A model generated the notes under the pieces. The model searched no databases and had not been told where the DNA came from. It worked only from the letters and a program-made list of their open reading frames with translations. Positions 1-37,432 of a DNA stretch of 37,432 bases are shown in pieces. The translations under genes and the position numbers were made by a program. Each line of letters opens with the position of its first letter. Positions within the stretch are counted from its first letter, which is position 1. Source of the DNA: a virus. Its lineage: Duplodnaviria > Heunggongvirae > Uroviricota > Caudoviricetes. The DNA is taken from IMG/VR virus record IMGVR_UViG_2724679140_000013; one strand, written 5' to 3'.

Positions 1-1002
1 TTACCCTCTATTGTCAAAAGGGTTCAATTCAACAGCAGCCTCTAAATGACCTGGAGCAAAATGCGCATAACGCATAGTCATTTTTATATCGCTATGCCCC
101 AGTATTTTTTGCAACACAAGAATATTTCCGCCCCGCATCATAAAATGACTGGCAAACGTGTGACGTAGCACATGAGTTAATTGCCCATCAGGAAGCTCGA
201 TCTTCGCTCTCTTAATTGCAGCGTCAAAAGCCTCATAACATGGTGAAAATAGCGCTCCTCGTTTTTTAGGAAGCATAGCCTGCAATTGAGGTGAAATCGG
301 TACAGTGCGGTTCTTCTTTCCTTTAGTTTTGACAAATGTGATTCGACCGGGCAGTACTTGAGATTGTTTTAATCCTTCTGCTTCACTCCACCGAGCACCA
401 GTCGCAAGCCCAATACGAACAACAACCCCCAAATCTTTATTCCGTGACTCATCACACGCAATCAGAAGGCGTTCAATCTCATCTACATACAGAAACGCCA
501 GTTCCTTTTCTTCCTCACGAAACTTGCGAATACCAGTCAGGGGGTTTTCACCAGACCACTCTCCAAGGCGCTTCAGTTCGGCAAAAACAGCATGTAGATA
601 TGACTGCTCACGATTAACAGTTGCTTCACTAAGTTTCTTCTTCCCCTTTGGATTCCATTCACCTGATAATCGCCGCTCCCTGTAGGTGGCAAACATATTT
701 TTATCAAATTGAGAAGCAAACGGATCACCTAACCTAGAACAAATCGCCTCGAGTTTAGCCCTTCGCTCTTCACCGGAAGACAGTGTTTTACCGTACATAT
801 CAAACCAGCGAGCAACCAACTCGGAAAGGTGGGGGCCAGAATCATCCTGAAACTCGCTCCCCAAATTACTATTCATTAAACGGCGCTCATAAGAGAGCGC
901 CTCACCCTTAGTCGCAAACTGTTTACGAATACGCTTTCCCGATGCTCCATACGGGTAACACTCGCAAAGCCATTTACCAGTAGGTAGTCTTCGAACACTC
1001 AT
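1..1002 (-). CDS. int: Tyrosine recombinase / phage integrase
   Basis: 333 aa; catalytic signature ATGARWSE, HVLRHTFASHF, LGHSDIKMTMRYAH (R, HxxR, Y); first gene at the prophage left end as in P2. Confidence 0.9.
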   Translation of the reverse strand: MSVRRLPTGKWLCECYPYGASGKRIRKQFATKGEALSYERRLMNSNLGSEFQDDSGPHLSELVARWFDMYGKTLSSGEERRAKLEAICSRLGDPFASQFDKNMFATYRERRLSGEWNPKGKKKLSEATVNREQSYLHAVFAELKRLGEWSGENPLTGIRKFREEEKELAFLYVDEIERLLIACDESRNKDLGVVVRIGLATGARWSEAEGLKQSQVLPGRITFVKTKGKKNRTVPISPQLQAMLPKKRGALFSPCYEAFDAAIKRAKIELPDGQLTHVLRHTFASHFMMRGGNILVLQKILGHSDIKMTMRYAHFAPGHLEAAVELNPFDNRG

Positions 1003-1007
1003 TCTAA

Positions 1008-1394
1008 TTAAGACTTAATCCATCCCATCATCAACATCAGAGATACCGCCGTATTAGAAACAGACTGATTTTGATATACTTTTCTATTCTTTTTTTTATC
1101 TGCGAAAGGCTCAAAGGCCATATCAAGTTGTTTAGTCAATTCCTCTGCCAACAATTTGAGGTCATCCATATTTTTAACTTGTGTAGACAATTCTGGTGTA
1201 AGTCTTCCTTGATTATAAAGTACAGCTATAAAGTCAGCCGAGGTAGCCAATTTGTTTTTATAAGATGCCTTTTGCCACTCAAGGGCGTTTGCCTTATGTA
1301 ATGTTCCACCTTCATACCATTCAGAGGCATAACCATGAGATGCAAAAACAAACAAGATATAAAAAAGGACTAATTTTAAATAATTACGCTGCAT
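1008..1394 (-). CDS. Hypothetical secreted/periplasmic protein (128 aa), AT-rich moron
   Basis: N-terminal signal peptide LKLVLFYILFVFASHGYA; SD-like AAGGA 8 nt upstream of the ATG; stop lies 5 nt before the int start (coupled). Confidence 0.6.
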   Translation of the reverse strand: MQRNYLKLVLFYILFVFASHGYASEWYEGGTLHKANALEWQKASYKNKLATSADFIAVLYNQGRLTPELSTQVKNMDDLKLLAEELTKQLDMAFEPFADKKKNRKVYQNQSVSNTAVSLMLMMGWIKS

Positions 1395-1425
1395 ATCATA
1401 TTTCCTTGCATGTTATTTAACGTAT

Positions 1426-2073
1426 TTACACAAAATAAATTAAAAATGTAATCACCATACCCAAAATGAGTCCAACAATGAACACAATCAAAAATTCTTT
1501 AGTATATTCTGTTAATAGTTCACTAATGCAGTGTCTATTTTTAATATTGCCATTGCTCTGAGATATATTTTTATTAGTCTGCTGATCTAACCACGACAAT
1601 GCAGATTGCAACTGAGAACGAGTAAGATCGTTTAAACGGCCTGTACCGAAATTGATATGGCAATATCGAAGAAGTTTTTGTCTAATTTCATTACTTTCAC
1701 TGTTGCGAAGAAGGAGGCTTACAAGTAATTTACAGGCGTCATGATCCTTGTGTCGGTCAAGCATCGCATTGAGAAAGCTAATTGCGGTTGGATACTGATT
1801 CACCGTCATCTTATCGACACTATCAACACCGATTTCAGCATGAAGTTTACGCCAAACAACAAACGATTCTTCCTTGCTGGCATCAACAATCTTGTCAACC
1901 AACAACTTCAGTTGATGTCGCTGAGCCTTAACTAATGGGCGCTCATCAGGCCTACCAGAAGGGATTGCAATATTGACTGTATGCCGATCATCATATCGCT
2001 CTATCTGAATATTCTTTTCGTGGTAATCACGCCCAGCAACGCGATTGTCTGAACCGTTTGAGTTGACCGCCAT
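1426..2073 (-). CDS. Hypothetical tail-anchored membrane protein (215 aa), AT-rich moron
   Basis: Strong SD GGGAGGTG just upstream; single C-terminal TM FLIVFIVGLILGMVITFLIYFV; N-terminus carries RVAGRDYHE, which matches the repressor C-terminus. Confidence 0.65.
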   Translation of the reverse strand: MAVNSNGSDNRVAGRDYHEKNIQIERYDDRHTVNIAIPSGRPDERPLVKAQRHQLKLLVDKIVDASKEESFVVWRKLHAEIGVDSVDKMTVNQYPTAISFLNAMLDRHKDHDACKLLVSLLLRNSESNEIRQKLLRYCHINFGTGRLNDLTRSQLQSALSWLDQQTNKNISQSNGNIKNRHCISELLTEYTKEFLIVFIVGLILGMVITFLIYFV

Positions 2074-2091
2074 GTCACCTCCCTGCTAGAG

Positions 2092-2505
2092 CTAACCCTT
2101 AGTTTCGTTATAGTCACGACCAGCAATACGATGGCCCTTGCCAGAAGCTCTTATTGTACCTGGAGCCAAACTACCAGCGGTCAAGGCTGCCAAAGCCGCC
2201 GCCTTAACAGCCAAAGGTGCAGAGCGATATATTTTAATTAGCTCAATCTCATCTTCAGTGGCATTAGGGATGCCATGTGCACGACTACCAGAAAGTATGT
2301 AATAGACATCTACTCCGCAGCGCCTTCCCAAGAGATTCAGCATAGCTGCATCCGGTGTAGTCACCCCTCTTTCATACTTCCCCCAAGTCTTTGTAGAAAC
2401 TTCAAAAATAGACGCCATATCATCCTGAGTCATGCCAGTTTTCTCTCGTTCCTCCCGTAATCGACGTCCAATAATGACACTTAATTCCTCTTTTTCTGTT
2501 GACAT
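2092..2505 (-). CDS. XRE-family helix-turn-helix immunity repressor (CI/C analogue)
   Basis: 137 aa; HTH region GMTQDDMASIFEVSTKTWGKYERG; divergent from the early operon, position equivalent to P2 C / 186 cI. Confidence 0.8.
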   Translation of the reverse strand: MSTEKEELSVIIGRRLREEREKTGMTQDDMASIFEVSTKTWGKYERGVTTPDAAMLNLLGRRCGVDVYYILSGSRAHGIPNATEDEIELIKIYRSAPLAVKAAALAALTAGSLAPGTIRASGKGHRIAGRDYNETKG

Positions 2506-2527
2506 AGGAAGTTTTGTTCCCTAAAGT

Positions 2528-2543
2528 AATTTCACGTGCAATT
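2528..2543. promoter_or_regulatory. Near-palindromic candidate operator in the 59-bp divergent switch region
   Basis: AATTTCACGTGCAATT (one mismatch from a perfect dyad, centred on CACGTG), between the repressor and the first early gene. Confidence 0.3.
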
Positions 2544-2564
2544 AGATGATCACAATGTACCACT

Positions 2565-2771
2565 ATGAATCAAGTTAGTCACGACACCAAGTCACGCATT
2601 CCGCGTAATACCGCCACAGGTCCAAGACTGGCACTTAGGCTGTCCCTCGAGGAGCGAGCCATCATTGATGAAATGGCCGCCAAAGAACAACGCTCATCCT
2701 CTAACATGGCGCGCATGATCTTCCTTCGAGGCCTGGAGCTGACCCAGAAAGAACAAAACAAATCTTCCTGA
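2565..2771 (+). CDS. Ribbon-helix-helix DNA-binding protein, first early gene (Cro/Apl-like role inferred)
   Basis: 68 aa; RHH-like RLALRLSLEERAIIDEMAAKEQRSSSNMARMIFLRGLE; divergent from the repressor. Confidence 0.6.
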   Translation: MNQVSHDTKSRIPRNTATGPRLALRLSLEERAIIDEMAAKEQRSSSNMARMIFLRGLELTQKEQNKSS

Positions 2772-2787
2772 TCAGGAGGTTAGTGGG

Positions 2788-2991
2788 ATGTCAGGTATAA
2801 CCATCAATATCAATGTGAATGCCCCCTATGTATCCCTGCAGAAATATGCAGAGATAACAGGTATCCCTCTTAATACATGCAAAAAGATGTTGGCTGACGG
2901 TCGAATTATTATCCGACCAAAACGCGCCAAAATGGAAAAGCCAGAAGTAAACCTTGTGGCAATGCTGAAAGACGCTATCGCTAACAGTTAA
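2788..2991 (+). CDS. cox: Cox-like regulator/excisionase
   Basis: 67 aa; SD AGGAGG; pattern YVSLQKYAEITGIPLNTCKKMLADGRI resembles the P2 Cox HTH region; position after the switch. Confidence 0.55.
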   Translation: MSGITININVNAPYVSLQKYAEITGIPLNTCKKMLADGRIIIRPKRAKMEKPEVNLVAMLKDAIANS

Positions 2992-2997
2992 AACAAC

Positions 2998-3360
2998 ATG
3001 AGCATCGCTATGAATAGAAATGCCACCTCCTCACGTTCTAAATACCGCAACGGGGCGGAACGCCATGCTAACCGTTTCGCTACCAGTGCATCACGCAGCA
3101 GCTCTCGCTACAGCCTGAGCGAAACACACGCAACACCGGATGGCCACGCTGTAAAACAAATCGGCGAGCATGCCTGGCTGATTGAGAAAGCTGGAATCGT
3201 GGTCCATAAATGCCCACGCAATCCGTTTACCGGAAACCGCATTTTTGCATTGAGCTGCGGCGACAATCAATTCGGGCAGGATTTCACATTATACGAAGCA
3301 CTTCGTACGGTTGATCGTCTGCTTCGCGGGCAAAGTTTTATTAAACAGGCTGATTTATAA
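2998..3360 (+). CDS. Hypothetical early protein (120 aa)
   Basis: ORF in the early operon; Ser/Arg-rich N-terminus; no clear SD. Confidence 0.45.
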   Translation: MSIAMNRNATSSRSKYRNGAERHANRFATSASRSSSRYSLSETHATPDGHAVKQIGEHAWLIEKAGIVVHKCPRNPFTGNRIFALSCGDNQFGQDFTLYEALRTVDRLLRGQSFIKQADL

Positions 3361-3370
3361 CAGGTGAGTT

Positions 3371-3658
3371 ATGACCAAAGAGCATACACAAAGTGTATTT
3401 ATCCGTTTTATTGATTTTCGCGGTGAACTGTTATTACGCGCATCCGCTATTGATGGAGTGGCTCCGGCGGGTAAAAACGGAGCCGACGAAGCCACTTACG
3501 TTTATCTGAACGGCACGCGACTGCTTGTGGAACTTCCGTACCAGACCGTACGAGAAATCATTAGTGGAGCTGAAAAGGCACGCCAGGCTAATGGCGATGA
3601 ACCTTATATCGAAATTATTTGTATGGATTCAGAAGCAGAAATTCAGAAAGCAGATTAA
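3371..3658 (+). CDS. Hypothetical early protein (95 aa)
   Basis: SD AGGTGA upstream; tightly packed in the early operon. Confidence 0.6.
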   Translation: MTKEHTQSVFIRFIDFRGELLLRASAIDGVAPAGKNGADEATYVYLNGTRLLVELPYQTVREIISGAEKARQANGDEPYIEIICMDSEAEIQKAD

Positions 3659-3669
3659 AGGGCGTTGCG

Positions 3670-3912
3670 ATGGGCAAAGAATATAAAACTCTCATTAACA
3701 AAGCACTTGAGCGTTTTTATTTTCGCTTAAGTGCATCAGGCGCTCATGCTGAACGTGCAGCCCGTGACTCATTGACCAGGGCAATCCGGAGTCTGTATGA
3801 CGTGGCTTTTTACGCTGATGATCTGGATGCACTTAACGAACTTTCCGAGCTGATCTGTGCCGCAGAATGCGGGGAACATATTGAACCGTATAAGCTGGGG
3901 AATATTGCATGA
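3670..3912 (+). CDS. Hypothetical early protein (80 aa)
   Basis: Start chosen at MGKEYK (ATG 3670, AAAGGG upstream) rather than the 3619 ORF start, which overlaps the previous gene. Confidence 0.5.
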   Translation: MGKEYKTLINKALERFYFRLSASGAHAERAARDSLTRAIRSLYDVAFYADDLDALNELSELICAAECGEHIEPYKLGNIA

Positions 3913-4022
3913 GTATATTTATCTCATGGCTTGTTCTGATTATTTCGGTGGCCTGCGCCATTGGGATTATGCGAATTATTCATTCAGTAAAAAAGATTGA
4001 ACGCTTTTTCACTGGCGAATAA
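3909..4022 (+). CDS. Possible small hydrophobic peptide (37 aa)
   Basis: ATGA start/stop overlap with the preceding ORF; MSIFISWLVLIISVACAIGIMRII is one TM helix; below the ORF-track size cutoff. Confidence 0.35.
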   Translation: MSIFISWLVLIISVACAIGIMRIIHSVKKIERFFTGE

Positions 4023-4108
4023 CAGAGCAAATAAAACCACAGGTTAAATAAGAAAATGTAAAAACAATCCGCATTCGCGGAGGTATTCGCACACGCCAAG
4101 GAGGCGTA

Positions 4109-4312
4109 ATGGCAATTAAGCATTTTCCTGTCGTTCGTTTTACCTCCAGAGGACGTGAATACGAAGTCGACGAACGCCTGATTACCACAATCGACAAACA
4201 CCGTTCAGAAAAGGATGCACATCACATCTATCTCACTGACGGCACTTACTTCTGCGCCACGAATGTGGTGCGGGTGAACCTTATCCGACAGGTACAGGAG
4301 TCACGCAGATGA
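4109..4312 (+). CDS. Hypothetical early protein (67 aa)
   Basis: Strong SD AAGGAGG 5 nt upstream. Confidence 0.6.
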   Translation: MAIKHFPVVRFTSRGREYEVDERLITTIDKHRSEKDAHHIYLTDGTYFCATNVVRVNLIRQVQESRR

Positions 4313-4554
4313 CCATTCTGGACTATATCGCCGCCAATCCGGGGTGTAGCGGTGGAGAAATCGCCGCAGCACTGAATACCCCAACCACAGCCATTAATGC
4401 GGAGTTACGCCGACTCTGGCGCAGCGGTTCAGTCATAAGAAAAGAGCGCAAAACAGGCGGTCGCTTTTCTTACCAGATAAACCCGATGCCGTTCGGGTGC
4501 GGCAATCCACTTACCAACATGTTTAACCAGCTACTGAAGGAGGCCAGAGCATGA
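4309..4554 (+). CDS. Small winged-helix-like DNA-binding protein (81 aa)
   Basis: ATGA overlap with the upstream gene; ILDYIAANPGCSGGEIAAALNTPTTAINAELRRLWRSGSV resembles a wHTH. Confidence 0.55.
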   Translation: MTILDYIAANPGCSGGEIAAALNTPTTAINAELRRLWRSGSVIRKERKTGGRFSYQINPMPFGCGNPLTNMFNQLLKEARA

Positions 4555-4850
4555 GCGCCATCAACCACCAGGAATTACGCGAACTGGCGATTGACCTGCA
4601 ACGAATGGCAACGCATCAAAAATTACTGGCGTTTCGCGCAATGCTCTCGCCGTCTGCCGTGCTGGCACTGCTGGATGAGCTGGAGCACGCCAGAACCATG
4701 TCTCCAGCCATTCGCCTGGCGCTCCATCATGAAATCGCTGATTTCTGCGCTCCACTGGGTTCGCCTGGTGAACCAGAAACGCCGGAAGCAATGCAACGAG
4801 AGCTACTGCAACGCATCGACAAGGTTTTTGATTTCTTCCTTAACCAGTAA
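4551..4850 (+). CDS. Hypothetical early protein (99 aa)
   Basis: Overlapping start/stop with the upstream gene; helical, acidic. Confidence 0.55.
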   Translation: MSAINHQELRELAIDLQRMATHQKLLAFRAMLSPSAVLALLDELEHARTMSPAIRLALHHEIADFCAPLGSPGEPETPEAMQRELLQRIDKVFDFFLNQ

Positions 4851-4861
4851 AGGACCGCGAT

Positions 4862-5065
4862 ATGAACAAAAAGACCTGGTTTCGCGCATACATGTGGGCG
4901 CTGGTATGCGTCCTCGTTTCTCTCATTCTGTATGCAGGACTACTCCCCCGAATGATTTCATCAGACAGCTCCTTCTTGGTATTGCTGGGCATTTTCATTG
5001 CCATGCTGTACCCGGCAGGCGTTGTTCGCCTTTTCAGTAAGTACATCAAGGAAATCAAACAATGA
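4862..5065 (+). CDS. Small two-TM membrane protein coupled to the SPFH gene
   Basis: 67 aa; two hydrophobic helices (WALVCVLVSLILYAGLL, FLVLLGIFIAMLYPAGVV); ATGA overlap with the next gene. Confidence 0.6.
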   Translation: MNKKTWFRAYMWALVCVLVSLILYAGLLPRMISSDSSFLVLLGIFIAMLYPAGVVRLFSKYIKEIKQ

Positions 5066-5892
5066 AGAAACTCAAACTCTTTCAGATTATCCCGCTTTTT
5101 GCCGCCATCCTGCTGGTTGGTTGCGATCGCGTTGAGCCAGGTAATGTGGGCATCAAAGTCAACAAACTGGGCGACGACAAAGGCGTCGGTGAAGTGGTTG
5201 GCGTTGGCCGCTACTGGACAGGCTGGAATACAGAGGTTTACATCTTCCCGACCTTCAAACAAATGAAGACCTACGATGAGCCGTTCAGCTTTCAGATGAG
5301 TGACGGCACAACCATCGGCTATCACATCGGTGTGGCCTACAAGGTTGATCCATCCAAAGTTACTACAGTGTTTCAGACCTACCGCAAAGGCGTGGACGAC
5401 ATTACCGACACTGACCTGCGCCAGAAGATCGCCGATGCACTCAACCGACTGGCCAGCAAAATGACCACCGATAAATTCATCGACGGTGGCAAGTCTGAAC
5501 TGCTGGATTCAGCACTTAAAGATATTCAGGAAGAGATGACCCCCATCGGTATTCAGGTCATGAGCCTCTCTTATGTCGGTAAACCGGAATATCCGCCAAC
5601 CGTTATCGACAGCATTAACGCCAAAGTCACGGCAAACCAGAAAACCCTGCAACGCGAACAGGAAGTCAAGCAACGCGAAGCAGAAGCCAACATGTTGCGC
5701 GCAGAAGCTGCCGGACAGGCTGATGCCATTCGCACAAAAGCCCAGGCTGAAGCCGACGCCATTCGTTTACGCGGTGAAGCTCTGCGCCAGAATCCCGGCG
5801 TTATGGAGCTGGAAGCAATCAACAAATGGAACGGCACGCTGCCGCAATACATGACCAGCAATACCGCTGTTCCGTTTGTTCCGGTGAAGTAA
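5062..5892 (+). CDS. SPFH/band-7 (prohibitin/flotillin-like) lipoprotein
   Basis: 276 aa; lipobox LLVGC; SPFH core followed by an Ala/Glu/Arg-rich coiled coil (QREQEVKQREAEANMLRAEAAGQADAIRTKAQAEADAIRLRGEA). Confidence 0.85.
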   Translation: MKKLKLFQIIPLFAAILLVGCDRVEPGNVGIKVNKLGDDKGVGEVVGVGRYWTGWNTEVYIFPTFKQMKTYDEPFSFQMSDGTTIGYHIGVAYKVDPSKVTTVFQTYRKGVDDITDTDLRQKIADALNRLASKMTTDKFIDGGKSELLDSALKDIQEEMTPIGIQVMSLSYVGKPEYPPTVIDSINAKVTANQKTLQREQEVKQREAEANMLRAEAAGQADAIRTKAQAEADAIRLRGEALRQNPGVMELEAINKWNGTLPQYMTSNTAVPFVPVK

Positions 5893-5898
5893 TTAAAC

Positions 5899-5923
5899 CC
5901 GGCCAGTGAAAATCGCTGGCCGG
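5899..5923 (+). terminator. Stem-loop after the SPFH gene (possible terminator)
   Basis: CCGGCCAG-N9-CTGGCCGG; the T-run is displaced (5937-5942), so efficiency is uncertain. Confidence 0.35.
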
Positions 5924-5969
5924 AGCAGTATCAGGATTTTTTAGTATGCCGTTCTCACAAAAAAACCGC

Positions 5970-5999
5970 TTGCCATGCCGCAATCAGTCAGGTTACATT
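5970..5999 (+). promoter_or_regulatory. Candidate sigma-70 promoter reading into the a1b1/c4-like region
   Basis: TTGCCA-N18-TACATT; sequence inspection only. Confidence 0.3.
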
Positions 6000-6030
6000 T
6001 CCGCTGCACCTCATAAAACGGGTGCCGGGA

Positions 6031-6054
6031 TTGGAACCCCGCAGACTAACAGAG
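6031..6054 (+). promoter_or_regulatory. Upstream antisense-RNA target pair (a1b1-like)
   Basis: TTGGAAC (6031-6037) and CTAACAGAG (6046-6054) are exact complements of GTTCCAA (6175-6181) and CTCTGTTAG (6160-6168). Confidence 0.5.
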
Positions 6055-6059
6055 CGCAC

Positions 6060-6080
6060 AACCGCGCCAGCGGTTTTTTT
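6060..6080 (+). terminator. Intrinsic terminator directly after a1b1
   Basis: AACCGC-GCCA-GCGGTT followed by a T7 run. Confidence 0.55.
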
Positions 6081-6121
6081 GTGCGTACCGTATCGCCACG
6101 TCTTTTTCGCGTCAAAATTAT

Positions 6122-6200
6122 GGTGGGGCGTACAGGGCCAGCATCAGCTGGGCCGGGTCCTCTGTTAGCCGGTAGTTCCAACCCTGTACGTCTCACCACC
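6122..6200 (+). ncRNA. Candidate c4 / CI-type antisense immunity RNA
   Basis: 16-bp closing stem GGTGGGGCGTACAGGG / CCCTGTACGTCTCACC (two G-U pairs) enclosing hairpins CCAGC-ATCA-GCTGG and GCCGG-loop-CCGGT; the loop carries CCTCTGTTAG (b') and the adjacent single strand carries GTTCCAA (a'); ACC tail after the stem. Confidence 0.55.
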
Positions 6201-6231
6201 CCGAGCTTGGAACCTCTGGATGGTGAGTTTT
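6192..6231 (+). terminator. Terminator/attenuator hairpin overlapping the 3' arm of the c4-like stem
   Basis: CTCACCA (6192-6198) pairs with TGGTGAG (6221-6227), followed by TTTT; mutually exclusive with the 6122-6197 stem; the a2 site lies in its loop. Confidence 0.4.
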
Positions 6232-6252
6232 CAAAACTGACTAACAGAGAGG
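6207..6252 (+). promoter_or_regulatory. Downstream antisense-RNA target pair (a2b2-like) overlapping the SD of the 75-aa ORF
   Basis: TTGGAAC (6207-6213) and CTAACAGAG (6241-6249); SD GAGAGG at 6247-6252, ATG at 6260. Confidence 0.5.
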
Positions 6253-6259
6253 CCACACC

Positions 6260-6487
6260 ATGGCAAACCGCAAACAGCGCGCATACGCTGCGCGTCGTCA
6301 CATCCAGACTGAAATCGACCGCAGACTTTCCCGCGCATTCCGCGTCGCTAAAATCATGCACATCAACATGCTGCATGAGCGTAGCTGCGAACTTTCAAAC
6401 CTCTACTCATCCGCTGTTTTCAGCTATCTGGCGGATGATCTGCGCGAGCTTCAACAGCTCATCCAGCAGCAAAACAAACTCCATTAA
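6260..6487 (+). CDS. Hypothetical 75-aa protein; position analogous to P1 icd
   Basis: SD GAGAGG 7 nt upstream; basic N-terminus, helical C-terminus; first ORF after the a2b2 site. Confidence 0.6.
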   Translation: MANRKQRAYAARRHIQTEIDRRLSRAFRVAKIMHINMLHERSCELSNLYSSAVFSYLADDLRELQQLIQQQNKLH

Positions 6488-6559
6488 TTCCTGTTCCGGG
6501 CCTTTCCTGCACCTTGCGGCGGGAGGCCTTCGCACATCTGTAACAAGAGGATTGCCGCA

Positions 6560-6925
6560 ATGATTCTCGCCAACGACTTTCTTGAATACCTGCTCAACAC
6601 AGAACGTGATCTTGCCGCTCGCGTGCGTGATCGTTATGACATGTACCTGAAATCCCTGCCTGTACCGCAACTCGCTGACGGAAAAATTGTTATTGATGGT
6701 CGCTACATGATTGACAGCCACGAGGGAAATTACAGGCTTTACCGCATTGAAGGTGGCACCCCGTCCGTTATTGGCATTTACCAGCGCCCATCCTCTGCAA
6801 TCGTCGATGTGATTGCCGACAGCATCCGCATCACACATCGCCATGCCGACACAGAAGACACCGTGCTGGAAATTCAGCGGCTGGCTGCCGTCTGCCGCGA
6901 CACCCTGAATGGCATGACGAAGTAA
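6560..6925 (+). CDS. Hypothetical 121-aa protein upstream of A
   Basis: SD AGAGGA; ends 6 nt before gene A. Confidence 0.6.
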   Translation: MILANDFLEYLLNTERDLAARVRDRYDMYLKSLPVPQLADGKIVIDGRYMIDSHEGNYRLYRIEGGTPSVIGIYQRPSSAIVDVIADSIRITHRHADTEDTVLEIQRLAAVCRDTLNGMTK

Positions 6926-6931
6926 ATCACT

Positions 6932-9754
6932 ATGACGGCAGAGTACATCAGGGACTGGCAACAGCCGCGCCACGCAGTGGGACGTGAAGGAACGGGGATC
7001 CCCGTTCCTGAATCCGCGCTTTCCTCCTGGCTGGATGCCTACCGGGCAGAGAACGAGCGCCGCCAGGAAATGGCTGATGCGGCGTTCTCCGCCACGCCGC
7101 TGGGCAACCTGATTAATAAAAGCCTGGATGCACAGGAAAAACAGGACAAAACCATCACACTGGCAGGAGACGCCAGAAAACAGGTACGCGGTGCGGTGGA
7201 TGAAGCCATGGCCTCGCTGCGCCTGCTGCCGTCCTATCTGCGCGATCCGCTTATTCGCCACCTCTCCTTCCTGCGCAAAAAACAGGAAGCCGATCGCCGG
7301 AAAGGCAAAAAGAGCTGGCAGGCTGAACGCTACGCGCGCGGAACCCTGCGCAAAATATTCGAACGTCTGGACCGCACCGACCACCGCTGGCTGACACCGG
7401 GTTATCGCTCCCTTGCCGGACGCGAACGCCTGGATGATTTGCTTTACCTGCCGCAGCTCAACAAGCACCAGATACAGACGCTGGCCACCATGACGGCGGC
7501 GATGTTCAGCAGCACCTTCGAAAAACTCTGCGATGGCTTTGGCGCGACTGATGGCGAGCTGACCATGGAGGTAACGCTGAAGGCGTATCAGATGCTGGCC
7601 CGCATGGCGTTACACCTGCACGCCATGCCTCCGCATTATGACGCACTGACAACAGACAAAGACCGGAGGAACGAACCGGACACGGAGTTGCTGCCGGGCG
7701 CAATCCTTCGCCTGACCTGTGCGGAATGGTGGAAACGCAAACTGTGGCTGTTACGTTGCGAGTGGCGGGAAGAACAACTCCGCGCCGCCTGTCTGGTTTC
7801 CAGAAAAACATCGCCCTATCTGAGCCAGGACGCGTTAAGCGAGTTTCGAGCACAGCGCGAGAAAACACGCGATTTCCTGAAAAGTTTCATGCTGGAAAAC
7901 GAAGACGGGTTCACGATTGATCTCGAGACGGTGTATTACGCGGGAGTAAGTAATCCGGTTCATCGTAAGGCAGAAATGATGGCCACCATGAAGGGGCTGG
8001 AACTTCTGGCCGAAGCCCGTGGCGACAAAGCGGTGTTTCTGACTGTCACCTGCCCGTCAAAATACCACGCCACAACAGAGAACGGTCATCCGAATCCCAA
8101 ATGGAACGGGGCCACCATGCGCGACTCCAGCGATTACCTGGTTAACACGTTTTTTGCGGCGGTCCGCAAGAAACTGAACCGCGACGGCCTGCGCTGGTAT
8201 GGCATCCGCACGGTGGAGCCTCACCATGACGGCACCGTGCACTGGCATATGATGGTCTTTGCTCATCCGGAAGAAATCGACACCATTGTGTCCCACACCC
8301 GCGATATTGCCATTCAGGAAGATCGTCACGAGCTGGGTGATGATATTACCCCACGCTTTAAGGCGGAGTACGTCGACGGCTCAAAAGGCACACCGACCAG
8401 CTACATCGCCACCTACATCGGGAAAAACCTGGACAGCCGTGCCGTGGATGGCATCGACCCGAAAACGGGCAAGCCACGCGTTGACCACGAAACCGGAAAA
8501 TCAATGGCCGAGAGCGTGGAACGCGCCATCGGCTGGGCGCGCCTTCACCGGGTCCGCCAGTTCCAGTTCTTTGGTATCCCCTCCCGTCAGGTGTGGCGTG
8601 AACTGCGCCGCCTTGCCAGCCAGATGGCTCGCAACCCGGAAGGACCGCAACGGCTGAAGGATGACGCAATGGACGCGGTTCTTGCTTCCGCTGATGCCGG
8701 ATGTTTTGCCACCTACATAGAGAAACAGGGCGGCGTACTTGTTCCACGCAAGGACTACCTGATTCGCACCGCCTACGACCTCGCAGATGAGCTGAACGAT
8801 TACGGTGAACAGAGCGTACAGATTTACGGGATCTGGTCACCGCTCATCGGGGAGTCTTCCCGCGTATGCACGCATCCGGACAACTGGAAGCTGGTAAGAC
8901 GCAAACCGGAAGCGGAAGACAGCGCCCGCGAAAATGGTTTTGACCTTCAGGGCGGCCCTGCCGCCCCTTGGACTCGTGGCAATAACTGTCCCCGTATACA
9001 GGAAACGGGCAACAACGGGACAGAACAGCCGGAAGAACGGCCAGCACCGTGGCCGCAGCTTCCTGACGGCGTTGACGTGAATGAATGGATGCGCTCACTG
9101 AAACGGCACGAACACCGGGCGCTGATGCGTTCGCTGCGTGACAAACAGGCAAAAAACAGCAGTGATGAAATGCAGAACTGGACACAGAGCCGCAAACAGC
9201 CACAGCCTTTGCCTGATAACCACGAGTTACTCGCTAAAGAATGGCGGGAGTCTGCTGAATCTCTCGGCCTGCATATCGGTGAACAGCAGATGCAGCACCT
9301 GTTACGGGGCGGCAGTCTGTACGTTGACGGCAGCATCATTGCACCGCAGGGATTTGAAATTGTACGCAAACCGGATACCCGCCCGGACAGCCGAATCACG
9401 CAGCTCTGGCAGCGCCTGAGCCGTAACCACGGCGTAAGCAGCACGGAGATCCGCCATAACCCGGTCGCCAGCTATCTGGAACAGCTGGGGGCATCAGACC
9501 CCGAAGCCGCCGCACGCCTGGCATCCACACTTCAGCAAGACCAGAACACCATGAAAACACCCGTTACCGTGCTTTCTGACATGCTGCGCGCCATCCGCGA
9601 CGCAGAGCACGCACAGAGAATCAGTGAAACCACTGAACGCGCCCGCCGCAAAGCAGACCTGCTGCGGGGTGGCCTGACCAGTGGAAACAAAAAACAGACA
9701 GAAACGGGATTCACAAATCCCGTAAATGAGCAAAAAACGCGCCGCGATATATGA
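6932..9754 (+). CDS. A: Rolling-circle replication initiation endonuclease (P2 gpA family), with a long C-terminal extension
   Basis: 940 aa; HUH-type motif HHDGTVHWHMMVF and paired-tyrosine motif SYIATYIGKN as in P2 A. Confidence 0.9.
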   Translation: MTAEYIRDWQQPRHAVGREGTGIPVPESALSSWLDAYRAENERRQEMADAAFSATPLGNLINKSLDAQEKQDKTITLAGDARKQVRGAVDEAMASLRLLPSYLRDPLIRHLSFLRKKQEADRRKGKKSWQAERYARGTLRKIFERLDRTDHRWLTPGYRSLAGRERLDDLLYLPQLNKHQIQTLATMTAAMFSSTFEKLCDGFGATDGELTMEVTLKAYQMLARMALHLHAMPPHYDALTTDKDRRNEPDTELLPGAILRLTCAEWWKRKLWLLRCEWREEQLRAACLVSRKTSPYLSQDALSEFRAQREKTRDFLKSFMLENEDGFTIDLETVYYAGVSNPVHRKAEMMATMKGLELLAEARGDKAVFLTVTCPSKYHATTENGHPNPKWNGATMRDSSDYLVNTFFAAVRKKLNRDGLRWYGIRTVEPHHDGTVHWHMMVFAHPEEIDTIVSHTRDIAIQEDRHELGDDITPRFKAEYVDGSKGTPTSYIATYIGKNLDSRAVDGIDPKTGKPRVDHETGKSMAESVERAIGWARLHRVRQFQFFGIPSRQVWRELRRLASQMARNPEGPQRLKDDAMDAVLASADAGCFATYIEKQGGVLVPRKDYLIRTAYDLADELNDYGEQSVQIYGIWSPLIGESSRVCTHPDNWKLVRRKPEAEDSARENGFDLQGGPAAPWTRGNNCPRIQETGNNGTEQPEERPAPWPQLPDGVDVNEWMRSLKRHEHRALMRSLRDKQAKNSSDEMQNWTQSRKQPQPLPDNHELLAKEWRESAESLGLHIGEQQMQHLLRGGSLYVDGSIIAPQGFEIVRKPDTRPDSRITQLWQRLSRNHGVSSTEIRHNPVASYLEQLGASDPEAAARLASTLQQDQNTMKTPVTVLSDMLRAIRDAEHAQRISETTERARRKADLLRGGLTSGNKKQTETGFTNPVNEQKTRRDI

Positions 9755-9804
9755 AGCGCGCATAAAACAGGCAAAAACGGGATTTCAGAATCCCGTAAAC
9801 GATT
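9688..9804. repeat. Two copies of a ~42-bp repeat, each containing a perfect 20-bp palindrome; candidate parC centromere/operator
   Basis: ACGGGATT-CACA-AATCCCGT (9704-9723, inside the 3' end of A) and ACGGGATT-TCAG-AATCCCGT (9777-9796); 73 bp centre to centre; flanks AAAACAGRCARAA and AAAYGA also repeated; immediately upstream of parM. Confidence 0.5.
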
Positions 9805-9830
9805 AATTAATCAACATAAGGAAAAGCGAC

Positions 9831-10790
9831 ATGAAAATTTGTATCGATGACGGCTCCACCAACATCAAGCTGGCATGGACTGAGAACGGCGAACGCCGCA
9901 ACGCCATCAGCCCGAACAGCTTCAAGTCGGAATGGTCTGCGCCGTTCGGTGGAACGCAGCCCGCAAACTACATGCTTGATGGCGTGCGCTATGGTTTTGA
10001 TCCGGTCAGCGATCGCTTTGTCCAGACGACCGACACGCAATACCAGTACAGCGATGTGAATGTCATTGCCATTCATCACGCGCTGGTCAAATCAGGCATC
10101 ACACCACAGGAAGTGGATGTGGTTGTCACCCTGCCACTGAGCGAATATTTCGACACCAACGCACAGCCGGACATGGCCAACATCAACCGCAAAAAAGCAA
10201 ACGTCATGCGCCCGGTGGCGTACCAGAACGGAAAAGCATTCACTATCCGTAACGTACGGGTTATGCCTGAATCCATTCCGGCTGGTTTTAAAGCACTGGC
10301 TGACATGAGTCCGTTTGAATCCCTGCTGATTGTGGATTTAGGCGGAACCACGCTGGATGTGGCAAAGGTTCAGGGACAACTGGCAGGTATCAGCCAGGTG
10401 TTTTGCGATCCACACGTAGGCGTTTCCCTGATGGCCGATGCCGTACTGTCGGTGATGGCCACTAACGGTATGCGTACCAGTCACCACATCGCCAATACCA
10501 TTATCGAACATCGCCATGATGAAGCCTGGCTGCGCCAGCACATCCACAATGACGCGCATTACGCCAGCCTGATGGCGGTTATTCGTGAAAAGGAAGAAAC
10601 ACTGAAACAACGCGTGATCCGCGCGCTGGCGGGTTTTTCGGGTTACGGGCGGGTGATGGTTGTCGGTGGAGGGGCGGAGATTGTGGCACCCGCTATCCGC
10701 GAAGCCTGCGGAGTTAATGCGACTTTCATCGCGGACGGGGTGCCACAGTTTGCTCTGGTTAACGGGCTGTACGCAATGGACAAGGAGTAA
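9831..10790 (+). CDS. parM: Actin-like plasmid segregation ATPase ParM/StbA
   Basis: 319 aa; collinear with plasmid R1 ParM as I recall it (MKICIDDGSTNIKLAW, ISPNSFKSEW, YQYSDVNVIAIHHAL, VMPESIPAG, LIVDLGGTTLDV, VMVVGGGAE). Confidence 0.9.
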   Translation: MKICIDDGSTNIKLAWTENGERRNAISPNSFKSEWSAPFGGTQPANYMLDGVRYGFDPVSDRFVQTTDTQYQYSDVNVIAIHHALVKSGITPQEVDVVVTLPLSEYFDTNAQPDMANINRKKANVMRPVAYQNGKAFTIRNVRVMPESIPAGFKALADMSPFESLLIVDLGGTTLDVAKVQGQLAGISQVFCDPHVGVSLMADAVLSVMATNGMRTSHHIANTIIEHRHDEAWLRQHIHNDAHYASLMAVIREKEETLKQRVIRALAGFSGYGRVMVVGGGAEIVAPAIREACGVNATFIADGVPQFALVNGLYAMDKE

Positions 10791-10794
10791 ACCA

Positions 10795-11109
10795 ATGACG
10801 ACACCAACCAGACGGATAAGTTTCTATCTGAAGCCAGCTGCAGTCAAGAGTGAACGGGAAGCGTGTAATTATCTCGACAGCCTGCCAGCCTCCGAACGCA
10901 GCCGCGCGCAACGCGCGGCATTTCTGGCTGGACTGGCACTCATTAAAAACGATCCTGCCTTTGCTTACTGGCTGGCTGAATGGTCAGAGGGGGAAAATAT
11001 GCCTGCCAACAATCACATATGGGGCTGGCATAACAGCGAGCCTGTTGGTTGCAAAAATCAGAATATAAGTCAAATAAAAAAGAATATTCAGGAATTTTTT
11101 CCTGAATGA
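10795..11109 (+). CDS. parR: ParR-like centromere-binding adaptor (RHH)
   Basis: 104 aa; SD AGGAG; RRISFYLKP...LDSLPASERSRAQRAAFLAGLALIKNDP parallels the R1 ParR N-terminal domain; directly downstream of parM. Confidence 0.75.
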   Translation: MTTPTRRISFYLKPAAVKSEREACNYLDSLPASERSRAQRAAFLAGLALIKNDPAFAYWLAEWSEGENMPANNHIWGWHNSEPVGCKNQNISQIKKNIQEFFPE

Positions 11110-11113
11110 TCAC

Positions 11114-11140
11114 AAAAAGCATGGCTTTCGCCATGCTTTT
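11114..11140. terminator. Bidirectional intrinsic terminator
   Basis: AAAAAGCATGGC-TTTC-GCCATGCTTTT; A-run and T-run flank the stem; lies between convergent parR and the 49-aa ORF. Confidence 0.7.
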
Positions 11141-11152
11141 AAATATCAAATA

Positions 11153-11302
11153 TCAGCTTCGCACTAGAAACGCCCAAGCTTTCCAGCCATACTCATGAGC
11201 ATCCAGCTTTCGACCAGAATCACCACGAACCTTACGGTATCGGCAAAACTGCCAACGAAATCCTTTCGGAGCCGGTTTTTTTACAATTGATTTCAAAGCC
11301 AT
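11153..11302 (-). CDS. Possible 49-aa basic mini-protein
   Basis: AAGGAGG 9 nt upstream of the ATG; MALKSIVKKPAPKGFRWQFCRYRKVRGDSGRKLDAHEYGWKAWAFLVRS; bracketed by terminators; below the ORF-track cutoff. Confidence 0.35.
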   Translation of the reverse strand: MALKSIVKKPAPKGFRWQFCRYRKVRGDSGRKLDAHEYGWKAWAFLVRS

Positions 11303-11430
11303 CCATAATCACCTCCTTACTGAGAATGATTTTTACCTTGATTATCTGCCTGGATTGACTAGAATCACAGTTGTACATGCAAAACATCAAGGTGATGATA
11401 TTTCTCAGACTATCATTCCTTTGTGTTGAA

Positions 11431-11462
11431 AAGCCCCTGACGGTTGGCCCCGTCAGGGGCTT
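11431..11462 (-). terminator. Intrinsic terminator of the toxin-antitoxin operon
   Basis: Minus strand reads AAGCCCCTGACGGGGCCAACCGTCAGGGGCTT followed by TTTCAA; begins 6 nt after the antitoxin stop. Confidence 0.65.
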
Positions 11463-11467
11463 AATAT

Positions 11468-11785
11468 TTATGCAACCTGACAGGAATGTTCTGCCGTCGC
11501 AGTAACAACCCCACCGGAATACCCAAACTTAAAATCCCACCCCAGGATGTTTAGCATGATAAACAGTCGATCAATGGTATGATTATCTAACTTACCATTA
11601 ATGATTTCGCTTACTCTTGGTTGGGTTGTTTCCAGCAATTCAGCAGCTTCTCGCTGGGTAAGACCGCGCTCCTGAATCATTTTTCGGATAATAACCATTA
11701 ATTGGGCCCGGATGTGTTTATCACTAGCTTCATTTACAGAGCTACTTGATGACGCATAAGGGTTTTTGACTACGACGAATTCCAT
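11468..11785 (-). CDS. XRE-family HTH antitoxin (HigA-like)
   Basis: 105 aa; GLTQREAAELLETTQPRVSEIINGKLDNHTIDRLFIMLNILG is the typical HigA/XRE antitoxin pattern; downstream of the toxin. Confidence 0.8.
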   Translation of the reverse strand: MEFVVVKNPYASSSSSVNEASDKHIRAQLMVIIRKMIQERGLTQREAAELLETTQPRVSEIINGKLDNHTIDRLFIMLNILGWDFKFGYSGGVVTATAEHSCQVA

Positions 11786-11855
11786 AACTCTCCAGCCTTA
11801 ATCAGCGATGTTGCTGACATTGATTATGTTATATCAGATTTGAGATACCTGCAAG

Positions 11856-12257
11856 CTATCTTAAGCCATTTTTACGACGATACTCCACTAATTGTTTGTA
11901 TCTTGCGGCAGCTGTCTCATATTCTTTTTTTGACACACCATTTGTCTTTTTCTTAAATGTATGAAGTATGTAAACAGACTCCGCAAATTTCGCAACGTAA
12001 ATCATACGATAAGAATCACTACTCTTGATGGTTAATTGCATTGCGTAGCGACCAATCGTTTCCCGCATTGATTTTTTTTGAGCAGGTGGAACCCCCAAGG
12101 CATCATCACCATCCACTGGAAAATCGAAACTGTCGAAAGAATGAGGACAATCGCTCTGCAGTGCAACAAGCTCAAAATTTATCCTTTCTCGAACAGCTTC
12201 AGGATAACTATCAATTTGTTTCTGAATTTTATCATTCCAATATGTGATGTCTTTCAC
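11856..12257 (-). CDS. Gp49/RelE-HigB-superfamily toxin
   Basis: 133 aa, GTG start with SD GAGAGG; YRMIYVAKFAESVYILHTFKKKTNGVSKKEYETAAARYKQL matches the Gp49-like RelE/ParE toxin C-terminal pattern; toxin-first order as in higBA. Confidence 0.7.
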   Translation of the reverse strand: MKDITYWNDKIQKQIDSYPEAVRERINFELVALQSDCPHSFDSFDFPVDGDDALGVPPAQKKSMRETIGRYAMQLTIKSSDSYRMIYVAKFAESVYILHTFKKKTNGVSKKEYETAAARYKQLVEYRRKNGLR

Positions 12258-12288
12258 TCAGAACCTCTCACCAACGTAACCGAACGAA

Positions 12289-12296
12289 ATTATACA
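12289..12296 (-). promoter_or_regulatory. Extended -10 element (TGTATAAT) for the toxin-antitoxin operon
   Basis: Minus strand reads TGTATAAT about 30 nt upstream of the toxin GTG. Confidence 0.45.
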
Positions 12297-12348
12297 AAGA
12301 TCTTTTTTTCGCTTAAATACATCCACTGAACGTTGATTTTAATGCAAG

Positions 12349-12370
12349 ATTGTGCACAAATTTGCACAAT
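12349..12370. promoter_or_regulatory. Operator-like half-site array
   Basis: ATTGTGC-N8-GCACAAT; contains the 10-bp palindrome TTGTGCACAA; GTGCACAAA recurs at 12434-12442. Confidence 0.4.
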
Positions 12371-12394
12371 TTTTTTGAACGACTTTTTGCCCTT

Positions 12395-12470
12395 CCGGCC
12401 CGCGTGGCGGCTGGATCCGCCAAGGATCCGTGCGTGCACAAAAAAACGCGTTTTTTCTGCGCGCAGGTGA
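12395..12470. other. Candidate cos (cohesive end / terminase recognition) core
   Basis: Position matches P2 cos (between the hotspot and Q); GCGTGGCGG matches the core of the 186-type cohesive end GGCGTGGCGGGGAAAGCAT as I recall it; GGATCCG repeated 11 bp apart; GGCGG/CCGCC dyad; palindrome AAAAAACGCGTTTTTT (12441-12456). Confidence 0.3.
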
Positions 12471-12741
12471 CGGGGGAACAGCCCGCGTTTCAGGGGGTAA
12501 ATAGCATTCCCTGAACGATGTCGCAGCGACACAACAGAATGGCTGTATCGCTCACGCTGAGCGTGAAAAATACGTAAGGGGTTCTGATTTGATGGGGTGA
12601 AAGGTAAGGCCGTCAAATCGCAATGAGACGGCGAGAACATGCTGTCAGCTCGATGGGATTGCGTAAGAGTCTGGCCATCGATGATGGCGATAAGTTGGAA
12701 GACGTCGTGAAATTATCTGATTGATACGGGAGCTGGAGAGT

Positions 12742-12766
12742 CGGGGCATAAATTTTTTATGCCCCG
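12742..12766. other. Perfect 11-bp-stem hairpin
   Basis: CGGGGCATAAA-TTT-TTTATGCCCCG; no flanking U-run on either strand. Confidence 0.5.
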
Positions 12767-12867
12767 GCGAAGCAGCAGACAAGCGAAGCGCGTCAGTGAT
12801 GCGGCACCTTGCCGACCACACTCCATAAGTGCAAAATACGAGCAAAGAAATCAATGGAGGCTGTTTT

Positions 12868-13392
12868 ATGGTCATTAATTACAAGCAGTTACGAGAAAAA
12901 CGAGAGCAGGTAAAGGAAAGTTTTCGCCGCAATGAAGATCTGACCCCGCTTGTACACCTTGCCCAGGGAATTGTTGATGCTTATGAAATCTCTCTGGAGC
13001 TGCCATCACAGACATGGACGGATAGCGACGGTAATCGCCAGCATTACGTTTCATGCGGACTGGAAACAACTGAAGGGTTTCGCAGAATGCCTTTATCTCA
13101 GATTCCTGCCGCTACCCCCAAAGCAAGGGGCGGCAATGATGAGCGAAAACTGATTTTTAGCATTGAGACAGTGGTTGACGACACACCTGGCGAAGTCGCG
13201 TTCGTGCATACTCCTCTTTCGATCGCAATGTATAACGATGAAATACAGGTTCGCGTTAATAATAATATCGTGCCACTTAAAGAAGGTAATTCACCCTACA
13301 CCACCGTTTGTGAAGCCATTCAATATTACGTTCTCTCTGAAATTGATAATCTCAAGCCTGACGGCACCCAGAAAATGGTTCAACTCTGGTAA
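12868..13392 (+). CDS. Hypothetical 174-aa orphan between the probable cos and the portal gene
   Basis: SD GGAGG 7 nt upstream of ATG 12868 (preferred to the 12829 ORF start); own terminator; no motif I recognise. Confidence 0.6.
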   Translation: MVINYKQLREKREQVKESFRRNEDLTPLVHLAQGIVDAYEISLELPSQTWTDSDGNRQHYVSCGLETTEGFRRMPLSQIPAATPKARGGNDERKLIFSIETVVDDTPGEVAFVHTPLSIAMYNDEIQVRVNNNIVPLKEGNSPYTTVCEAIQYYVLSEIDNLKPDGTQKMVQLW

Positions 13393-13397
13393 TAAGG

Positions 13398-13423
13398 ACA
13401 GCCCCATCACGGGGCTGTTTTTT
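13398..13423. terminator. Bidirectional intrinsic terminator shared by the 174-aa gene and Q
   Basis: ACAGCCCC-ATCAC-GGGGCTGT followed by T6; overlaps the last codons of Q. Confidence 0.7.
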
Positions 13424-14453
13424 CATCAAGAAGTGCATAAGAGTTAAAACGGATCACCTCTTCGCCAAGCCAGTCATTGATGTGCTTCATGGCCTCCATG
13501 ACGGGCATCAGCTCGTTAATTGCGTAAACCCGCGCGGCCTTCTCCACATCACCAAACGCACTTTTTTCACCCGGCATCGCCCCCATCAGTTGCGGCGGAA
13601 CGCGGTGCGCAGCCAGCACATCATCACGGGATGCCGCCTTAACATTCATGAACTCATCCTTTGCGGTGATCTGCTGGAACGGCAAAATTTGCACCCCCTC
13701 TTTGCCCCCGTTGGGCGCATGAATGAGCACGTTTTTAAACGCACCACCACCACGTGCCCCCTGTAGCGTTTCTTTCAGGGAGTCCATGCTTTCGCGGTTT
13801 ACCTGCGCTGCACCGATGTAGATGATGCACCCGGCGTGGGATCCGTTGTCGTAATACAGTTTTCTGAACATGTCCGCCGAATGAGACAGGCTGGCCGAGA
13901 GTAATGCGCCAAGATATTCCGGCATGCCGTAAATTTCCTGGTTAATGTCAGGATTCATCAGGTGGCACACTTTACCAGGGCGAAACTGAAACGCATCCTT
14001 GCCATCCTGCACATACCACCATGATTCAAGATCGCTTCCGCGTCGCATGTATTTCGCCAGGGCGTGCCGTAATTTAAGCGGTTCGCCGAGCATATTGCTC
14101 CGAAGCTCAAGGAATGCGTTACCGAACACAAACCAGTCCAGCGCCAGCGCCGAGAAATCCTGCCGGGAAAGCAGCGGGTGCGGAATGTAGCAACCGAGCA
14201 ATACATTACGCTTAAAGTAAAGCGCAGACTGATGCCAGGACGTTTGCCGGGCAGCTCTTGCCAGACCGTACCAGTCCACCGGGGTTTCATACCACCGCCC
14301 GTTATCAGCACAGTACATGTTGTCCAGCAGGTCATGCCCGGTCAGGCGATAAGGACCATCAAATGTGAATGCACTGAGCGATGATTCTTTCCTGAGCGCA
14401 TCAGCGAGATCAATGCGTGAACTCATGCGCACTTTTTTATTTTTTCTGCTCAT
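13407..14453 (-). CDS. Q: Portal protein (P2 gpQ)
   Basis: 348 aa; size, position and orientation as P2 Q; overlaps the P stop. Confidence 0.9.
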   Translation of the reverse strand: MSRKNKKVRMSSRIDLADALRKESSLSAFTFDGPYRLTGHDLLDNMYCADNGRWYETPVDWYGLARAARQTSWHQSALYFKRNVLLGCYIPHPLLSRQDFSALALDWFVFGNAFLELRSNMLGEPLKLRHALAKYMRRGSDLESWWYVQDGKDAFQFRPGKVCHLMNPDINQEIYGMPEYLGALLSASLSHSADMFRKLYYDNGSHAGCIIYIGAAQVNRESMDSLKETLQGARGGGAFKNVLIHAPNGGKEGVQILPFQQITAKDEFMNVKAASRDDVLAAHRVPPQLMGAMPGEKSAFGDVEKAARVYAINELMPVMEAMKHINDWLGEEVIRFNSYALLDEKTAP

Positions 14454-16204
14454 CAGAACTCCATAACCGTGAAACGCTCGTTTTCTCCTTCGCCGCCAAT
14501 CGGTTCGTTAATGACAGCAAGCATGGTTGCCCACGCAAGGTCGCCGTGGCTGATCCCCCTCGCGCGGTCCGTTTCGTAAGTGATAAAGCCGCCCGGTGTT
14601 TTCACCTTACGCACGGCGTTAAAGGCCGCGACCAGCTCGCGTTCGGCGCGATCGTATTCCCACCGCCCGGCACGCATTATTTGCAGCATTTTCAGTACCA
14701 GCGACCGTTTTGATGACAGCGTGAAGGTGTACGGAATAGCAGCAGGGAAAAACCGTTTCACTATCTGATAAACAGCCTCCCCGTTCCCGCCCGTCACATC
14801 AATGCCGATGTGTTCCACGTTGTAGCGACACGTGAACTCTTCAATGACTCTGGCCTGTTCTTCAAACTCCAGCCCCTGAACGCGTCGCGTCTCCACCGTT
14901 CGAAAACGGCCTCCAGGAACAGCCGGAGGAACCACTACGGACACAGCGCCGCTGTCGCCGTTTCCACTGCTGCCGTTTGCGTCATACCCAATCCATACCG
15001 GACGATTCCCCATCGGGCGGGGAGCAAAAGGTTTCCAGTCTTTCCAGTCGTCGTATCCGTCAACACCGCAGCCAATCAGTATATTCAGGTTAAATGCCGA
15101 TTCCCCTTCGCGGACAAACTCACACATATAGAGATTGCGGAACTCGTCTTCGGTGTTTTCATCACGAATTTCGTCAATATCGGTGTGTTTCCAGCCGTGA
15201 TTAACCACATCTTCCAGCGTGACAATTTGCCGCCACGTCCGGTCAGGGCAGATAAGCCCGTTATGCAGCGTTTTCCAGTCCACAGAAAAACGCTGACGTT
15301 TATGCGTGGCCTTTTTCTCGTTCCAGCGGTCGCCGTTCCAGTAGGCGTATGCCTCGTGCGTTTCGGTGGATGGCGTGGAGAAGTAGGTGCGCCGCAGTCC
15401 GCTGAGGGTTGCCATAGCGCCAGCCACCTTGCGCAGTTCAGCAAAGCGACTGACCCAGAAAAATTCATCAAAATAAAAATTGCCCGTGTAGGACTGTGCC
15501 GTCGCAGCAGAAGTACCAAGAAAATGCAGCTCTGCGCCGTTGGAGAGGATGATTTTATCGCCCCCTTTCAGCTCCACATCAACTTCAGATGCAGCCTTCT
15601 GAATAATGCTTTTAAACTGGAACGCCTGACGACGCGACGCAGACAAAAAAATCTGGTTACGCTGGTAAGGTTGCGCCACATCGTCACGCAGCGCCATCAG
15701 CAGTGCTTCCTGTGCAAAATACCAGGTCGCCCCAATCTGTCGGGATTTCAGGATCATCCTGTTACGTATCCCGGCTTCACTGCAAAGGGTCAGGGAGTCA
15801 AACCAGCCCCGCTGATGCCACTCCAGCCTGCTGATGATTTTTTCCCGCAGTGCGGCAATCTGCTCCGGCGTGAAATGATTTTTAAGTTTTTTCGCCCGGC
15901 CTTTCTTTCCTGTGGCCGTCACATCCGGCTGGCCATCATGCAGTTTTTTAAGCTGCCGGGTCAGCAGGTCTATTTCCTTAAAGTCACCGCCTGTTTTATT
16001 CTGTTTTTCAGTAAGCTGGATGAGGCGCGCATCGATGGACTGCGTGACACGCTGCACGGGTGGCGTTTCATCCCACTGGTCGCGTTTTTTCCACGCATAA
16101 ATCGTGTTCGGGTTTATTCCCATCAGACGTGATATTTCTGCGGGCGGATAACCCTGCCAGTAAAGTTGCCGCGCACGCTGGCGCACAAAAGCGTCCTGAA
16201 TCAT
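14453..16204 (-). CDS. P: Terminase large subunit (P2 gpP)
   Basis: 583 aa; N-terminal HTH-like region, ATPase and nuclease regions; Q-P pair divergent from O. Confidence 0.9.
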   Translation of the reverse strand: MIQDAFVRQRARQLYWQGYPPAEISRLMGINPNTIYAWKKRDQWDETPPVQRVTQSIDARLIQLTEKQNKTGGDFKEIDLLTRQLKKLHDGQPDVTATGKKGRAKKLKNHFTPEQIAALREKIISRLEWHQRGWFDSLTLCSEAGIRNRMILKSRQIGATWYFAQEALLMALRDDVAQPYQRNQIFLSASRRQAFQFKSIIQKAASEVDVELKGGDKIILSNGAELHFLGTSAATAQSYTGNFYFDEFFWVSRFAELRKVAGAMATLSGLRRTYFSTPSTETHEAYAYWNGDRWNEKKATHKRQRFSVDWKTLHNGLICPDRTWRQIVTLEDVVNHGWKHTDIDEIRDENTEDEFRNLYMCEFVREGESAFNLNILIGCGVDGYDDWKDWKPFAPRPMGNRPVWIGYDANGSSGNGDSGAVSVVVPPAVPGGRFRTVETRRVQGLEFEEQARVIEEFTCRYNVEHIGIDVTGGNGEAVYQIVKRFFPAAIPYTFTLSSKRSLVLKMLQIMRAGRWEYDRAERELVAAFNAVRKVKTPGGFITYETDRARGISHGDLAWATMLAVINEPIGGEGENERFTVMEF

Positions 16205-16358
16205 TGCTCCCCCTGAGTAATTACAGGAAGATTACCCGCGCGCGAAACCGTTCTCCTTAACCCCCTGTTCTGGCCGTTTTCTTACAACAAAAGCCCTTTG
16301 TATCAGCCTGTTACGCTTTGCCATCATGACTGAAGAACCAGTCAGAGGGGCAAAAACT

Positions 16359-17195
16359 ATGGCTAATGAAAAAAAGACATCCCGCAAAAAGTTTCGCGTG
16401 GCTGTCTCCGGATCAACTGTTGATGGCCGCGAAATCAGTCCGGTACATCTGCGTGAAGCCGCCGAGAACTTCAACCCGGATGTTTACGCTGCCCGCGTGA
16501 ACGTTGAGCACTATCTCTCGCCATGCCCGTCAAGCGAATTTTCCGCAATGGGCGATGTCACCGCGCTGAGTACGGAAGATATTACGGAAGGCCCGCTGGC
16601 CGGACGTACTGCGCTGTATGCAGAAATCGAACCGACCGAGCGCATGAAGCAGCTTGTCGCTGACGGCAAGAAAATCTATTCCAGTATCGAACTGCACCCG
16701 CAGTTCTCCGTTAACGGGCGCGCCTATCTGGTCGGGCTGGCGATGACCGACACCCCGGCAAGCCTGGGCACTGAGCGCCTGAAATTCACGGCACAGCAAC
16801 GTCAGGCGGTGATGACGTTCAACAGTGTCCAGGGTGAAGCACCGCTTATCTCCGAAGCCATCGAGTCTGAAATCATCGAAATGGCAGAACAACGCCAGGA
16901 AGAAGGCACCCAGTGGTTTAACCGCGTAATGGGGATTATTGGCCGTGGCCGCAAAGCGGATGACGCCAGTTTCTCCCGCATTCAGGAAGCGGTGGAAGGC
17001 GTCGCAACGTCACAGGCCGACATTATCGACCGTTTTAATGTGCTGGAAACCCGCCATCAGCAGGACCGCCAGAAAATCACGTCACTGACCACAGAGCTGA
17101 CAGCACTGAAGGAAAAACTGCGCACGCAGGACGGCGATCCGCAGAACCGCTTCACCGCAACGGGCGCAGCCTCCGACCAGCTGGCTGACTTCTGA
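16359..17195 (+). CDS. O: Capsid scaffold protein (P2 gpO)
   Basis: Start at MANEKK (SD AGAGGGG); FRVAVSGSTVDGREIS...YLVGLAMTDTPASLGTE parallels P2 O. Confidence 0.85.
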   Translation: MANEKKTSRKKFRVAVSGSTVDGREISPVHLREAAENFNPDVYAARVNVEHYLSPCPSSEFSAMGDVTALSTEDITEGPLAGRTALYAEIEPTERMKQLVADGKKIYSSIELHPQFSVNGRAYLVGLAMTDTPASLGTERLKFTAQQRQAVMTFNSVQGEAPLISEAIESEIIEMAEQRQEEGTQWFNRVMGIIGRGRKADDASFSRIQEAVEGVATSQADIIDRFNVLETRHQQDRQKITSLTTELTALKEKLRTQDGDPQNRFTATGAASDQLADF

Positions 17196-17218
17196 TAAGA
17201 CAAAGGAGCAAATTTTTT

Positions 17219-18271
17219 ATGAATCTGGTGATGTCAGATATTACCCGCAACAAGCTGGGTTGCTATATGGCGCAGCAGGCGTCGCTTAACAATATCCCGG
17301 TTTCCGCACTGGTATCGCGATTTACCGTGGAACCCTCGGTACAGCAGCGTTTTGAAAACGCCTCAAAGGAAAGCACCGAATTTACAAAAAGAATTAACGT
17401 GATCGGCGTGACCGACCAGAAAGGCGAAAAAATCCTCCCGGATACCACCGGGCCGATTGCGCGCACGAATACCAGTTATGACGGCACAAAACGCCGTAAC
17501 CCGAATAACGTGGTTGATCTGAAAAACCGCAAATACCAGTGCGAACAGGTGAACTACGACACGTTTATTTCATATCCGCAGCTTGATGCCTGGGCGGCAC
17601 ACCCTGATTTTCAGTCCCGCATCAGCGCACAGATTGCCCGACAGGTGGCACTTGACCGCATCATGATCGGTTTCAACGGCACGTCTCACGCGGATGAGTC
17701 TAACTTCAGCACCAACAAGTTGCTTCAGGACGTTAACGTGGGCTGGCTGGAGCACATCAGAACCGACGCCAGCGAACGCGTTATGAATGACGTGACGCTG
17801 ACCTCCCGTAACATGGACAACACCGTGGCGCACGCGGGTAAGTATGCGAACGCTGATGCACTGGTACAGGACGCGCGCTCATCCCTGCTGGATGAATGGC
17901 ACAAGGAAGCTGACGACCTCGTGGTGATTATGGGGCGCAACCTGTTTAACTCGCTGCGTCTGCCCGTGCTGAACAGCATCAGCGGCCAGAATCCCAATGC
18001 GGAATTACTCGCCGGGCAGCTCATTCTGTCATCGCGCACCATTGGCGGGCTGGGCGTGTTCCTTGCGCCGTTCTTCCCGGATTCAACGATGCTGATCACC
18101 TCGTTCAACAACCTGTCGATTTACTGGCAGAAAGGTTCAATGCGTCGTCTGATGAAAGACGAACCGGAATACAACCGCATCGCCACCTACCAGTCCATCA
18201 ATGACGCTTATGTCGTTGAAGACTATGGCAAGTGCGCGATGGTCACTGGCCTGAAGTTCGCCGACAGCTAA
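17219..18271 (+). CDS. N: Major capsid protein (P2 gpN)
   Basis: 350 aa; FTVEPSVQQ, IMIGFNG, NLSIYWQ regions parallel P2 N. Confidence 0.9.
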   Translation: MNLVMSDITRNKLGCYMAQQASLNNIPVSALVSRFTVEPSVQQRFENASKESTEFTKRINVIGVTDQKGEKILPDTTGPIARTNTSYDGTKRRNPNNVVDLKNRKYQCEQVNYDTFISYPQLDAWAAHPDFQSRISAQIARQVALDRIMIGFNGTSHADESNFSTNKLLQDVNVGWLEHIRTDASERVMNDVTLTSRNMDNTVAHAGKYANADALVQDARSSLLDEWHKEADDLVVIMGRNLFNSLRLPVLNSISGQNPNAELLAGQLILSSRTIGGLGVFLAPFFPDSTMLITSFNNLSIYWQKGSMRRLMKDEPEYNRIATYQSINDAYVVEDYGKCAMVTGLKFADS

Positions 18272-18316
18272 TCAACTCACGGCGGGCATCATGCCCGCCT
18301 GTAACGGAGAGAAAGA

Positions 18317-19117
18317 ATGATTACTCCTGCACAGCAACACTGGCAGAACGTGATGGCACAGCGCGCAGGCCGGGCGAATGAAGGCGTGGACCACGCCGCG
18401 CGTACCGCGCATGAAGAGGTGCTGTATCGTCTGCGTCTGGCACAGGCCCGGCTTAAGGGCGTACAGGCAAGAAGCGCGAAAGCCGCCATCAAAAAAGAGT
18501 TGTTGCCGGATTTTTCCGGCTGGATTGAGGGAACGCTGGAGGCTGACGGCGGGCAGCAGGACGAAGTGATTGCCACGCTGATGGTGTGGGCGATTGACTG
18601 CGGCGATCTTCCGCTTGCGCTGCGTATTGGTGCGTATGTGGTCCGTCACAACCTCATCATGCCGGATAACTTTGGCCGTACTGCTGCCACGGTACTGACC
18701 GAAGAAATCTGCAACCCGGTACTGACGCAGGCCGGGACGGATGCCGACGCGGATTTGTCCACCTTTATCGAACCACTGGACACACTTTGGGAAATTGTCG
18801 CCAACCAGGATATGCCGGACGAAGTGCGCGCCAAATTATGCAAGGCGTGCGCCTTTGCCCGTCGTGGTCTGACCGATGCAGACAACATGGCCTTATCACT
18901 GAAGCTGCTGCGCGAAGCGATGCACCTGAACCCGAACGCAGGTGTGAAACGCGAGATTGCAACCCTTTCCCGCGCCCTGAAAAAAGCCGATTCCGCAGCC
19001 GCACCAGAAGACGCCAGCGCACAGCAGACGCAGGACGAAAGCAGCAAAAGTAAAAAGACAACGCGGAAGCCTGCAACACGAAAAACCACCGCGACGCAGA
19101 AGGCGAAGCGCGGTTAA
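18317..19117 (+). CDS. M: Terminase small subunit (P2 gpM)
   Basis: 266 aa; MITPAQQH..., DMPDEVRAKL, GVKREI, basic C-terminal tail as in P2 M. Confidence 0.85.
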   Translation: MITPAQQHWQNVMAQRAGRANEGVDHAARTAHEEVLYRLRLAQARLKGVQARSAKAAIKKELLPDFSGWIEGTLEADGGQQDEVIATLMVWAIDCGDLPLALRIGAYVVRHNLIMPDNFGRTAATVLTEEICNPVLTQAGTDADADLSTFIEPLDTLWEIVANQDMPDEVRAKLCKACAFARRGLTDADNMALSLKLLREAMHLNPNAGVKREIATLSRALKKADSAAAPEDASAQQTQDESSKSKKTTRKPATRKTTATQKAKRG

Positions 19118-19218
19118 CGACTGACCCCGTCAGCGGGCGGCGTGCGCGGTGTTCCGGTTTGACTCCGTGACCGTTTACACCGCGCACCCACCGCCCGATT
19201 TTTTCAGGAGTGAACCCC

Positions 19219-19713
19219 ATGAGTATGGTTGCCAGAACCAACCCCGGCCCCGCAGAGGACGACATCACCGATACCGATGATGGTGATACCCGTATTTCAG
19301 CGGGCGCATTCTGGCCGGATATTGTGCTGCGTGAGCTGCGTCTGGCGATACGACTGCCGGGCCGTGTGACCACCTCCCGCCTGCTGCATACCGCCACCGG
19401 GGCCGTGGCACACGTTACCCGCGAGCTGGAAGCGTGGCAGCAGGAACAACAGGCGGCTGGCCATCAGACGCTGGCCGATGTTCCGGCACCCGTAATTAAC
19501 GGAGAAAGCGTCAATCTCTGGCACTGGCGCAATGCCGTTTATACCGCCACACGCGCCCTGATTCTGGAGCGTTACCGCGATGCGGACACAACGGATAAGG
19601 GCGACCGCCGCGCGGACGCACTGGATATACAGACATCGGATTTGTGGCGCGATGTGAGCTGGGCCATCTCTGACATTCTGCGCCGCCCGCGAATCTTTGC
19701 GGAGTTGTGCTGA
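19219..19713 (+). CDS. L: Head completion/stabilisation protein (P2 gpL)
   Basis: ATG 19219 with SD AGGAG; LADVPA..INGES...ERYRD...KGDRRADAL...LWRD parallels P2 L. Confidence 0.8.
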   Translation: MSMVARTNPGPAEDDITDTDDGDTRISAGAFWPDIVLRELRLAIRLPGRVTTSRLLHTATGAVAHVTRELEAWQQEQQAAGHQTLADVPAPVINGESVNLWHWRNAVYTATRALILERYRDADTTDKGDRRADALDIQTSDLWRDVSWAISDILRRPRIFAELC

Positions 19714-19913
19714 TGAAAGTGAAGGCACTGGAAGGCGACACCGTGGATTCGCTCTGTTTCCGGTACTACGGCACGACGCAGGGCGTCACCGAAAAGGTGC
19801 TGGATGCCAACCCCGGACTCTGTCAGCAGGTATTTCTGGACGCCGGGCAGGAAGTGGAGATGCCGGAGCCGGAGAAGAAGAAACGAGAAATGATTCAGTT
19901 GTGGGGGGAGTAG
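19713..19913 (+). CDS. X: Tail protein X (LysM-like)
   Basis: 66 aa; MKVKALEGDTVDSLCFRYYG...VLDANPGL parallels P2 X; TGATG overlap with L. Confidence 0.8.
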   Translation: MKVKALEGDTVDSLCFRYYGTTQGVTEKVLDANPGLCQQVFLDAGQEVEMPEPEKKKREMIQLWGE

Positions 19914-19915
19914 CA

Positions 19916-20239
19916 GTGAGCACCATTCAAACAGGGATCACAGAGCAGGTTATTGCGTGGCTCTTTGACCACCTGCCAACGGTGTATGCAGTAGGCGCGG
20001 CGGTCAGCATTTCCGCGCTGATGAGTCTTTATGACGGACGAACACTGGTTCAGACCGTAACGGGATCGCTGGCGTGCGGCGTTCTTGCCATGGCCGTGGC
20101 CGGGTCGTTGCGCTTCTTCGGAGTTCCTGAGGATGCCGTGACGTTTTTCGGCGCATCTATCGGTTTTATGGGTGCAGAGAAAGCACGCGACAAGGTTATT
20201 GCGGCCTTTAATCGCAGGGTGAAGGAGAAGGACGAATGA
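19916..20239 (+). CDS. Putative holin
   Basis: 107 aa from GTG with SD GGGGGAG; three hydrophobic segments; immediately upstream of the endolysin. Confidence 0.55.
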   Translation: MSTIQTGITEQVIAWLFDHLPTVYAVGAAVSISALMSLYDGRTLVQTVTGSLACGVLAMAVAGSLRFFGVPEDAVTFFGASIGFMGAEKARDKVIAAFNRRVKEKDE

Positions 20240-20628
20240 GCGACACATTTAAATTCAGCAGCCGGAGCGAAAAGAATTTACAGGGTGTAAATCCTGATCT
20301 GGTGAAAGTGACCCGACGGGCACTGGAAATCTCGGAAGTGGATTTTGGTATCACCGAAGGATTGCGCAGCCGTTACCGCCAGAAGCAACTTGTGGCCACA
20401 GGTAAGAGCCAGACCATGAACAGCCGCCACCTTACGGGGCATGCCGTGGATGTTGTGGCGTATGTCGGCAGCCAGGTGTCATGGGAATGGCCGCTGTACG
20501 AAAAAATCGCAGCAGCATTCAGACAGGCCAGCCGGGAGCTGAATATTCCGGTGGAATGGGGCGGCGACTGGAAGACCCTGAAAGACGGACCGCATTTTCA
20601 GTTACCACACGGAGCCTATCCGGCATGA
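20236..20628 (+). CDS. Endolysin, M15-family (VanY-like) zinc peptidase
   Basis: 130 aa; SRHLTGHAVDV and DGPHFQL metal-ligand motifs. Confidence 0.8.
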   Translation: MSDTFKFSSRSEKNLQGVNPDLVKVTRRALEISEVDFGITEGLRSRYRQKQLVATGKSQTMNSRHLTGHAVDVVAYVGSQVSWEWPLYEKIAAAFRQASRELNIPVEWGGDWKTLKDGPHFQLPHGAYPA

Positions 20629-21032
20629 AGCTCTGGCCCACGCTTGGCGTCGCTTTCCTTCTGATTGCCGGATGGGGAACATCCATGCGTCTGTCGTGGT
20701 CGCTGGGCCGGGAGAACGCCAGAAACGAAGCGCAGGCCAGCACCCTGAAAAGTACCGCCGACACCCTGAATATCATCAGCGCCGGGGTACAGGATATGCA
20801 GCAGGTGCTGGCGCAACTCCGCGTGGAAAATCAGCAACGCAATCAGGACGGAGAGGTAAGACGTGAACAGCTACGCAACGATATTGCAAAAGATGAATGC
20901 GCCCACGCTTTGCCTGACGCTCGTTTTACTGACAGGCTGCGCAGGCACGCAGAACGCGCCACTGCCAGCGCCGTCAGTCCGGCTTATACCGCAGACGCTG
21001 ACCATTCCGGTAACGCCGCCCCCCTTCCCTGA
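20625..21032 (+). CDS. i-spanin (LysB/Rz-like)
   Basis: N-terminal TM LWPTLGVAFLLIAGWG followed by a coiled coil; ATGA overlap with the endolysin. Confidence 0.6.
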   Translation: MKLWPTLGVAFLLIAGWGTSMRLSWSLGRENARNEAQASTLKSTADTLNIISAGVQDMQQVLAQLRVENQQRNQDGEVRREQLRNDIAKDECAHALPDARFTDRLRRHAERATASAVSPAYTADADHSGNAAPLP

Positions 21033-21183
21033 CCTTCCCACATGGGGAAATCTCGGTATATGGGGCGACCGCCTTCTGGATGCACTGGAAACCTGTAACG
21101 CGGATAAACGGGCCATTGAATTACTGGAACAGCGCAGGCTGCAACGACTGAACAACGAGGACAACAACCATGCTGAAAACTGA
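20863..21183 (+). CDS. o-spanin lipoprotein (LysC/Rz1-like), overlapping the i-spanin
   Basis: Lipobox LLTGC; Pro-rich mature region; GTG 20863 with SD GGAGAGG (alternative ATG at 20893); starts inside the i-spanin and extends beyond it, as in P2 lysB/lysC. Confidence 0.6.
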   Translation: MNSYATILQKMNAPTLCLTLVLLTGCAGTQNAPLPAPSVRLIPQTLTIPVTPPPFPDLPTWGNLGIWGDRLLDALETCNADKRAIELLEQRRLQRLNNEDNNHAEN

Positions 21184-21637
21184 TTCCCTGCGTGAAGCCA
21201 TGACCCGTTCATGCCGATGGTGTCAGGCCAACCCGGAAAAATTCACCATTTTCGTGGAGAGCGGCAACATTGAAACGACAGGAGAAACCCCATCGTTTGT
21301 TTACCGCTATCAGATGGTGATGTTTGTCATGGATTACGCCGGGGAGCTGGATGACCTCACGCTGCCGCTGCTGGCGTGGTTATCCGAAAATCAGCCACAG
21401 TTGTTGCTCAACCCTGAGCGTAATCAGGACATCAAATTCTCCGCCGTTATCAATGACGATGACAGCGCCGACCTCCTGTTTACGCTCCCCCTGCGGGAAC
21501 GCGTTCGCATCACGCGCAACAGTCAGGGCACACCGCAGGCAGAACACCTGCCGGAGCCAAAACCCCGTCTGCCCTCTTCCGAAGGCGACTGGTCGCATGT
21601 ATTCCAGGATGTGACGTGGGGTGAAAGCGATGGATAA
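21170..21637 (+). CDS. R: Tail completion protein (P2 gpR)
   Basis: MLKTDSLREAMT...LLAWLSENQP parallels P2 R. Confidence 0.8.
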   Translation: MLKTDSLREAMTRSCRWCQANPEKFTIFVESGNIETTGETPSFVYRYQMVMFVMDYAGELDDLTLPLLAWLSENQPQLLLNPERNQDIKFSAVINDDDSADLLFTLPLRERVRITRNSQGTPQAEHLPEPKPRLPSSEGDWSHVFQDVTWGESDG

Positions 21638-22265
21638 GGCATTCACCCGCGTGGATGAAACCTTTGAGGCCATCCGCAACAGCCTGAATCAGCAGGCCAT
21701 CAATAACATCGCCAGAAAGCTGGCACAGGATTTACGCCGCGCCCAGCAGGCGCGTATCCGGTCACAGAAAGCGCCGGACGGGACCGCGTGGACACCACGC
21801 AGACGCCGCGTAACCCGGATACAGGAACGCATTCGCTTTATCTGGAATAACGAAGCACGCACGCTGAAAAACTGGCATCACGACACGGGGAAATACGGGC
21901 GAACCATTACCGGGTGGGATGAGGATAAAAACAATATCCGCACGTTTTACCGGGATGACATCGACCGTTTTCTGGAAATACGCACCCGGCGCATCAACCA
22001 GGACAGCACAAAGCGCGTCCCCATGTTCGTAAAACTGCGCACCGCCCGCTACCTGAAAGCCCGTGCAGATGCTTCCGGTGTGACGGTGGGTTACAGCGGC
22101 GTGGCCGCACGTATTGCCCGCGTTCATCAGTTCGGTGAGCGCGATCAGGTTGCGCCGGGCATTTTCACCGATTACCCGGTACGTGAGCTGCTGGGTATCA
22201 GCCAGGCAGATGAGCGCCTGATTTATAACACGGTGCTGGGCCGGATTGCGGAGGCTGTACGGTGA
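21630..22265 (+). CDS. S: Tail completion protein (P2 gpS)
   Basis: Start at MDKAFTRVDE (ATG 21630), overlapping the end of R; position as P2 S. Confidence 0.75.
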   Translation: MDKAFTRVDETFEAIRNSLNQQAINNIARKLAQDLRRAQQARIRSQKAPDGTAWTPRRRRVTRIQERIRFIWNNEARTLKNWHHDTGKYGRTITGWDEDKNNIRTFYRDDIDRFLEIRTRRINQDSTKRVPMFVKLRTARYLKARADASGVTVGYSGVAARIARVHQFGERDQVAPGIFTDYPVRELLGISQADERLIYNTVLGRIAEAVR

Positions 22266-22843
22266 GCGCAGAACTCATGCGACTGCTGAGCAATATCATC
22301 CGCACCGGGATCATCTCTGAAGTTGATGAGAAGTCCTGGCGCGTGCGCGTTCGCAGCGGCGAACTGGAAACAGGATGGTTGCGCTGGAACACCACGCGCG
22401 CGGGAGCCTTCAATGTGTGGCTGCCGCCATCACCAGGCGAACAGGTGGTAATTGCCTGCATTGGCGGCAACCCGGAAACCGCCATGATAATTGGCAGCCT
22501 GTGGAGTGATGCCAGTCCGGCCCCCGGAAAAAGCCTGAAAGAAATCGTGGTCAGTGCGCCGGATGGCGCGGTGTTCCGCTACGACGCGGACGCAGGCGCA
22601 CTGAGCGCCAGCGGCATGAAAACAGCCACCCTGCAGGCATCCGTCAGCGTGACACTGGATACGCCCGTCGTGGAATGCACAGACCTTCTGAGAACGGCGA
22701 CGCTTGACGTCACAAAAGGGGGAAAGATGAGCGGCAATATCACGCACAGCGGCGGCGATTTCACCTCAAACGGCATCACAGTGCATACGCATAAGCACGG
22801 TGGTGTTAAAGGTGGCAGCGATTCGACAGGAGGCCCGCAGTGA
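22262..22843 (+). CDS. V: Baseplate spike/assembly protein (P2 gpV)
   Basis: IRTGIISEVD..., PSPGEQVVI, HTHKHGG motifs parallel P2 V. Confidence 0.85.
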   Translation: MSAELMRLLSNIIRTGIISEVDEKSWRVRVRSGELETGWLRWNTTRAGAFNVWLPPSPGEQVVIACIGGNPETAMIIGSLWSDASPAPGKSLKEIVVSAPDGAVFRYDADAGALSASGMKTATLQASVSVTLDTPVVECTDLLRTATLDVTKGGKMSGNITHSGGDFTSNGITVHTHKHGGVKGGSDSTGGPQ

Positions 22844-23190
22844 CAACCCGCTACACAGGAATGAACCCGGACGGGACGGGAAACCTGAACGATATGGACC
22901 ACCTGAAACAGTCAGTCAGGGACATCCTGACCACCCCGCTGGCAAGCCGGGTTATGCGACGGGAATATGGCAGCCTTGTGCCTGATTTGATTGACGAACC
23001 CATGAATAACACCACGCGTCTGCAATGCATGAGTGCTGCCGTGATTGCACTGACACGATGGGAACCCCGCATTGCCCTGGATGCCATCGATGTTGTCTGG
23101 AAAGCAGGAGGCCGCGCTGGGGTGACGCTGTCGGGCACTGTCATGCAGACCATGCAGAATGTTGAATTAACCATCACGCTGAGAGAGTAA
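22840..23190 (+). CDS. W: Baseplate wedge protein (P2 gpW, GPW/gp25 family)
   Basis: 116 aa; position and size as P2 W. Confidence 0.85.
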   Translation: MTTRYTGMNPDGTGNLNDMDHLKQSVRDILTTPLASRVMRREYGSLVPDLIDEPMNNTTRLQCMSAAVIALTRWEPRIALDAIDVVWKAGGRAGVTLSGTVMQTMQNVELTITLRE

Positions 23191-23193
23191 ATC

Positions 23194-24090
23194 ATGCCTG
23201 CCGTTGACCTTTCCCAGTTACCGGAACCCGCCATCATAGCGGAGCCTGACTTTGAGGCAATTCTGGCTGACACAAAGGCCATGATGATTGCGTCCTATCC
23301 TGCCGAACAGCGTGAAGCCGTCTCCGCCGCGCTGGAGCTGGAATCGGAACCCCTGAACGTTATCGCTCAAACCATGTCTTTTCGTGAAATGCTGTTACGC
23401 CAGCGGGTTAACGAGGGGGCACGCGCCTGCATGTTAAGCCACAGCGCCGGAACAGACCTGGACAACCTCGCGGGCAATATGAACACAAAGCGCCTGGTTA
23501 TCACTCCGGCAACGGATACCACCGACGCGGTGATGGAGAGCGACACCTCGCTGAGACTGCGGGCGCAGCGGGCGTACGACGGCCTGAGTGTTGCTGGCCC
23601 GTCAGGTGCATACGAGTATTTTGCCCGCAGCGCCAGCGGTCTGGTGCGTGATGCGCGGGCCATCAGTCCGTCTCCGGCCTGTGTGACGGTTTCCATCCTG
23701 TCCACTGAAGGCGACGGCACAGCAACGGAGGCGTTGCTTAATACCGTTCGCGCCGTTCTGAATGCAGAGGATACCCGCCCGGTGGCCGACCGCCTGACCG
23801 TACAGAGCGCCAGAATCGTGACATGGCGGCTGAATGCAAAACTGTACTTTTACCCCGGTCCGGAATCCGAACCTATTCTGGCGGCGGCTGAATCGTCGTT
23901 CAGGAAGTGGCTGGCTGAGCAGGGGCTTATCGGTCAGGACGTGGCGTTGTCCGCCATTGCTGCCGCACTGCATGTGCACGGTGTGCAACGCGTGGAGATA
24001 ATCGAACCCACACAGAATATGGCCATCAGCGACATACAGGCGGCGCGCTGTGAGTCATTCACCATCAGCGAAGGTGGGCGTAATGAGTAA
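23194..24090 (+). CDS. J: Baseplate wedge protein (P2 gpJ)
   Basis: 298 aa; position and size as P2 J. Confidence 0.85.
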   Translation: MPAVDLSQLPEPAIIAEPDFEAILADTKAMMIASYPAEQREAVSAALELESEPLNVIAQTMSFREMLLRQRVNEGARACMLSHSAGTDLDNLAGNMNTKRLVITPATDTTDAVMESDTSLRLRAQRAYDGLSVAGPSGAYEYFARSASGLVRDARAISPSPACVTVSILSTEGDGTATEALLNTVRAVLNAEDTRPVADRLTVQSARIVTWRLNAKLYFYPGPESEPILAAAESSFRKWLAEQGLIGQDVALSAIAAALHVHGVQRVEIIEPTQNMAISDIQAARCESFTISEGGRNE

Positions 24091-24691
24091 TTCACTGTTA
24101 CCGCCATCAGCCAGCAGTTTCATGCGTTGCGCCGAAGCTGTCGGAGCGCGCATTACAGACATCCCGGTAGACCTCAACACGCTGTGGTCACCGGACACCT
24201 GCCCGGTGCATCTGCTGCCTTATCTCGCCTGGGCATTTTCCGTTGACCGCTGGGATCGCAACTGGCCGGAAGAGACAAAGCGACAGGTGATTCGTGATGC
24301 ATGGCTGATACACCGACACAAAGGGACCATCAGCGCACTGCGAAGAGCCGTGGAGCCTCTCGGCTACCTGATTGAAGTAAAGGAGTGGTGGCAACTCAAC
24401 GAGGAGCCGGGAACATTTCGCATTGTTGTCGGAGTACTTGATCAGGGCATCACCGATGAAATGTATCAGGAACTTGAGCGCCTTATTGCGGATGCAAAAC
24501 CAGTAAGTCGCCATCTGACGGGGCTGGCGATCAGCCTGAGTGTGAACGGAAAGATTTTCGTTGGTACGGGATGCTATCACGGCGATGCCCTGACGGTTTA
24601 TCCCTACACCCCGGAGTCCATTATTGTCGAAGGGGATTATTTCCCTGCCCCGGCCATTCATTTAATTGATAATCTGAGAGTAAACCCATGA
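24083..24691 (+). CDS. I: Baseplate/tail-fibre attachment protein (P2 gpI)
   Basis: Start at MSNSLLPPS; LWSPDTCPVHLLPYLAWAFSVDRWD and LIADAKPVSRHL closely parallel P2 I. Confidence 0.85.
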   Translation: MSNSLLPPSASSFMRCAEAVGARITDIPVDLNTLWSPDTCPVHLLPYLAWAFSVDRWDRNWPEETKRQVIRDAWLIHRHKGTISALRRAVEPLGYLIEVKEWWQLNEEPGTFRIVVGVLDQGITDEMYQELERLIADAKPVSRHLTGLAISLSVNGKIFVGTGCYHGDALTVYPYTPESIIVEGDYFPAPAIHLIDNLRVNP

Positions 24692-26013
24692 CATCAAAAT
24701 ACTATGCCATACTGACCAGCCAGGGCGCAGCAAGGCTGGCAAACGCGACCATGCTCGGCAGCAAGCTGAATCTGACGCAAATGGCCGTGGGTGATGCAAA
24801 CGGCATATTACCAACGCCAGATCCGACACAAACCAGACTGATTAACCAGAAACGCATTGCTCCGCTGAATATGCTGGATATCGACCCCTCTAATCCGGGC
24901 CAGATTATTGCGGAACAAATCATTCCTGAAAATGAAGGAGGTTTCTGGATCCGTGAGATTGGTCTTTACGATGATGAAGGGATCCTTATTGCAGTGGCGA
25001 ACTGCCCGGAAACCTACAAACCACGATTGCAGGAAGGGAGTGGTCGTACACAGACCATCCGAATGCTCCTTATTGTCAGCAATACAGAGTCTGTCACACT
25101 GAAAATTGACCCGTCAGTAGTCCTGGCAACCCGCAAATATGTGGACGACAGGATGTCTGGTGCATCCTTGCAACTGGACAAATTAATAGAGAAACACATC
25201 AATGCAGAGGATCCGCATACCCAATATGCCCACAAAGAATCCCCGGCGTTTAGCGGCACCCCGACTGCACCAACTGCGGATAAAGCGGATAACAGCAATA
25301 AGCTGGCCACGACAAAATTTGTAAAAGGGGCAATCGCTGATCTGCAGTCAAAATTAGATAATAACCAGCCCGTTGACTGCTATACAAAAGCCGAATCAGA
25401 TACCAGGTATCCGGATTCAGGAAGTGTTGCATACCTGACGAAAAGTACAATTCAGCGTTTTCAGGGAAGTATTGAAGTCAGGGATATTTTCAGTATCTAC
25501 ACATTAAATGATGTAAACGGTCTCAGGCTCGAACCGGGACTAAAAAATAACATTGGACTGAAACGCAGAGGAAAATGGACTTATTACAGCTTCCCGGATA
25601 AGGATGGGGAGCTGGCATTAAAATCTGATTTAACTTCGCTTCTGGACGGTCTGGACATATATCCTGTGGGAGCACCACTTCCCTGGCCATTAGCCACACC
25701 GCCATCGGGTTACTTAATCTGTAACGGACAGCGATTTAACCCGTCCACCTACCCCGGGCTGGCTTCTGCCTATCCAGGTGGTGTCCTGCCGGATTTGCGC
25801 GGTGAATTTATTCGTGGCTGGGATAATGGTCGTGGTGTGGATACAGGAAGACGCATCCTCAGTCAGCAATTCGGCAATACCCCAGTTATGGATTATGAAT
25901 ATCCGGTAGGCAGTGGTTTTTCGGTAACGATTCGCACTGTAGGAAATGATGAAGGTGCAAATGAAACGCGTCCGCGAAATATCGCTTTTTTATATATCGT
26001 GAGGGCTAAATAA
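24688..26013 (+). CDS. H: Tail fibre protein (P2 gpH N-terminus plus a tail-collar-type C-terminal receptor-binding domain)
   Basis: GGFWIREIGLYDDEGILIAVANCPETYKP parallels the P2 H N-terminus; C-terminus has the collar pattern LICNGQ...PDLRGEFIRGWD. Confidence 0.85.
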   Translation: MTSKYYAILTSQGAARLANATMLGSKLNLTQMAVGDANGILPTPDPTQTRLINQKRIAPLNMLDIDPSNPGQIIAEQIIPENEGGFWIREIGLYDDEGILIAVANCPETYKPRLQEGSGRTQTIRMLLIVSNTESVTLKIDPSVVLATRKYVDDRMSGASLQLDKLIEKHINAEDPHTQYAHKESPAFSGTPTAPTADKADNSNKLATTKFVKGAIADLQSKLDNNQPVDCYTKAESDTRYPDSGSVAYLTKSTIQRFQGSIEVRDIFSIYTLNDVNGLRLEPGLKNNIGLKRRGKWTYYSFPDKDGELALKSDLTSLLDGLDIYPVGAPLPWPLATPPSGYLICNGQRFNPSTYPGLASAYPGGVLPDLRGEFIRGWDNGRGVDTGRRILSQQFGNTPVMDYEYPVGSGFSVTIRTVGNDEGANETRPRNIAFLYIVRAK

Positions 26014-26633
26014 TGCAAAAATATAACGTCAATATTCAGGAAGGAAAAATTGGTGAGAACGGTCTGGCCAGCGTGGCCGGATGGGTTAAGTGCTACCTTG
26101 CTAATCCTGTAACACGCGAATACATGGGGTCCACCATGGAATATGTCATGTTCGATGTGTCCCTGTCAGAAGGTGCATATCTGGATGAACCTCAGTTACC
26201 AGTAAAAGCCAGTCAGGCGGTTCGACGCACGGAAGATGGAACAGCCTGGGAAATTGTCGACGATTATCGTGGGATGGAAGCCTTTAATACACAAACCAGA
26301 GAGTCCGTAACCATTAATTTTATTGGTCCATTGCCCGAAATATTAACAATGCACAAACCCACAAGCGAATTTGACAGATGGGATGGCCATCGCTGGGTGG
26401 AGGACAAAGAAGCAGCCAGAAAAGCCAGGATTGATGCTGTCAGAAAACACAAAGCAGCGTTATCAGAAGAAGCGGAAACACGCATCGCTCAGCTTGAGCG
26501 AAAAGTTCGTCTGGAACTTGCATCAGATGAAGAAAAAGAACTGCTGAAAGCATGGGAAATCTACACAATAAAACTCGATGATATCAATCCTGAAATAACA
26601 ACGGATATTAAACTGCCGGAGAAGCCAGAATAA
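26013..26633 (+). CDS. G: Tail fibre assembly chaperone (P2 gpG-like)
   Basis: 206 aa; ATGA-type junction with H; position. Confidence 0.75.
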   Translation: MQKYNVNIQEGKIGENGLASVAGWVKCYLANPVTREYMGSTMEYVMFDVSLSEGAYLDEPQLPVKASQAVRRTEDGTAWEIVDDYRGMEAFNTQTRESVTINFIGPLPEILTMHKPTSEFDRWDGHRWVEDKEAARKARIDAVRKHKAALSEEAETRIAQLERKVRLELASDEEKELLKAWEIYTIKLDDINPEITTDIKLPEKPE

Positions 26634-26701
26634 TTAATGTTTCCGGCAATCTATCGGATAACCGGATAAAACCAGCCCCGGCAATTCCGACAGTTTCTTT
26701 T

Positions 26702-26742
26702 TATAAAAACTTACCGCTGTGACCAGACTGGTTATCAGCGGT
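26702..26742 (-). terminator. Intrinsic terminator after gpU (between convergent G and U)
   Basis: ACCGCTG..ACCAG-A-CTGGT..CAGCGGT nested stem; on the minus strand it is followed by AAGTTTTTAT. Confidence 0.6.
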
Positions 26743-26752
26743 TCACTTCATA

Positions 26753-27247
26753 TCAGAACAGTGCTTTAACTGAACTTGTCGTATTATTCAGGGATGCGGT
26801 CACTTTTCCCTTTAGCTCTGACACCATATCGCTGAATGAGGAGGACTGAAGGCGTTCCCGCAGATCTTCGTCGCATCGCTCCAGCGTCAGGGAAAATTCT
26901 ATTTTCTTCGCTTTCCCGTAGCGATCTAACTCAGAACGGGTCGTATTCGTTTCGGTCAGAACATACATGCCATAAATATGTCCGACACCATCAATCAGAG
27001 GCCAGGGTCGCCCTGTATACGCCTGTGTGGTCAGCAGCGACAGTGACACTTCGCCACCTGTAATTTCAGGATAAAGCACGCCGGAAAGAACGATGCGATC
27101 ATCACCTGCACCGATATACTGCCAGCTTGCAGAACGGTTAACGCGTTCATTTTTCACATGCCGCCAGCTTTTGTTTTGCTGCAACTGCTGATGCGGCAAT
27201 GTGCGCAACTCAAAAACAAACATACCGTAAATCATCATCATGACCAT
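26753..27247 (-). CDS. U: Tail protein (P2 gpU)
   Basis: FVFELRTLPHQQLQQNKSWRH...PWPLIDGVGHIYGMYV parallels P2 U; start ambiguous among the MVMMM codons. Confidence 0.8.
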   Translation of the reverse strand: MVMMMIYGMFVFELRTLPHQQLQQNKSWRHVKNERVNRSASWQYIGAGDDRIVLSGVLYPEITGGEVSLSLLTTQAYTGRPWPLIDGVGHIYGMYVLTETNTTRSELDRYGKAKKIEFSLTLERCDEDLRERLQSSSFSDMVSELKGKVTASLNNTTSSVKALF

Positions 27248-27253
27248 GAATCC

Positions 27254-30091
27254 TTAATCTTTATCGTAAAAACGGCCACGTCCGGCACGGTCACGTCGTT
27301 CCATTTCTGTCCTGACCATTTCACCGACCAGTTTCGCCAGTTCGCGGGGATTCTGCGTAACAACGTTATGCAGATGAACATGAATTTCACCACCAAATCC
27401 GGAGGCAACAGGCTCCCGGTTACGGGGAGGAGCAGGAACAGATGCCACTGGCGATCGTATGGCCTCCGCCACCGGGCGGGAGCTGGCAGCAACAACAGGG
27501 ACCAGCGCCGGAGGCAGCGGAGCCGGGACCACGGGTGTGATATTGATTGCGGGGGCAGGCTTACTGACCTGCGCAATCTTCCGCTCCTGCCACTCCCCAC
27601 GAACGGCAAGTGCGCGTGGCAGGTTCTTAAAGACAATATCGCCGGGGCCAATGCGTTTTTTCGTCTCATCAACCAGCTTACCTGTGTTATCAGCAATTTT
27701 GCTGAGTCTGCGTTGCGTACCGGTATTGCTGTCTGTGAGCGGTTTGTTGTCTTTGGGTTTATCGCCTCCGGTGCCATTTTCCGCTGGCTTCGGCGGATTG
27801 ATTTTCGCCAGATCCCCCTGAAGCAAGGCAACCTTATCCTGAAGAATGGCCGCACGCTGTGCGTCTTCGATTTTCTTTCTCGCCCTTTCCGCTTCATCCG
27901 GAAGCACACCGAGCTTTTCAAGTATCCACGCCAGCGTATCCAGCAGCATTTTTGCAGGCGTCAGAACAAGCTGTAGCGCACCACCAAGAACGTTACCAAA
28001 TACCTCGCCAGCACTGGTGCACTTATCCAGTGTTTCCTTGCTGGACTCCATCGGTGACAGCAGCGATTTAAACCAGTTAAACACCTGGCTGATCCCGCTT
28101 CCGATTATGTCAAAAACAGGGCCAAACCGTTCAAAGGTTTCACGCAGCGGAGCCAGCTTTTCCATAATTCCGCTGAACACCCCGGCAAAAAATGCCTTAA
28201 TCGGGTCCCAGTATTTCCAGATGAGAACCGCCGCAGCCACAAGTGCAGCAGCAACCAGACCAACCGGACTGAACAGCGTCCCGAGAGCACCGCCCAGCAA
28301 AGAGACGGAACCCGTCACCATTCCCCATAGTGCAGGCAACACCCTGACAACATTCATGGAACTGGTCAGAAGAGAAAAACCAAGACGCAACGTGGCCAGC
28401 TTCCCGTAAAGCACCCCAACAACCAGCGATAACGAGCCTACGGTTGCTGTCAATGCCAGCAGCGCACCGCCTGCAATCAGCAACTGGCGCGTCAGTACCG
28501 GATGGGCCTGTGCCAGCGCCGTCACCTTTGTGACCACACGCGTGAGCCACTGTGTGACAGAACGCAGCGGCCCATCAATCAGATCACTGATGCGAATACG
28601 CAGCCCTTCCCATGCGCTGCCGAGTGATTTCAGGTCGCCGTCAAGGTTGTCGGCCATAACCTTTGCTGTACGCTCTGCCTCACCGCGCGCAGCTTCAAGC
28701 TCTTTTCTCAGTTTGGGTAAGGAACCGTTACCCGCCGCATCAACGAGCGCCATAAACGATGTGAAAGCCTCTTCTCCGGCAATGTCCTTAAAGAACGATA
28801 CCCGGTCAACTTCCCCGTATTTGCGGGTGGCTTTATAAAGGTCGGCCAGCACATTCTCCATCGGGCGCATTTTGCCGTTCGCGTCAGAGACGGCCACACC
28901 CAGTTCTTTCAAAGCATCAGCGGTTGCCTTTGGCTGTGTTACCAGACGAGCCAGGCTGGCACGCATTGCCGTCCCGGCATCACTCCCCCTGATCCCCATA
29001 TTCGCCAGCACACCCGCCATTGCTGCGGCCTGCTCCAGCGATATTCCCAGCTTGCCCGCCACCGGACCTGCATATTTCATGGTTTCACCCAGTGCGCGAA
29101 GGTCAGTGTTGGTTCGGGTAAACGCTGCGGTGAGTGTGTCACCGACCCGGTCCATCTGGTCAGCAGAAAGGCCGAACTGCGTCAGGATATTTGAGCCAAT
29201 ATCCGCCGTCTCGCCGAGGTCCATACCGCCAGCCGTTGCCATGTTCAGCACGCCGGGAAGCGCAGCCTGAATGGCTTCTGGTGTGAAGCCAGCCATTGCC
29301 AGAAAGCTCTGTCCACTGGCGGCATCGCCTGCGGTGAACTGTGTTTCAGAGCCAAGTTTTAACGCCTGCTCACGCAGCGCCTTAAACTGCGGGCTGTTTT
29401 TGTCGATTCGCGTCAGTGCCTGAACGCGGGACATCTCTTTCCCGAACCCGATGGCAGGCTGTAAAAAACGCCCGGCAGCATAGCCGCCAGCCGCTGCCGC
29501 GCCAATTGCCAGCGCACCACCCGTTTTCAGTTTTCCCGCTGTTTCCTGCGCGCGCGAATACCGCTCACGCGCCCGTGTTACACGCGCAAGCGCCTGCCGT
29601 TCGCGTTCAAGCTGGTTGTTGTATTGTTCGGTGCGTCTGATGGCCTGCTGGATGGTGTTATCGCTACCTGTCAGGGAAATGCCGTGGCGTTTCAGCTCTC
29701 CGCCAAGTTCCCGCATTTTCTGAATTTCCCGTGTGCGCGATTCGTTCAGGCGTTCAAGCCGGGTGCTTAACTGCTGCATCAGCTTTTGTTGTTTTTCGCT
29801 GAGCACTGTCCCCGAGCGTTGTAACTGTTGAAGGGCGTTAAGCTGGCGTCGTGCTTTCACGATGCCCGCATCCGCTTTACTGACAGCGTCACGGGCGCGC
29901 TCAAATGAACGCGCCTGACGCTCAAGATTTTTGATCGCCCCCTGCGTTCGCTGGATGGAGTCACCAAACTGTCCCATCAGACGGCGGGCGCTTTCGACAG
30001 GCCGGGTCAGCCTGTCAACGGCGCTGAAAGCGACCCGGATATCAAGAGTCTTCATTGTCTGCATTCCCGCTGCGAAGTGCCGCCCGCTCAC
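27254..30091 (-). CDS. T: Tail tape measure protein (P2 gpT)
   Basis: 945 aa; coiled-coil N-terminus, central hydrophobic segments; start may instead be ATG 30064 or 30055. Confidence 0.85.
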   Translation of the reverse strand: MSGRHFAAGMQTMKTLDIRVAFSAVDRLTRPVESARRLMGQFGDSIQRTQGAIKNLERQARSFERARDAVSKADAGIVKARRQLNALQQLQRSGTVLSEKQQKLMQQLSTRLERLNESRTREIQKMRELGGELKRHGISLTGSDNTIQQAIRRTEQYNNQLERERQALARVTRARERYSRAQETAGKLKTGGALAIGAAAAGGYAAGRFLQPAIGFGKEMSRVQALTRIDKNSPQFKALREQALKLGSETQFTAGDAASGQSFLAMAGFTPEAIQAALPGVLNMATAGGMDLGETADIGSNILTQFGLSADQMDRVGDTLTAAFTRTNTDLRALGETMKYAGPVAGKLGISLEQAAAMAGVLANMGIRGSDAGTAMRASLARLVTQPKATADALKELGVAVSDANGKMRPMENVLADLYKATRKYGEVDRVSFFKDIAGEEAFTSFMALVDAAGNGSLPKLRKELEAARGEAERTAKVMADNLDGDLKSLGSAWEGLRIRISDLIDGPLRSVTQWLTRVVTKVTALAQAHPVLTRQLLIAGGALLALTATVGSLSLVVGVLYGKLATLRLGFSLLTSSMNVVRVLPALWGMVTGSVSLLGGALGTLFSPVGLVAAALVAAAVLIWKYWDPIKAFFAGVFSGIMEKLAPLRETFERFGPVFDIIGSGISQVFNWFKSLLSPMESSKETLDKCTSAGEVFGNVLGGALQLVLTPAKMLLDTLAWILEKLGVLPDEAERARKKIEDAQRAAILQDKVALLQGDLAKINPPKPAENGTGGDKPKDNKPLTDSNTGTQRRLSKIADNTGKLVDETKKRIGPGDIVFKNLPRALAVRGEWQERKIAQVSKPAPAINITPVVPAPLPPALVPVVAASSRPVAEAIRSPVASVPAPPRNREPVASGFGGEIHVHLHNVVTQNPRELAKLVGEMVRTEMERRDRAGRGRFYDKD

Positions 30092-30571
30092 GCCAGCTAA
30101 CCACTTCGCCGGGCGTCATCATGAAGATTTCGGCGGGCGACCAGTTAAAAATAACGGCAATATCTGCCACAAAGTCTTCTATGTGCTCAAAGCACAAAAC
30201 TGTGATCAGGCTTCCGTCGCCTGTTCGTTCTTCCCGCCAGAGTCCGCACCGCTCAAAAAATTTACGGCAACCACGCATAACTGAATAAAGTCACGGGATG
30301 CCATTTTTTTGATCGTCACTTCATCCAGTCGCGGTGATGTCACGCGTGACAGCAGCGTAAACATGGATTCCGCTTTCAGATTCAGCACATCAGACAGCGA
30401 CAAATCTCGCAGAGATCCAGCCTGCTCAATAGCCCCGGTGATCTCCACAAACGTGATTTTTTCGCCGCCACGCTCAATGGGTTGGGTAAGTTTTACGCCA
30501 CGCTCACTGGTTTCTTTCACAGTATCAGCAACTACCGTGTTTTCGGTATCGATGTTTTTCGTCTCTTTCAT
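30042..30571 (-). CDS. Tail assembly chaperone E+E' made by a programmed -1 frameshift
   Basis: The -1 frame ORF (30042-30278) continues from heptamer T TTT TTG; the extension ends inside the T start region, as in P2. Confidence 0.7.
30206..30571 (-). CDS. E: Tail assembly chaperone (P2 gpE)
   Basis: 121 aa; parallels P2 E, including ...VAVNFLS at the slip site. Confidence 0.8.
   Translation of the reverse strand: MKETKNIDTENTVVADTVKETSERGVKLTQPIERGGEKITFVEITGAIEQAGSLRDLSLSDVLNLKAESMFTLLSRVTSPRLDEVTIKKMASRDFIQLCVVAVNFLSGADSGGKNEQATEA
30254..30260 (-). promoter_or_regulatory. Slippery heptamer T-TTT-TTG for the E/E' -1 frameshift
   Basis: Minus strand reads AAT TTT TTG in the E frame, the same heptamer as I recall for P2 E/E'. 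Confidence 0.7.
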
Positions 30572-30625
30572 CAGGAAACTCCTTTCAGTCAGAGGCGACG
30601 CACTGCGCCGCCTGCATATTACTTA

Positions 30626-31138
30626 TCAGCCAAGCCCAAGTGCGGAACGGATGCGATCGGGCACAATGTCCTTACCGTCCTTCCGGTAAATGAAGTTCAG
30701 CAGGTCAATCTCCCACAACGGACGATCGTTAACGCTCAGCTTGTAGTAGGTGTTTTTAATGGCGTAAGTGTGCGACGTGGCTTCGCCCTGCTTGGCTTCC
30801 CCCATATCAATTTCCGTCACACGTCCGCGCATTTCGACTTCATACAGGTCGCTTTCTGCATCGGTGTAGTATTCGCCCGCAAAACGCAGCAGCGTGCCGT
30901 CAATCGTGCCGCCATACTTAAGGAACAGCTCACGAACTGCGCCCCCCATGACAAAGCTCGCATCAAGCGCGGAGTCGTCCAGACCGAGATCAATACTTAC
31001 CGCGCCCATCATGCCACCACCCCGGTAGCTGTCGGTTTTGCGCGTCAGTTTAGGCAGGGTGACAGACGTCACCTTACCCACTTCGTTTTCACCATCCACA
31101 AACAGCGTAAAAAAGCGAAGATGTTTTGGTACAGCCAT
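30626..31138 (-). CDS. FII: Tail tube protein (P2 gpFII)
   Basis: VTLPKLTRKTDSYRGGGM...IDLGLDD parallels P2 FII. Confidence 0.9.
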   Translation of the reverse strand: MAVPKHLRFFTLFVDGENEVGKVTSVTLPKLTRKTDSYRGGGMMGAVSIDLGLDDSALDASFVMGGAVRELFLKYGGTIDGTLLRFAGEYYTDAESDLYEVEMRGRVTEIDMGEAKQGEATSHTYAIKNTYYKLSVNDRPLWEIDLLNFIYRKDGKDIVPDRIRSALGLG

Positions 31139-32322
31139 CAGGCACCTCCCAGAACCGCAAATGCGGGTCCAAAGAATTCATCAGTAAACGACTGGTAAAG
31201 TTCCATGTCTTCCAGTGGAGGAGCTGGCGTATATTTGTAGCGAATACGCACCCGCCCCTGACGTAAATCCGTGGTGCCGTTATCCACCACGTCATACCAG
31301 CACGACGCCCCAATCAGTTTCCCGGCAGTAACCAGTGAATCCAGTTTTGCCCTGACGGCACTGATAACATCCTTCACATTCACGGGTGTTAATGGGCTGT
31401 CAATGGTTTCAAACTGCGCTTCCGCAATCGTGTCAGCCAGGACCTGTGCGGTACGGGTATACACCTCAAAGATGTAGGCTTTTGTTTCCGGTGTGCGGTT
31501 GCCCCAGAAGCGGAACCCGTTGCGACGAATAATGGTCGTGATTTCCTGGTTGTTGAGGCTGTTGGCATCACTGCCTTCGGCCTGCAACGACCAGAACACA
31601 TGTCTGGACATTCCCAGCACATTTTTAACCGGAACGTTGGACAGCGATTTGTGCCAGCCCTGCTCATGGTCAATGTACGCACGAAGGCCGCACGCATAGG
31701 CAGGCGCGGGGAACACTTCGTTTTTGCCACTTTTCGGGTTCCAGGCGATGAAGTCCGGCCATAAGAGCATCACCTCACGTTCGTTGAATTTCTGGCGGTA
31801 GGTAATTGCCTCAGCCATCGTGTTACAGCCGTGACATGAGGCATACACAAACGCGCGCAGTTTACCCGCAATCACGCACAGGGATTTTGTTACCGCCTCC
31901 GTGTCCAGCTCCGGCGCGGCCAGAATACGCGGACGGTATCCGATGCTTTCCTCCTGCTCTGCAACAAGCAGCGCATACATCCCCGTATAGCTGCCGTCAG
32001 ATTCAGAACCACCGATAACCAGTTGATCCTGCGTCTTACCGCCCTCTTCTTTGTGTTCAGCCACGCGAACGACGATCACCTTTGTGCTCACCTGGTCTGC
32101 GATAGCCTTAAGCGCACGATAAAGCGTCCCCGTTGTTCCGCATTTTCCCAGCACGTCATTGACGCGGGTCAGCAGTGTGGGCTTGTTCAGCGGGAACAGC
32201 TTCGCGTCCGCATCATCCGCCGTTGCCACGATACCGATAACACTGGAATCAACATCGTTAATCGCTGTTACCAGGTCGGTATTTTCCGTAACACGGGCAC
32301 CATGAAAACGAGTTTCACTCAT
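31138..32322 (-). CDS. FI: Contractile tail sheath protein (P2 gpFI)
   Basis: 394 aa; position upstream of the tube gene; sheath-family size. Confidence 0.9.
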   Translation of the reverse strand: MSETRFHGARVTENTDLVTAINDVDSSVIGIVATADDADAKLFPLNKPTLLTRVNDVLGKCGTTGTLYRALKAIADQVSTKVIVVRVAEHKEEGGKTQDQLVIGGSESDGSYTGMYALLVAEQEESIGYRPRILAAPELDTEAVTKSLCVIAGKLRAFVYASCHGCNTMAEAITYRQKFNEREVMLLWPDFIAWNPKSGKNEVFPAPAYACGLRAYIDHEQGWHKSLSNVPVKNVLGMSRHVFWSLQAEGSDANSLNNQEITTIIRRNGFRFWGNRTPETKAYIFEVYTRTAQVLADTIAEAQFETIDSPLTPVNVKDVISAVRAKLDSLVTAGKLIGASCWYDVVDNGTTDLRQGRVRIRYKYTPAPPLEDMELYQSFTDEFFGPAFAVLGGA

Positions 32323-32479
32323 AGCTTCAGCCCCTTGTATCCGTTAAATGATTAGGCAACAATCATCACCCACCACGCGCGTAATCTCACCCCTGCGCCA
32401 TTCTCCCGCCACGGCGACAACAAAAAGCAGTAACCCCCTCCGCACGCACATGCGACCATGCCGCACAGGGAGGGAACAG

Positions 32480-33589
32480 ATGACCGACACCACCATGCAA
32501 TTGCTCAGTCAGGGCACAGACCCTGTAAAAATGCCGGATTTTGATATTCTCGCGGAGGGTAAAACGCTGTCAGGCGTGGCAGAGCGCCTGATGAGCCTGT
32601 CACTGACCGACAACCGTGGATTTGAGGCGGACCAGCTCACCATCACGCTGGATGATGCGGATGGTCAGTTGCAGCTACCGCCACGGGGCGCGCGCCTGAC
32701 GGTTCTCATTGGCTGGAAAGGAGAACCGCTGACAGAAAAAGGCACTTACATTGTTGATGAAATCGCTCACGAAGGACCGCCGGACAGGCTGACTGTTTCA
32801 GCCAGAAGCGCAGATTTTCGGGATGAATTTAACGTTAAACGTGAGGTGTCCTGGCATGATGTGACCGTTGAGCGTGTGGTATCCGCCATCGCTCATCGGT
32901 ACGGTCTGAAACCACAAATCAGCGAAATACTGATGGATATTGAAATCGACCACGCCGACCAGACCGAAGAAAGCGACATGTCCTTCCTTACGCGCATGGC
33001 GGAAATGCTGGGCGCAATCACCACGGTAAAAAGCGGTAATCTGTTATTCATCATGCCTGGCGGTGGCGTGAACGCACAGGGCCAGCCGTTGCCCTCATTC
33101 GCCATCACACGCAGCAGTGGCGATCGCCATCAGTTCCGCATTGCTGACCGCGAAGCGTATACGGGGGTACGCGCTTACTGGCTTGATCTTAATTACGGGA
33201 AAAAGAAAAAAGTCAGCGTGAAACGCCGCAAACCGCCAAAACCCAAAAAGGAGAAAAGCAGCAGCCGTGAAGGTGATTATATGGAAGGCGCGGAAGGCAA
33301 TGTGTTTGTGTTACGCAAGACTTATCAGAACGAGCAGGCAGCAAGACGCGCAGCGGCGGCGAAGTGGCAGCAGCTACAACGCGGAGCCGCATCATTCTCC
33401 ATCACGCTGGCACGTGGACGAGCAGAACTCTACCCCGAAATGCATGGCACGGTAACAGGATTTAAAAGCGAGATTGATAATCAGGACTGGATTATTGCAA
33501 AAGCCGAGCACACCATTGATAACAGTGGTTTTACCACACAGCTTGAGCTTGAAGCAAAAATCCCGGAATGGATAGCAGAAACAGAGTGA
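32480..33589 (+). CDS. D: Late control/tail protein D (P2 gpD family)
   Basis: Start at MTDTTMQ (SD GGGAGGGA) preferred to the 32348 ORF start; size and position before ogr. Confidence 0.85.
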   Translation: MTDTTMQLLSQGTDPVKMPDFDILAEGKTLSGVAERLMSLSLTDNRGFEADQLTITLDDADGQLQLPPRGARLTVLIGWKGEPLTEKGTYIVDEIAHEGPPDRLTVSARSADFRDEFNVKREVSWHDVTVERVVSAIAHRYGLKPQISEILMDIEIDHADQTEESDMSFLTRMAEMLGAITTVKSGNLLFIMPGGGVNAQGQPLPSFAITRSSGDRHQFRIADREAYTGVRAYWLDLNYGKKKKVSVKRRKPPKPKKEKSSSREGDYMEGAEGNVFVLRKTYQNEQAARRAAAAKWQQLQRGAASFSITLARGRAELYPEMHGTVTGFKSEIDNQDWIIAKAEHTIDNSGFTTQLELEAKIPEWIAETE

Positions 33590-33715
33590 ACAACCTCGAC
33601 GTTTTACTTAATATACAATAGCCTTCTGGACACGGTAAGGCAAGAACAAGGGTAAAAGATCCTTTACTGTCAGAGTTACAGGTTATACCTGTAAGCAAAA
33701 ACAAAGGCATATATT

Positions 33716-34474
33716 ATGTTCAGTTTATTTTCGTTAACTGCCGGAGCAAATGTGCGCTGGCATGATTTACCTGGTAAAGGTATTCCTGTTGTTTTTATTC
33801 ATGGGCTTGGCTGTTCCTCTTCTTATGAATATCCACGGGTTGTTGCAGATCCTGCATTTGGTGGACAACGAGCGATATTGATAGATCTCCCTGGATATGG
33901 ATTCAGTGATAAGCCTAAAGGATTCGATTACAGCATATCCCATCAAGCTAAAGTTGTTATTGAAGTAGTAGAAACCTTAAATCTCTCACAGTTCCATATT
34001 TATGGTCACAGTATGGGGGGAAGTATTGCGATTGAAGTGGCCAGACAACTACATGAGAGAACAAGAAAGCTTGTGGTTTCTGAGCCTAATTTTCACTCTG
34101 GTGGAGGTACCTATAGCCGTAAGATAATAGAGAAACCAGAAGCAGAGTTTATTTCGCATATATATAATGAATTACTGGAGTGTGAAACATCCCCATGGAA
34201 AGGTGAACTCCAGAATGCAGCCCCATGGGCAATATGGCGAGGAGCCAAAAGTCTGGTTGATGGAACCACTCCATCATGGAGAGATATATTCCTTAATCTG
34301 CCCTGTTCACGTACACTAATTTTTGGCGAACAATCATTGCCAGACAATGATTTCCAGCAAATAAAAGAATCTGGAATATCTGTTGCAATAGTGCCAAACG
34401 CTGGACACTCCATGTCATGGGAAAATCCATCAGCACTGGCCTCAATTTTACATACAGAATTTTATAGAAAGTAA
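33716..34474 (+). CDS. Alpha/beta-fold hydrolase (serine hydrolase), AT-rich moron
   Basis: 252 aa; oxyanion FIHGLG, nucleophile elbow GHSMGG, C-terminal catalytic His in NAGHSM. Confidence 0.8.
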   Translation: MFSLFSLTAGANVRWHDLPGKGIPVVFIHGLGCSSSYEYPRVVADPAFGGQRAILIDLPGYGFSDKPKGFDYSISHQAKVVIEVVETLNLSQFHIYGHSMGGSIAIEVARQLHERTRKLVVSEPNFHSGGGTYSRKIIEKPEAEFISHIYNELLECETSPWKGELQNAAPWAIWRGAKSLVDGTTPSWRDIFLNLPCSRTLIFGEQSLPDNDFQQIKESGISVAIVPNAGHSMSWENPSALASILHTEFYRK

Positions 34475-34518
34475 AATAACCTATACATAGATATTGTTTC
34501 CACCAACATCATATTATC

Positions 34519-34553
34519 AAAGAGCAGGGCAAATTTACCTCCTGCTCTTTTAC
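34519..34553 (+). terminator. Intrinsic terminator after the hydrolase gene
   Basis: AAAGAGCAGG-N12-CCTGCTCTTT followed by TAC. Confidence 0.5.
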
Positions 34554-34827
34554 TCAAATTAGATGATTTTATAGCACACATTTTATGAAATATTTAAAAT
34601 CTATAAACTTATAAGAACATTTTTTATCAAAACACATACATAATGAACAATCTCTTTTATCATAATTAGTAAATTATCACTTGATAATAAATGACATACT
34701 AAATATGCATCAGGGTTAATTTTTATTAATAGATAAACGTCCATGCCTCAATCTGACCTGATTGTTGATTGGCATATTCACTAGTACAATTTAAAATCAC
34801 GATAGCAGCACATTAAGGGAGGTCGCT

Positions 34828-35088
34828 ATGTTTCGTTGTCCGCTTTGTGGCGCATCTGCCCGTATCCGCACCAGTCGTCCGGAAAATGATTCAAACACCG
34901 TGCGGCAAAAGTATTACCAGTGTAACAACCTGGAATGCGGCGTATGCTTCTCAACACTGGAAGCTTTCCATAAATTCACATCAAAACACGCCTCCGGCGT
35001 TCACTCTTCAGAAGGTATCCCGTGGCATGAGCTGCCAGCTTCACACAGGGGAAACAATCAGATGAGTTTGCCTTTACCTCAGAATTAA
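34828..35088 (+). CDS. ogr: Ogr/Delta-family zinc-finger late transcription activator
   Basis: MFRCPLCG...YYQCNNLECGVCF (CxxC...CxxxxC) parallels P2 Ogr; SD GGGAGG. Confidence 0.85.
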   Translation: MFRCPLCGASARIRTSRPENDSNTVRQKYYQCNNLECGVCFSTLEAFHKFTSKHASGVHSSEGIPWHELPASHRGNNQMSLPLPQN

Positions 35089-35277
35089 CAGGCAGAATTG
35101 CCGGAGTAACAAAAAAGCGATAGATTACGTGCGGGTGCCTTTCGGCTGATGGTCGGAGGGAATACCCGAAGGCCGGATGTGGAAAGGCCCCGGAAAACAT
35201 TTCTGTTTAACCGAGGCCCTAACCCGTCAACCTAGCAAGTGATAGGTTAGCGCCTCTCCAACAAAGGAGCAAGCGCT

Positions 35278-35418
35278 ATGTCGCAAAAATCGCTTACGGC
35301 CATCACGTTCTGCGTGACGGTAATCCTCATCATCTGGATGCTGCACGGTTCGCTGTGTGAAATACGGATGAGCTTCTGGGGAGCGGAGTTTGCGGCGTTC
35401 TTACAGTGTAAGCAGTAA
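35278..35418 (+). CDS. hok: Hok/Gef-family type I membrane toxin
   Basis: 46 aa; TM ITFCVTVILIIWML then SLCEIR...EFAAF, the Hok family signature; SD AGGAG; long structured leader and 3' fold-back element. Confidence 0.7.
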   Translation: MSQKSLTAITFCVTVILIIWMLHGSLCEIRMSFWGAEFAAFLQCKQ

Positions 35419-35507
35419 GGAAACCGCGACGGGGAGGCAACTCCCCGTCAATCGGTTGCCAGGGTAAGGCCGATAAGGCACCCTATCTCATAGGCATGAA
35501 TAACAAC

Positions 35508-35540
35508 CCCACAGCGTAAAAACTGCGGGATTTCTTTTTG
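35508..35540 (+). terminator. Probable terminator of the hok-like mRNA
   Basis: CCCACAG-N8-CTGCGGG (one mismatch) followed by ATTTCTTTTT. Confidence 0.4.
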
Positions 35541-35607
35541 GGACTCTCACTAGCTAGTGAGCTGTTAACTGCACATAATGCTCGCACAACAAATCATTTA
35601 AAAGAGA

Positions 35608-35889
35608 TTACTCAGCATTCTCCTGCTTCCATTGCCGGATCATTTCATCGGTAACATCACTTTCATAACATACCACGTCATACCCTCCAGTACGGCTATA
35701 TGCACTGCGTCCACCACATCTACTACCATTCCTTGCATGATTATACGGACACGCACAATTGCCTGGATAAGATTCAATGGATTCTTTAATTATTTCTTTC
35801 TTGATCTGAGCGTCTGACTTTCCTGTTGCTGCATACCCACTAAAAGATACCAAACACAGGCAGATTGCCATTAATAAACCACATCGCAT
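35608..35889 (-). CDS. Small Cys-rich secreted protein (93 aa)
   Basis: Start at MRCGLLMAICLCLVSFSGYA (signal peptide) preferred to the 36003 ORF start; mature part has PGNCACPYNHARNGSRCGGRSAY. Confidence 0.5.
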   Translation of the reverse strand: MRCGLLMAICLCLVSFSGYAATGKSDAQIKKEIIKESIESYPGNCACPYNHARNGSRCGGRSAYSRTGGYDVVCYESDVTDEMIRQWKQENAE

Positions 35890-36123
35890 ACCGATACACT
35901 CTATTACTAACCAATCATAGCCCACATCATAAAATCGAGATGAGGAGTACAGCACCTTTAACAAGAAGGTGCCATCACGATAATATGCCGTGCAATTCAT
36001 CAAAAAAAAGATCTATATCAAAGAGATAGAGTTATTATCAGTGCTGCAGACATCAGCATTCGAGGCAGCAGAAAGACAGTAAATCTAACGAATTTGTCTT
36101 TTTCTCAGGATGTTCTCAGATTA

Positions 36124-36240
36124 AAAAAGATAGAGTAGCGTAGACACCTTTTGGTGGATGGTAGGAGGAAAAATGAAGTTGAGTGGGAAGATCCCAGAAA
36201 AAACTTTGGTTTAACCAAGGCCCTAGTTCAATATGCGAAA
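36124..36240 (+). pseudogene. Degenerate second copy of the hok leader (no intact toxin ORF)
   Basis: Collinear similarity to 35111-35225; for example GTTTAACCAAGGCCCT (36209-36224) versus GTTTAACCGAGGCCCT (35205-35220), and GATGGTAGGAGGAA versus GATGGTCGGAGGGA. Confidence 0.4.
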
Positions 36241-36360
36241 TGCAGATGAGTTGCAGGAGAGTTTTGCTTCACCCTTAGAGTTTAAACAGACGTGTACTAT
36301 CATTATTTCTGCATATCGCCACACCATCGCCACTTTACCGCCATTTAACAAAATACAAAT

Positions 36361-36386
36361 ACAAAAAAACCACCCGAAGGTGGTTT
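36361..36386 (-). terminator. Intrinsic terminator downstream of tRNA-Leu
   Basis: Minus strand reads AAACCACC-TTCG-GGTGGTTT followed by TTTTTTGT. Confidence 0.75.
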
Positions 36387-36429
36387 CACGACACTGCTTA
36401 TTGCTTTGATTTTATTCTTATCTTTCCCA

Positions 36430-36516
36430 TGGTACCCGGAGCGGGACTTGAACCCGCACAGCGCGAACGCCGAGGGATTTTAAATCCCTTGTGTCTACCG
36501 ATTCCACCATCCGGGC
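36430..36516 (-). tRNA. leuZ: tRNA-Leu (anticodon UAA)
   Basis: 87-nt reverse complement GCCCGGATGGTGGAATCGGTAGACACAAGGGATTTAAAATCCC...GGGTACCA; cloverleaf with long variable arm and encoded CCA. Confidence 0.95.
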
Positions 36517-36528
36517 TCGGGAAGAAAG

Positions 36529-36602
36529 TGGAGGCGCGTTCCGGAGTCGAACCGGACTAGACGGATTTGCAATCCGCTACATAACCGCTTTGTTAACGCG
36601 CC
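36529..36602 (-). tRNA. cysT: tRNA-Cys (anticodon GCA)
   Basis: 74-nt reverse complement GGCGCGTTAACAAAGCGGTTATGTAGCGGATTGCAAATCCGTC...CGCGCCTCCA. Confidence 0.95.
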
Positions 36603-36656
36603 AAATTCTTCAGGCCTTTCAGCCAGACATCCGCTTGACGCCGATGTCTTTTAAAC

Positions 36657-36732
<76 letters not shown>

Positions 36733-36883
36733 ATTCATCAAGCAATCAGTTAATCACTTGATTTTATTATCGTCTGGCAATCAGTGCCGCCGTTCGATGC
36801 GTTGCATTCTACTTACCTGGCGCGATGAGTCAACGATATTTTTCACCACTTTTGATCGTTTGCTGAAAATTACGCCGAAACGA

Positions 36884-37432
36884 TCACTGATCAAGCAAAT
36901 CTGCACGCGCAGCGCTCAAATATTGCAACATTGACCACAGAGTCAGTACCGCAGCCACAAAGAAAAGTGCAATACCGGCGTACTCAACCCAAATGTTCGG
37001 ACGCCACAGCAGCCATGCCAACGCCACCATCTGGGCAGTGGTTTTCACTTTCCCAATCCAGGAGACGGCCACGCTACTGCGTTTACCCAACTCCGCCATC
37101 CATTCGCGTAGCGCAGAAATAATAATTTCACGGGCGATCATCGTTGCCGCCGGTAATGTCACCCACCAGCTGTGATAATGCTCGGTTACCAGCACCATGG
37201 CGATAGCCACGAGAACTTTATCTGCCACAGGGTCAAGGAAAGCACCAAACCGGGTACTCTGGTTCCAGCGGCGTGCCAGAAAACCATCGAACCAGTCAGT
37301 CACCGCCGCGACGCAGAAAATGAGCGCGGCGGCAAACGGCGACCAGGTGACAGGCAGATAAAAGACCAATACAAAGAATGGGATAAGGATGACACGGAAC
37401 AGTGTAAGCAACGTAGGGATATTAAATTGCAT
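36884..37432 (-). CDS. pgsA: CDP-diacylglycerol--glycerol-3-phosphate 3-phosphatidyltransferase
   Basis: 182 aa, [20 protein letters not shown]...; CDP-alcohol phosphotransferase motif [10 protein letters not shown]...[10 protein letters not shown]; the ATG is the last codon of the window. Confidence 0.95.

Follow-up and report, generated by a model that had tools for sequence, protein, structure and literature searches.

A short peptide shared by a phage repressor tail and the N-terminus of a neighbouring membrane protein points to a repressor–membrane link in P2-like prophages

Results

The repressor and its neighbouring genes

The window, i.e. the whole stretch of viral DNA that was analysed, is 37,432 nt long. 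Its integrase gene (1..1002) lies beside a region encoding an XRE-family helix-turn-helix (HTH) protein and a tail-anchored membrane protein (Table 1). Genes for an Arc-like protein (2565..2771) and a Cox-like protein of PHROG 575 (2788..2991) are on the opposite strand, divergent from the HTH gene. This is the layout of P2/186-type switches: the HTH gene is transcribed together with int and divergently from a Cox/Apl-like gene. Judging from this position and from its family, the XRE protein is probably the immunity repressor of a P2-like E. coli prophage. The same phage carries an SPFH-family gene at 5062..5892.

Table 1. Features of the repressor/membrane-protein region (window coordinates)
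Feature	Position	Strand	Basis
Repressor gene, immunity-type, 137 aa, XRE-family HTH	2092..2505	-	ORF; Pfam HTH_31/HTH_19/HTH_3; PHROG transcriptional repressor families
HTH DNA-binding domain, residues 10-72	2290..2478	-	AF2 pLDDT ~90; mean pairwise identity 49%
Conserved helical segment, residues 84-112, ..DEIELIKIYRSAPLAVKAAALAALTAG	2170..2256	-	AF2 helices 84-95 and 98-112; 73% mean pairwise identity
Repressor tail motif, residues 118-136, IRASGKGHRIAGRDYNETK	2098..2154	-	9-mer at 2104-2130; AF2 predicts disorder
Repressor stop codon TAG	2092-2094	-	ORF
Intergenic spacer, 18 nt, with GGAGG ribosome-binding site	2074..2091	-	sequence
Tail-anchored membrane protein gene, 215 aa, Flk_N domain	1426..2073	-	PF27202; PHROG 5825 (E 6.8e-86); NCBIfam Flk
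N-terminal motif unit 1, residues 3-21, VNSNGSDNRVAGRDYHEKN	2011..2067	-	9-mer at 2017-2043; pLDDT ~40
N-terminal unit 2, residues 22-38, IQIERYDDRHTVNIAIP	1960..2010	-	related second beta-type segment; 72% mean identity
Helical Flk_N-like cytoplasmic domain, residues 45-170	1564..1941	-	AF2 helices 49-171; similarity to Flk
C-terminal transmembrane anchor, residues 194-215, FLIVFIVGLILGMVITFLIYFV	1429..1494	-	sequence; AF2 helix 191-214

The repressor matches Pfam HTH_31 (E 2.5e-10), and its HTH is RstR/DicA-like. The domain is variable between lineages, which have several specificity types and distinct N-terminal sequence types. A Pfam scan found no Peptidase_S24 domain in the repressor, so that it does not belong to the self-cleaving LexA/lambda-CI type, whose members are cleaved at an Ala-Gly site; the AG of AGRD is here 9 residues before the end of a protein of 137 aa. 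AlphaFold2 (AF2) models the C-terminal part as two helices and a disordered tail, which ends with ...GHRIAGRDYNETKG. The helical segment is always found together with the tail motif; in the motif-less repressors P0336 and P0364 segment and tail are replaced together.

The membrane protein begins with MAVNSNGSDNRVAGRDYHEKN. Its last 22 residues are hydrophobic, with no residues beyond them, and this single hydrophobic segment at the extreme C-terminus is what characterizes a tail-anchored protein. With the anchor at the very end, all that precedes it is expected on the cytoplasmic side, a topology assigned by analogy with Flk. It has been established experimentally that Flk is a tail-anchored protein (PMC6794478). 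The 215-aa protein resembles Flk, which regulates flagellar export in Salmonella and E. coli, in having a Flk_N-type helical cytoplasmic domain and one C-terminal anchor. It differs in its N-terminal motif and its genetic setting: Flk proteins start with MQP..G and have no motif there, are chromosomal and are not paired with a repressor. We also considered whether the 215-aa protein is Flk itself and rejected this. NCBIfam NF007987 (Flk) matches residues 41-172 only, with 54.1 bits (E 1.5e-14), far below the curated cut-off of 353 bits, and what is shared is the Flk_N domain (PF27202). AF2 gives pLDDT values of 74-89 for residues 41-110. Foldseek comparison of the Flk_N domain with the PDB gave no hit with E <1; the best, non-significant matches were the C-terminal domains of Red-beta and Sak (E >1). 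PHROG 245, 'anti-repressor Ant', matches residues 49-148 weakly (E 1.7e-4), and in one case, P0227, a Flk_N-like part is fused to Rha-N.

A peptide present at both adjacent termini

A preliminary description of this DNA had noticed that the end of the repressor and the start of the next protein share a 9-residue peptide. We find the same match, with 7 of 9 residues and 21 of 27 nt identical between the two blocks (9-mers in Table 1). Four of the six nucleotide differences are synonymous (CGT/CGC, GGT/GGG, GAC/GAT, TAT/TAC) and the other two correspond to the conservative replacements I/V and N/H. The 9-mer is real but understates the extent of the motif, as relatives share 19-24 residues. Furthermore, a second related unit is present at the N-terminus of the membrane protein. 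The motif has the form [IV]N.SG..NR[VI]AGRD[YF].E in the window, and its general core reads Q.F.G.VG..A.G[RD]D[IVFY]..N. Among 16 diverse homologues the invariant residues are G7, N10, R11, D16 and E19 in unit 1 and I24, D28, T32, N34 and P38 in unit 2. In Yersinia, Hafnia and other relatives unit 2 reads xGRD[LV][VI]N[IL], with the forms QFIGRDLVNISIP, VQAGRDVISILLP and HAARDINIF. No Pfam family matched when the isolated motif peptides were scanned. Both copies were previously suggested to lie in unstructured tails, and AF2 agrees: pLDDT is 44-54 over repressor residues 113-137, and less than 45 over the first 38 residues of the membrane protein.

Viewed in the window alone, the match might have no present function at all: it could be due to chance, a relic of duplication or gene fission, or a DNA element such as a recombination linker or a protein-binding repeat. 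The match is short, the two copies are only ~60 nt apart, and 1 of 300 composition-preserving shuffles of the two window proteins gave a 9-mer common to both with 7 or more identities. For the window by itself, with its ~45 adjacent gene pairs, the shuffle result is suggestive, not decisive. The comparative evidence is decisive: we hold the observation to be real because the motif is found at both termini in related loci and because its two copies co-vary.

Co-occurrence of the two copies in related loci

In 42 of 42 loci with a Flk_N protein that starts with the motif, the upstream XRE repressor has the matching variant in its tail. The set consists of 16 enterobacterial loci (the window, E. 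coli L002 and L003, twelve genome loci and one Yersinia locus), 7 distant loci (L021-L024, L026, L028, L031) and 19 variant-motif loci (L036-L054), with both copies present throughout (16/16, 7/7 and 19/19, respectively). Ralstonia phage YO107_2, a near-duplicate of L022, shows the same pattern. Seven loci have no motif on either side and no locus is discordant. Two further repressors share the HTH but not the tail, and the P2-like prophages to which they belong have no Flk_N gene. The Flk_N proteins of five loci have a helix at their start in place of the motif, and the repressors of these loci are without the tail; no significant shared helical motif replaces the beta motif in L055-L059 (p 0.09-0.45). 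Both copies decay in L012, which lies in a degrading symbiont genome and encodes a truncated membrane protein. Among 120 repressor homologues the tail motif is present in 117, of which 115 fit the strict pattern and two are AGGDY variants. The preliminary description regarded absence of AGRDY from homologues of either protein as the mark of a chance match; the motif is kept in the homologues of both.

The repressor and membrane-protein genes of all related loci are separated by 2-18 nt or overlap by ATGA, which suggests coupled translation. We considered that a fusion of the two products might arise by read-through or frameshifting. We reject this: the two ORFs are in frame in the window, yet two TAG codons lie between them, the frame relation is not conserved, and the short gaps (2-17 nt) or ATGA overlaps of other loci also argue against it.

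Co-variation and selection on the peptide

Both partners change together across lineages, as seen in the variants NRVAGRDF, GDVAGRDII, QVAAGDI and VGQ..G.[VI]N..G[LI].[LI]N. Specifically, the variants matched within loci are NRVAGRDY/F in enterics, P[IV]GD[IV].GRD[LI] in the Ralstonia type, SVGQ.I in L024, VGGGVAGRDI in L026, QQF.G.V..V..GD[IV].N in L036-41 and VGQ...G.[VI]N..G[LI].[LI]N in L042-49. The motif-pair score is 59.3 within loci as compared to 42.0 across loci, and none of 20,000 permutations scored as high. Within-locus matching holds for the non-enteric loci alone (p = 0.008). In Enterobacterales alone pair-specific co-variation is weak (10.8 vs 10.35 identities of 19, p = 0.05), so both copies there mainly keep one consensus. 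The strong co-variation signal stems from the deeper lineages.

In both copies 56% of the differing codons are synonymous (14 loci), and the DNA of the two copies is 64.6% identical within loci as compared to 62.4% between loci. For the enterobacterial set we reject recent duplication and gene conversion, because DNA identity is no higher within loci and synonymous differences are many. The earlier proposal that the peptide is conserved, rather than the DNA recently duplicated, is borne out by these numbers. Our results indicate that purifying selection acts on the peptide and not on the DNA. Conservation of the motif is 64-72% as compared to 19-42% for the adjacent spacers; in the repressor, mean identity is 70% for the tail motif and 42% for the preceding spacer. 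Although predicted to be disordered, the motif copies are conserved as much as the folded domains. Segments that become folded when they bind would be expected to be disordered in the monomers, as both tails are predicted to be.

These comparisons speak against a match without present function. Both termini are conserved in 42 loci of beta- and gamma-proteobacteria despite wholly different codon usage (GC is 0.55-0.67 in the distant loci), there is an excess of synonymous changes, the partners vary in concert, and the two copies are present or absent together. As far as sequence analysis goes, the comparative data refute that reading, and we find it barely credible.

The same data bear on the partner of the motif. 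In the preliminary description a degron competing for ClpX, SspB or Lon was proposed along with tethering. The tethering option is now favoured; degron competition is disfavoured, since the variants change in concert and the tails end in KK/KG. More generally, one host factor (ClpXP/SspB, Lon, FtsH, a chaperone or a targeting factor) could recognise both tails, in which case the membrane protein would be a decoy or a competitor. Short conserved motifs in disordered termini are typical of degrons and other short linear motifs. HflK/C are SPFH proteins that modulate FtsH, and the phage has an SPFH-family gene of its own. However, a conserved host receptor would keep the motif constant, while the motif diverges strongly among phage lineages with both proteins in step, which counts against a host partner even if the argument is not airtight. 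Nearly all of the 117 motif-bearing repressor tails end in K, G or E (e.g. ..NENKK, ..HEGKK, ..NETKG), unlike ssrA/SspB-type degrons, in which a non-polar LAA-like C-terminal tripeptide follows an adaptor site. A motif-like segment also occurs internally in the fusion proteins described below. Altogether, a common host partner seems very unlikely.

Further carriers of the motif

In Ralstonia-type loci the next gene of the operon encodes a third motif-bearing membrane protein, which is small and multi-pass and has no Flk_N domain. PADLOC found no defence-system match for this protein or for the 215-aa protein. In addition, there are proteins in which the two domains are joined in one chain. In P0254, residues 1-79 match HTH-type repressor families and residues 82-236 match PHROG 5825; the protein aligns with the Flk_N family with an hhalign probability of 90.8% (E 1.2e-6), and has no transmembrane anchor. 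PHROG 17822 spans the two parts as well, with matches to the repressor HTH and to Flk_N. In these fusions a beta-type, N/G-rich motif-like segment sits between the domains. They contain the same two domains as the window pair, in one polypeptide with a single motif-like segment, whereas the window has separate chains with a motif copy on each.

Discussion

We found no published description of motif pairing between a repressor and a Flk_N protein, and the shared motif suggests that a phage repressor is linked physically to the cell membrane in a way not described before. Matched lineage variants, the third motif carrier and the fusions favour direct coupling, or binding by the Flk_N protein's own domain, over a host protease or adaptor. 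The explanation that we prefer, with moderate confidence, is that the repressor is coupled to its tail-anchored membrane partner through a homotypic docking motif of the beta type, and that the amount of available repressor is controlled in this way. The shared peptide would be a modular docking motif of ~20 residues with a beta-strand/Gly-turn pattern, placed on the flexible C-terminal tail of the repressor, while the Flk_N protein would have one or two copies in its flexible N-terminal part in the cytoplasm. The latter protein would be translated off the same lysogenic transcript, 2-18 nt downstream of the repressor, and the two termini would then pair with each other; in Ralstonia-type phages they may pair also with the small multi-pass membrane protein. 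A fraction of the repressor molecules would in this way be coupled physically to the inner membrane, and the non-covalent pairing would recreate the HTH-Flk_N architecture that other phages have in a single chain. If this is true, the membrane partner could control the amount of active repressor and give an input to lysogeny maintenance, induction or superinfection immunity; whether by sequestration, stabilisation or exclusion is a guess. As the motif is short and has several charged residues, the pair may become stable only as an oligomer or with the help of a third surface. AF2 yields no structure for either tail, which stands against docking, as does the fact that a shared receptor would give an identical pattern.

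Such a receptor could be encoded by the phage. The helical Flk_N domain would be a peptide-binding module and the repressor tail its true ligand, while the Flk_N protein's own N-terminal motif would act as an autoinhibitory pseudo-ligand, so that the copies compete for one groove. Because this receptor evolves with the phage, the model fits the co-occurrence and the lineage-wise co-variation, and it accounts for the weak pair-specific signal among enterics. The Red-beta and Sak domains found as best fold matches (E >1) are small and helical and bind C-terminal tail peptides, and the weak similarity to anti-repressor Ant is in line with the model. On the other hand, AF2 leaves the N-terminal motif undocked on the Flk_N domain, residues 1-38 having the low pLDDT given above, and the third motif carrier has no Flk_N domain. 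We regard the receptor model as rather unlikely.

Homotypic docking also has to be weighed against amyloid-type signalling, in which a cross-beta or beta-solenoid fold nucleated by one partner would serve as the template for the other, giving a prion-like, all-or-none switch that would turn the repressor off or the membrane protein on. BASS motifs were discovered by the same logic, as motifs of ~20-25 residues at the C-terminus and N-terminus of products of adjacent, collinear, close genes (bioRxiv 10.1101/2020.01.06.895854), and Bab/Agp BASS11 is a precedent from an E. coli prophage (bioRxiv 10.1101/2024.11.07.622273). The pairs described here are like the amyloid signalling pairs (HET-s/NWD2 HRAM, BASS1-10, Bab/Agp BASS11) in the shared C-/N-terminal motif, found at adjacent termini in 42 loci, in the adjacent collinear genes, in the optional two units on one partner with one on the other, and in the existence of 'all-in-one' versions (here P0254 and PHROG 17822). 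As to composition, amyloid signalling motifs have ~20-25 residues, are enriched in G/N/Q/V/I and depleted in K/P/L, and have beta propensity; the present motif has 19-24 residues with a core rich in G, N, Q and V and with alternating hydrophobic residues. Yet R, D and E occur inside the motif and K at the tail ends, so that it is more charged than BASS motifs, which are K-depleted; AF2 models the monomers as coil, and the peptides fall outside every Pfam model and are unrelated to any model tested. Amyloid pairs combine an NLR/TPR sensor with a Bell/HeLo pore-former, while here an XRE repressor is combined with a tail-anchored Flk_N protein that PADLOC did not match. Bab/Agp is in a defence island and the present pair in the lysogeny operon of P2-like phages. 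Amyloid signalling motifs are defined by fibril formation and by prion-like templating of the partner, which for the present motif would be predictions. Moreover, a repressor and a partner that are constitutively co-expressed would require a trigger.

In the prion-like version of a lysis-lysogeny switch, the motif would be a one-rung beta-solenoid/amyloid unit, with two on the membrane protein and one on the repressor. Upon a trigger, e.g. membrane stress or superinfection, the membrane protein would nucleate a cross-beta assembly that captures repressor tails, and repressor would come off the DNA either completely or not at all, in a process that propagates itself. In the opposite direction, losing the repressor could release and activate the membrane proteins, which would then serve as an effector of abortive infection or lysis. 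Amyloid-type signalling in general and this switch in particular both appear improbable to us; if true, amyloid signalling would extend from NLR/effector pairs to control of a transcription factor.

For the outcome proposed with docking there are other examples. RseA-sigmaE and Mlc-PtsG are pairs in which a regulator is controlled by a membrane-bound partner, and RstC of CTXphi aggregates the RstR repressor. The proposed outcome is alike, i.e. a DNA-binding regulator controlled by a membrane-bound or aggregating partner. The means differ, as those systems use dedicated folded binding domains, while here the motif is duplicated on both partners. To our knowledge, none of the three is a repressor-partner pair in a P2-like lysogeny operon. 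The switches of P2 and 186 (C/Cox, CI/Apl, Tum) are alike in layout, with integrase and repressor leftward and Cox-like and early genes rightward. In P2 and 186, however, int lies directly beside the repressor gene and no membrane protein is known to be encoded between the two, and the window repressor is of an unrelated XRE type that has the conserved helix and tail module and no S24 peptidase domain.

As far as we know, it is largely unknown how non-SOS signals reach the repressor of a P2-like prophage. A motif that co-evolves on the repressor and on one or two inner-membrane proteins, and would wire them together, suggests that lysogeny, immunity or exclusion receives a signal from the membrane. 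Our results also show that the logic of looking for the same motif on the terminus of the adjacent gene's product works outside NLR/effector immunity, and it provides a simple genomic criterion for new protein-protein couplings. The only named phages that carry the module are Escherichia phage 520873 and Ralstonia phage YO107_2, and it is unannotated in both. Related modules are found in prophages of Klebsiella, Salmonella, Yersinia, Serratia, Erwinia and Ralstonia, and about one in ten complete E. coli genomes (523 of 5426) contains the module.

Paired motif in the switch region

The P2-like E. coli prophage of the window adjoins yecA; the E. coli M8 prophage is 99.9% identical to it, and related sequence is found in 523 of 5426 complete E. 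coli genomes. Four leftward genes at its left end face an Arc-like ORF, a Cox-like gene and early genes on the opposite strand, which is the P2/186-type switch layout. Because of its position and family, the 137-aa XRE-type HTH protein is taken as the probable immunity repressor. It ends with ...GHRIAGRDYNETKG*, while the 215-aa membrane protein encoded next to it starts with MAVNSNGSDNRVAGRDYHEKN. The 27-nt blocks coding for the shared 9-mer are identical at 21 positions; of the six mismatches, four leave the amino acid unchanged. An equally good common 9-mer was obtained in 1 of 300 shuffles of the two proteins, and among all window ORFs only these two have the motif. In the membrane protein the first motif segment (unit 1, residues 3-21) is followed by a second one (unit 2, residues 22-38), IQIERYDDRHTVNIAIP in the window and QFIGRDLVNISIP in Yersinia. 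By itself the match in the window is suggestive; it is the comparative data on conservation, co-occurrence and co-variation that make the shared motif certain. The two ORFs lie in one frame, split by TAG-CTC-TAG-CAG-GGA-GGT-GAC. At other loci the frame relation varies (gaps of 2-17 nt or ATGA overlap), and since it is not conserved, read-through between the ORFs is unlikely to be of any importance.

Coordinates of the features discussed (positions in the window unless a locus is named)
Feature	Position	Strand or direction
Integrase (left end)	1..1002	leftward
128-aa secreted protein	1008..1394	leftward
215-aa membrane protein	1426..2073	leftward
27-nt block, membrane protein	2017-2043	
Segment splitting the two ORFs	2074..2094	
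137-aa XRE-type HTH protein	2092..2505	leftward
27-nt block, repressor	2104-2130	
Arc-like ORF, 68 aa	2565..2771	+
45-aa hypothetical protein (RefSeq, M8)	2579..2716	-
SPFH/band-7 domain protein, 276 aa	5062..5892	+
gpA-like replication endonuclease, 940 aa	6932..9754	+
ParM-like actin and partition/stability protein	9831..11109	+
105-aa (XRE-like HTH) and 133-aa adjoining ORFs	11468..12257	-
L012, shortened membrane-protein gene	3991..4170	
L022, third motif-bearing gene	3786..4265	
L060 (Ralstonia phage YO107_2), third motif-bearing gene	2202..2681	

Conservation and selection

The 120 cluster representatives nearest to the membrane protein come from Escherichia, Klebsiella, Raoultella, Serratia, Erwinia, Kosakonia and others, and every one starts with M.VNS.G..NR.[AS]GRD[FY].E... 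The strict tail pattern, with the consensus ..[IV][NS]V[ST]G.G[NQH]R[VI]AGRD[YF][NH]E.KK, occurs in 115 of the 120 nearest repressors, with AGGDY in a further two. Several clearly distinct sequence types occur among the HTH domains of these repressors, yet the tail and the helix APLAVKAAALAALTAG persist across them. Mean pairwise identity along the repressor is 49% in the HTH, 73% in the helices, 42% in the spacer and 70% in the motif; along the membrane protein it is 64% in unit 1, 72% in unit 2, 40% in the linker and 69-80% in Flk_N. Thus, two segments that are predicted to be disordered are conserved like folded domains. The preliminary description had supposed selection on the peptide, and the codons bear this out: in 14 loci 56% of the differing codons are synonymous in each motif copy. 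DNA identity between the two copies is 64.6% within a locus and 62.4% between loci; as it is not raised within loci, recent gene conversion is ruled out as the cause of the likeness.

Co-occurrence and co-variation

An XRE repressor with the terminal motif is encoded directly upstream of the membrane protein gene in 12 genome loci (Rosenbergiella, Izhakiella, Mixta, Enterobacter, Kosakonia, Erwinia, Symbiopectobacterium, Hafnia, Serratia), in two further E. coli loci and in one Yersinia locus, the gap being 2-18 nt. The likeness in these relatives extends beyond the 9-mer noticed originally: in locus L006 the repressor end INISGQGNRVAGRDFNENK and the membrane protein start VNSTGEQNRVAGRDFNENK have 14/19 identities. 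As negative controls, repressors P0336 and P0364 have the same HTH type and a different C-terminus, and the P2-like prophages carrying them have no Flk_N gene. In the degrading symbiont genome of Candidatus Symbiopectobacterium (L012) the membrane-protein gene is shortened to 55 aa and both motif copies are degenerate at conserved positions, the repressor having AGNNF and the membrane protein AVRDF, a pattern that fits relaxed selection on the two together. In one lineage, from viral contigs with GC of about 0.6 (L055-L059), the Flk_N protein has a helix, MQSGDDGLAKLAEKLHG..., at its start in place of the beta motif, and the upstream XRE repressors end with the helical domain (...KVERILKLVVNR*) without the tail motif; no alternative common motif was detectable in these two proteins (p 0.09-0.45). 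Overall, the motif is on both sides in 42 loci, on neither side in 7 and discordant in none, so that it is indeed co-conserved in homologues of both proteins.

Searching exhaustively with an HMM of the membrane protein gave 138 cluster representatives, the majority of which have a related but different N-terminal motif (G.VG.VAGRDI.N, NR.AGRDY.E.N, QVAAGDI.N); true Flk proteins are without it. When the genomic context of distant relatives was taken from viral contigs, an XRE repressor with the matching tail variant was in every case immediately upstream.

Matching variants of the motif in distant relatives
Loci	Repressor tail	Membrane protein N-terminus
L021	VTVSGSNNRAAGRDYHEKE*	IDVEGSKNRVAGRDYIE
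L022, L023, Ralstonia phage YO107_2	MQVFHQAP[IT]GDI[FA]GRD[LI]	KQEF.G.VGDVAGRD[IV][IV]N
L024	KSQVFHGSVGQSIS	RQEFNSSVGQAIQ
L026, L031	VGGGVAGRDIVN	VEGGVAGRDITN
L036-L041	GQQFNGPVG.VT.GDVVN	QQF.G.V.QVAAGDIKN
L042-L049	VGQYIHGSVNQ.GLTLNVGG	VGQVAEGDINN.GI.INL
L050	FHGAVGQAIEGGISN	FHGSVGQVAAGDIQN
L051-L054	QQT..G.V.QQASGDI.N	QRF.G.V.QVAAGDIHN

For 20 non-redundant loci the score between tail and N-terminus is 59.3 within a locus as compared to 42.0 across loci, and the within-locus score was reached in 0 of 20,000 permutations. The seven non-enteric loci alone give p = 0.008 for the pairing; in Enterobacterales alone, where both copies keep one consensus, the evidence for pair-specificity is marginal (p = 0.05). 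Co-occurrence and co-variation across loci uphold the proposed link between repressor and membrane protein and, together with conservation, refute chance likeness or a relic of duplication. The motif diverges among phage lineages, but in each of them the two phage proteins change together; the repressor tails, moreover, end in lysines. Both observations disfavour recognition of the two copies by a common host factor, e.g. a protease, and leave the degron or competition mechanism suggested earlier unsupported.

Third carrier and fused proteins

In Ralstonia-type and related loci (L022, L060, also L026, L028 and L031) the operon continues with a gene for a small multi-pass membrane protein of roughly 130 aa (PHROG 17537, unknown function) without the Flk_N domain. 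Its N-terminus has the same motif, e.g. MNRQDFHGPVGQVAGRDIIN, and therefore three consecutive gene products carry it. In other phages HTH and Flk_N domains are on one polypeptide, with one N/G-rich beta-type segment between them. In P0254 residues 1-79 match HTH-type repressor families and residues 82-236 match PHROG 5825, to which the membrane protein of the window belongs (by hhalign, P0254 aligns to this family with 90.8% probability); PHROG 17822 matches both the HTH of the window repressor and the Flk_N part of P0254. A 270-aa protein from the representative search, P0227, has a Rha-family phage regulatory N-terminal domain fused to a Flk_N-like segment, and the Flk_N module is therefore joined to DNA-binding or regulatory phage domains of at least two kinds.

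Predicted structure and possible mechanism

An AlphaFold2 model built on 26 aligned repressors has a confident HTH domain (residues 1-72), then helices at 84-95 and 98-112; the tail (113-137) is predicted to be disordered, with pLDDT 44-54. Residues 1-38 of the membrane protein are likewise predicted to be disordered (pLDDT <45), in agreement with the earlier placement of both copies in unstructured terminal tails. A helical domain (45-170) follows, and then a C-terminal hydrophobic helix (191-214) with no residues beyond. Pfam assigns the helical domain to Flk_N (PF27202, precomputed); the match to the flagellar regulator Flk is at domain level only (E 1.5e-14), far under the family cut-off, and there is a weak match to an Ant antirepressor PHROG. 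Flk is experimentally proven to be tail-anchored (PMC6794478), and by analogy the N-terminal motif and Flk_N domain should be on the cytoplasmic side, in the same compartment as the repressor.

The simplest reading that fits all data is docking of the repressor tail to the membrane-protein tail(s). The motif would be a modular docking element, one beta-strand/Gly-turn 'rung', by which the flexible repressor tail attaches to matching cytoplasmic tails of one or two co-translated inner-membrane proteins. Such attachment would rebuild the HTH-Flk_N architecture without a covalent link and couple repressor availability to the membrane partner, the consequence possibly being sequestration, stabilisation, or an exclusion/abortive function. 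Alternatively, the Flk_N domain could be the receptor for which two motif copies compete; the sole hints are non-significant fold matches to helical tail-peptide-binding domains. Tethering is better supported than the degron or competition mechanism suggested earlier, and the original observation is confirmed and considerably extended.

Relation to known systems

The discovery of amyloid signalling motifs relied on a motif shared between the C-terminal end of one protein and the N-terminal end of the protein from the nearly abutting, collinear neighbour gene; two repeats on one partner and 'all-in-one' fusions also occur (bioRxiv 10.1101/2020.01.06.895854). The present pair has exactly this genomic logic, a two-unit partner and fusions, and true amyloid-type templating via the motif is a possible rival to docking. 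Bab/Agp with BASS11 (a bacterial amyloid signalling motif) is one such system and functions in a defence island of an E. coli prophage (bioRxiv 10.1101/2024.11.07.622273). BASS partners are a sensor NTPase and a pore-forming effector, whereas here they are a transcription repressor and a Flk_N membrane protein. Our pair may work like a BASS system, but we do not class it as one because its partners fail one defining feature and amyloid behaviour is hypothetical.

The motif is covered by no Pfam model, and PADLOC recognised neither the membrane protein nor the third protein. Only two deposited phage records, both unannotated, were found to carry the module: Escherichia phage 520873 and Ralstonia phage YO107_2. 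Our limited literature search found no published description of a repressor/Flk_N motif pair, which does not prove novelty. The pair is apparently an undescribed, conserved component of the immunity region in a large group of P2-like prophages and is open to direct experimental test.

Other features of the prophage

The Arc-like ORF matches PHROG 3431 'Arc-like repressor' (E 1.5e-27) and is probably the real gene rather than the 45-aa protein annotated on the opposite strand in M8. The SPFH protein of the early rightward operon has an N-terminal lipoprotein-like signal. HflK/C are SPFH proteins modulating FtsH, which controls lambda CII, and it is conceivable that the SPFH protein is linked to membrane-based control of this switch. 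The gpA-like endonuclease gene is an intact ORF in the window and is labelled a frameshifted pseudogene in the near-identical M8 record. Genes for ParM-like actin and a partition/stability protein within an integrated P2-like prophage could point to plasmid-like maintenance as an option, or to a moron. The adjoining 105-aa and 133-aa ORFs, given by RefSeq as a frameshifted hypothetical gene in M8, look like a toxin-antitoxin-type pair.

Follow-up and report, generated by a model that had tools for sequence, protein, structure and literature searches.

A probable P4/P1-type antisense-RNA immunity leader with a covarying alternative helix in the early operon of a P88-like prophage

The window (the whole 37,432-nt stretch of DNA that was analysed) was found to match phage P88 with 95% identity over positions 3045-10983. 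Within this part, a leader carrying an IsrK/seqA-like element and a C4/CI-type antisense RNA is placed ahead of an epsilon-like derepression gene, which is followed by a 121-aa gene and then by the replication gene A (Table 1). The 75-aa protein was 33% identical to P4 epsilon over 51 aa (E = 6e-9); judging from these matches, the 75-aa epsilon-like derepression gene appears to be the regulated gene. All coordinates given in the initial annotation of this DNA proved exact when the sequence was re-read.

Table 1. Predicted features of the leader and of the genes downstream
Feature	Position	Strand	Description
Leader ORF, 205 codons	5946-6563	+	Spans box, T1, C4 and T2; stop overlaps the ATG of the 121-aa ORF (ATGA)
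Inverted repeat, left arm (box)	5956-5970	+	CACAAAAAAACCGCT; complementary to T1 3' arm, U-run and GUG
Predicted sigma-70-like promoter	5970-5999	+	TTGCCA, 18-nt spacer, TACATT (alternatively 17-nt spacer, TTACAT)
IsrK/seqA-like element	6006-6080	+	RF01394, 72.4 bits (gathering score 50), full length 1-77
IsrK hairpin 1	6006-6025	+	Part of IsrK/seqA-like element
IsrK hairpin 2	6026-6041	+	a1 (6031-6037) in 8-nt loop
b1 box	6046-6054	+	Single-stranded in predicted IsrK fold
T1 terminator	6060-6075, U7 to 6080	+	AACCGC-GCCA-GCGGTT-T7
Inverted repeat, right arm	6069-6083	+	Last loop base, T1 3' arm, U7 run, GUG
C4/CI-type antisense RNA	6116-6203	+	RF01695, 78.5 bits (gathering score 45)
C4 closing stem	6121-6137/6182-6198	+	99.9% of cells paired, 14 pairs compensatory, 78 sequences
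b'	6160-6168	+	Hairpin loop of C4
a'	6175-6181	+	Single-stranded in C4
T2 hairpin	6192-6231	+	Outer helix 6192-6198/6221-6227, CTCACCA/TGGTGAG; local dG -16.1
T2 inner helix GAG/CUC	6203-6205/6214-6216	+	8-nt apical loop CUUGGAAC carries a2
a2 box TTGGAAC	6207-6213	+	In T2 loop
b2 target box	6241-6249	+	Overlaps ribosome-binding site GAGAGG of the 75-aa ORF; AUG at 6260
75-aa P4 epsilon homologue	6260-6487	+	PF25738, 28.4 bits (cutoff 27)
121-aa ORF	6560-6925	+	Transcription must pass T1 and T2
Replication gene A	6932-9754	+	PF05840 Phage_GPA, E = 1e-131; transcription must pass T1 and T2

When positions 5000-7500 were scanned for consensus promoters, 5970-5999 was the sole promoter-like site. 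Its predicted start (about 6006) coincides with position 1 of the isrK model, its -35 hexamer lies at 5970-5975, and -35/-10-like hexamers were found at the same distance from isrK +1 in 16/16 homologues, the P4 locus included. The T1 hairpin had been described as a terminator directly after the a1/b1 boxes; it is a canonical intrinsic terminator and was recovered both by the terminator scan and as the terminal hairpin and U-run of the isrK model. Every homologue examined carries a T-run of at least 5 after T1; the homologous P4 sequence reads GACGCGCCACGCGTC-U7. P4 t1 is a typical Rho-independent terminator that follows the promoter and seqA and precedes the antisense RNA gene; T1 has the same character and place, and is homologous to this P4 terminator region after seqA as well as to the terminator of IsrK in the prophage Gifsy-1, where read-through has been shown experimentally (PMC4825925). 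These similarities suggest that an IsrK-like RNA would be made from the candidate promoter of the module, display a1 and b1, and end at T1, which would limit transcripts from the module's own promoter.

The C4 RNA starts 36 nt past T1; its b' segment (CTCTGTTAG, 6160) is complementary to CTAACAGAG at both 6046 and 6241, and a' (GTTCCAA, 6175) is complementary to TTGGAAC at 6031 (a1) and 6207 (a2). Among close relatives b1, b' and b2 were seen to vary in concert (by eye, in the close-relative alignment), and many box specificities were present among P88-like phages, even among otherwise near-identical ones; between P1 and P7, specificity was changed by co-variation of the boxes. Column-based covariation counts for a':a2 and b':b2 in the diverse alignment, in which MAFFT misregisters the hypervariable boxes, gave slid controls as high as the structure. 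Read-through of T1 would yield the C4/CI RNA, followed by a2 and by b2, which covers the 75-aa gene's ribosome-binding site, and pairing of C4 with a1/b1 and a2/b2 would add repression, as in P4 and P1.

Matches to isrK and C4 above the Rfam gathering scores were obtained in 16/16 loci (lambdoid, Klebsiella, P1-like and P4), and in P4 itself the isrK match (8692-8615) is followed by the C4 match (8507-8420). IsrK corresponds to seqA and C4 to the CI RNA (PMC3632133; PMC4825925). Given this constant pair, the architecture agrees with the P4 immunity leader (promoter, seqA, t1, CI, t4, seqC), and the elements follow the same order here as in P4 (PLE, seqA, t1, cI/CI RNA, t4, seqC, timm, epsilon, alpha). 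The likeness to P4 pointed out initially goes beyond resemblance and reflects homology. In both P4 and the present module, a canonical terminator stands after the a1/b1 (seqA) boxes, the first regulated gene is an epsilon homologue, and a leader ORF is open in the same frame. P4, however, is a satellite, whereas the host element here is a complete P2-type phage; the replication gene here encodes a P2 gpA of the rolling-circle type, whereas P4 has the alpha primase; and T1 and C4 stand 35 nt apart here versus 107 nt in P4. To our knowledge, P4 is the only system in which such terminators (t1 and t4) are known to depend on the antisense RNA. In the immI region of P1/P7 (c4, icd, ant), a' and b' of C4 match a1/b1 upstream and a2/b2 over the ribosome-binding site, as here; Biere et al. 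are said to have reported in 1992 that translational repression of P1 icd is followed by Rho-dependent termination. Taken together, these data make it probable that a P88-like prophage (Xuanwuvirus, P2-type) carries a P4/P1-type antisense-RNA immunity module in its early operon and that the region forms the leader of this module. A literature search for this module in P88-like phages found no paper. The module extends the known RNA-immunity system to a new host phage, and the current understanding of that system stands, with a single question of mechanism made sharper.

A second hairpin, T2, had been noted to share six nucleotides with the closing stem of C4. The overlap was real but larger, in that all 7 nt of the T2 5' arm belong to the closing-stem strand. 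Because the two helices use the same strand, T2 and the C4 stem are mutually exclusive, as had been proposed, and both covary strongly; the a2 box was likewise confirmed to lie within the T2 loop. A 7-nt complement in one sequence is weak evidence, and it is covariation across homologues that raises T2 above chance. Among 78 diverse modules, 98.0% of 546 T2 cells were paired (85.1 +/- 0.8 in shuffles), 91 cells were changed on both sides (26.5 +/- 4.3 in shuffles), and slid controls reached 28-67% pairing. Compensatory changes occurred in 6/7 pairs, and these modules contained 19 distinct T2 helices, each with at least 6/7 pairs. Where the shared strand was altered, the T2 partner compensated by Watson-Crick pairing, whereas the C4 5' strand tolerated G-U. 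A T2-type helix was also found in P4 (GCUAUCGCC/GGCGAUAGC), built on the CI 3' strand with the first target box in its loop, and in the P1-like RCS47 locus, which contains isrK, C4 and the helix GCUACCGC/GCGGUAGC. T2 is a family-wide alternative helix, the 3' strand of the C4 closing stem having two possible partners, the C4 5' strand and a segment just past a2.

T2 had also been called a terminator; the covarying hairpin is well founded, but the label is justified only conditionally. Compared with a canonical intrinsic terminator (a stem with a loop of 3-8 nt and, directly after it, some 5 or more U among 8 nt), T2 has an outer-helix loop of 22 nt, an 8-nt apical loop arising only with the inner GAG/CUC helix, and a tail (UUUUCAAAA) with 4 U, and it was not on the terminator-scan list. 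The UUUU tail (6228-6231; the DNA after the stem reads TTTTC) is interrupted in close relatives (TATCC, TATTC, TTATC), and the tract is not U-rich in many lineages, where the tails include UCCUUAAC (which follows the helix of RCS47 in place of a U-tract), UUAACC, GUAACCUG and GAAAAAAAC. Since the U-tail is not conserved, T2 would be at best a weak or conditional terminator, and since the tract varies across lineages, intrinsic termination cannot be the conserved function of the helix. Briani et al. (Mol Microbiol 36:1124) reportedly described in 2000 an atypical Rho-independent terminator, t4, between cI and timm of P4, ahead of a Rho-dependent site. This t4 may coincide with the T2-type hairpin, whose P4 homologue lies at nt 8376-8431, and a covarying helix of this type is found at the reported position of t4 both in P4 and here.

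Rather unlikely, in our view, is the alternative that T2 is no terminator at all and serves as a switch in folding, maturation or translation. By this account, capture of the C4 3' strand would block the RNase P substrate so that no mature C4 is made, free the AUG at 6120, and display a2 in an 8-nt apical loop like that of a1 in IsrK hairpin 2. Such a function would fit with a helix that covaries family-wide while its U-tail does not, and with the AUG itself (6120-6122, on the C4 5' strand), which was invariant in 78/78 sequences. Moreover, the T2 5' arm lies wholly inside mature C4, so that T2 is possible only in the precursor, and the loops that expose a1 and a2 are alike, each of 8 nt and carried by a short G+C-rich stem (GGG-AUUGGAAC-CCC and GAG-CUUGGAAC-CUC). 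However, the tails are still U-enriched, mostly with 3-5 U in 8 nt, and the atypical P4 terminator is reported to map just where the T2 hairpin lies; besides, the roles of switch and terminator are compatible.

Minimum-energy folds of the leader were computed, with folding kinetics, RNase P processing, Hfq and ribosomes outside the model. For the transcript 6006-6240, the fold (-95.1 kcal/mol) contained the cis pairings a1:a' and b1:b', 0/17 pairs of the C4 stem and 7/7 pairs of T2, and T2 was present in the minimum-energy fold when the transcript ended just past it. For the transcripts 6006-6203 and 6006-6275, the C4 fold had the minimum energy, and the forced cis-paired alternative was 5.4 kcal/mol higher in each. 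A T2-favoured state at the 6006-6240-type length was predicted in 12/13 evaluable lineages, including P4 and a P1-like phage; this set represents 13 of 17 lineages, the other four (L084, L086, L087 and L091) having been left out because automatic T2 detection chose a wrong small helix. From these predictions we infer that the leader is bistable, with T2 forming together with the cis IsrK:C4 pairing. In one fold, the C4 cloverleaf would form and could mature into the antisense RNA, with T2 off. In the other, a1/b1 would pair in cis with a'/b', the spacer would hold the C4 5' strand, and the freed C4 3' strand would make T2 with a2 in its apical loop, so that the polymerase would meet a weak U-tract. 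T2 would then terminate transcription conditionally or make the polymerase pause, at the place reported for P4 t4.

The second of these folds has a counterpart in Gifsy-1 (isrK, orf45/STnc1160, anrP), where cis pairing of the middle of IsrK with the C4 region, 'structure A', was shown experimentally (PMC4825925). There, IsrK ends at its own terminator, and partial read-through leads into the C4-like STnc1160 and the anti-repressor gene. The alternative structures A and B of Gifsy-1 are experimental, whereas the same cis pairing is only predicted here; the Gifsy-1 host is a lambdoid prophage, with a different downstream gene (the anti-repressor). That work used RNAs of 1-180 nt, which end before the 3' arm of T2, so that T2 was not considered there; T2 would supply the part of the leader outside the IsrK structural model built on those RNAs.

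The initial annotation had further proposed that a long-range helix, formed by the T1 3' half and U-run with a segment about 100 nt upstream, could act as an anti-terminator. The segment 5959-5970 (AAAAAAACCGCT) is indeed the exact reverse complement of 6069-6080, but the match is longer than had been noted and runs to 15 nt. In the 37.4-kb window, 5956-5970/6069-6083 is one of only 2 perfect inverted repeats whose arms measure 12 nt or more and stand no more than 150 nt apart, 12-mer inverted-repeat seeds numbered 6 (mean 0.49 in shuffles), and the duplex between the left arm (the box) and T1 had an energy of -20.8 kcal/mol, versus -8.8 +/- 1.8 when the upstream sequence was shuffled. Whenever a transcript contained 5956-5970, its minimum-energy fold had the long-range helix in place of T1 (-50.3 versus -35.5 kcal/mol with the box held unpaired), and it was preferred already when the RNA ended at 6075. 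The equilibrium side of the proposal was thus upheld. The anti-terminator itself was not, the repeat being absent outside P88-like phages, upstream of the module promoter and kinetically poor.

The relatives available for covariation of the long-range helix were about 80 close ones from viral contigs, 3 from one-genome-per-species contigs (a narrow family) and a Citrobacter phage. Both arms were unchanged in almost all of these relatives, so that no covariation was seen. Three departures occurred: a matched A6/T6 indel in the most divergent relative, A7/T5 without a match in one relative, and a broken outer pair in another; a search for boxes with A6 or A8 returned, besides random matches, only one contig already in the relative set (L071 = L274). 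In the modules of P4, P1-like and lambdoid phages, no box complement was found, the longest complement being at most 9 nt and typically 4-6; P4 and the lambdoid modules thus differ from the present one in having no upstream complement of the terminator.

Because the box lies upstream of the module promoter and overlaps its -35, it is present only in transcripts that start further upstream. We regard it as improbable that the box is an anti-terminator by which transcripts from the early promoter Pe pair it with the T1 3' arm and U-run and read into the 75-aa, 121-aa and A genes, whereas those that start at the module promoter would stop at T1 for want of the box. The perfect, non-random 15-nt complement, its predicted prevalence at equilibrium whenever the box is transcribed, and the matched A6/T6 indel would fit such a role. 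The box also belongs to the module, since BLAST matches start at 5956 despite unrelated upstream DNA (homology with such relatives begins at most about 12 nt upstream, at the leader-ORF ATG). Furthermore, within 5000-7500 no other promoter-like site precedes gene A, so that lytic growth requires a way past T1. On the other hand, the box is missing from every non-P88-like module and shows no covariation, with A7/T5 in one relative and the outer pair broken in another. It duplicates the T1 5' arm rather than sequestering that arm, and competes for the 3' arm. From the mechanism of intrinsic termination, the local T1 hairpin with its 4-nt loop should nucleate first, and 7 of the 15 long-range pairs use the U-run, a run that the polymerase still holds in the RNA:DNA hybrid at the termination decision; the box would therefore be a kinetically poor anti-terminator. 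Its A7 run (about -47 to -41 relative to the module promoter) may instead be a proximal UP-element-like tract, and between the upstream gene and the box stands a hairpin (5899-5924) with a T-run 13 nt downstream (5938-5943). Any such long-range anti-terminator would be specific to the P88 lineage; it could act only on transcripts from Pe, and it is probably not the main bypass.

The 15-nt repeat may also have no function in RNA, being a by-product of an A-tract and a U-tract plus an old duplication or recombination joint, or else a site acting at the DNA level; this is a real possibility, albeit one we lean against. The repeat is lineage-specific and lies essentially at the left edge of the region common to relatives with unrelated upstream DNA, and the box resembles the 5' flank of T1 itself (CACAA-CCGC) with five extra A's. 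In addition, the whole of 5956-6030 is nearly invariant among relatives, so that the conservation of the box is not special. Less easily accounted for in this way are the 8 non-homopolymer positions that match as well (CAC, CCGCT; about 1.5e-5 by chance at a fixed position) and the matched A6/T6 variant. Two other candidate explanations were rejected: the box as a minus-strand terminator, since the preceding minus-strand stem is merely TTGC/GCAA and no minus-strand gene needs one, and the 128 bp of 5956-6083 as a small mobile element bounded by terminal inverted repeats, since the right arm is the ancestral IsrK terminator and is present in all lineages.

The box also makes up codons 4-8 of the leader ORF, and translation offers a further route past T1. 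According to this explanation, which we hold to be quite plausible though a little short of an even chance, ribosomes starting at the AUG at 5946 and following the polymerase closely would keep T1 and T2 unfolded in upstream-started transcripts, and the inverted repeat would have no role in termination. The leader frame ran open as far as the 121-aa ORF start in 76/82 relatives, whereas the other two frames close within 40-125 codons, and whatever DNA lay upstream (at least 5 of the contexts are unrelated), an in-frame ATG stood 9-12 nt ahead of the box. The Pfam family Phage_ASH matched residues 17-108 of the translation, P4 and most lambdoid homologues likewise keep this frame open across the module, and an ORF from the invariant AUG of the C4 5' arm was open for more than 57 codons in 68/78 diverse modules. 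In P4, according to what Forti et al. are said to have found in 1999, translation of the nested genes kil/eta protects late-promoter transcripts from immunity-specific termination. The equivalent frame of Gifsy-1, orf45, was shown to be translated and coupled to the downstream gene (PMC4825925). However, conservation of the RNA sequence and common descent could account in part for the open frame, the Shine-Dalgarno sequence ahead of the ATG is weak in several contexts, the leader ORF overlaps the entire 75-aa gene in another frame, and P1-like, Klebsiella and some Stx-phage modules do not keep the frame open. From the reading frames we infer that leader-ORF translation through T1 and T2 is a better-supported bypass than the long-range helix. 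The arrangement resembles classical attenuators (trp, pyrBI type) in having a leader terminator, a possible alternative helix and a leader ORF able to block the terminator hairpin. The anti-terminator of those systems sequesters the terminator 5' arm within the same transcript, whereas the candidate here pairs with the 3' arm and U-run and lies upstream of the module's own promoter.

Overall, of the claims made in the initial annotation, the hairpins flanking a genuine C4-type RNA were confirmed and the long-range anti-terminator was not, with T2 a terminator at most conditionally. The present analysis locates a P4/P1-type RNA immunity leader and a P4 epsilon homologue in a complete P2-type phage, within the early operon and just ahead of the replication gene; RNA would thereby give P88-like prophages a second level at which derepression and replication are controlled. 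For the wider family, the 3' strand of the C4/CI closing stem was found to have a second, covarying partner in every lineage examined, which provides a concrete test structure for t4 of P4. A fuller scheme, in which T1 read-through depends on the promoter of origin (Pe only) and the T2/C4-stem toggle is a family-wide RNA switch, strikes us as a long shot. If it were true, transcripts from the early lytic promoter would be the only ones to carry the 15-nt box and the leader-ORF start codon, and hence their own pass through T1, whereas those of the constitutive module promoter, having neither, would end at T1; and in P4, P1, lambdoid and P2-like phages alike, the T2/C4 toggle would decide co-transcriptionally between an antisense repressor and a terminated or silent mRNA.

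The window was found to be a P88-like P2-type prophage (Xuanwuvirus), with 91% identity to phage P88 over positions 5850-6600 and 95% over 3045-10983; the P88 annotation comprises an integrase, the C repressor, cox and a rightward early operon. When the sequence was re-checked, the coordinates of the initial annotation proved exact and the a and b boxes lay where it had described them. The features are collected in the table below.

Features of the leader region and of the genes that follow it
Feature	Position	Strand	Description
Leader ORF	5946-6563	+	205 codons, frame 0; crosses the upstream complement of T1 (the box), T1, C4 and T2
isrK (RF01394)	6006-6080		Rfam search, full-length, 72.4 bits, above curated threshold; terminal hairpin is T1
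T1	6060-6080		AACCGC-GCCA-GCGGTT, then seven T; present in consensus terminator scan
a boxes	6031, 6207; complement 6175		TTGGAAC (targets a1, a2; C4 box a')
b boxes	6046, 6241; complement 6160		CTAACAGAG (targets b1, b2; C4 box b')
C4 antisense RNA (RF01695)	6116-6203		Rfam search, full-length, 78.5 bits, above curated threshold
T2 arms	6192-6198 / 6221-6227		CTCACCA / TGGTGAG, complementary; TTTTC next
75-aa ORF	6260-6487		P4 epsilon derepression protein homologue; Pfam PF25738; 33% identity over 51 aa, E = 6e-9
121-aa ORF			Downstream of isrK/C4 RNAs
Replication gene A	6932-9754		P2-type, PF05840; downstream of isrK/C4 RNAs

An isrK element followed by C4 was present in 16 of the 16 loci tested, which represented lambdoid and Stx phages, Klebsiella and Salmonella phages, the P1-like phage RCS47 and satellite phage P4. 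In P4, the matching regions are the known seqA (with its terminator) and CI RNA, and the equivalence of isrK with seqA and of C4 with CI RNA is explicit in the literature (PMC3632133; PMC4825925). Because the same pair is found and this equivalence has been published, the architecture of the window is homologous, not just analogous, to the P4 immunity leader and the Gifsy-1 isrK locus, and the initial annotation was right to invoke P4 logic. In Gifsy-1, it was demonstrated experimentally that the IsrK terminator is partly read through and that the C4-like RNA (STnc1160) is processed (PMC4825925). The gene order of the P4 left operon is mirrored in the window, with P2 gpA here as the replication gene; the counterpart of the 75-aa ORF lies at 7888-8175 in the P4 locus.

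Among the initial observations, T2 gains most. We aligned C4 and the following ~85 nt from 78 distinct modules, taken from P88-like phages, the 16 loci and viral contigs with a conserved ribosome-binding-site/start motif; module selection was blind to the T2 3' arm at every step. Across these modules, the T2 helix (columns 82-88 with 114-120) was paired in 98.0% of cells, compared with 85.1 +/- 0.8 after shuffling, and six of its seven pairs had changed on both sides, with 91 doubly changed cells versus 26.5 +/- 4.3. When the partner was slid by 1-3 columns, pairing reached only 28-67%. The alignment contained 19 distinct helices, each retaining at least 6 of 7 pairs, such as CUCACCA/UGGUGAG in the window, CCACCGC/GCGGUGG in an Stx phage (F004), GCUACCGC/GCGGUAGC in the P1-like phage and GCUAUCGCC/GGCGAUAGC in P4; the C4 fold was 99.9% paired. 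Mutual exclusion of T2 and the C4 closing stem, proposed initially, was borne out: both helices covary, and because strand 6192-6198 is common to both, they are true alternatives. When the shared strand changes, the T2 partner compensates with Watson-Crick pairs and the C4 5' strand mostly tolerates G-U. Moreover, a conserved GAG/CUC helix within T2 displays a2 in an 8-nt apical loop, mirroring the display of a1 by IsrK hairpin 2.

T1 and T2 had both been called terminators. Both hairpins are real and the term suits T1, but it is too strong for T2, which was not among the results of the consensus terminator scan. The T2 tail reads UUUUC in the window, UAUCC, UAUUC or UUAUC in close relatives, and UUAACC, UCCUUAAC, GUAACCUG, GUUAUUUGC or even GAAAAAAAC in other lineages, most tails having 3-5 U in 8 nt. 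Because this U-tract is weak and variable, canonical intrinsic termination cannot be the conserved function of T2. Since its 5' arm lies within mature C4, T2 exists only in unprocessed or nascent RNA, and its role is therefore co-transcriptional or precursor-level; a purely maturation or translation switch is a live alternative.

Folding supported a bistable leader. In the minimum-energy fold of 6006-6240 (-95.1 kcal/mol), a1:a' and b1:b' were paired in cis, as in Gifsy-1 "structure A", none of the 17 C4 closing-stem pairs was formed, and T2 was complete. The C4 cloverleaf was instead the minimum-energy fold at 6006-6203 and at 6006-6275, with the forced cis-paired form 5.4 kcal/mol higher at each. 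Of 13 evaluable lineages, 12 (P4 and the P1-like phage among them) gave the T2 state as their minimum-energy fold when transcripts ended 13 nt past T2. The spacer that follows T1 (GUGCGUACCGUAU, 6081-6093) pairs with the C4 5' strand (6120-6133) in the T2-containing predicted fold, corresponding to "hairpin d-I" described in Gifsy-1. Because b' and a' would emerge before the C4 3' strand, cis pairing with a1 and b1 could pre-empt the closing stem. On the best reading, T2 would be the 3' element of a leader switch, and in this lineage and P4 it may serve as a pause site or as a terminator that is weak and conditional. Briani and colleagues reportedly described in 2000 an atypical Rho-independent terminator of P4, t4, at this position.

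The initial annotation had also proposed that a long-range helix could replace T1. Its 5959-5970 is indeed the exact reverse complement of 6069-6080, and the perfect match actually spans 15 nt (5956-5970 with 6069-6083). The whole window has only one other perfect inverted repeat of 12 nt or more with arms no more than 150 nt apart (at 11431-11443/11450-11462; 13 nt, 6-nt spacer, terminator-like). The duplex energy was -20.8 kcal/mol, versus -8.8 +/- 1.8 for shuffled upstream sequence; the complement is not a chance match. In predicted minimum-energy structures, the 15-bp helix displaced T1 in any box-bearing RNA, already when the end was at 6075. The helix is thus non-random and replaces T1 in predicted folds, but its role as an RNA anti-terminator is unproven and, on balance, unlikely. 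The box was found in ~80 P88-like relatives, whereas the longest complement in other modules was at most 9 nt and usually 4-6. Within the lineage, the box and the T1-side arm are invariant, like the whole of 5956-6030, and hence do not covary; three relatives were exceptions, showing a matched A6/T6 indel, A7/T5 and a broken outer pair, respectively, and targeted scans for more box variants yielded no additional ones. The box resembles the T1 5' arm (CACAA-CCGC plus five extra A's) and rivals it for the 3' arm. From the established mechanism of termination, the local T1 hairpin, with its 4-nt loop, should nucleate first, and the seven A:U pairs would be impossible while the U-run sits in the transcription hybrid.

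The sole sigma-70-like site in 5000-7500, the candidate promoter of the module itself, consists of TTGCCA (5970-5975), an 18-nt spacer and TACATT and ends 7 nt before 6006. Similar -35/-10-like hexamers were equally distant from isrK model position 1 in 16 of 16 homologues, including the P4 locus, where this arrangement is presumably PLE. The box abuts the -35 element on its upstream side, and its A7 run, at about -47 to -41, falls where a proximal UP element would be expected (consensus AAAAAARNR, spanning -46 to -38). Because the box is upstream of the -35 element, module-promoter transcripts lack it; it can occur only in transcripts begun further upstream (early operon). A hairpin in 5899-5943 (CCGGCCAG-TGAAAATCG-CTGGCCGG), located after an SPFH/Band-7 cargo gene and followed 13 nt on by a T6 run, is no canonical terminator but could lower transcription entering the module in this context.

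Bypass of T1 by translation of the leader ORF is better supported than an RNA anti-terminator, to which it is a serious rival: ribosomes would suppress T1 and T2 in early-operon transcripts. Forti and colleagues reportedly found in 1999 that translating the nested P4 genes kil/eta across the leader protects late-promoter transcripts from immunity-specific termination. The stop of the leader ORF overlaps the start of the 121-aa ORF (ATGA). Relatives with unrelated upstream DNA, of at least five mutually unrelated kinds, all have an in-frame ATG 9-12 nt ahead of the box, and the frame is open to the 121-aa ORF start in 76 of 82 relatives, other frames being soon closed. P4 and most lambdoid homologues likewise keep this frame open across the module, and 68 of 78 diverse modules have more than 57 open codons counted from the invariant AUG of the C4 5' arm. 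In Gifsy-1, orf45, in the same frame, was shown experimentally to be translated and coupled to the downstream gene (PMC4825925). The Pfam Phage_ASH match to the leader-ORF translation covers residues 17-108, exactly the RNA module; either this family is just a structured RNA in translation or the leader is truly translated. Five lambdoid records (L082, L083, L086, L087, L088) carry one long, truly open CDS, labelled "Rha protein", "peptidase", "transcriptional regulator" or "antirepressor", that starts ~360 nt upstream of isrK and crosses both RNAs into the anti-repressor gene; among the lambdoid records examined, only F004 has the RNAs annotated.

Near-identical P88-like phages (L002-L081) differ in their a and b boxes (6031-6054, 6160-6181 and 6207-6249 in the window), which co-change at a1/a'/a2 and b1/b'/b2, giving many apparent immunity specificities, as in P1 versus P7 on a larger scale. 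In some viral contigs, complete C4-type modules are repeated two or three times in tandem at distances of 649-659 nt, most often 656 nt: L104 (6636, 7292), L111, L118 (three copies), L153 and L214, with a spacing of 383 nt in L201. A 120-aa ORF, or one of 169 aa in L214, comes after each 656-659-nt repeat, and box sequences differ between copies. One typical enterobacterial P88-like module came from a record with a Gram-positive label (L100, NZ_JBQPOM010000071.1, "Vagococcus sp."), which suggests that the assembly is contaminated or wrongly labelled. Near the window end, three clustered tRNA genes (36433-36732, minus strand) probably mark the prophage host flank or attachment region.

Taken together, the initial interpretation as a whole is partly supported. 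The isrK/C4 families, the terminator after a1/b1 and antisense control in P4 and P1 are already known. Possibly undescribed are the covariation of the T2 helix across the whole family, the 15-nt repeat confined to this lineage, and the occurrence of the module with an epsilon homologue ahead of gene A in P88-like P2-type phages; our literature search found no paper on the module in P88-like phages. P4 epsilon relieves the repression of the P2 helper; here a P2-type phage thus has an epsilon-like gene itself, controlled by C4.

Follow-up and report, generated by a model that had tools for sequence, protein, structure and literature searches.

Within a 37,432-nucleotide stretch of phage DNA (the window, the whole of the sequence that was analyzed), two short sequence boxes occur ahead of the replication gene, each twice in direct orientation and once as its exact complement, and the question raised by this arrangement is whether the early operon is controlled by an antisense RNA of the kind known from P1 and P4. 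An earlier note, made from the letters of the DNA, had proposed such a module, with the architecture of P1/P7 immI and of P4, inside the early operon of a P2-like phage. Both parts of the proposal stood. The Rfam models that match the locus also match P1 c4 and a1b1 and P4 CI and seqA. The phage is P2-like, as indicated by P88 (Xuanwuvirus, Peduoviridae), which is ~90% identical over a 701-nt query spanning the module (5900-6600), by its Phage_GPA replication protein and by a P2-type gene order in the window (int, C, a cox-like gene, early genes, A). The reading preferred here, to which a probability of about 85% was assigned, is that positions 5970-6252 make up one self-contained cassette, a member of the C4/CI family of antisense RNAs, and that it acts by the mechanism proposed below. 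The cassette and the genes downstream of it comprise the following features.

5970-5999, + strand: predicted sigma-70 promoter (-35 TTGCCA, 5970-5975; -10 TACATT, 5994-5999) with a start near G6006
6006-6080, + strand: isrK-type leader sRNA (Rfam isrK), equivalent to P1 a1b1 and P4 seqA
6116-6203, + strand: C4/CI-type antisense RNA (Rfam RF01695)
6207-6213, + strand: a2 target box UUGGAAC, 4 nt past the end of the C4 match
6241-6252, + strand: b2 target box CUAACAGAG (6241-6249) and the SD GAGAGG (6247-6252), which the box overlaps
6260-6487, + strand: 75-aa ORF directly under b2 and the SD, a homolog of P4 epsilon (helper derepression) by PF25738 and BLASTP
6560-6925, + strand: 121-aa ORF (orf121) in the same transcription unit as the 75-aa ORF, conserved in 8 P2-like loci
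6932-9754, + strand: gpA, a replication initiator of 940 aa (Pfam Phage_GPA, 439 bits), encoded last in the unit

The 9-mer CTAACAGAG was present in exactly three copies in the 37.4-kb window, at 6046-6054 (b1) and 6241-6249 (b2) on the + strand and at 6160-6168 (b') on the - strand. The expected count was 0.10 and none of 100 shuffles gave three copies, in agreement with the earlier judgment that three copies, one of them inverted, are unlikely by chance. The 7-mer TTGGAAC, found at the positions given in the note, also occurred exactly three times, at 6031-6037 (a1, +), 6207-6213 (a2, +) and 6175-6181 (a', -). This count by itself is unremarkable (5.7 expected); the unusual part is the positions, since all three copies fall inside 183 nt and keep register with the 9-mers. 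The central boxes match both flanking sites exactly, over 9 nt for b' and 7 nt for a'.

The central element belongs to the C4 family. RF01695 matched it over model positions 1-87 of 87 with a score of 78.5 bits (cutoff 45, E = 6e-14), higher than that of P4 CI (74.9) or P1 c4 (68.8). Folding of 6116-6203 with RNAfold gave a minimum free energy of -47 kcal/mol (z = -5.18), and both the MFE and the centroid structure were the Rfam model structure. A closing stem of 17 bp (6121-6137 with 6182-6198, including the G-U pairs 6126-6193 and 6128-6191) encloses hairpin 1 (6138-6151) and hairpin 2 (6152-6173); b' CUCUGUUAG lies in a 12-nt loop (6157-6168), a' GUUCCAA is in the single-stranded junction, and the 3' tail is ACC(C). 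The fold drawn in the earlier note, with a 16-bp stem containing two G-U pairs, two enclosed hairpins, b' in a 12-nt loop and a' in the adjacent single strand, was reproduced with one extra U-A pair. The mature RNA is predicted to extend from about 6121 to 6201, and the acceptor-like stem and 3' ACCC tail are compatible with excision by RNase P.

The leader upstream of the C4 RNA matched RF01394 isrK at 6006-6080 with 72.4 bits (cutoff 50), the model beginning at 6006, where transcription is predicted to start nearby. Of the two Rfam models that had been named for an Infernal search, C4 matched as described above and RF03163 c4-a1b1 reached 20 bits at 5993-6045, below its cutoff of 46.7; in P1 and Gifsy-1 the isrK and c4-a1b1 models coincide on one element. 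The promoter was the only promoter-like site in 5800-6600. Across 16 P2-like loci both of its hexamers were kept, including those with a diverged spacer and upstream flank, and a promoter is found in the matching position in Gifsy-1, P1 and P4. In the predicted fold, hairpin 1 (6006-6025) is followed by hairpin 2 (6026-6041), with a1 UUGGAAC in its loop, by b1 CUAACAGAG, which is single-stranded, and by a predicted intrinsic terminator consisting of a hairpin (6060-6075) and a U-run to 6080. The possession by the leader of its own predicted promoter and intrinsic terminator, like IsrK and P4 seqA, was absent from the earlier note.

On the other side of the C4 RNA, the downstream b site overlaps the SD of the 75-aa ORF (start 6260), as had been noticed from the sequence, and the b'/b2 duplex (-20.7 kcal/mol) extends across the SD. 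The 3' end of b2 lies 11 nt ahead of the AUG, the same offset as in P88, P1 and P4. The 75-aa protein is homologous to P4 epsilon: it gave a marginal 28.4 bits on Pfam PF25738 Derepression (cutoff 27), on which P4 epsilon itself scores 170 bits, and BLASTP gave a 51-aa alignment with P4 epsilon (33% identity, E = 6e-9). The gene is named 'derepression protein' in RefSeq, and the protein is conserved across P2-like loci at 46-94% identity. The possibility that the epsilon-like protein tracks the type of the resident C repressor was rejected: L071 has a 94% identical protein yet a different C repressor, and L056 has the same C repressor as the window, where it has 137 aa, yet a protein just 88% identical. 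The 75-aa protein may therefore not act on the repressor of its own phage, although this lack of covariation speaks only weakly against such a specificity. A gap of 72 nt separates the 75-aa ORF from orf121, which had no Pfam or NCBIfam match and no similarity to P4 orf151, so that it was rejected as the counterpart of that gene. No promoter or terminator signals were found in 6400-7100, between the 75-aa ORF and gpA.

Comparison among loci showed hypervariable boxes on a fixed scaffold. RNAalifold identified 27 pairs in a 64-sequence alignment, 16 of them with double compensatory changes. The pattern used to sample the viral contigs holds ATGG, GCCGG/CCGGT and AACCC constant; the invariance of these motifs in the alignment thus follows from the sampling, and C4 RNAs of greater divergence lie outside it. 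The viral contigs carried 62 box types. Over 52 types, complementarity to the locus's own boxes far exceeded that to foreign ones (a1, 92% vs 2.3%; a2, 100% vs 1.6%; b1, 63% vs 0.7%; b2, 79% vs 1.0%), and duplex energies were -23 to -30 kcal/mol for cognate and -10 to -20 kcal/mol for non-cognate pairs. The 16 P2-like loci likewise had an invariant scaffold on which all six boxes change together, with at least 10 box types in the lineage and with P88 and the window differing in all six. Of the internal box mismatches in 112 module sequences, 26 were G·U, none was A·C and 3 were of other kinds (binomial test, p = 3e-8, a value that overstates independence since the sequences are related), and this asymmetry shows that selection acts on the RNA, on the + strand. 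In a sample of 127 matches, P2-like phages had no (b', a') specificity in common with Rha- or Icd-class elements, a' types alone being shared, and cross-immunity with satellites or lambdoids by way of a common (b', a') pair was rejected for that sample.

By analogy with P1, P4 and Gifsy-1, the cassette would operate as follows. Transcripts would be initiated constitutively by the sigma-70 promoter near 6006, and most would end at the intrinsic terminator (6060-6080), giving an IsrK-like sRNA some 75 nt long, with a1 presented in the loop of a hairpin and b1 left single-stranded. The C4 precursor would be supplied by read-through together with transcripts from an upstream early promoter, and RNase P probably cuts it at the base of the tRNA-like closing stem, leaving a stable product some 80 nt long. 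The b' loop and the a' junction would then pair with b2 (6241-6249) and a2 (6207-6213) of the mRNA, hiding the SD of the epsilon-like ORF and blocking its translation; polarity from the blocked ORF may in turn lower the expression of orf121 and gene A, the control of gpA by this route being conjectural. The a1b1 leader would bind the same C4 surfaces, in cis helping to establish repression and, when in excess in trans, titrating the C4 RNA so that the operon is turned on. It would not be a simple decoy, because mutations of a1 in cis in Gifsy-1 cause derepression rather than hyper-repression. The boxes would constitute a specificity code that differs among otherwise near-identical phages. The known systems suggest that the 75-aa protein may be an antirepressor, and synteny and homology point to immunity as the probable function of the module.

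The resemblance to P1/P7 immI is close. The P1 region consists of the promoter P51b, a1 b1, the c4 RNA, a2 b2, icd and ant, and the window has the same order of promoter, a1, b1, C4, a2, b2 and ORF with a C4 RNA of the same Rfam family. In both, a1 and b1 are spaced by 14-15 nt, a2 lies 1-4 nt past C4, b2 overlaps the SD with its end 11 nt short of the start codon, and a small ORF comes first (73 aa in P1, 75 aa in the window); the box sequences would set specificity as they do in P1/P7 heteroimmunity. However, the first ORF is Icd-like in P1 and epsilon-like in the window, which has no Ant1/Ant2 gene and instead carries orf121 and the rolling-circle initiator gpA downstream. The upstream element also differs from that of P1 in scoring higher as isrK (72 bits) than as c4-a1b1 (20 bits) and in its strong canonical predicted terminator, and the P1 element resides on a plasmid prophage, whereas the phage of the window is a P2-like integrating myovirus.

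The P4 immunity region (PLE, seqA, CI RNA, seqC, epsilon, orf151, cnr, alpha) was matched by the same two models, seqA by isrK with 60.8 bits and CI by C4 with 74.9 bits. P4 and the window share the logic of the a and b boxes, the 11-nt distance from b2 to the AUG, and an operon in which a protein of the Derepression family (epsilon) is followed downstream by a replication gene. They differ in that a 65-aa Icd-like ORF lies under b2 in P4, with epsilon next, whereas the epsilon-like gene takes that slot in the window. P4 epsilon has 95 aa and its homolog in the window 75 aa; the replicase is alpha, a primase-helicase, in P4 and gpA in the window; and the C4 scaffold of the window is nearer to the lambdoid/Gifsy type than to that of P4.

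The isrK and C4 models also match isrK and 'orf45' of Gifsy-1, a locus made up of PisrK, IsrK, 'orf45'/STnc1160, anrP and isrJ, and it is the isrK of this prophage that the leader resembles most (79.3 bits for Gifsy-1, 72.4 for the window). In both, a C4-family RNA (69 bits in Gifsy-1) follows isrK and precedes a regulator whose SD abuts b2. The payload in Gifsy-1 is the antirepressor-like protein AnrP (STM2616), in place of the epsilon-like protein and gpA, and the host is a lambdoid prophage rather than a P2-like phage. In vivo work on Gifsy-1 gave direct evidence of read-through: the locus is transcribed yet translationally silent (280 vs 4 Miller units), it gives rise to a processed RNA of ~80 nt (STnc1160) that requires the isrK promoter, and IsrK supplied in trans lifts translation 139-fold (PMC4825925). 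Its authors prefer a model with a translated ORF overlapping C4, in which an AUGA overlap links orf45 with anrP; in the window the frame of the C4 AUG is +2 to that of the 75-aa ORF and the two are uncoupled. The base pairs that were tested in Gifsy-1, G28-C162 and G31-C159, fall exactly on a1:a', and since 'orf45'/STnc1160 is the C4 RNA, the Gifsy-1 data can be reread as C4-type repression relieved by a leader decoy.

The sar/ant system of P22 immI, in which the small antisense RNA sar limits the synthesis of the antirepressor (ant) in the lysogen, resembles the window in function only, for sar is a cis-antisense RNA from the opposite strand that is not known to have a C4-type fold, triplicated a/b boxes or any Rfam relationship.

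The region could instead be taken as protein-coding, the repeats being incidental to a 205-aa ORF (5946-6563) for an 'Ash family protein'. This ORF matches Pfam PF10554 Phage_ASH with 27.5 bits (cutoff 26), many E. coli genomes carry the RefSeq label 'ash family protein' over it, and tagged Gifsy-1 'orf45', which overlaps C4, was seen by western blot (PMC4825925). However, the Pfam match (aa 17-108, nt 5994-6270) spans exactly the two RNAs and their targets, and in P4 the same family matches the obsolete 'cI' ORF over the CI RNA, not epsilon. What covariation preserves is the pairing of the fold and the match between boxes (26 G·U mismatches, no A·C), the +1 and -1 indels that flank C4 in L025 would shift the frame, and the C4 AUG frame stops within 28-46 aa in 9 of the 52 types. 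The Gifsy-1 authors themselves remarked on conserved nucleotides with non-conserved amino acids (PMC4825925), and the genome that matches the window exactly has no such CDS in RefSeq. Covariation, the indels and the P4 control rule out the coding interpretation for practical purposes and leave it a very small probability. Smaller still is that of the 9-mers and 7-mers being DNA sites, operators or iterons for a DNA-binding protein, rather than RNA pairing partners. Three short motif copies, one inverted, ahead of a replication gene do resemble such layouts, but DNA sites would tolerate transitions symmetrically, contrary to the 26 G·U and 0 A·C observed. The boxes occupy set positions, in loops or at the junction, within an RNA structure that is conserved, and they hypervary (62 types) on a fixed scaffold. 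No cognate DNA-binding protein covaries with the boxes, one C repressor occurring with different boxes, and the homologous elements of P1, P4 and Gifsy-1 are RNA-based by experiment; the asymmetry and the lack of a covarying protein were taken to rule out operators and iterons.

A different output of the same RNA module deserves more weight, although it too is judged unlikely: premature termination as in P4, which would keep gpA off in the lysogen and reduce the 75-aa ORF to a mere leader with no antirepressor function. P4 immunity is CI-dependent termination (PMC4825925), the isrK/seqA-type leader bears a predicted terminator and the P4 seqA and CI RNAs match the same models, no promoter separates gpA from the rest of the unit, and the epsilon-like protein does not covary with the resident C repressor. 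Against this, the overlap of b2 and the SD has the 11-nt geometry of P1 icd, where the translational block is the primary act, and the 75-aa protein is conserved (46-94%) and homologous to a P4 protein with known antirepressor activity. Termination and the translational block, the output preferred here, are not mutually exclusive.

The module is carried by P88-like phages and by 870 of 5426 complete E. coli genomes. The RNA module is unannotated in RefSeq, where, as in GenBank, the region is left blank or mislabeled as 'ash family protein', and no description of it was found in the literature on C4 RNA in P2-like phages, P88 or Xuanwuvirus. An Rfam search of the genomes of canonical P2 and 186 gave no match at all, as expected from the earlier remark that an RNA layer is not known as part of their canonical description. 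The novelty is nevertheless smaller than had been implied because the type of module is well known and widespread; what stands is that it is unannotated in a P2-like phage. The cassette is an unannotated new member of a known regulatory type in a new gene context. As P88 is mitomycin-inducible, a LexA box (CTGT-N8-ACAG) was also sought; the sole copy lies inside gpA at 8986, consistent with chance, and SOS control of the cassette was rejected.

The locus shows that the true P4 epsilon family (PF25738) and the seqA/CI module are present in helper-type phages, so that P2-like phages of this type and their satellite P4 have a cassette of RNA immunity and epsilon in common. A survey of P4-like satellites took PF10554 'Phage_ASH' as the epsilon marker (PMC8628076), and this family appears to be the translation of the RNA locus, not epsilon. 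It is possible, though put forward tentatively, that P88-type P2-like phages and the satellite P4 have acquired this pairing of RNA immunity and epsilon derepression as a single mobile unit, and that the boxes are a second, RNA-level heteroimmunity code that assorts independently of C. If so, the shared unit would be a second link between helper and satellite besides ogr/delta, in conflict with the published statement that delta is the sole P4-specific gene with clear P2-like homologues, and phages with the same C repressor and different boxes, such as that of the window and L056, could derepress each other by way of the epsilon-like protein, as P7 does on P1. The cassette joins three systems that are kept apart in the literature, P1 c4, P4 CI/seqA and Gifsy-1 IsrK/'orf45', and the box swap between 90%-identical phages makes RNA-level heteroimmunity a clean, testable prediction. 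For a very common lineage of E. coli prophages, it would constitute a second, RNA-based regulatory layer that is missing from the textbook biology of P2 and 186.

An Rfam search of the window, run at curated thresholds, placed two structured RNAs upstream of a 75-aa ORF. A predicted leader promoter, the sole promoter-like site within 5800-6600, and a predicted terminator accompanied them.

5970-5999 (+), predicted leader promoter: TTGCCA, 18-nt spacer, TACATT
6006-6080 (+), isrK (RF01394): 72.4 bits, cutoff 50
6060-6080 (+), predicted intrinsic terminator of the leader
6116-6203 (+), C4 antisense RNA (RF01695): 78.5 bits, cutoff 45

The earlier note had read this region as an antisense-RNA immunity module of the P1 c4/P4 CI type and had proposed the Rfam models as a check. 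The C4 model was clearly positive; the c4-a1b1 model (RF03163) reached only 20 bits, below its cutoff, and overlapped the isrK match. The same two or three models matched the related elements.

Rfam scores of related elements
P4 CI RNA and seqA: C4 74.9 bits; isrK 60.8 bits; c4-a1b1 none given
P1 c4 and a1b1: C4 68.8 bits; isrK 35.1 bits (below cutoff); c4-a1b1 51 bits
P88: C4 80.5 bits; isrK 63.6 bits; c4-a1b1 none given
Gifsy-1: C4 69 bits; isrK 79.3 bits; c4-a1b1 48.1 bits

Consequently, isrK and c4-a1b1 are two descriptions of a single element, a leader carrying the boxes a1 and b1. In the leader fold, a1 was located within the loop of hairpin 2, and b1 was unpaired. On its left side, homology of the cassette ended near 5958, about 10 nt before the -35 hexamer.

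The repeats described in the earlier note were present, one copy of each being inverted. The 9-mer CTAACAGAG had just three copies in the 37.4-kb window, at 6046 (+), 6241 (+) and 6160 (-), against a chance expectation of 0.10. TTGGAAC also had only three copies, at 6031 (+), 6207 (+) and 6175 (-); this count is ordinary by itself (5.7 expected), and what is unusual is the clustering in register with the 9-mers. The claimed fold of the central element was borne out, with a closing stem (6121-6137 with 6182-6198, two G-U pairs) enclosing two hairpins, b' in a 12-nt loop, a' in the junction and an ACC tail. Its minimum free energy was -47 kcal/mol (z = -5.18), and none of 200 shuffles folded equally well. 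As claimed, the downstream box b2 overlapped GAGAGG, the SD that serves the ORF at 6260. The arrangement was that of the P1 immI region, as given in the P1 record.

48195-48223, promoter P1c4
48255-48261, a1
48269-48276, b1
48343-48419, c4
48423-48429, a2
48452-48459, b2
48470, start of icd

In the window, P88, P1 and P4 alike, a2 began 1-6 nt past the C4 match and the distance from the end of b2 to the start codon was exactly 11 nt.

Scanning IMG/VR with a structure-shaped pattern gave about 120 loci, in which 127 C4 matches represented 62 distinct combinations of b' loop and a' junction. Nearly all of these types had their own complementary a1, b1, a2 and b2 at fixed offsets. As a control, complementarity to the C4 of the same locus was compared with that to the C4 of foreign loci.

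Box complementarity to own and foreign C4 (52 types)
b1, at least 8 nt: own 63%; foreign 0.7%
b2, at least 8 nt: own 79%; foreign 1.0%
a1, at least 7 nt: own 92%; foreign 2.3%
a2, at least 7 nt: own 100%; foreign 1.6%

Cognate duplex energies were -23 to -30 kcal/mol, as compared to -10 to -20 kcal/mol for non-cognate pairs, and the b'/b2 duplex reached across the SD. Internal mismatches within otherwise complementary boxes comprised 26 G·U, no A·C and 3 others, an asymmetry that is a strand-specific signature, expected only for RNA-RNA pairing of plus-strand transcripts. Across 16 P2-like loci the -10 hexamer, hairpins, terminator, C4 stems, SD and start codon were almost invariant and the six boxes changed together; all six differed between P88 and the window, and the first C4 hairpin of the window had two compensatory pair swaps. 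RNAalifold of 64 sequences, in which the positions set by the search pattern were invariant by construction, gave 27 pairs, of which 16 showed double compensatory changes. Some viral contigs had two or three tandem C4 modules with 656 bp spacing (loci L028, 9708-11109 (-); L015, 4674-5422; L078, 4802-5527), with a/b boxes that differed from module to module and a Rha-family gene after each module.

The window is an E. coli prophage; a 701-nt module query (5900-6600) was 100% identical in mouse strain M8 and ~90% identical to phage P88 (Xuanwuvirus, Peduoviridae). From the left end, the order was int (-), orf215 (-), the HTH repressor C (-), a candidate early promoter (2499-2527), a cox-like gene, early genes, an SPFH cargo gene and the RNA cassette, followed by the 75-aa ORF, orf121, gpA (Phage_GPA match, 439 bits), a ParM-like gene and the P2-type morphogenesis genes. 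No promoter or terminator signal was found between the 75-aa ORF and gpA, so all transcripts that reach gpA must cross the cassette. No Rfam match whatever was obtained in the genomes of canonical P2 and 186, and the statement that the module is not part of their description therefore holds.

The SPFH/Band-7 gene (5062-5892 (+)) adjoining the cassette upstream is variable cargo, present only in the window, P88 and the loci L017, L071 and L100. Directly 3' of gpA, 9831-10790 (+) encodes an actin-like ATPase of the ParM/StbA plasmid-segregation type (Pfam StbA_N, 273 bits; ParM C-terminal, 230 bits). The P88 record names the ParM-type gene 'recombinase' and the gene after it 'chromosome partitioning protein'. 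Such genes hint that this P2-like prophage may have the option of being maintained like a plasmid. Three clustered tRNA genes at the right end (36433-36732 (-)) and the integrase at the left end (1-1002 (-)) probably mark the prophage/host junction region. The gpA of the window is an intact 940-aa ORF, unlike that of E. coli SK6988 (2533-3701), which RefSeq flags as 'frameshifted' (pseudogene) in a prophage otherwise 100% identical.

The 75-aa ORF scored 28.4 bits on Pfam PF25738 'Derepression' (cutoff 27; P4 epsilon, 170 bits) and was 33% identical to P4 epsilon over 51 aa (E = 6e-9); RefSeq already names the gene 'derepression protein'. P4 is arranged as seqA, CI, a2b2, an Icd-like ORF of 65 aa, epsilon, orf151, cnr and alpha. 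In the window it is the epsilon-like ORF that lies under b2, and the replicase is gpA. In the viral sample, the first ORF past b2 belonged to the Rha family in 18 types, was Icd-like in 13 and epsilon-like in 8, with additional singletons; gpA occurred in 15 loci and followed every epsilon-like case. Given these varied first ORFs, the RNA cassette is a portable switch in front of differing payloads. At locus L009 (about 1875-2300 (+)), the first ORF under C4/b2 scored 27.7 bits on Pfam Tad2-like (Thoeris anti-defence; cutoff 25), a similarity which suggests that C4 switches may gate anti-defence genes too.

Box types and C repressor types were not tied. Locus L056 shared the C repressor (96%) and integrase (97%) with the window and had different boxes, while L071 had the epsilon-like protein closest to that of the window (94%) and a different C type. 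Judged from these sequence comparisons, the RNA box code is thus a specificity layer apart from the C repressor. The epsilon-like protein did not obviously appear to co-evolve with the repressor of its own phage, which weakens the idea of a self-directed antirepressor. No LexA box was found near the cassette; P88 is mitomycin-inducible (PMC5285337).

The Gifsy-1 operon is driven by the isrK promoter yet is translationally silent (280 vs 4 Miller units), an ~80-nt processed RNA (STnc1160, alias orf45') requires PisrK, translation rises 139-fold with IsrK in trans, cis a1 mutants derepress as well, and the authors considered P4 SeqA a structural homolog of IsrK (PMC4825925). When the published numbering was mapped on the Gifsy-1 sequence, G28 and G31 were in a1, C159 and C162 were in a', A107 was the AUG within the C4 5' stem, and the anrP SD came after b2. 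The tested IsrK pairs, G28-C162 and G31-C159, are therefore the a1:a' pairing, and the mapped positions indicate that the Gifsy-1 data are consistent with repression of the C4 type that an excess of leader sRNA lifts. The derepression by cis a1 mutants argues that the leader is more than a decoy. The published 'orf45'/STnc1160 (Gifsy-1, 34131-34316 (-)) is a C4-family RNA (69 bits); no explicit link of orf45/STnc1160 to C4, or of IsrK to a1:a', was found in the searchable literature.

By analogy with these relatives, we infer a C4 mechanism in the window in which the constitutive promoter would yield chiefly the leader sRNA (~75 nt), and C4 would derive from read-through plus early-operon transcripts. 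C4 bound to a2/b2 would block translation of the epsilon-like ORF, the block would exert polarity on orf121 and gpA, and excess leader would lift it.

The kind of element is already known, c4 antisense RNA and c4-a1b1 having been listed for gamma-proteobacteria and phages (Weinberg 2010). A literature search found no description of the module in P2-like phages, P88 or Xuanwuvirus, and a 2025 review handled IsrK and c4 as unrelated. In the exact-match genome, RefSeq leaves a 367-nt unannotated gap over the cassette, and elsewhere it places an 'ash family protein' there, a name that derives from PF10554. Among 5426 complete E. coli genomes, 870 had the cassette together with the adjoining gpA at a coverage of at least 80%.

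A survey of P4 satellites used PF10554 as its epsilon marker and reported that, of the P4-specific genes, delta alone has clear homologues among P2-like phages (PMC8628076). In the present analysis, PF10554 matched the obsolete 'cI' ORF over the P4 CI RNA (8168-8584 (-) in NC_001609), while the true P4 epsilon matched only PF25738. In the window, the PF10554 'Phage_ASH' match covered nt 5994-6270 of an ORF at 5946-6563 (+), and the family seems to represent the isrK/C4 RNA locus read as protein. Epsilon and the RNA module are both present in P2-like phages. The P4 RefSeq record (8168-8692 (-)) has no CI RNA feature and retains the CDS 'cI gene product / transcriptional repressor'. It also omits the Icd-like ORF of 65 aa (about 8365-8168) that has b2 overlapping its SD.

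The module is real and had been read correctly. The cassette belongs to a known family, lacks annotation and is joined to a payload new for that family; its function is the one predicted from its relatives. Its interest for the study of phage regulation and helper-satellite evolution is moderate.

Follow-up and report, generated by a model that had tools for sequence, protein, structure and literature searches.

The stretch of DNA analyzed in this study (the window, which here means the whole of its 37,432 nt) shared 91-96% identity with Escherichia phage P88 and with other phages and prophages assigned to Xuanwuvirus (Peduoviridae, P2-like), and its source element is, on this sequence evidence, a P88-like (Xuanwuvirus, P2-like) E. 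coli prophage. The features that matter for the following analysis are listed below.

1 to 1002, minus strand: integrase, followed by two cargo ORFs
2092 to 2505, minus strand: immunity repressor of 137 aa, DicA/XRE-like and not of the P2 C type, with HTH_31, HTH_19 and HTH_3 matches only; candidate target of ORF75
5062 to 5892, plus strand: SPFH lipoprotein, last gene of the plus-strand early operon, ahead of the region studied
5970 to 5999, plus strand: putative sigma-70-like promoter, TTGCCA-18-TACATT, from a consensus scan; it ends 7 nt 5' of the isrK-like RNA
6006 to 6080, plus strand: isrK-like leader RNA, equivalent to 'seqA' of P4 (Rfam RF01394, 72.4 bits against a cutoff of 50)
6030 to 6038 and 6047 to 6054, plus strand: target copies a1 and b1, respectively, inside the isrK-like leader, recognized by complementarity to the C4 RNA
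6060 to 6075 and the following T run, plus strand: canonical intrinsic terminator at the 3' end of the isrK-like leader
6116 to 6203, plus strand: C4/CI-type antisense RNA, matched over its full length (Rfam RF01695, 78.5 bits against a cutoff of 45)
6206 to 6252, plus strand: target sites a2 (6206 to 6214) and b2 (6242 to 6249), the latter complementary to loop b' at 8 of 8 positions
6247 to 6252, plus strand: Shine-Dalgarno sequence of ORF75, GAGAGG, overlapping b2
6260 to 6487, plus strand: ORF75 (75 aa), almost certainly a short-form homologue of P4 epsilon/E ('derepression protein'), from PF25738, BLASTP, hhalign and phrog_3688
6498 to 6529, plus strand: conserved GC-rich hairpin inside the 72-nt ORF75-ORF121 spacer, not followed by a T tract
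6560 to 6925, plus strand: ORF121 (121 aa), P2 Orf83-like by hhalign, a BFVD fold match and phrog_3237 (E 4e-55)
6932 to 9754, plus strand: gene A, rolling-circle replication initiator of 940 aa (Pfam Phage_GPA, E 1e-131; phrog_91, 'nicking at origin of replication')

Both ORFs start with ATG and lie where the initial annotation had placed them, with gene A beginning 6 nt after ORF121; gene A is thus the distal gene, 3' of the RNA elements, and is followed in the window by ParM and a ParR-like gene. No further ORF start was found in the 56 nt between the end of the Rfam C4 match (6203) and the ATG at 6260. ORFs of such length frequently occur by chance in the window, dozens of spurious ones being present in the ORF list. 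The reading frames of ORF75 and ORF121 were unbroken in all 13 script-extracted loci, whose sources were E. coli, E. albertii, Salmonella, Serratia and one contig labelled Vagococcus, and ORF75 was also intact in 12 more loci from viral contigs. Median pairwise dN/dS values were well below 1 for both genes (0.32 for ORF75 and 0.39 for ORF121). Based on the PHROG matches, the open frames across loci and these dN/dS values, we consider ORF75 and ORF121 to be real genes. The region is common: approximately 870 of 5,426 complete E. coli genomes matched it over most of its length, E. coli M8 (NZ_CP019953) being an example with a 100% match.

The elements upstream of ORF75 are arranged in the order promoter, isrK-like leader, C4/CI RNA and epsilon-like gene. 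In the C4 RNA of the window, loop b' is CUCUGUUA and the single-stranded a' is AGUUCCAAC. We compared these elements with those of related loci, which comprised the 13 tabulated by script (three of them with one common leader) and the 12 found via the window's own b' loop; a scan of genome contigs gave just three loci. The isrK and C4 pair was present with equal spacing in all of the 12 other scanned loci that carry an ORF75-type gene, and occurs in the same order 5' of epsilon in P4; P2 was scanned as well and contained neither. The -35 and -10 blocks of the promoter-like site were kept in related loci, and the spacer between them was variable. Eight different b' 8-mers were observed among ten tabulated loci and a ninth came from locus L016, and the b1 and b2 copies matched the b' of their own locus at 7-8 of 8 positions. 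In other words, a' and b' vary by locus, and a1/b1 in the leader and a2/b2 after C4 vary in step with them. This three-way co-variation argues strongly, on comparative grounds, for pairing of the C4-type RNA with both target copies. Moreover, because the co-varying b2 overlaps the Shine-Dalgarno sequence of ORF75, ORF75 appears to be the direct output of the C4-type element; the distance from the end of b2 to the ATG at 6260 was 10 nt, and was the same in 10 of 10 tabulated loci. It is therefore the comparative pattern on which we base the view that translation of ORF75 is very probably gated by C4. The promoter, read-through of the terminator and Rho polarity are deduced from consensus sequences or from analogy with known systems, and are treated as such below.

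Several types of comparison suggest, with near certainty, that ORF75 is homologous to P4 epsilon. ORF75 scored 28.4 bits (E 1.4e-6) against the Pfam 'Derepression' model PF25738, a margin of just 1.4 bits over the cutoff of 27; P4 epsilon itself scored 170 bits on this model, and most close relatives of ORF75 carry a precomputed PF25738 assignment. Pairwise BLASTP of ORF75 against P4 epsilon gave 33% identity across 51 aa (E 6e-9). When hhalign was used, a profile of 22 sequences of the ORF75 family matched P4 epsilon at 96.2% (E 2e-9, 64 columns, from residue 1), and a profile-profile comparison of the ORF75 and epsilon families gave 93.4%. ORF75 belongs to phrog_3688 (E 1e-41), and P4-type epsilon to a separate PHROG, phrog_10016. 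The two proteins have in common a basic N-terminus (MANRK in ORF75, MRNKK in epsilon), an RA pair and an FSYL..D motif, and the N-terminal and FSYL motifs were invariant in the ORF75 family. The AlphaFold (AF2) model of ORF75 was a confident two-helix hairpin (pLDDT 86), for which a Foldseek search of BFVD returned generic helical hairpins only, every one with E >0.4. Sequence searches of the PDB with ORF75 and ORF121 gave no match below E 0.4, and no NCBIfam model matched either protein.

The initial annotation had recognized no family motif in either protein and had suggested comparing their profiles and folds. With hhalign, AlphaFold and Foldseek, families were found for both (the fold search with ORF75 was itself uninformative), and the former statement has to be withdrawn: ORF75 falls in PF25738 and ORF121, by profile-profile comparison, in DUF5405, both described families, and the name 'derepression protein' is already used for ORF75 relatives in RefSeq and in the P88 record.

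We found that the epsilon-like proteins form two sub-families. P4-like satellites encode the long form, which has 93-99 aa and a conserved C-terminal VLEELKxKGLCRDF tail; the gene order there is AlpA, a 'Phage_ASH' ORF, epsilon, orf149, more small ORFs, DUF5375 and the alpha primase. The short form (72-80 aa), to which ORF75 belongs, stops shortly past FSYLADDL and thus does not have this full-length architecture; wherever the 3' sequence could be checked, its gene precedes an Orf83-like gene and gpA. The missing tail may matter for the function of ORF75. The P4 E protein acts as an antirepressor by binding the P2 C repressor, which it thereby inactivates, and changes of C at T67 and I70 weaken this binding (PMC2995052). 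By analogy, it is reasonably likely that ORF75 has antirepressor activity, although its binding to any repressor would be an extrapolation from a P4 epsilon that is approximately 33% identical.

ORF121, on the other hand, is by sequence comparison a P2 Orf83/DUF5405 protein and is to be grouped with gene A. Residues ~41-120 correspond to the DUF5405 domain and are homologous to P2 Orf83, and are preceded by an extra helical N-terminal extension of ~40 aa that P2 Orf83 does not have. ORF121 alone scored 13.7 bits against the DUF5405 Pfam model (E 0.086), below the cutoff of 21.6; its relatives P0162, P0164 and P0172 passed this cutoff. Direct BLASTP against P2 Orf83 gave nothing and a shallow profile just 7.6%, and the link was obtained only with a deeper alignment, in which a 15-sequence ORF121 profile (A6) matched P2 Orf83 plus P0172 over residues 41-120 (hhalign 98.1%, E 8e-14). 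An exhaustive profile search showed the ORF121 family to be small, with 32 representatives. The best fold match of the ORF121 model in BFVD was also a DUF5405 protein, the C-terminal two-thirds of the model having a pLDDT of 70-86. Like ORF121, P2 Orf83 is located immediately 5' of gene A, whose start it overlaps in P2. Gene A is intact in 12 of the related loci (the count leaves out L003, in which it is disrupted), and in these the ORF121-type gene was separated from gene A by 3 or 6 nt, or overlapped it by 4 nt.

The isolated phage Chuche contains an intact gene A, 88% identical, beside an Orf83-like gene, and no isrK, C4 or epsilon-like gene was found in it. Gene A can thus be expressed in the absence of the cassette, and the gate would be an added control and not a requirement. 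On this basis, we assign ORF121 to the replication block, upstream of which the RNA/epsilon cassette has been inserted as an optional part. Comparison of the window with locus L012 supports the same view: the ORF121 proteins were two substitutions apart (dS 0.06) and the ORF75 proteins ~66% identical. Phage 520873 was also considered as a case of dispensability. Its cassette is deleted, with the last ~13 epsilon-like codons remaining, but its gene A is fragmented, and it was rejected as uninformative.

It had been proposed that both ORFs are the regulated output of the RNA element, and that either could be an antirepressor. The first proposal fits ORF75, with b2 over its Shine-Dalgarno sequence and the 10-nt geometry of P1 b2/icd, and does not fit ORF121, which appears foreign to the cassette in origin; the second likewise holds for ORF75 as an epsilon/E homologue and fails for the Orf83/DUF5405 protein. 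An Ant- or Icd-like function of ORF121, as antirepressor or cell-division inhibitor, would have in its favor the position as the second ORF past the RNA element, but is hardly credible given the homology to an Orf83 protein of P2, a phage without a C4 module, the retention of the gene with gene A in the cassette-less Chuche, and the finding of no similarity to Ant1, P4 orf151 or P4 orf106. The hairpin in the spacer between the two ORFs kept a similar MFE fold across eight distinct variants, and in L003 and L008 both stem arms differed in sequence.

With respect to known systems, the region is closest in its parts to the immunity/left operon of P4 and closest in its logic to immI of P1. In P4 the order is PLE, seqA leader, CI RNA, seqC, a 65-aa ORF, epsilon, orf151, cnr and alpha. 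Common to both are isrK followed by C4, a b2 beside a Shine-Dalgarno sequence, a gene of the epsilon antirepressor family and a replication initiator gene after the cassette, and the P4 promoter PLE (TTGCCT...TATAGT) occupies the position of the promoter-like site in the window. However, P4 has TTCACAGG followed by AGG before the 65-aa ORF, and the stop of this ORF overlaps the start of epsilon, which is thereby coupled to it, whereas in the window no other ORF stands between b2 and the epsilon-like gene. Furthermore, the protein is of the tail-less 72-80 aa type, the genes downstream are an Orf83-like gene and the rolling-circle initiator A instead of orf151, cnr and the alpha primase, and the element that carries the cassette is a complete P2-like phage, which encodes a protein repressor of its own.

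In P1 and P7, immI has the order c4, icd, ant1/ant2. As in the window, a C4-family RNA with a1/b1 and a2/b2 sites is present beside a separate protein repressor and has an antirepressor (in the window, a putative one) as its output, and in the annotated P1 record b2 (48452-48459) and the icd ATG (48470) have the same 10-nt spacing. The antirepressor is the second ORF in P1, and the putative one of the window is the first. The size of P1 Icd given in the initial annotation, about 73 aa, agreed with the P1 record; the description of the two ORFs as icd/ant-like applies to their position and not to their sequences, since ORF75 did not align with P1 Icd (hhalign 0.04%) and ORF121 matched Ant1 at 0.3% only. 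No similarity was observed between the 65-aa ORF of P4 and P1 Icd either. The isrK-orf45-anrP region of Gifsy-1 is similar in its isrK-family leader, partly read-through terminator and downstream antirepressor gene, and in the processed STnc1160 RNA 3' of IsrK (PMC4825925). In Gifsy-1, translation is activated in trans by the short IsrK, and AnrP comes from another antirepressor family. Thus, what differs from both P4 and P1 immI is that the epsilon-like gene is at the gate itself, that it is of the tail-less form, and that the operon runs into the Orf83-like gene and gene A of a complete phage.

Given these comparisons, we lean toward reading the region as a P4-type RNA immunity cassette ahead of the replication genes of a P2-like prophage. 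If P1 and P4 are a guide, the leader would be transcribed in the lysogen from a constitutive promoter, and most transcripts would end at the isrK terminator. Read-through RNA would be processed into C4, which would pair with a2 and b2 and block translation of ORF75, and the untranslated mRNA would be prone to premature termination of the Rho type; we propose that such termination would also hold ORF121 and A low. Where C4 is limiting, as in a fresh infection or for an incoming phage with a different C4 specificity, ORF75 would be translated and transcription would reach ORF121-A. ORF75 would then most likely serve as an antirepressor of P2 C-family (XRE-fold) repressors. In P4, the CI RNA together with seqA/seqC causes premature termination of the replication operon (PMC4825925, discussion; PMC3632133). 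In Gifsy-1 lysogens, IsrK and the downstream STnc1160 RNA are highly expressed (PMC7067206), and the IsrK paper likens STnc1160 to P4 CI.

The same RNA logic could also mean that ORF75 is chiefly a translated 'gate' ORF licensing ORF121-A, in which case the cassette would serve for replication immunity and any antirepressor role of the protein would be small or absent. The geometry resembles that of P1 b2/icd, the right side of the cassette is always an Orf83-like gene plus A while the left neighbors vary, and P4 shuts off its own replication operon with the same RNA (PMC4825925, PMC3632133). We regard this as rather unlikely, because ORF75 is under purifying selection and keeps its motifs as far as P4 epsilon, which would not be expected of a pure spacer ORF; besides, gate and antirepressor roles are not mutually exclusive.

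If ORF75 is an antirepressor of the kind preferred here, the question arises which repressor it would act on. The repressor encoded in the window proved, as initially annotated, to be HTH-only: it matched HTH_3, HTH_19 and HTH_31 only and has no peptidase domain. It had a weak NCBIfam DicA match, and was 45% identical to the 128-aa repressor of locus L006 and 20-26% identical to P2 C-type repressors. Among the loci in which all three were readable, ORF75 alleles, C4 specificities and repressor types reassorted independently. Every ORF75 allele was seen beside two or more dissimilar repressors; for three of the four, these included P2 C-type as well as DicA-like repressors. For example, one identical 72-aa ORF75-type protein adjoins P2 C-type repressors of 102 aa and 103 aa and a 128-aa DicA-like repressor, and the allele of the window was seen with the 137-aa repressor type and with a 113-aa C-type repressor. 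Co-variation between ORF75 allele and neighboring repressor type was sought as a pointer to the target, and none was found in these loci. Independent reassortment thus leaves no signal of co-evolution toward the neighboring repressor, and if this repressor is nevertheless the target, ORF75 must recognize a common feature of the XRE fold and not the specificity determinants; otherwise it acts on other elements. Overall, it seems doubtful that ORF75 acts on the 137-aa repressor of its own prophage.

The corresponding reading, that ORF75 is the prophage's own induction switch, which binds the resident repressor and induces the prophage once C4 control is lost, is possible but not one that we favor. 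Several observations are consistent with it: ORF75 is the homologue of an antirepressor under C4 control, the resident repressor is without an autocleavage domain, a LexA-box search of the window gave chance-level matches inside genes only and none in a regulatory position, no other SOS-type control was found in the window, and no other antirepressor-family protein was found among the window genes examined, which were a partial set. Moreover, some antirepressors have a broad specificity, for example P22 Ant and also P1 Ant, which acts on both P1 and P7 C1 repressors, so the missing co-variation is not decisive against an own switch. On the other hand, the target known for this family, P2 C (99 aa, with T67 and I70 being important; PMC2995052), is of a different type, only 20-26% identical to the DicA-like 137-aa repressor, identical or near-identical ORF75 alleles stand beside unrelated repressors, and the position of ORF75, within the early operon, is distant from the switch. 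The available part of the P88 paper describes recovery of the phage after mitomycin C and contains no mention of an uninduced control, so SOS inducibility cannot be inferred from it.

The reassortment could also be taken as a sign of conflict between elements, in which C4 silences matching P4-like satellites or P2-like phages and ORF75 derepresses other P2-family prophages, not its own. The numerous C4 specificities, which reassort independently of ORF75 alleles and repressors, would suit such a role; the long-form epsilon has precisely this role in P4 (PMC2995052, PMC8628076), and an anti-satellite role for prophage IsrK-C4 systems has been raised by Barquist et al. (PMC3632133). However, there is no direct evidence for it, and all of the 12 viral contigs with the b' loop of the window were P88-like with gpA and none was a satellite, which makes this reading improbable to us. 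These 12 contigs contained three different ORF75 central regions. A broader version, which we put forward as speculation and consider similarly improbable, is that helper-type P2-like prophages carry a satellite-style epsilon of their own under a fast-diversifying C4 'barcode' and that the pair acts for the most part in trans: ORF75 would lift the repression of other P2-family prophages irrespective of operator specificity, and C4 would provide a second, RNA-based immunity acting on gene A and possibly on loop-matched P4-like satellites. If so, the cassette would be a trans-acting weapon in prophage-prophage and helper-satellite conflict and not a simple induction switch.

P2 is regarded as non-inducible. 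Antirepression in the P2 group is documented for 186 Tum and P4 epsilon. The component families of the region are all catalogued (isrK and C4 in Rfam, Derepression and DUF5405 in Pfam), and our literature search found no published description of such an arrangement in P2-like phages; the arrangement is thus recognizable yet unstudied, and is not a new kind of system. Under the preferred reading of a P4-type immunity cassette, a whole P2-like prophage lineage would carry an epsilon homologue behind RNA immunity of the P4/P1 type, directly before the replication initiator. In these common prophages, both induction and a second immunity based on RNA could then be approached experimentally, and an exchange of regulatory parts between helpers and satellites is indicated.

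Finally, the Pfam Phage_ASH matches in these elements were located on the isrK/C4 RNA region and not on the true epsilon gene, and a Phage_ASH match should therefore not be taken to mark an epsilon gene here when such elements are annotated.

The C4 RNA differed between loci in two antisense segments, the hairpin loop b' and the single-stranded a'. Among the sampled loci (window 6116-6203 and its counterparts in loci L001-L016), at least nine different b' loop specificities and at least five a' variants were found. The b' and a' variants recombined independently of each other, of the allele of ORF75 (the short epsilon-like gene downstream of C4) and of the repressor. Judged from the sequences, this is the pattern that diversifying, immunity-type selection would produce.

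The same RNA region is also covered by open reading frames that match a protein family in Pfam:

Window 5946-6563, plus strand: 205-aa frame overlapping isrK, C4 and part of ORF75; Phage_ASH.
Satellite P4 (L002) 8168-8584, minus strand: obsolete 'cI protein' ORF covering the CI RNA; Phage_ASH.

Since both the window frame (27.5 bits) and the P4 ORF (59.7 bits) passed the Phage_ASH model (PF10554), what this family describes appears to be the conserved isrK/C4 RNA region in translated form. In some RefSeq records, an 'ash family protein' is annotated at this region. A published survey of P4 satellites took PF10554 as the 'epsilon' marker (PMC8628076), but it is the gene after it, a PF25738 member, that is the true epsilon.

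Two further phages lack the isrK/C4/epsilon-like cassette. First, in phage 520873 (L017, a Xuanwuvirus record), a deletion (L017 2470-2615) begins at the start of the ead-like gene and leaves only the last ~13 codons of the epsilon-like gene; the lipoprotein gene, isrK and C4 were lost with it. This phage is probably a defective prophage, because its gene A is broken into three ORFs. Second, phage Chuche, although without the cassette, keeps the right half of the ORF75-ORF121 spacer. In the window, this spacer contains a hairpin:

Window 6498-6529: conserved GC-rich hairpin in the fixed 72-nt ORF75-ORF121 spacer.

The hairpin is not followed by a T tract, and both of its stem arms show changes in divergent loci. 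Possible roles are those of a processing site, a stabiliser or an insertion junction.

Downstream of the replication gene, partition genes were identified:

Window 9831-11109: ParM gene and ParR-like (Plasmid_stab_B type) partition gene, downstream of gene A.

These genes occur in a P2-like prophage that also bears an integrase. With regard to the window region 6000-6930, 47 of its 1,576 E. coli matches were plasmid-borne. Thus, considering both the partition genes and these matches, some members of this prophage group may persist as plasmids, as P4 can.

Finally, several other genes were located in the window:

1008-2073, minus strand: two cargo ORFs between integrase and repressor.
11468-12257, minus strand: 133-aa ORF, then 105-aa ORF, in the interval that separates the partition genes from the portal gene.
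36433-36732, minus strand: cluster of three tRNA genes at the far end.

The cargo ORFs encode 128 aa with a hydrophobic N-terminus and 215 aa with a hydrophobic C-terminus, and neither is present in P88. The 105-aa product looks like a putative HTH protein by sequence, and together with the 133-aa ORF it may form a toxin-antitoxin-like pair. The tRNA genes probably represent host sequence past the end of the prophage or the attachment region.

Follow-up and report, generated by a model that had tools for sequence, protein, structure and literature searches.

A parM-parR partition cassette is a conserved module of P88-like P2-family prophages

The P88-like (Xuanwuvirus) P2-family prophage described here carries a complete type II (ParM/StbA family) parM-parR pair at positions 9831-11109 of the window, the whole 37,432-nucleotide stretch of DNA that was analysed (IMG/VR record IMGVR_UViG_2724679140_000013). 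The pair is a fixed, selected module of the P88-like phage lineage, with variable cargo starting no earlier than the 3' part of parR. Both genes are under purifying selection, their synteny is conserved, and the cassette resides in chromosomes. The explanation preferred here, held tentatively and at a little under an even chance, is a working ParMRC-like DNA-moving module of the P88-like core that acts on replicating extrachromosomal phage circles.

The cassette is already known and is not a new observation, as PGAP and phage records already name the parM and parR genes. Rousset et al. (2022; PMC9122126) stated that roughly one in four P2-like phages of E. coli has a putative partition system in the gpA-gpQ interval and counted it among genes whose functions are probably not defensive; Pfeifer et al. 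(2021; PMC7969092) marked P88 as a phage that may exist in episomal as well as integrated form; and both papers suggested a plasmid or episomal state. These are one-sentence remarks, and selection, the candidate centromere, the ParR architecture, the occurrence in other genera and chromosome versus plasmid residence are added here. Literature searches for a functional study of the P88-like parMR cassette found none. The features of the window are as follows.

1-1002, minus strand: integrase, kept by the element
6932-9754, plus strand: gene A (gpA), rolling-circle replication endonuclease, 940 aa (Pfam Phage_GPA, E 1.1e-131), directly 5' of the cassette and on the same strand
9688-9729: upstream repeat 1, within the last gene A codons, with the palindrome ACGGGATT-CACA-AATCCCGT at 9704-9723; candidate ParR site (half of parC)
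9761-9802: upstream repeat 2, in the gpA-parM spacer, with the palindrome ACGGGATT-TCAG-AATCCCGT at 9777-9796; candidate ParR site
9803-9825, plus strand: conserved box TTAATTAATCAA (9803-9814), then the parM ribosome-binding site AAGGAAAA (9818-9825)
9831-10790, plus strand: parM, actin-like segregation ATPase, 319 aa (Pfam, R1 ParM structures, BLASTP)
10795-11109, plus strand: parR, adaptor protein, 104 aa, starting 5 nt past the parM stop, with an AAGGAG ribosome-binding site 8 nt upstream
11115-11140: terminator-like hairpin at the end of the parMR unit, AAAAGCATGGC-TTTC-GCCATGCTTTT; as it has both A- and T-tracts, it is possibly bidirectional
13407-16204, minus strand: portal and terminase ORFs, the portal ORF being 13407-14453
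36430-36732: tRNA-Leu, tRNA-Cys and tRNA-Gly, beside pgsA at the right end of the window

The element adjoins pgsA and the tRNA operon, and the P2-type genes int, repressor, gpA, portal, terminase, gpD and ogr are present. It falls in the Peduoviridae genus Xuanwuvirus, with P88, 520873, P884B11 and others showing 94-97% nucleotide identity across gpA-parM-parR and the same gene order in this region. An initial annotation made from the sequence had described an integrating P2-like phage next to a tRNA operon with a complete parM-parR pair, and the integrase, the three tRNA genes, the placement of both ORFs and their Pfam matches bear this out. Plasmid-style toxin-antitoxin pairs adjoin parMR in the window and in a Serratia phage.

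The 319-aa ParM matches the Pfam models StbA_N (E 6.9e-82, residues 1-157) and ParM C-terminal domain (E 1.3e-68, residues 159-316), both from end to end, as well as solved R1 ParM structures (E 1.6e-92, residues 2-316), and BLASTP aligns it to R1 ParM at 47% identity along the whole length. The collinearity with R1 ParM proposed at the outset is therefore confirmed: the IDDGSTNIK, DLGGTTLD and GGGAE motifs line up with those of R1 ParM, and D6, D7, G8 and DLGGTTLD are invariant throughout the phage ParM group. With a full-length actin/Hsp70-type fold and phosphate-1, phosphate-2 and adenosine motifs, the protein is a member of the ParM/StbA type II motor family. ParM would be expected to polymerise with ATP into dynamically unstable filaments, and motif conservation and purifying selection speak for its activity.

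The parR gene is translationally coupled and lies immediately 3' of parM. Its product matches Pfam Plasmid_stab_B (PF10784; E 9.5e-26, residues 6-67) and the pB171 ParR (StbB) structure 2jd3 (E 0.0035), and it contains the string ERSRAQRAAFLAGLAL that had been quoted for its RHH domain. The RRISFYLKP strand segment and the helices of this N-terminal ribbon-helix-helix DNA-binding region are conserved. Alignments of 9 and 62 ParRs give a layout of a conserved DNA-binding domain (residues 1-63), a hypervariable linker (64-92) and a conserved C-terminal helix (93-104, KKNIQEFFPE), and the AlphaFold model has helices at 20-61, a disordered stretch at 62-87 and a helix at 88-101; a Foldseek search of this model, a small monomer, against PDB gave no meaningful match. 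The C-terminal motif (N97, I98, F102, P103) is conserved past the linker and common to plasmid and ICE ParRs, N97 and F102 being invariant even among these, and judging from the alignments and the model the C-terminal helix could be a candidate ParM-docking segment. ParR is highly polymorphic, with dozens of 90% clusters versus about four full-length ParM clusters, and its alleles form two deep groups.

Selection on the cassette is strong. Values of dN/dS are 0.03-0.11 for parM and 0 to 0.16 for parR within one allele group, and parM diversity is 0.052 at third codon positions versus 0.005 at positions 1 and 2. In IMG/VR all 80 of 80 relatives have an intact parM with 98% identity or more, and 76 of 77 parR copies are intact. 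The module is present in 1303 of 5426 complete E. coli genomes (about a quarter), with up to 3 copies in some. Of the 1304 E. coli records matching the query, which begins with the P88-type gene A tail, 1278 held at least 80% of it, and the other 26 have this tail with most of the cassette missing. Outside E. coli, ParMs of 54-63% identity are encoded at the corresponding position, between gpA and the portal gene, in P2-like prophages of Hafnia, Plesiomonas, Serratia and Enterobacter. Five genera keep the order gpA, parM, parR, cargo, portal, with ParM identity as low as 54% and even where gpA identity falls to about 30%. These distant relatives were reached by protein search and contig look-ups, a scan of the genome collection with the single ParM protein giving only three near-identical loci. 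In a neighbor-joining tree the window ParM and the other phage-context ParMs cluster together, separate from R1, ICE and plasmid proteins. A tblastn search of 50,697 phage records found ParM relatives only in Xuanwuvirus records and in phage D6, whose StbA-type protein is 48% identical; D6 differs in its 91-kb phage genome and is presumably a P1-like plasmid prophage with partition in its classical role.

The cassette lies between gpA, which ends at 9754, and the portal ORF, that is, in the gpA-gpQ hotspot, the defence-rich region in which P2 carries tin and old (Rousset et al., 2022; PMC9122126). The initial annotation had assigned it to this variable slot; the location stands, but parMR is not swappable cargo. 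The 600 bp that follow parR in 69 loci form 21 unrelated clusters. The parMR pair neither varies as cargo does among close phages nor resembles defence proteins, and no PADLOC defence model was matched by ParM or ParR.

Upstream of parM is a pair of 42-nt direct repeats, 73 bp apart, each with an 8-N4-8 palindrome. The palindrome is confined to these two places in the 37.4 kb (0.11 expected), and the second sits 35-54 nt ahead of the parM start, possibly overlapping a weak promoter. Most of 78 copies retain the GGGATT/AATCCC cores, with variation in the loop and the outer stem; in P88, among others, the repeat 1 palindrome is degenerate. Hafnia and Plesiomonas phage homologues have similarly placed paired GGGxxx...xxxCCC sites, 72-75 bp apart, and share the box ATTAATCAA despite diverged flanking sequence. 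Tandem 11-bp iterons of the R1 type were absent upstream of the phage parM; the same search plainly detected 11-bp iterons in the plasmid-type relative L016, so the method is able to find them. These two short palindromes, unlike R1-type iterons, are taken from their sequence and position as a candidate centromere. Over the 78 copies the spacer showed no extra conservation (diversity 0.057 versus 0.052 at synonymous sites), and palindrome variants showed no link to ParR allele group, the same variants occurring in both. Both palindromes resemble intrinsic terminators on the minus strand and hence may not be protein-binding sites. An RNA-structure reading was rejected: two common variants would keep plus-strand G-U pairs, too few cases for significance, and in other variants the stem is disrupted.

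The promoter scan found no consensus promoter above its threshold between gpA and parM, and no strong independent one; a weak candidate seen by eye (-35 TTCAGA, -10 ATTAAT, 8/12 matches) falls below that threshold. A pattern scan found no plus-strand terminator-like site between 9400 and 9830. The hairpin that closes the unit at 11115-11140 (predicted -17.5 kcal/mol, z-score -6.8) is also visible directly in the sequence; the pattern scan did not list it, probably since its stem runs into the T run. Because the cassette follows gene A on the same strand without a terminator, it is probably expressed with the early (replication) operon, which would have it act during the extrachromosomal rolling-circle phase.

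For the preferred DNA-moving module, we infer binding sites, timing, filaments and a benefit to the phage as follows. ParR dimers would bind the two GGGATT-N4-AATCCC palindromes upstream of parM on circular phage DNA, the conserved C-terminal ParR helix would capture ParM filament ends, and ATP-driven ParM polymerisation would drive sister phage circles apart. A weak ParR-controlled promoter over palindrome 2 may contribute to early expression. The module would act in the period of rolling-circle replication outside the chromosome, which follows either infection or induction and excision, and monomeric circles would be spread and separated in this replicative phase, as by srpMRC on excised SXT/R391 and by AlpAC on induced CGP3.

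Known systems resemble the cassette to different degrees. R1 parMRC (stbAB) and pB171 par1 are alike in protein families, gene order and cis repeats upstream of parM, and differ in that they belong to low-copy plasmids whereas the cassette is on an integrating phage, and in that the phage candidate centromere has two 20-bp palindromes without tandem 11-bp iterons. The srpMRC system of SXT/R391 ICEs stabilises the element once it is excised and replicating by rolling circle. Its compact centromere consists of four 13-bp repeats, direct and inverted, that precede the M gene, its expression starts only when the element is activated and goes along with excision and replication, and further stability comes from a toxin-antitoxin pair (Carraro et al., 2015; PMC4489591). 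It shares with the phage cassette an actin-type partition module, a chromosomal resting state and a rolling-circle excised form. The differences are that SrpM and SrpR are distant from R1 ParM and ParR while the phage proteins are clear family members, that an ICE host goes on dividing while the phage replicative phase normally ends in lysis, and that srpMRC function is known from experiment and the phage cassette, here, from sequence. AlpAC/alpS of the C. glutamicum prophage CGP3 is induced early, is needed for efficient phage DNA replication, and has an adaptor that binds its own upstream sites and tethers circular phage DNA to filaments (Donovan et al., 2015; PMC4446434). It too is an actin-like filament protein with an adaptor from an integrated prophage, but of another actin-like family, phage type and (Gram-positive) host, and no sequence relationship to AlpAC was detected. 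Positioning of replicating phage DNA as in CGP3, one of the roles proposed in the initial annotation, is on this comparison viable and may be among the most likely.

Several observations weigh against the preferred module. The candidate centromere has only two sites versus many 11-bp iterons in the plasmid-type relative, its spacer is conserved no more than synonymous sites, palindrome 1 is degenerate in P88, and both palindromes are terminator-like on the minus strand. Expression timing is read from gene order, a cycle that ends in lysis gives partition no obvious need, and other P2-family phages manage without ParM, given the restriction of tblastn relatives to Xuanwuvirus and D6.

A facultative plasmid prophage, in which P88-like phages would persist for many generations as low-copy plasmids, for example where the att site is missing or occupied, has been proposed (Rousset et al., 2022; Pfeifer et al., 2021) and is judged unlikely. 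In one complete assembly an entire P88-like genome is present as a circular replicon of 34,461 bp, pZ1323PEC0009-2, the Plesiomonas relative lies on a phage-sized 32,167-bp contig, and the toxin-antitoxin pairs beside parMR in the window and the Serratia phage are of plasmid style. The P2 satellite P4, moreover, can be integrated or a plasmid. Across the 5426 complete E. coli genomes, however, the cassette occupies 1441 chromosomal versus 2 plasmid places, which argues against stable plasmid lysogeny and against the episomal carrier state first suggested for this DNA; its carrier is an integrated prophage, with the integrase retained, and not a low-copy extrachromosomal replicon. The plasmid-labelled matches looked into were the small ones, large records (227 kb to 1.4 Mb) being set aside. 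Of these, the circle was rejected as evidence for an episome, since an identical phage is integrated in a sister strain, so that the circular record could come from excision or induction, and a Shigella match was rejected as a linear, IS1-riddled, degraded prophage fragment. Replication also relies on the rolling-circle gene A, which in P2-type phages lies within the repressor-controlled early operon, so a repressed episome should not replicate. Long-term maintenance of the phage as a plasmid by the cassette is not thought likely.

A conflict function exerted from the prophage, with ParR, ParM or the centromere interfering with related incoming phages or plasmids or with the pair serving as anti-phage defence, would fit the defence-rich location, the high polymorphism of ParR with its two deep allele groups and the presence of up to 3 copies per genome, and is nonetheless quite improbable. 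Besides the lack of PADLOC matches and the published placement among likely non-defence genes (Rousset et al., 2022; PMC9122126), the cassette is fixed beside gene A and not swapped like cargo. ParR variation is mostly in the disordered linker, with the DNA-reading N-terminus (residues 1-18 in six phage copies) and the putative ParM-binding tail conserved, so the alleles probably have the same specificity. Incompatibility with R1- or pB171-type plasmids, also raised initially, is unlikely in particular, ParR being too distant from pB171 ParR and the repeats too unlike the classic 11-bp iterons of the plasmid-type relative for cross-reaction to be expected. A narrower version, very doubtful, is an inter-phage weapon in which resident ParR and ParM would seize the palindromes of incoming P88-like phages, or pair the incomer with the chromosomal copy, leaving it mispositioned or silenced; the deep allele groups and hypervariable linker would then be traces of conflict, and the evidence does not favour this. 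It is barely plausible that the cassette is an inert hitch-hiker, a relic of past plasmid recombination without present function. By tblastn of the phage collection, where D6 was the one other carrier, P2-family phages outside the lineage do lack ParM, and the 26 of 1304 records do miss most of the cassette, but this view is disfavoured by dN/dS far below 1, the 80 of 80 intact parM copies, the synteny kept across genera at 54-63% identity and the tight packaging limits on phage genomes.

If the cassette organises or segregates replicating phage circles, it would offer a tractable E. coli case of a phage-borne actin cytoskeleton and would extend the SXT/R391 finding that integrating elements need plasmid-like functions while extrachromosomal. 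If a real plasmid state were supported instead, many prophages counted as purely integrative would have two lifestyles. Surveys of P2-like hotspots should count parMR in the P88-like lineage as a conserved element that bounds the variable region on its left, and not as cargo.

Two ORFs on the plus strand make up the cassette:
9831-10790, plus strand, parM, ORF of 319 aa
10795-11109, plus strand, parR, ORF of 104 aa

The 319-aa protein matches both ParM domains of Pfam end to end (StbA_N, 6.9e-82; ParM C-terminal domain, 1.3e-68), its residues 2-316 match solved R1 ParM structures (E 1.6e-92), and its identity to R1 ParM is 47% (BLASTP). For the 104-aa protein, the matches are Plasmid_stab_B in Pfam (9.5e-26) and, among solved structures, pB171 ParR/StbB (2jd3, E 0.0035). 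parR starts 5 nt past the parM stop, with an AAGGAG site 8 nt 5' of it. These domain and structure matches bear out the parM/parR pair named in the initial annotation; both ORFs lie exactly where it had put them, the ParM motifs it listed are present and align with R1 ParM, and the cassette is confirmed as a real and well-supported observation. The surroundings, with gpA upstream, an integrase and tRNAs, are also as it described them.

Other features of the window
1-1002, minus strand, integrase
upstream of parM, gpA replication endonuclease, 940 aa (Phage_GPA 1.1e-131)
11153-11302, minus strand, cargo ORF of 49 aa, very basic, between parR and portal gene
11431-11462, terminator hairpin by the toxin-antitoxin-like pair
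11468-12257, minus strand, Gp49 (HigB/RelE-like) and HTH_37 pair, toxin-antitoxin-like, in the cargo directly 3' of parMR
12290-12640, minus strand, cargo ORF of 116 aa, between parR and portal gene
12829-13392, plus strand, cargo ORF of 187 aa, between parR and portal gene
32348-33589, gpD
34828-35088, ogr
36430-36732, tRNA-Leu, Cys and Gly
end of window, pgsA

The Gp49/RelE-HigB-like protein (132 aa) is encoded upstream of the HTH_37 antitoxin-like protein (104 aa), and both have weak PADLOC matches (PDC-M64C, NsnC). In the same place the Serratia relative carries HicAB and the Enterobacter relative a KAP NTPase. Pfam and PADLOC gave no match for the 187-aa protein, nor did PADLOC for the 49-aa and 116-aa ORFs. 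Portal-sized and terminase-sized ORFs 3' of the 187-aa ORF correspond to those annotated in P88. An alpha/beta-hydrolase gene (33716-34474, plus strand) between tail gene D and ogr marks a second accessory-gene site of the prophage, and the early region encodes a 276-aa SPFH/Band-7 family protein (5062-5892, plus strand) upstream of an Ash-like gene and gpA.

Fourteen phage records match the cassette region at 94-97% identity; all fall in or close to the genus Xuanwuvirus (P88 and relatives, Peduoviridae), and in most of them a ParM or partition protein is already annotated. P88 and 569R5 have gpA, parM and parR in this order, then differing genes as far as the portal gene. Phage 503458 has the same layout in a record fragmented by frameshifts; its RefSeq entry (NC_049341.1) has parM, gpA, portal and terminase all split, which looks like frameshift sequencing errors, not real pseudogenes. 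RefSeq names the proteins in E. coli genomes 'plasmid segregation protein ParM' and 'plasmid partitioning/stability family protein'. The locus was commented on in an analysis of the gpA-gpQ hotspot, which places a putative partition system there in about a quarter of the P2-like phages of E. coli (Rousset et al. 2022, PMC9122126), and in a phage-plasmid screen that caught P88 and flagged it as possibly both episomal and integrative (Pfeifer et al. 2021, PMC7969092). Published remarks, untested ones, thus cover both the finding and the main way of interpreting it; a literature search found no functional study of the cassette. Given these remarks and the existing ParM annotations, the initial annotation overstated its novelty.

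With a query starting with the last 75 nt of P88-type gene A, the cassette was found in 1303 of 5426 complete E. coli genomes, and 1278 of the 1304 matching E. coli records hold at least 80% of the query. A scan of IMG/VR gave 235 relatives. Among the best 80 of these, every parM is intact (80/80), with ParM identity of 98% or more, and parR is intact in 76/77, whereas the first 600 bp 3' of parR sort into 21 clusters unrelated to one another (69 loci). The variable hotspot therefore starts no earlier than the 3' part of parR, and the cassette is its conserved left border in the P88-like lineage, not cargo within it as had been proposed. Among six phage copies parM has a dN/dS of 0.03-0.11, and its diversity is 0.052 at third codon positions vs 0.005 at positions 1 and 2. 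parR forms two deep allele groups (dS ~0.75 and dN/dS ~0.3 between them), with dN/dS of 0 to 0.16 within one group. By these substitution patterns, both genes are clearly under purifying selection.

Most parR variation is confined to one segment of the protein. In an alignment of 62 ParR variants, the N-terminal domain (residues 1-63, including RRISFYLKP) is conserved, the linker (residues 64-92; window 10985-11070, alignment A3) is hypervariable, and the C-terminal tail is conserved, with N97, I98 and P103 invariant and F102 nearly so; N97 and F102 are also invariant in plasmid and ICE ParRs. In an AlphaFold model, helices span 20-61 and a C-terminal helix spans 88-101, with a linker of low confidence between them; a Foldseek search with this model gave no match. 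In R1, the ParR C-terminus docks onto ParM. The layout is the known design of DNA-binding domain, flexible linker and putative ParM-docking helix. The 77 near-identical phages encode 45 different ParR proteins, and clustering at 90% gives dozens of clusters for ParR vs only ~4 full-length for ParM. In the window's allele group every linker variant is paired with a particular cargo 3' of it, a pattern suggesting that the recombination behind cargo exchange takes place within parR.

A tblastn search of 50,697 phage records found ParM relatives only in Xuanwuvirus records and in phage D6 (91 kb; 48% identical), which we take to be a P1-like phage-plasmid. Beyond the E. coli cluster, the nearest ParMs in a large protein database have 54-63% identity; the four looked up (Hafnia, Plesiomonas, Serratia and Enterobacter) all lie in the gpA-portal interval of P2-like prophages, each with a ParR encoded after it. 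ParMs of 49-50% identity occur in other settings, namely a Dickeya conjugative element and a Mangrovibacter integrated plasmid. Phage-context ParMs all group together, apart from R1 ParM, in a neighbour-joining tree that is only indicative because it lacks bootstrap support. A 226-kb contig labelled Vagococcus sp. WN89Y (Firmicutes; NZ_JBQPOM010000071.1) encodes a ParM 97% identical to that of the E. coli phages, probably through enterobacterial contamination of the assembly.

Identity of gpA and ParM between pairs of phages
Serratia vs Enterobacter phage: gpA 31%, ParM 74%
Window vs Hafnia phage: gpA 33%, ParM 62%

ParR is 68% identical between the Serratia and Enterobacter phages. ParM divergence does not track gpA divergence (loci L010, L012, L013 and L014 compared with window 6932-11109), implying exchange of replication or partition modules among P2-like phages with gene order kept. 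The cassette stays in place even though the replication genes before it differ greatly, and this gene arrangement therefore seems to be selected for.

Near the operon, a pair of 42-nt direct repeats stands out (9688-9729, within the final codons of gene A, and 9761-9802); no other repeats of note lie there. Each contains the palindrome ACGGGATT-N4-AATCCCGT; the copies are 73 bp apart, and the palindrome is otherwise absent from the 37.4-kb window (0.11 chance matches expected). In the Hafnia and Plesiomonas phages, paired GGGxxx...xxxCCC sites lie 72-75 bp apart at a comparable position, and both phages share with the window a ATTAATCAA box before the ribosome-binding site; the Serratia and Enterobacter phages carry a long inverted repeat of another kind. 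Tandem 11-bp iterons occur in none of the phage loci examined but stand out clearly in the plasmid-type locus L016. The two palindrome repeats are the best parC candidate, not a demonstrated one, because across 78 copies the spacer is as variable as synonymous sites, palindrome 1 is degenerate in P88, palindrome variants do not track the ParR allele groups, and on the minus strand the palindromes (9704-9723 and 9777-9796), each followed by a T-rich run, score as intrinsic terminators. Minus-strand termination may be an alternative or additional role besides ParR binding; no minus-strand genes obviously need terminators there. No plus-strand terminator or consensus promoter was found between gene A and parM, and a strong hairpin (-17.5 kcal/mol) follows parR. 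On the simplest reading the cassette would be co-transcribed with the early replication operon, and a weak promoter over palindrome 2 (8/12 consensus matches by eye) may contribute.

A facultative plasmid state of the phage is unlikely, since chromosomal residence dominates in complete E. coli genomes (1441 chromosomal vs 2 plasmid places). In the plasmid database, a 34,461-bp circle of E. coli Z1323PEC0009 (NZ_CP148288.1) is a complete P88-like genome, and the chromosome of the sister strain Z1323HEC0067 contains an integrated prophage of 100% identity to it (NZ_CP148378.1, 2658886-2683854). This phage is thus met both as a free circle and integrated, and excision or induction may account for the circle. 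A second small record holds a degraded, linear piece of a prophage; this reading covers the small records, the other matches being on very large ones. On this evidence, stable plasmid lysogeny is at most rare. In Plesiomonas shigelloides, a parMR phage lies on a phage-sized contig of 32,167 bp with seemingly little else (WEKF01000002.1), which could be a free circular form.

A role in exclusion, incompatibility or defence is quite improbable, as the cassette proteins have no PADLOC match and ParR varies in its linker, not its binding surfaces; that the cassette is an inert relic is hardly credible, being contradicted by purifying selection. The interpretation in the initial annotation was right in part. 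The reading we tentatively prefer is a functional ParMRC-type machine for extrachromosomal, rolling-circle-replicating phage DNA. It compares best with two known systems. In SXT/R391 elements, srpMRC is switched on only upon activation and stabilises the element while it is excised and replicating (PMC4489591); in prophage CGP3, AlpAC is induced early and is required for efficient phage DNA replication (PMC4446434). On this reading the cassette would separate and spread phage circles after infection or induction.

Follow-up and report, generated by a model that had tools for sequence, protein, structure and literature searches.

Cos sites of the P2 family and the locus in a P88-type prophage

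In the P2 family a 55-bp cos core with 19-nt 5′ cohesive ends has been described (Ziermann and Calendar, 1990, as cited in the relevant parts of PMC5694545, PMC3931495, and PMC2231350), and the principle that cos can be the only region shared by a phage and its dependent satellite has been set out as well (PMC9122126). The DNA between cos and the adjacent terminator can be replaced by foreign genes (Dodd and Egan, 1996, according to the passage of PMC5694545 that quotes it).

The window, i.e., the whole stretch of 37,432 nucleotides analyzed here, is a P88-type (Xuanwuvirus, P2-like) prophage, whose nearest records are Peduoviridae of P88 type (about 92% identity) and in which the hotspot, the cos region, a 174-aa gene cassette, the portal gene Q and the terminase gene P follow each other in this order. 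The cos-to-Q region is carried by 1,181 of 5,426 complete E. coli genomes, about one in five. The hotspot to the left of cos holds a toxin-antitoxin pair (Gp49-like toxin and HTH antitoxin), and directly to the right of the region the genes are arranged as Q-P / O-N-M-L. Pfam assigns P2-family domains to their products (13407-19713), namely portal, large terminase of gpP type, gpO, gpN, small terminase of gpM type, and gpL. These packaging genes are the same as in the P2, 186, and P4 systems. As there, the site lies beside them, with the replication/hotspot region on one side and portal gene Q on the other.

A preliminary description, made from the letters of the window alone, had assigned a P2-family cos to the interval 12371-12830, after the hotspot and before Q, and both homology and gene order agree with this placement. 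Its extent needs revision: the block runs from 12343 to 12507, starting 28 bp further left, and measures about 165 bp instead of the 100-150 bp proposed. The same description called the interval GC-rich, which holds with respect to the hotspot (0.51-0.59 vs. 0.32-0.43) and not with respect to the Q and P genes, where GC is about the same. Overall, the region is ordinary P2-like phage anatomy. On comparative grounds, 12343-12507 is very probably the cos of this P88-type P2-like prophage, followed by a spacer, a 3′-end hairpin module and an inserted 174-aa cassette.

The cos block and its putative cohesive end

The cos block is the sole part of the region conserved in P2-like prophages of other genera, in which, with portal proteins 63-78% identical, DNA homology is kept only over about 12343-12499. 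The left edge of homology with relatives falls at 12343 in most copies, and the right edge at 12484-12499 for other genera and at 12508 for a satellite-like element discussed below. Nucleotide diversity (pi) is close to 0 at 12460-12499 and amounts to 0.024 across the core, as compared to 0.098 at the synonymous sites of Q, and 12460-12479 shows zero variation among 75 distinct copies. Folded as DNA, the block has a z of -2.1 relative to shuffled sequence.

Its left edge is formed by three TGCA(C/A)(A/G)A boxes on the plus strand (12343-12369; TGCAAGA at 12343, TGCACAA at 12353 and 12363) with a 10-bp spacing, which are nearly invariant in about 40 loci of many genera and in the satellite-like element, and which align with three TGCAT boxes of P2, 186, and P4. 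TGCACAA is clustered non-randomly, four of its five copies in the 37-kb window lying within 12350-12441, and the longer string GTGCACAAA occurs at 12352-12360 and 12434-12442. This repeat had been noticed in the preliminary description and both copies are present, the first one starting at 12352 and not at 12353, outside the interval then delimited. The three boxes are presumed to be candidate terminase recognition repeats; our literature search found no paper testing terminase binding to TGCAC boxes. Phased TGCAY boxes, kept from P2 to the P88 types and satellites and lying outside the 55-bp core, may represent an array, hitherto unrecognised, to which the small terminase subunit binds.

Next come seven T in a row and then GAACGACTTTTTGCCCTTCCGGCCC (12370-12397, plus strand), a conserved segment that the satellite-like element and other genera have in common with the helper-type phage; variability is low at 12370-12379. 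The variable spacer at 12398-12430 holds GCGTGGCGG (12402-12410), the dyad GGCGG-N6-CCGCC (12406-12421) and two copies of GGATCCG (12413-12419 and 12424-12430). Wholly different sequence occupies this spacer in the satellite-like element and in other genera, the P88-type copies vary among themselves, and most relatives, P4 and 186 have a GC-rich dyad of differing sequence at the same position. These approximately 33 bp would appear to tolerate any sequence, so that the dyad and the GGATCC repeats would be lineage-specific.

The left part of the 55-bp core equivalent (12435-12465, plus strand) comprises the TGCACAAAAA box (12435-12444), the palindrome A6CGCGT6 (AAAAAACGCGTTTTTT, 12441-12456), which is not conserved beyond the P88 type, and TGCGCGCA (12458-12465). 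In all relatives TGCACAAAAA and GCGCGCA show no or almost no variation, and TGCACAAAAA aligns with TGCATTAAAA of P2, 186, and P4, its distance to the putative cut being 31 nt in the window vs. 29 nt there. The homologue of the 19-nt cohesive end (cosN), GGTGACGGGGGAACAGCCC, would occupy 12466-12484 on the plus strand, with the cut placed by alignment to within about 2 nt, and the right flank GCGTTTCAGGGGGTAAATAGCAT (12485-12507, plus strand) contains a conserved G-run and is where homology with the satellite and with other genera stops. The elements listed in the preliminary description are, in sum, all present, at or within 1 nt of where it put them.

The placement of the end derives from a joint MAFFT alignment, in which three TGCAT boxes, TGCATTAAAA, the 19-nt end and GCGCGC of P2 and 186 fall on the same columns; P4, compared by eye, has the same four features. 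Window positions 12435-12491 align with the P2 and 186 core, and match the 55 bp, from TGCATT to GCGCGC, over which P2 and P4 have three differences. The P2 end GGCGAGGCGGGGAAAGCAC occupies the columns of window 12466-12484, and in nine related loci a near-P2 end, GGCGAGGCGGGGGAGCAAG, stands at the alignment columns of GGTGACGGGGGAAC in the window. With 13 of 19 positions identical to the P2 end, GGTGACGGGGGAACAGCCC is at chance level on that identity alone, matches of 13-15 of 19 to the P2 or 186 ends being found at many unrelated places of the window; the placement therefore rests on alignment context and may be a few bases off. Cut positions at GGTGACGGGGGAACAGCCC are accordingly those that we infer from homology.

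The preliminary description had recognized in GCGTGGCGG the core of a 186-type cohesive end. The string is indeed identical to positions 2-10 of GGCGTGGCGGGGAAAGCAT, the 186 end, and lies inside the conserved cos block, but such a match is at chance level and falls in the variable spacer. An end centred there (about 12401-12419), with the dyad and the GGATCCG copies as cutting or binding parts, is highly improbable: the full 186 end matches at 11 of 19 positions only, with equal or better matches at unrelated sites of the window; the segment varies among close relatives (GCGTGACAG, GTGTGGCGT, GCGTGGTGG) and is swapped for unrelated sequence in the satellite-like element and other genera; and the joint alignment puts the P2 and 186 ends about 60 bp further right, at variance with a cut at GCGTGGCGG. 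String matching to a cohesive-end sequence is unreliable here, and the site was found only through alignment context.

Other sources of evidence on the cut were also considered. Scoring the known 19-mers across the window did not discriminate any site. The linear record LR595891 begins at window position 12388, and was dropped as cut evidence because its first base was set "relative to reference genomes" and not by experiment. Contig ends in IMG/VR proved to be IS insertions, prophage boundaries or assembly boundaries, none of them informative; at locus L118 the end of an IS1 abuts the proposed cut, and another contig end is presumably IS186. We found no virion-end mapping for any P88-type phage and no phage record beginning at the proposed cut for two related cos types, and our literature search turned up no work that deals with P88 cos or with binding sites of gpM.

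The window has its layout in common with P2, 186, and P4: the three TGCAY boxes come first, and past a spacer there follows a TGCAYNAAAA box, which precedes a G-rich end of 19 nt by about 30 nt; the flanks are GC-rich. The window differs from them in having TGCAC instead of TGCAT boxes and a spacer 2 nt longer between the fourth box and the end; it differs from P2 in the end homologue itself, which is placed by homology, and in the window type the conserved stretch reaches about 23 nt past the end on its right, vs. about 7 nt between P2 and P4. The cos of lambda (cosQ-cosN-cosB) likewise combines a nick site with repeated recognition sites for the small terminase subunit and a spacer between them. 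The likeness is functional only: there is no sequence relationship, the lambda overhang is 12 nt as opposed to 19 nt, and the repeats of the window are not on the side where the terminase genes are found. The P2 family, unlike lambda, packages from monomeric circles.

The interval between cos and the portal gene

Positions 12508-12704 form a near-neutral spacer (pi 0.07-0.08, with a figure of 0.074 for the spacer, to be compared with 0.098 at the synonymous sites of Q) with local hairpins and a decayed 42-aa pseudo-ORF at 12597-12724, and sequence conservation is absent outside the P88 type. Inverted repeats occur at 12489-12495 and 12509-12515 (TTCAGGG/CCCTGAA) and as a hairpin at 12552-12566 (TCACGC-TGA-GCGTGA). 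Folded as RNA, 12500-12800 has a z of -2.8 on the plus and -3.5 on the minus strand vs. shuffled sequence; an alifold analysis over 12485-12796 on both strands returned nearly all changes as one-sided and weak covariation. The GC skew of the spacer is +0.26, the strand antisense to Q being G-rich, and from cosN to the Q stop it ranges from +0.11 to +0.46 in 26 P2-family loci, at least +0.20 in all but one, vs. -0.09 in the Q and P genes, so that a transcript in the Q sense would be rich in C and poor in G. These approximately 200 bp would be a dispensable spacer plus a decayed ORF, the G-rich top strand being their sole family-wide property.

The 174-aa gene belongs to an inserted segment (12797-13423, plus strand) with a promoter-like TTGCCG-17-CAAAAT (12809-12837), GGAGG (12856-12860), the ORF (12868-13392) and a hairpin (13399-13417, plus strand) followed by six T, in whose loop the stop codon of Q now lies (13407-13409). 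Having a terminator of its own besides a ribosome-binding site and a promoter-like site, the segment has the look of a self-contained cassette; its protein is a match to phrog_5091, a PHROG family of unknown function. Of 75 distinct copies, 28 have the cassette, and in the window it would have been inserted between the hairpin module and Q; cos and Q are 923 bp apart there, as against about 310 bp in P88 types without the cassette and 168 bp in P2.

The 3′-end module at 12705-12796 consists of an extended hairpin (12732-12776) with a perfect 11-bp core (12742-12766; arms 12742-12752 and 12756-12766) and the tail GAAGCAGCAGACAAGCGAAGCGCGTCAG (12769-12796). The roughly 1,180 E. coli genomes in which the region occurs have the hairpin block, with a pi of 0.002 over 12742-12796 and 0.009-0.015 over the whole block, and the hairpin-plus-tail element is about 20-fold less variable than neutral sites. 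BLAST did not find the 28-nt tail in other genera. Covariation in the hairpin scored 0.155 vs. 0.087 for shuffles, none of 500 shuffles reaching the observed value, with compensatory changes from about three independent lineages only; the hairpin is a selected structure, its stem being kept by compensatory changes.

In cassette-free relatives the homology junction is at the Q stop, TCA at 12793-12795 being the Q stop codon, and a GC-rich stem-loop lies directly downstream of it, the hairpin beginning 26 nt past the stop, vs. 640 bp from the present Q stop in the window. In other prophages (L146 and L271) the block adjoins an ogr-like gene or a 167-aa gene at its 3′ end, always at a gene end as for Q, and a further copy occurs in an SPI-7/PAPI-like ICE (about 80% identity). 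At the matching place, P2 and 186 have the annotated rho-independent terminators tQ and tW, likewise GC-rich hairpins after the portal stop, between Q and cos. The window element differs from tQ and tW in its lack of a U-tract, its AT-rich part in mid-stem, its attached invariant 28-nt tail, its occurrence in the ICE and at other genes' 3′ ends, and the 0.6-kb cassette that separates it from Q. The stem is followed by no U-tract on either strand (GGCGAAGC on the plus, GACTCTCC on the minus strand), and a consensus terminator scan made no call at the hairpin; Rfam 15 gave nothing at gathering score and, at E up to 5, only a nematode snoRNA model (E = 3.2). Most likely, the module would act as a non-canonical two-directional stop or 3′-end stabiliser of transcription, and would separate the late P-Q operon from rightward transcripts. 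Nor does it suit a transcription stop that the tail is more conserved than a terminator needs and that the hairpin is equally conserved when 610 bp away from Q.

Other functions for this interval have to be weighed against these readings. That 12597-12724 encodes a small protein (42 aa, shortened to 33 aa in the window) is scarcely credible: the frame is open in 74 of 83 copies and figures as a hypothetical protein in the P88 and P88_4B11 records, yet its pN/pS is 0.81 as compared to 0.71 and 0.55 in the other two frames, its variable sites are distributed 17/15/14 by codon position, its start codon varies (GTG, ATG, TTG, GTA, GTT), and it is frameshifted or nonsense-mutated in nine of 83 copies, with the window copy frameshifted. 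Neither purifying selection nor a consistently intact ORF marks it as a gene, and Pfam and PHROGs returned nothing for it or for a 116-aa minus-strand ORF, which upholds the earlier statement that no credible ORF is present. Very little probability is likewise left to a structured leader or non-coding RNA encoded at 12508-12830 and working with the 174-aa gene, the role suggested in the preliminary description for the approximately 300 bp beside cos. The better-than-shuffled folding of 12500-12800 and the compensatory changes holding the large hairpin would fit such an RNA, as would a minus-strand hairpin at 12525-12552 with weak covariation (five of 500 shuffles reach its score). By the tool's own caveat, this covariation is within what related sequences give without structure. 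The region is, however, older than the gene and equally conserved in the majority of copies, the 174-aa gene being missing from 46 of 75 distinct sampled copies, and at L146 a homologue of the gene is found at the hairpin block's other side; since the module predates the gene, it is not its leader. Moreover, 12508-12704 is almost neutral and absent from other genera, no promoter-like site was found upstream on the plus strand, and no Rfam family matched even at E up to 5, the nematode snoRNA model apart.

The element at 12732-12796 is a less one-sided case, and it is unlikely, though appreciably less so than the preceding alternatives, that it is not a transcription stop at all, serving instead at the DNA level, as an operator-like palindrome bound by a dimeric protein or as a boundary for cassette exchange through recombination, or being an undescribed small RNA or 3′-UTR element. 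Both its ends are recombination junctions (12796/12797 for the window cassette, 12729/12730 for the 167-aa gene of L146), the same element resides in an unrelated mobile element (the ICE, in 54 E. coli genomes), its 28-nt tail hardly varies, a U-tract is lacking, and stem pairing is slightly better on the plus strand (85 vs. 81%). Its constant position at gene 3′ ends, where its last bases are the stop codon of the abutting minus-strand gene, argues for a stop, as do its correspondence with tQ and tW and the GC-rich hairpin just past the Q stop in every other P2-like locus examined, in some with a T-run. To our knowledge there is no candidate binding protein for the hairpin. That these approximately 65 nt are an undescribed mobile cis element or small structured RNA, working as a gene-end and cargo-swap boundary module, is a slightly more doubtful proposition still; a structured-RNA role is entertained because the hairpin is a selected structure.

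Predicted packaging and the sharing of cos with a satellite-like element

A 12.7-kb element (L010), present in 56 E. coli genomes, encodes integrases, a toprim primase, Ogr/Delta and a capsid gene, and no portal, terminase or tail genes were found in it. With the window it shares only 12343-12508, at about 80% identity, so that the cos block is the only region common to phage and satellite-like element, as it is for P2, 186, and P4. The copy is likely to serve packaging by the same terminase, and L010 would in that case be packaged by the terminase of a helper phage, on which it would putatively depend.

This copy is the one observed part of a scheme whose other steps are drawn by homology with P2, P4, and 186. 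After replication, cos would be recognized by the terminase, made up of the gpM small subunit (18317-19117) and the gpP large subunit (14453-16204), probably via the TGCAC boxes, three in phase, together with the fourth box TGCACAAAAA. Staggered nicks around GGTGACGGGGGAACAGCCC would then generate 19-nt 5′ cohesive ends, and the genome would be packaged through the portal.

Neither the family-wide G-rich strand between cos and Q nor the hairpin module in common with the ICE changes the picture of how P2-like phages work. With the cos block and its likely cut known, the correct first base can be given to genome records, satellite-like elements become recognisable by their copy of the block, and spurious small genes placed there by annotation pipelines can be removed.

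Genomic setting and extent of the probable cos site

The prophage is P2-like and of the P88 type (Xuanwuvirus, Peduoviridae), and its segment 12331-12804, about 92% identical to the closest phage records, belongs to a region found in 1,181 of 5,426 complete E. coli genomes. On the left, the non-coding stretch (12258-12867) is bordered by hotspot cargo adjoining cos, a minus-strand toxin-antitoxin pair (11468-12257) made of a Gp49/HigB-like toxin (PF05973) and an HTH_37 antitoxin, with a plus-strand ParM-like gene at 9831-10790. To its right lie a plus-strand 174-aa gene of unassigned function (phrog_5091; 12868-13392), the minus-strand genes for the portal, Q (13407-14453), and the large terminase, P (14453-16204), and then gpO, gpN, the small terminase gpM and gpL on the plus strand (16326-19713). 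Elsewhere on the plus strand, isrK (6006-6080, 72 bits) and a C4 antisense RNA, the P1/P7-type immunity RNA (6116-6203, 78 bits), matched Rfam above the gathering score, and three minus-strand tRNA genes close to the right end (36433-36732) may mark the integration site.

Two independent comparisons delimited the same block. Prophages of other genera (Citrobacter, Enterobacter, Kosakonia, Pantoea, Erwinia, Serratia, Symbiopectobacterium and others), whose portal proteins are 63-78% identical to the one encoded here, retain DNA similarity only over about 12343-12499, while a satellite-like integrative element of 12.7 kb, adjoining hpt in 56 complete E. coli genomes, matches the window (about 80% identity) over 12343-12508 alone. 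Since both mark out one block, 12343-12507 is very probably the cos site, as judged from sequence comparison. The element (in locus L010, NZ_CP051609.1 3782471-3800627, at about 124-12628) carries a P88-type cos at 8992-9157, together with two integrases, an Icd-like gene, a toprim primase, an Ogr/Delta zinc-finger gene, a P2-family major capsid gene (423 aa) and MazEF; no portal, terminase or tail genes were found in it, and it looks like a P4-like satellite bringing its own capsid protein.

Anatomy of cos and the predicted cut

An alignment of about 40 loci resolved cos into nearly invariant pieces with one variable piece between them. From the left, three nearly invariant TGCACAA-type boxes at 10-bp spacing (12343, 12353, 12363) are followed by a conserved T-run with GAACGACTTTTTGCCCTTCCGGCCC (12370-12397), the variable spacer (12398-12430), the nearly invariant TGCACAAAAA (12435-12444) and GCGCGCA then GGTGACGGGGGAAC-AGCC (12459-12483), and a conserved G-run about 10 nt further right. 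The clustering of TGCACAA exceeds chance, four of the five copies in the 37-kb window falling inside 92 bp, and the region folds with better energies than shuffled sequence. All elements listed in the preliminary description were recovered to within 1 nt, although its term "GC-rich" holds only relative to the AT-rich hotspot on the left. It had also proposed a packaging site at 12371-12830, and a P2-family cos is indeed present in that interval, but the string that it took for the cohesive end, GCGTGGCGG (12402-12410), sits in the variable spacer. This candidate was rejected: neither the satellite-like element nor other genera have it, it is mutated even among close relatives, and many chance matches to be found elsewhere in the window are at least as good.

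Alignment with the cos regions of P2 and 186, proposed earlier as a check, was done in MAFFT with the circularised junctions of both phages and gave shared columns: their three TGCAT boxes, TGCATTAAAA box and 19-nt ends fall on the corresponding columns of the window, and the same four features were read by eye in P4. P2 and P4 are nearly identical (three differences) over a 55-bp stretch from TGCATT to GCGCGC, and 55 bp is also the length given for the core, which has 19-nt ends, in passages of several papers citing Ziermann and Calendar 1990 (PMC5694545, PMC3931495, PMC2231350). Its equivalent in the window is about 12435-12491, with GGTGACGGGGGAACAGCCC (12466-12484) as the cohesive-end homologue, and 12460-12479 showed zero variation among 75 distinct P88-type copies. 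This homologue matches the P2 end at 13 of 19 positions and as a string match is no proof either; the cut is placed by its alignment context and not by the 19-mer itself. Nine related loci carry GCGCGCA-GGCGAGGCGGGGGAGCAAG-CGCGCGC in the columns of the GCGCGCA element of the window, and their GGCGAGGCGGGGGAGCAAG nearly matches the P2 end GGCGAGGCGGGGAAAGCAC. The cut thus placed probably falls at 12466-12484 (± 2 nt), and the exact nick positions would be good to a couple of bases. Phage records beginning at the proposed end were not found, and the sole record starting inside the region was dismissed as a mapped end because its first base had been chosen by reference to other genomes.

In one homologous locus (L118, IMGVR_UViG_2681813261_000011) the contig ends in what we take to be an end of IS1. 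It abuts the cohesive-end homologue, at the equivalent of window 12465/12466, and cuts it off from the TGCAC boxes; this prophage is presumably no longer packageable.

The spacer between cos and the hairpin block

Among the 75 distinct copies, diversity (pi or pS) was 0.098 at synonymous and 0.002 at non-synonymous sites of Q, 0.024 in the cos core and right flank (12431-12507) and 0.07-0.08 in the spacer 12508-12704, which evolves nearly neutrally and whose homology is absent from other genera. The earlier statement that no credible ORF is present stands, as the 42-aa ORF of some records lacks a coding signature and is frameshifted in the window by a 1-bp deletion (AAA at 12616-12618 in the window alone, AAAA in the other copies). 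Small "hypothetical protein" genes annotated over cos, spacer and hairpin in public records of homologous loci (L001:205-333, L002:2604-2895, L003:2863-2976, L010:8893-9153, L146:1913-2620) look like annotation artefacts. In consensus folding of the spacer changes were almost all one-sided, and a minus-strand hairpin (12525-12552) showed weak covariation, within what related sequences yield without structure.

One property of the spacer is family-wide, an excess of G over C. On the strand antisense to Q, GC skew from cosN to the Q stop (window 12485-12796; P2 20-186; 186 20-195) ranged from +0.11 to +0.46 in 26 P2-family loci, only one of which lay below +0.20, even though groups of these loci have unrelated sequences there; in the Q and P genes the skew was -0.09. 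The Q-sense RNA would therefore be C-rich and G-poor, as Rho-loading sites are, and as a lead, Rho might load on the late transcript in this interval, or the skew may be a property of the chromosome end.

The hairpin block and the 174-aa gene cassette

The block 12705-12796 is strongly constrained, with a diversity of 0.009-0.015 that falls to 0.002 from the hairpin to the Q stop (12742-12796). Within it are an extended hairpin (12732-12776), whose 11-bp core (12742-12766) is perfect, and the almost invariant tail GAAGCAGCAGACAAGCGAAGCGCGTCAG (12769-12796). The stem is preserved across variants by GC-to-CG, GC-to-AU and UA-to-AU changes, which derive from about three lineages only, and its covariation score of 0.155, against 0.087 in shuffles, was reached by 0 of 500 shuffles and dropped to 0.02-0.05 with the partners slid; the hairpin is a selected structure. 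Its element of about 65 nt (12732-12796) is common to P88-type phages and an SPI-7/PAPI-like ICE (copies at L147:3502-3566 and in L148, L149 and L150); the ICE copy, about 80% identical, occurs in 54 E. coli genomes, upstream of a gene for an STY4528-family replication protein.

The preliminary description had suggested that the remaining ~300 bp could be a leader or ncRNA partner of the 174-aa gene. This gene is missing from 46 of the 75 distinct sampled copies, in which the block is present; in relatives without it, homology stops exactly at TCA (12793-12795), there the Q stop codon, and in L271 the equivalent TCA terminates an ogr/Delta-like gene. Alongside a promoter-like site and GGAGG, the cassette of the 174-aa gene (12797-13423) has a terminator of its own, whose loop now carries the Q stop; the ancestral Q stop is the exact point of insertion. 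The block also occurs on either side of homologues of the gene, as in L146, where the hairpin comes after a plus-strand 167-aa homologue; this homologue is at L146:2995-3498. The block thus predates the gene, the gene seems to form a self-contained cassette and the block matched no Rfam family, which together make an RNA partner unlikely. A plain terminator would fit the position, which matches those of the annotated terminators P2 tQ and 186 tW, and a GC-rich hairpin follows Q in every other P2-like locus examined. It is disfavoured by the lack of a U-tract next to the hairpin on either strand, by the almost invariant tail and by conservation away from Q: the block is equally conserved where the cassette parts it from Q. 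The best reading is a putative non-canonical gene-end module acting in both directions, and the block may well be a transcription 3'-end module.

Three points are mildly novel, namely the three TGCAY boxes, which the classical 55-bp core does not include, the satellite-like element with its own capsid gene and the hairpin module common to phage and ICE. The interval between cos and the portal-gene terminator is cited in PMC5694545 as a known insertion site of foreign genes, with reference to Dodd and Egan 1996 and to Nakayama 1999. The block 12343-12507 is very probably a P2-family cos in which both the end and the box sequences are variants, followed on its right, as is usual in the family, by replaceable DNA up to the portal-gene terminator.

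Follow-up and report, generated by a model that had tools for sequence, protein, structure and literature searches.

What might a 174-residue gene do between the probable cos site and the portal gene of a P2-family prophage, at a place next to Q that holds no gene in P2? The window, by which we mean the whole stretch of 37,432 nucleotides that was analysed, is a complete P2-family prophage of Escherichia coli, with the gene order integrase, A, ParM, then portal gene Q, terminase gene P and the late genes. A sequence-only reading had described the gene as an orphan and a self-contained moron, a candidate for defence, anti-defence or lysogenic conversion that possibly works with a structured region upstream. 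The features concerned are the following.

1-1002: integrase
6932-9754: replication gene A, 940 amino acids, matching in gene order the replication endonuclease annotated in related prophages
9831-10790: ParM
12466-12483: probable cos cohesive-end sequence GGTGACGGGGGAACAGCC, predicted by alignment with the annotated 19-nt cos of P2 and 186; backbone, outside the cassette
12742-12766: perfect palindrome with 11-bp arms, CGGGGCATAAA-TTT-TTTATGCCCCG, folding z -6.3 (plus strand) and -4.3 (minus strand); backbone, outside the cassette
12797-13424: inserted cassette, 628 bp, delimited by alignment with P88, P88_4B11 and PhiR44_2
12809-12837, plus strand: weak, putative promoter-like element TTGCCG-17 nt-CAAAAT
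12856-12860, plus strand: Shine-Dalgarno sequence GGAGG, read directly from the sequence
12868-13392, plus strand: coding sequence of 174 amino acids, PHROG 5091, soluble, pI 5.0; ATG at 12868, TAA at 13390-13392
13397-13424: terminator, a hairpin (13397-13418) and T-run identified by folding energies; it includes the last five codons and the stop of Q
13407-14453, minus strand: portal gene Q, backbone neighbour with its 3′ end remodelled by the insert, from alignment with relatives

The gene and its place beside cos

The 174-codon reading frame is a real gene. Its product begins with MVINYKQLREKREQ and finishes with QKMVQLW in the translation of the window, and GGAGG stands 7 nt before the ATG, so that the good ribosome-binding site noted in the sequence-only reading is verified. 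Compared with the allele of PhiR44_2, 17 codon differences are synonymous and 6 non-synonymous, and orthologues at 46-99% identity keep the start position; the synonymous excess and the existence of these orthologues identify the frame as coding. A GTG at 12829, which would give a protein of 187 amino acids, was ruled out as the start, since MVINYK is the start in every orthologue.

The placement between cos and Q is likewise borne out, with cos assigned by alignment. The left flank of the probable cos, GTGCACAAAAAAACG at 12434-12448, is shared with P2 and 186 (GTGCA..AAAA.CG). A cos end at the start of the P88_4B11 record (about window position 12389) had also been considered, and was dropped for 12466-12483, which aligns with both the cos and the flank of P2 and 186. 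In P2 and 186, cos lies at positions 1-19 and a terminator alone separates it from Q/W, in agreement with the earlier statement that P2 has no gene between cos and Q. In a P2-like prophage of Morganella, a homologue of the gene has a 186-type cos that is easier to recognise, GGCGTGGCGGGGCTACGAT, some 320 bp upstream and is followed by a terminator and then by the portal gene.

An optional cassette at the portal 3′ end

In P88-type phages, 15 bp that hold no gene occupy the place of the 628 bp of the window. The flank common to these phages stops at GCGAAGCGCGTCAG (12783-12796) and picks up again within the Q coding sequence. The TCA of this motif is the Q stop codon in P88, and the C terminus of Q reads ...LLDEKTAP* in the window versus ...LLDTQPTS* in P88, a change that results from the replacement of 15 bp by the cassette.

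To the left of the gene, a stretch of about 470 bp (12332-12796) is some 91-93% identical in P88, 520873, 500465-2, Chuche, Shae_phiSM and P88_4B11, all of which have it abutting the portal gene directly. The proposed link between the gene and a structured upstream region does not hold, as this stretch is conserved backbone that is there with or without the gene; the palindrome within it is kept in P88-type phages that lack the gene. In an Rfam scan of 11000-13600 no match rose above noise, and the upstream region thus corresponds to no known RNA.

The sequence-only reading had suggested a presence/absence survey at the cos-Q junction, and we carried it out on 5,426 complete E. coli genomes. 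The cos-side backbone is found in 1,141 of them; the junction is uninterrupted, as in P88, in 771, and the 174-residue gene is present in 396 (about 7%), including ST131 strain EC958 and STEC strains. These counts indicate that the junction is essentially two-state, either empty or filled by this cassette, which about one-third of E. coli prophages of this type carry and about two-thirds lack. The polymorphism occurs in otherwise near-identical prophages and thus offers natural isogenic comparisons. The variable cargo of the lineage sits on the other side of cos. Between ParR and cos, the window holds a Gp49/HigB-like toxin with an HTH_37 antitoxin (a HigB/HigA-like pair), EC958 a DUF4760 protein and a hypothetical protein, and STEC409 Ead/Ea22; because this cargo differs between carriers, the 174-residue gene is not tied to it.

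Among 50,697 phage records, four carry the gene, all of them temperate and P2-like, and no virulent phage in that set does. Its presence in these four is therefore no bar to the recovery of such phages. Two plasmid matches were rejected as a separate context, both being the same prophage captured in plasmids.

Immediately downstream of the gene, five bases past its stop codon, begins a GC-rich hairpin, GACAGCCCC-ATCAC-GGGGCTGT, followed by T6. On the plus strand it folds with -20.6 kcal/mol (z -5.9) and on the minus strand with -16.8 kcal/mol (z -4.3), and the Q stop codon (13407-13409) lies inside the hairpin loop. The earlier description of a strong bidirectional terminator over the last codons of Q stands for the plus strand and for the overlap; on the minus strand the tail, CCUUAUUAC, is U-poor, which makes the terminator canonical for the 174-residue gene alone.

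From the insertion boundary to the ATG there are 71 nt, and they include the promoter-like element. It agrees with the sigma-70 consensus at 8/12 positions and was left uncalled by the promoter scanner, whose threshold is 9/12. The Salmonella orthologue (62% protein identity) retains this layout, as TTGTCT-17-CAAAAT, together with the GCAAAATAC block in an upstream sequence that has otherwise diverged, whereas promoter-like sites upstream of distant homologues show no excess over the shuffled expectation. From this layout we consider it likely that the gene has its own promoter.

The gene is thus the cargo of a compact, optional moron cassette at the portal 3′ end of a P88-type (Xuanwuvirus-like) P2-family prophage. 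Some collinear relatives have it and others do not, the junctions being clean; it has its own Shine-Dalgarno sequence, its own terminator follows it directly, and its homologues occupy other accessory sites. The reading as a self-contained accessory moron is upheld in these respects; that the gene might instead be a conserved structural or packaging component of the lineage disagrees with its absence from P2, 186 and P88 and with the scatter of its homologues over phage genomes.

The family PHROG 5091 and its relation to known morons

The label of orphan is correct in one sense and mistaken in another. The protein has no match in Pfam, NCBIfam or PADLOC, but over residues 1-168 it aligns with positions 1-164 of the 164-position profile of PHROG 5091 (E 6.8e-67), a sparse family with no annotated function. 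This match is full-length, and membership names the family while saying nothing on function. An exhaustive profile search of 1.84 billion representatives recovered 85 cluster representatives at E <= 0.001, most of them full-length at about 155-185 amino acids. All 48 aligned relatives belong to PHROG 5091, and none of the 48 falls into a Pfam or NCBIfam family. Against the defence-protein models of PADLOC-DB v2, the window protein matched no family at E <= 1, and one of the 48 relatives gave a single marginal match (E 0.009).

Named sources of the family are E. coli, Salmonella, Trabulsiella, Serratia, Morganella, Edwardsiella, Xenorhabdus and an insect symbiont. Every context that could be read is a prophage or viral contig, and the members occupy at least six different positions across phage types:

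Cos to portal: P2-like prophages of E. coli, Salmonella and Morganella
Directly after gpA, followed by HicB-linked and Phd/Fic modules: 186-like prophage of Trabulsiella
Antiterminator Q or NinG to holin: lambdoid prophages
Rz to HNH/terminase: lambdoid prophages
Tail chaperone to tape measure: myovirus tail module
Beside baseplate hub and spike: myovirus tail module

Of 26 family genes, 21 have a canonical intrinsic terminator no more than 90 nt downstream, compared with 56 of 390 other open reading frames at the same loci (Fisher p 1e-12, the loci being partly related). At three of these loci (L012, L028 and L031) the terminator was also called by the built-in scanner. PHROG 5091 thus travels between temperate Enterobacterales phages with gene and terminator as one unit. 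That the gene keeps its own terminator even within late operons, be they for the tail or for lysis and packaging, is the signature of a moron, in which readthrough into lytic genes is prevented.

In kind, the locus is a classical moron or hotspot cargo gene, a type that is well known, and its family had already been catalogued. Classical lambdoid morons, in the concept of Hendrix and Juhala, include lambda bor and lom. Like them, the present gene would form a promoter-gene-terminator unit (the promoter being putative) between backbone genes, and collinear relatives differ in whether they carry it; the permissive sites of lambdoid morons, between antiterminator Q and holin and between lysis genes and terminase, are held by PHROG 5091 members as well. 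Bor and Lom are membrane proteins or lipoproteins, whereas the 174-residue product is cytoplasmic.

The other point of comparison is the P2 accessory gene tin, whose product has no enzymatic action and instead poisons an essential invader protein. Like the present gene, the P2 genes tin, old and fun(Z) are accessory to P2-family prophages: the phage can do without them, and they vary among relatives; the 174-residue protein has no sequence or fold relationship to their products. Both tin and old lie in the cos-proximal gpA-gpQ region, as does the gene studied here. Rousset et al. 2022 describe this region of P2-like prophages as a defence hotspot (PMC9122126), and our gene is encoded between A and Q. 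In their Table S5, WP_000236495 and WP_001407222 are given as 'hypothetical', and the 174-residue sequence is absent from the supplementary files of that study, including the table of tested systems (PMC9122126). Our literature search found no study for the accessions or sequence of the protein, nor for the PHROG number.

Roles considered for the product

The protein has no hydrophobic segment and no secretion signal, in agreement with the sequence-only reading. Its pI is 5.0 with a net charge of -7 over 174 residues, close to the family median pI of 5.1. An AlphaFold model built with 48 sequences (pLDDT 91, pTM 0.81) predicts two N-terminal helices, an antiparallel sheet and a C-terminal helix. 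The structure prediction proposed earlier has thus yielded a confident model, but no informative fold match: the nearest folds are protein-binding modules with scores at noise level, the closest solved one being the FP dimerisation domain of PI31/Fbxo7, again a weak match, and a slight similarity links the protein to type III secretion chaperones and DarA. Sequence matches in the PDB (E down to 2.6e-7, residues 124-169) to de novo designed helical-repeat proteins are spurious, because they are gone when the family profile is used.

In the 48-sequence alignment the nearly invariant positions are L43, Y39, S42, W50, G55, Y60, V61, F97 and T101, and a TVxDD motif is frequent. No catalytic constellation is evident among the conserved positions. 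With nearly invariant Leu, Tyr, Ser, Trp, Gly, Val, Phe and Thr, all of them hydrophobic, aromatic or small, a pI of about 5 and no transmembrane segment, the protein fits a non-enzymatic binding protein, as far as model and alignment indicate.

The optional insertion of the cassette and the mobility of its family among temperate phages make the gene a reasonable candidate for a factor in conflicts between phages. Within this frame we tentatively favour, at somewhat less than an even chance, a protein that is expressed in the lysogen and, by binding a partner, serves phage exclusion or defence. The cassette comprises a short upstream region with the weak promoter-like element, the Shine-Dalgarno sequence, the reading frame and an intrinsic terminator, and the gene would most likely be transcribed autonomously from the repressed prophage. 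Its orientation opposite to the late P-Q operon, the insulating terminator, the restriction to temperate phages and the conserved promoter-like layout all argue for autonomous transcription, probably in the lysogen. The product, predicted to be a small, soluble, mildly acidic α/β protein, would most likely act stoichiometrically by binding another protein, and its most probable role may be a prophage-encoded one like that of P2 Tin, the exclusion of other phages or defence against them.

Several side observations touch on the lysogen-expressed exclusion factor. Supporting it is the location of the gene inside the gpA-gpQ region (the defence hotspot of PMC9122126). Counting against it are the promoter match of only 8/12, the lack of a PADLOC match and the bare 'hypothetical' entry in Rousset et al., whose table of tested systems lacks the protein, as well as the nature of the cos-Q junction, which in E. 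coli shows just two states and does not itself behave as a diverse defence hotspot. Family genes in lambdoid and myovirus contexts are co-oriented with late genes, which also counts against it, since the gene could then serve anti-defence or be expressed late.

Anti-defence is the main rival, although we regard it as unlikely. Here, a small inhibitor made upon infection or induction would bind an immune protein of the host or of a resident prophage and so shield the carrier phage. A small, acidic, apparently non-enzymatic product of a single gene in a fast-diverging family (mean column identity 33%) would suit this role, as would the location of family genes within late transcription units of lambdoid and myovirus prophages. 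One viral contig moreover encodes two PHROG 5091 paralogues, 35% identical, in one prophage, as is often seen in inhibitor families. On the other hand, virulent carriers are lacking among the 50,697 phage records, the insulating terminator suits expression from a silent prophage better than expression in the lytic cycle, and in P2-like phages the gene points away from the early and late operons; nor do the noise-level fold scores favour an inhibitor. DNA-mimic anti-restriction proteins of the Ocr/ArdA type have a strongly acidic surface that mimics DNA, from which the 174-residue protein, with its pI and net charge and its lack of a fold match, differs.

Together, the exclusion and counter-defence readings raise the possibility, which we consider real yet clearly short of even, that PHROG 5091 is a new single-protein family of either kind, with a fold unseen among solved structures, that spreads as a cassette. 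If so, it would have spread over P2-like, lambdoid and other temperate phages of Enterobacterales and into about 7% of complete E. coli genomes, ST131 included, and the gene would represent a compact single-gene system with an undescribed fold that is common in clinical E. coli lineages. Should there be no phenotype, it would be one more hypothetical moron. Since the whole cassette is 628 bp, the matter is easy to test. A specialist will find the locus unsurprising, but as a candidate it is clean, common and testable, with a fold that lacks a solved relative.

Three further roles are less likely than anti-defence. Lysogenic conversion directed at the host, for example by modulating a host regulator, a stress response or a cell-cycle protein with no phage conflict involved, is improbable in our estimate. 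The moron architecture with its own terminator would be as expected, and so would the common occurrence of the gene in E. coli, in about 7% of complete genomes, with ST131 strain EC958 and STEC among the carriers. Against this, the product lacks a secretion signal and a transmembrane segment, and the carriers come from very different niches, from E. coli to Xenorhabdus and an insect symbiont, which argues for a target common to phage biology and not for a niche trait.

Still less probable is an accessory role in morphogenesis or in the virion, for instance as an assembly chaperone or as a minor protein that is ejected or belongs to the tail. This idea draws on the homologues that lie within tail modules, either next to the hub and spike of the baseplate or flanked by chaperone and tape measure, on the Serratia copy, whose start overlaps the end of the preceding gene, and on the weak likeness to type III secretion chaperones and DarA. 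However, the gene is optional in the P88 lineage, which has viable phages without it, its position relative to hub and spike differs between the related phages L007 and L049, and terminators follow it even in tail operons. In P2-like phages it is convergent with the portal gene and outside any late operon.

Least probable of all is a packaging or cos accessory that modulates terminase or interferes with the packaging of a satellite (P4) or a rival phage: many copies do sit at the packaging boundary, between cos and portal in P2-like phages and between Rz and HNH/TerS/TerL in lambdoid prophages, but morons in general are tolerated at that boundary, further members of the family are found elsewhere (in tail modules, after gpA or from antiterminator Q to holin), and P2, 186 and P88 package their DNA without the gene.

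Genes between gene A and the predicted cos site

The segment that separates the replication gene A from the predicted cos site carries two pairs of genes, the first of which follows directly after gene A.

Genes between gene A and the predicted cos site
9831-11109: ParM (StbA_N/ParM) gene and ParR-like partition gene
11468-11785, minus strand: HTH_37/XRE antitoxin-like gene, 105 aa (E 8e-19)
11856-12257, minus strand: Gp49/DUF891 (HigB/RelE-type) toxin-like gene, 133 aa (Pfam E 3e-13)

The first pair is in keeping with the remark of Rousset et al. (PMC9122126) that plasmid-type partition systems occur in roughly one in four P2-like phages. The two genes at 11468-12257 form the cargo of the hotspot between gene A and cos, and the cargo at this site differs in other carriers of the 174-aa gene. 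The toxin-like gene is positioned upstream of the antitoxin-like gene, and the pair probably constitutes a type II toxin-antitoxin system.

Repeated and palindromic elements around cos

Two sequence elements flank the predicted cos site (12466-12483), one on either side.

Elements flanking the predicted cos site
12350 (minus strand), 12353, 12363 and 12435: TGCACAA heptamers, clustered within 12350-12441
12742-12766: perfect palindrome CGGGGCATAAA-TTT-TTTATGCCCCG, folding z -6.3

The heptamer TGCACAA occurs five times in the whole 37-kb window, and four of these copies lie in the cluster just to the left of the predicted cos; both P88 and the Salmonella relative retain the motif block. The cluster could represent a binding array for terminase or a host factor, or else a regulatory site. 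The linear record of phage P88_4B11 (NC_049391) begins at about window position 12389, some 78 nt to the left of the stretch aligned with the cohesive ends of P2 and 186. The start of this record may not be the physical end of the phage DNA; the alternative is that the prediction made here does not hold for the Xuanwuvirus cos.

The palindrome is conserved in P88-type phages, and in phages devoid of the insert it is located about 30 nt past the stop codon of the portal gene Q. Neither strand carries a T-run beside it, however, and it is not a canonical terminator.

Relatives of the 174-aa gene

A copy of the gene that is 100% identical resides in a prophage of E. coli M8 (NZ_CP019953). The annotation of this prophage gives gene A as frameshifted, and the prophage carries cargo that is unlike that of the window and partly degraded; the window is thus a close relative of the M8 prophage, not the identical prophage.

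Most distant family members share an upstream block, aGGTGgTAAtcATGctnATTCG...GGAGAAagg, which lies in the roughly 60 nt upstream of the homologue and precedes the ATG (loci L010, L012, L031-L035, L038-L041 and L043-L047). This block would correspond either to a conserved extension of 11-12 codons (MLIR...) with its own SD or to a 5' leader under conservation. Some loci have the block out of frame or without the ATG, and the P2-like subfamily of E. coli and Salmonella does not have it.

In single-sequence phmmer searches of the PDB, residues 124-169 of the window protein matched several de novo designed helical-repeat proteins with E-values down to 2.6e-7. These matches disappeared once the family profile was used, and they illustrate that idealised designed sequences may yield misleading E-values.

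In a protein of 3,099 aa from the family profile search (P0030), ten separate stretches match the central beta-hairpin region of the profile (positions 90-137; E 1e-13). The protein may consist of repeats of a related beta unit, or the match may be an artefact of composition.

A single viral contig of 51.7 kb (IMGVR_UViG_2627854076_000003) bears a pair of family members with 35% identity to each other (L040 and L049), one after the Rz-like lysis gene and the other after the baseplate spike.
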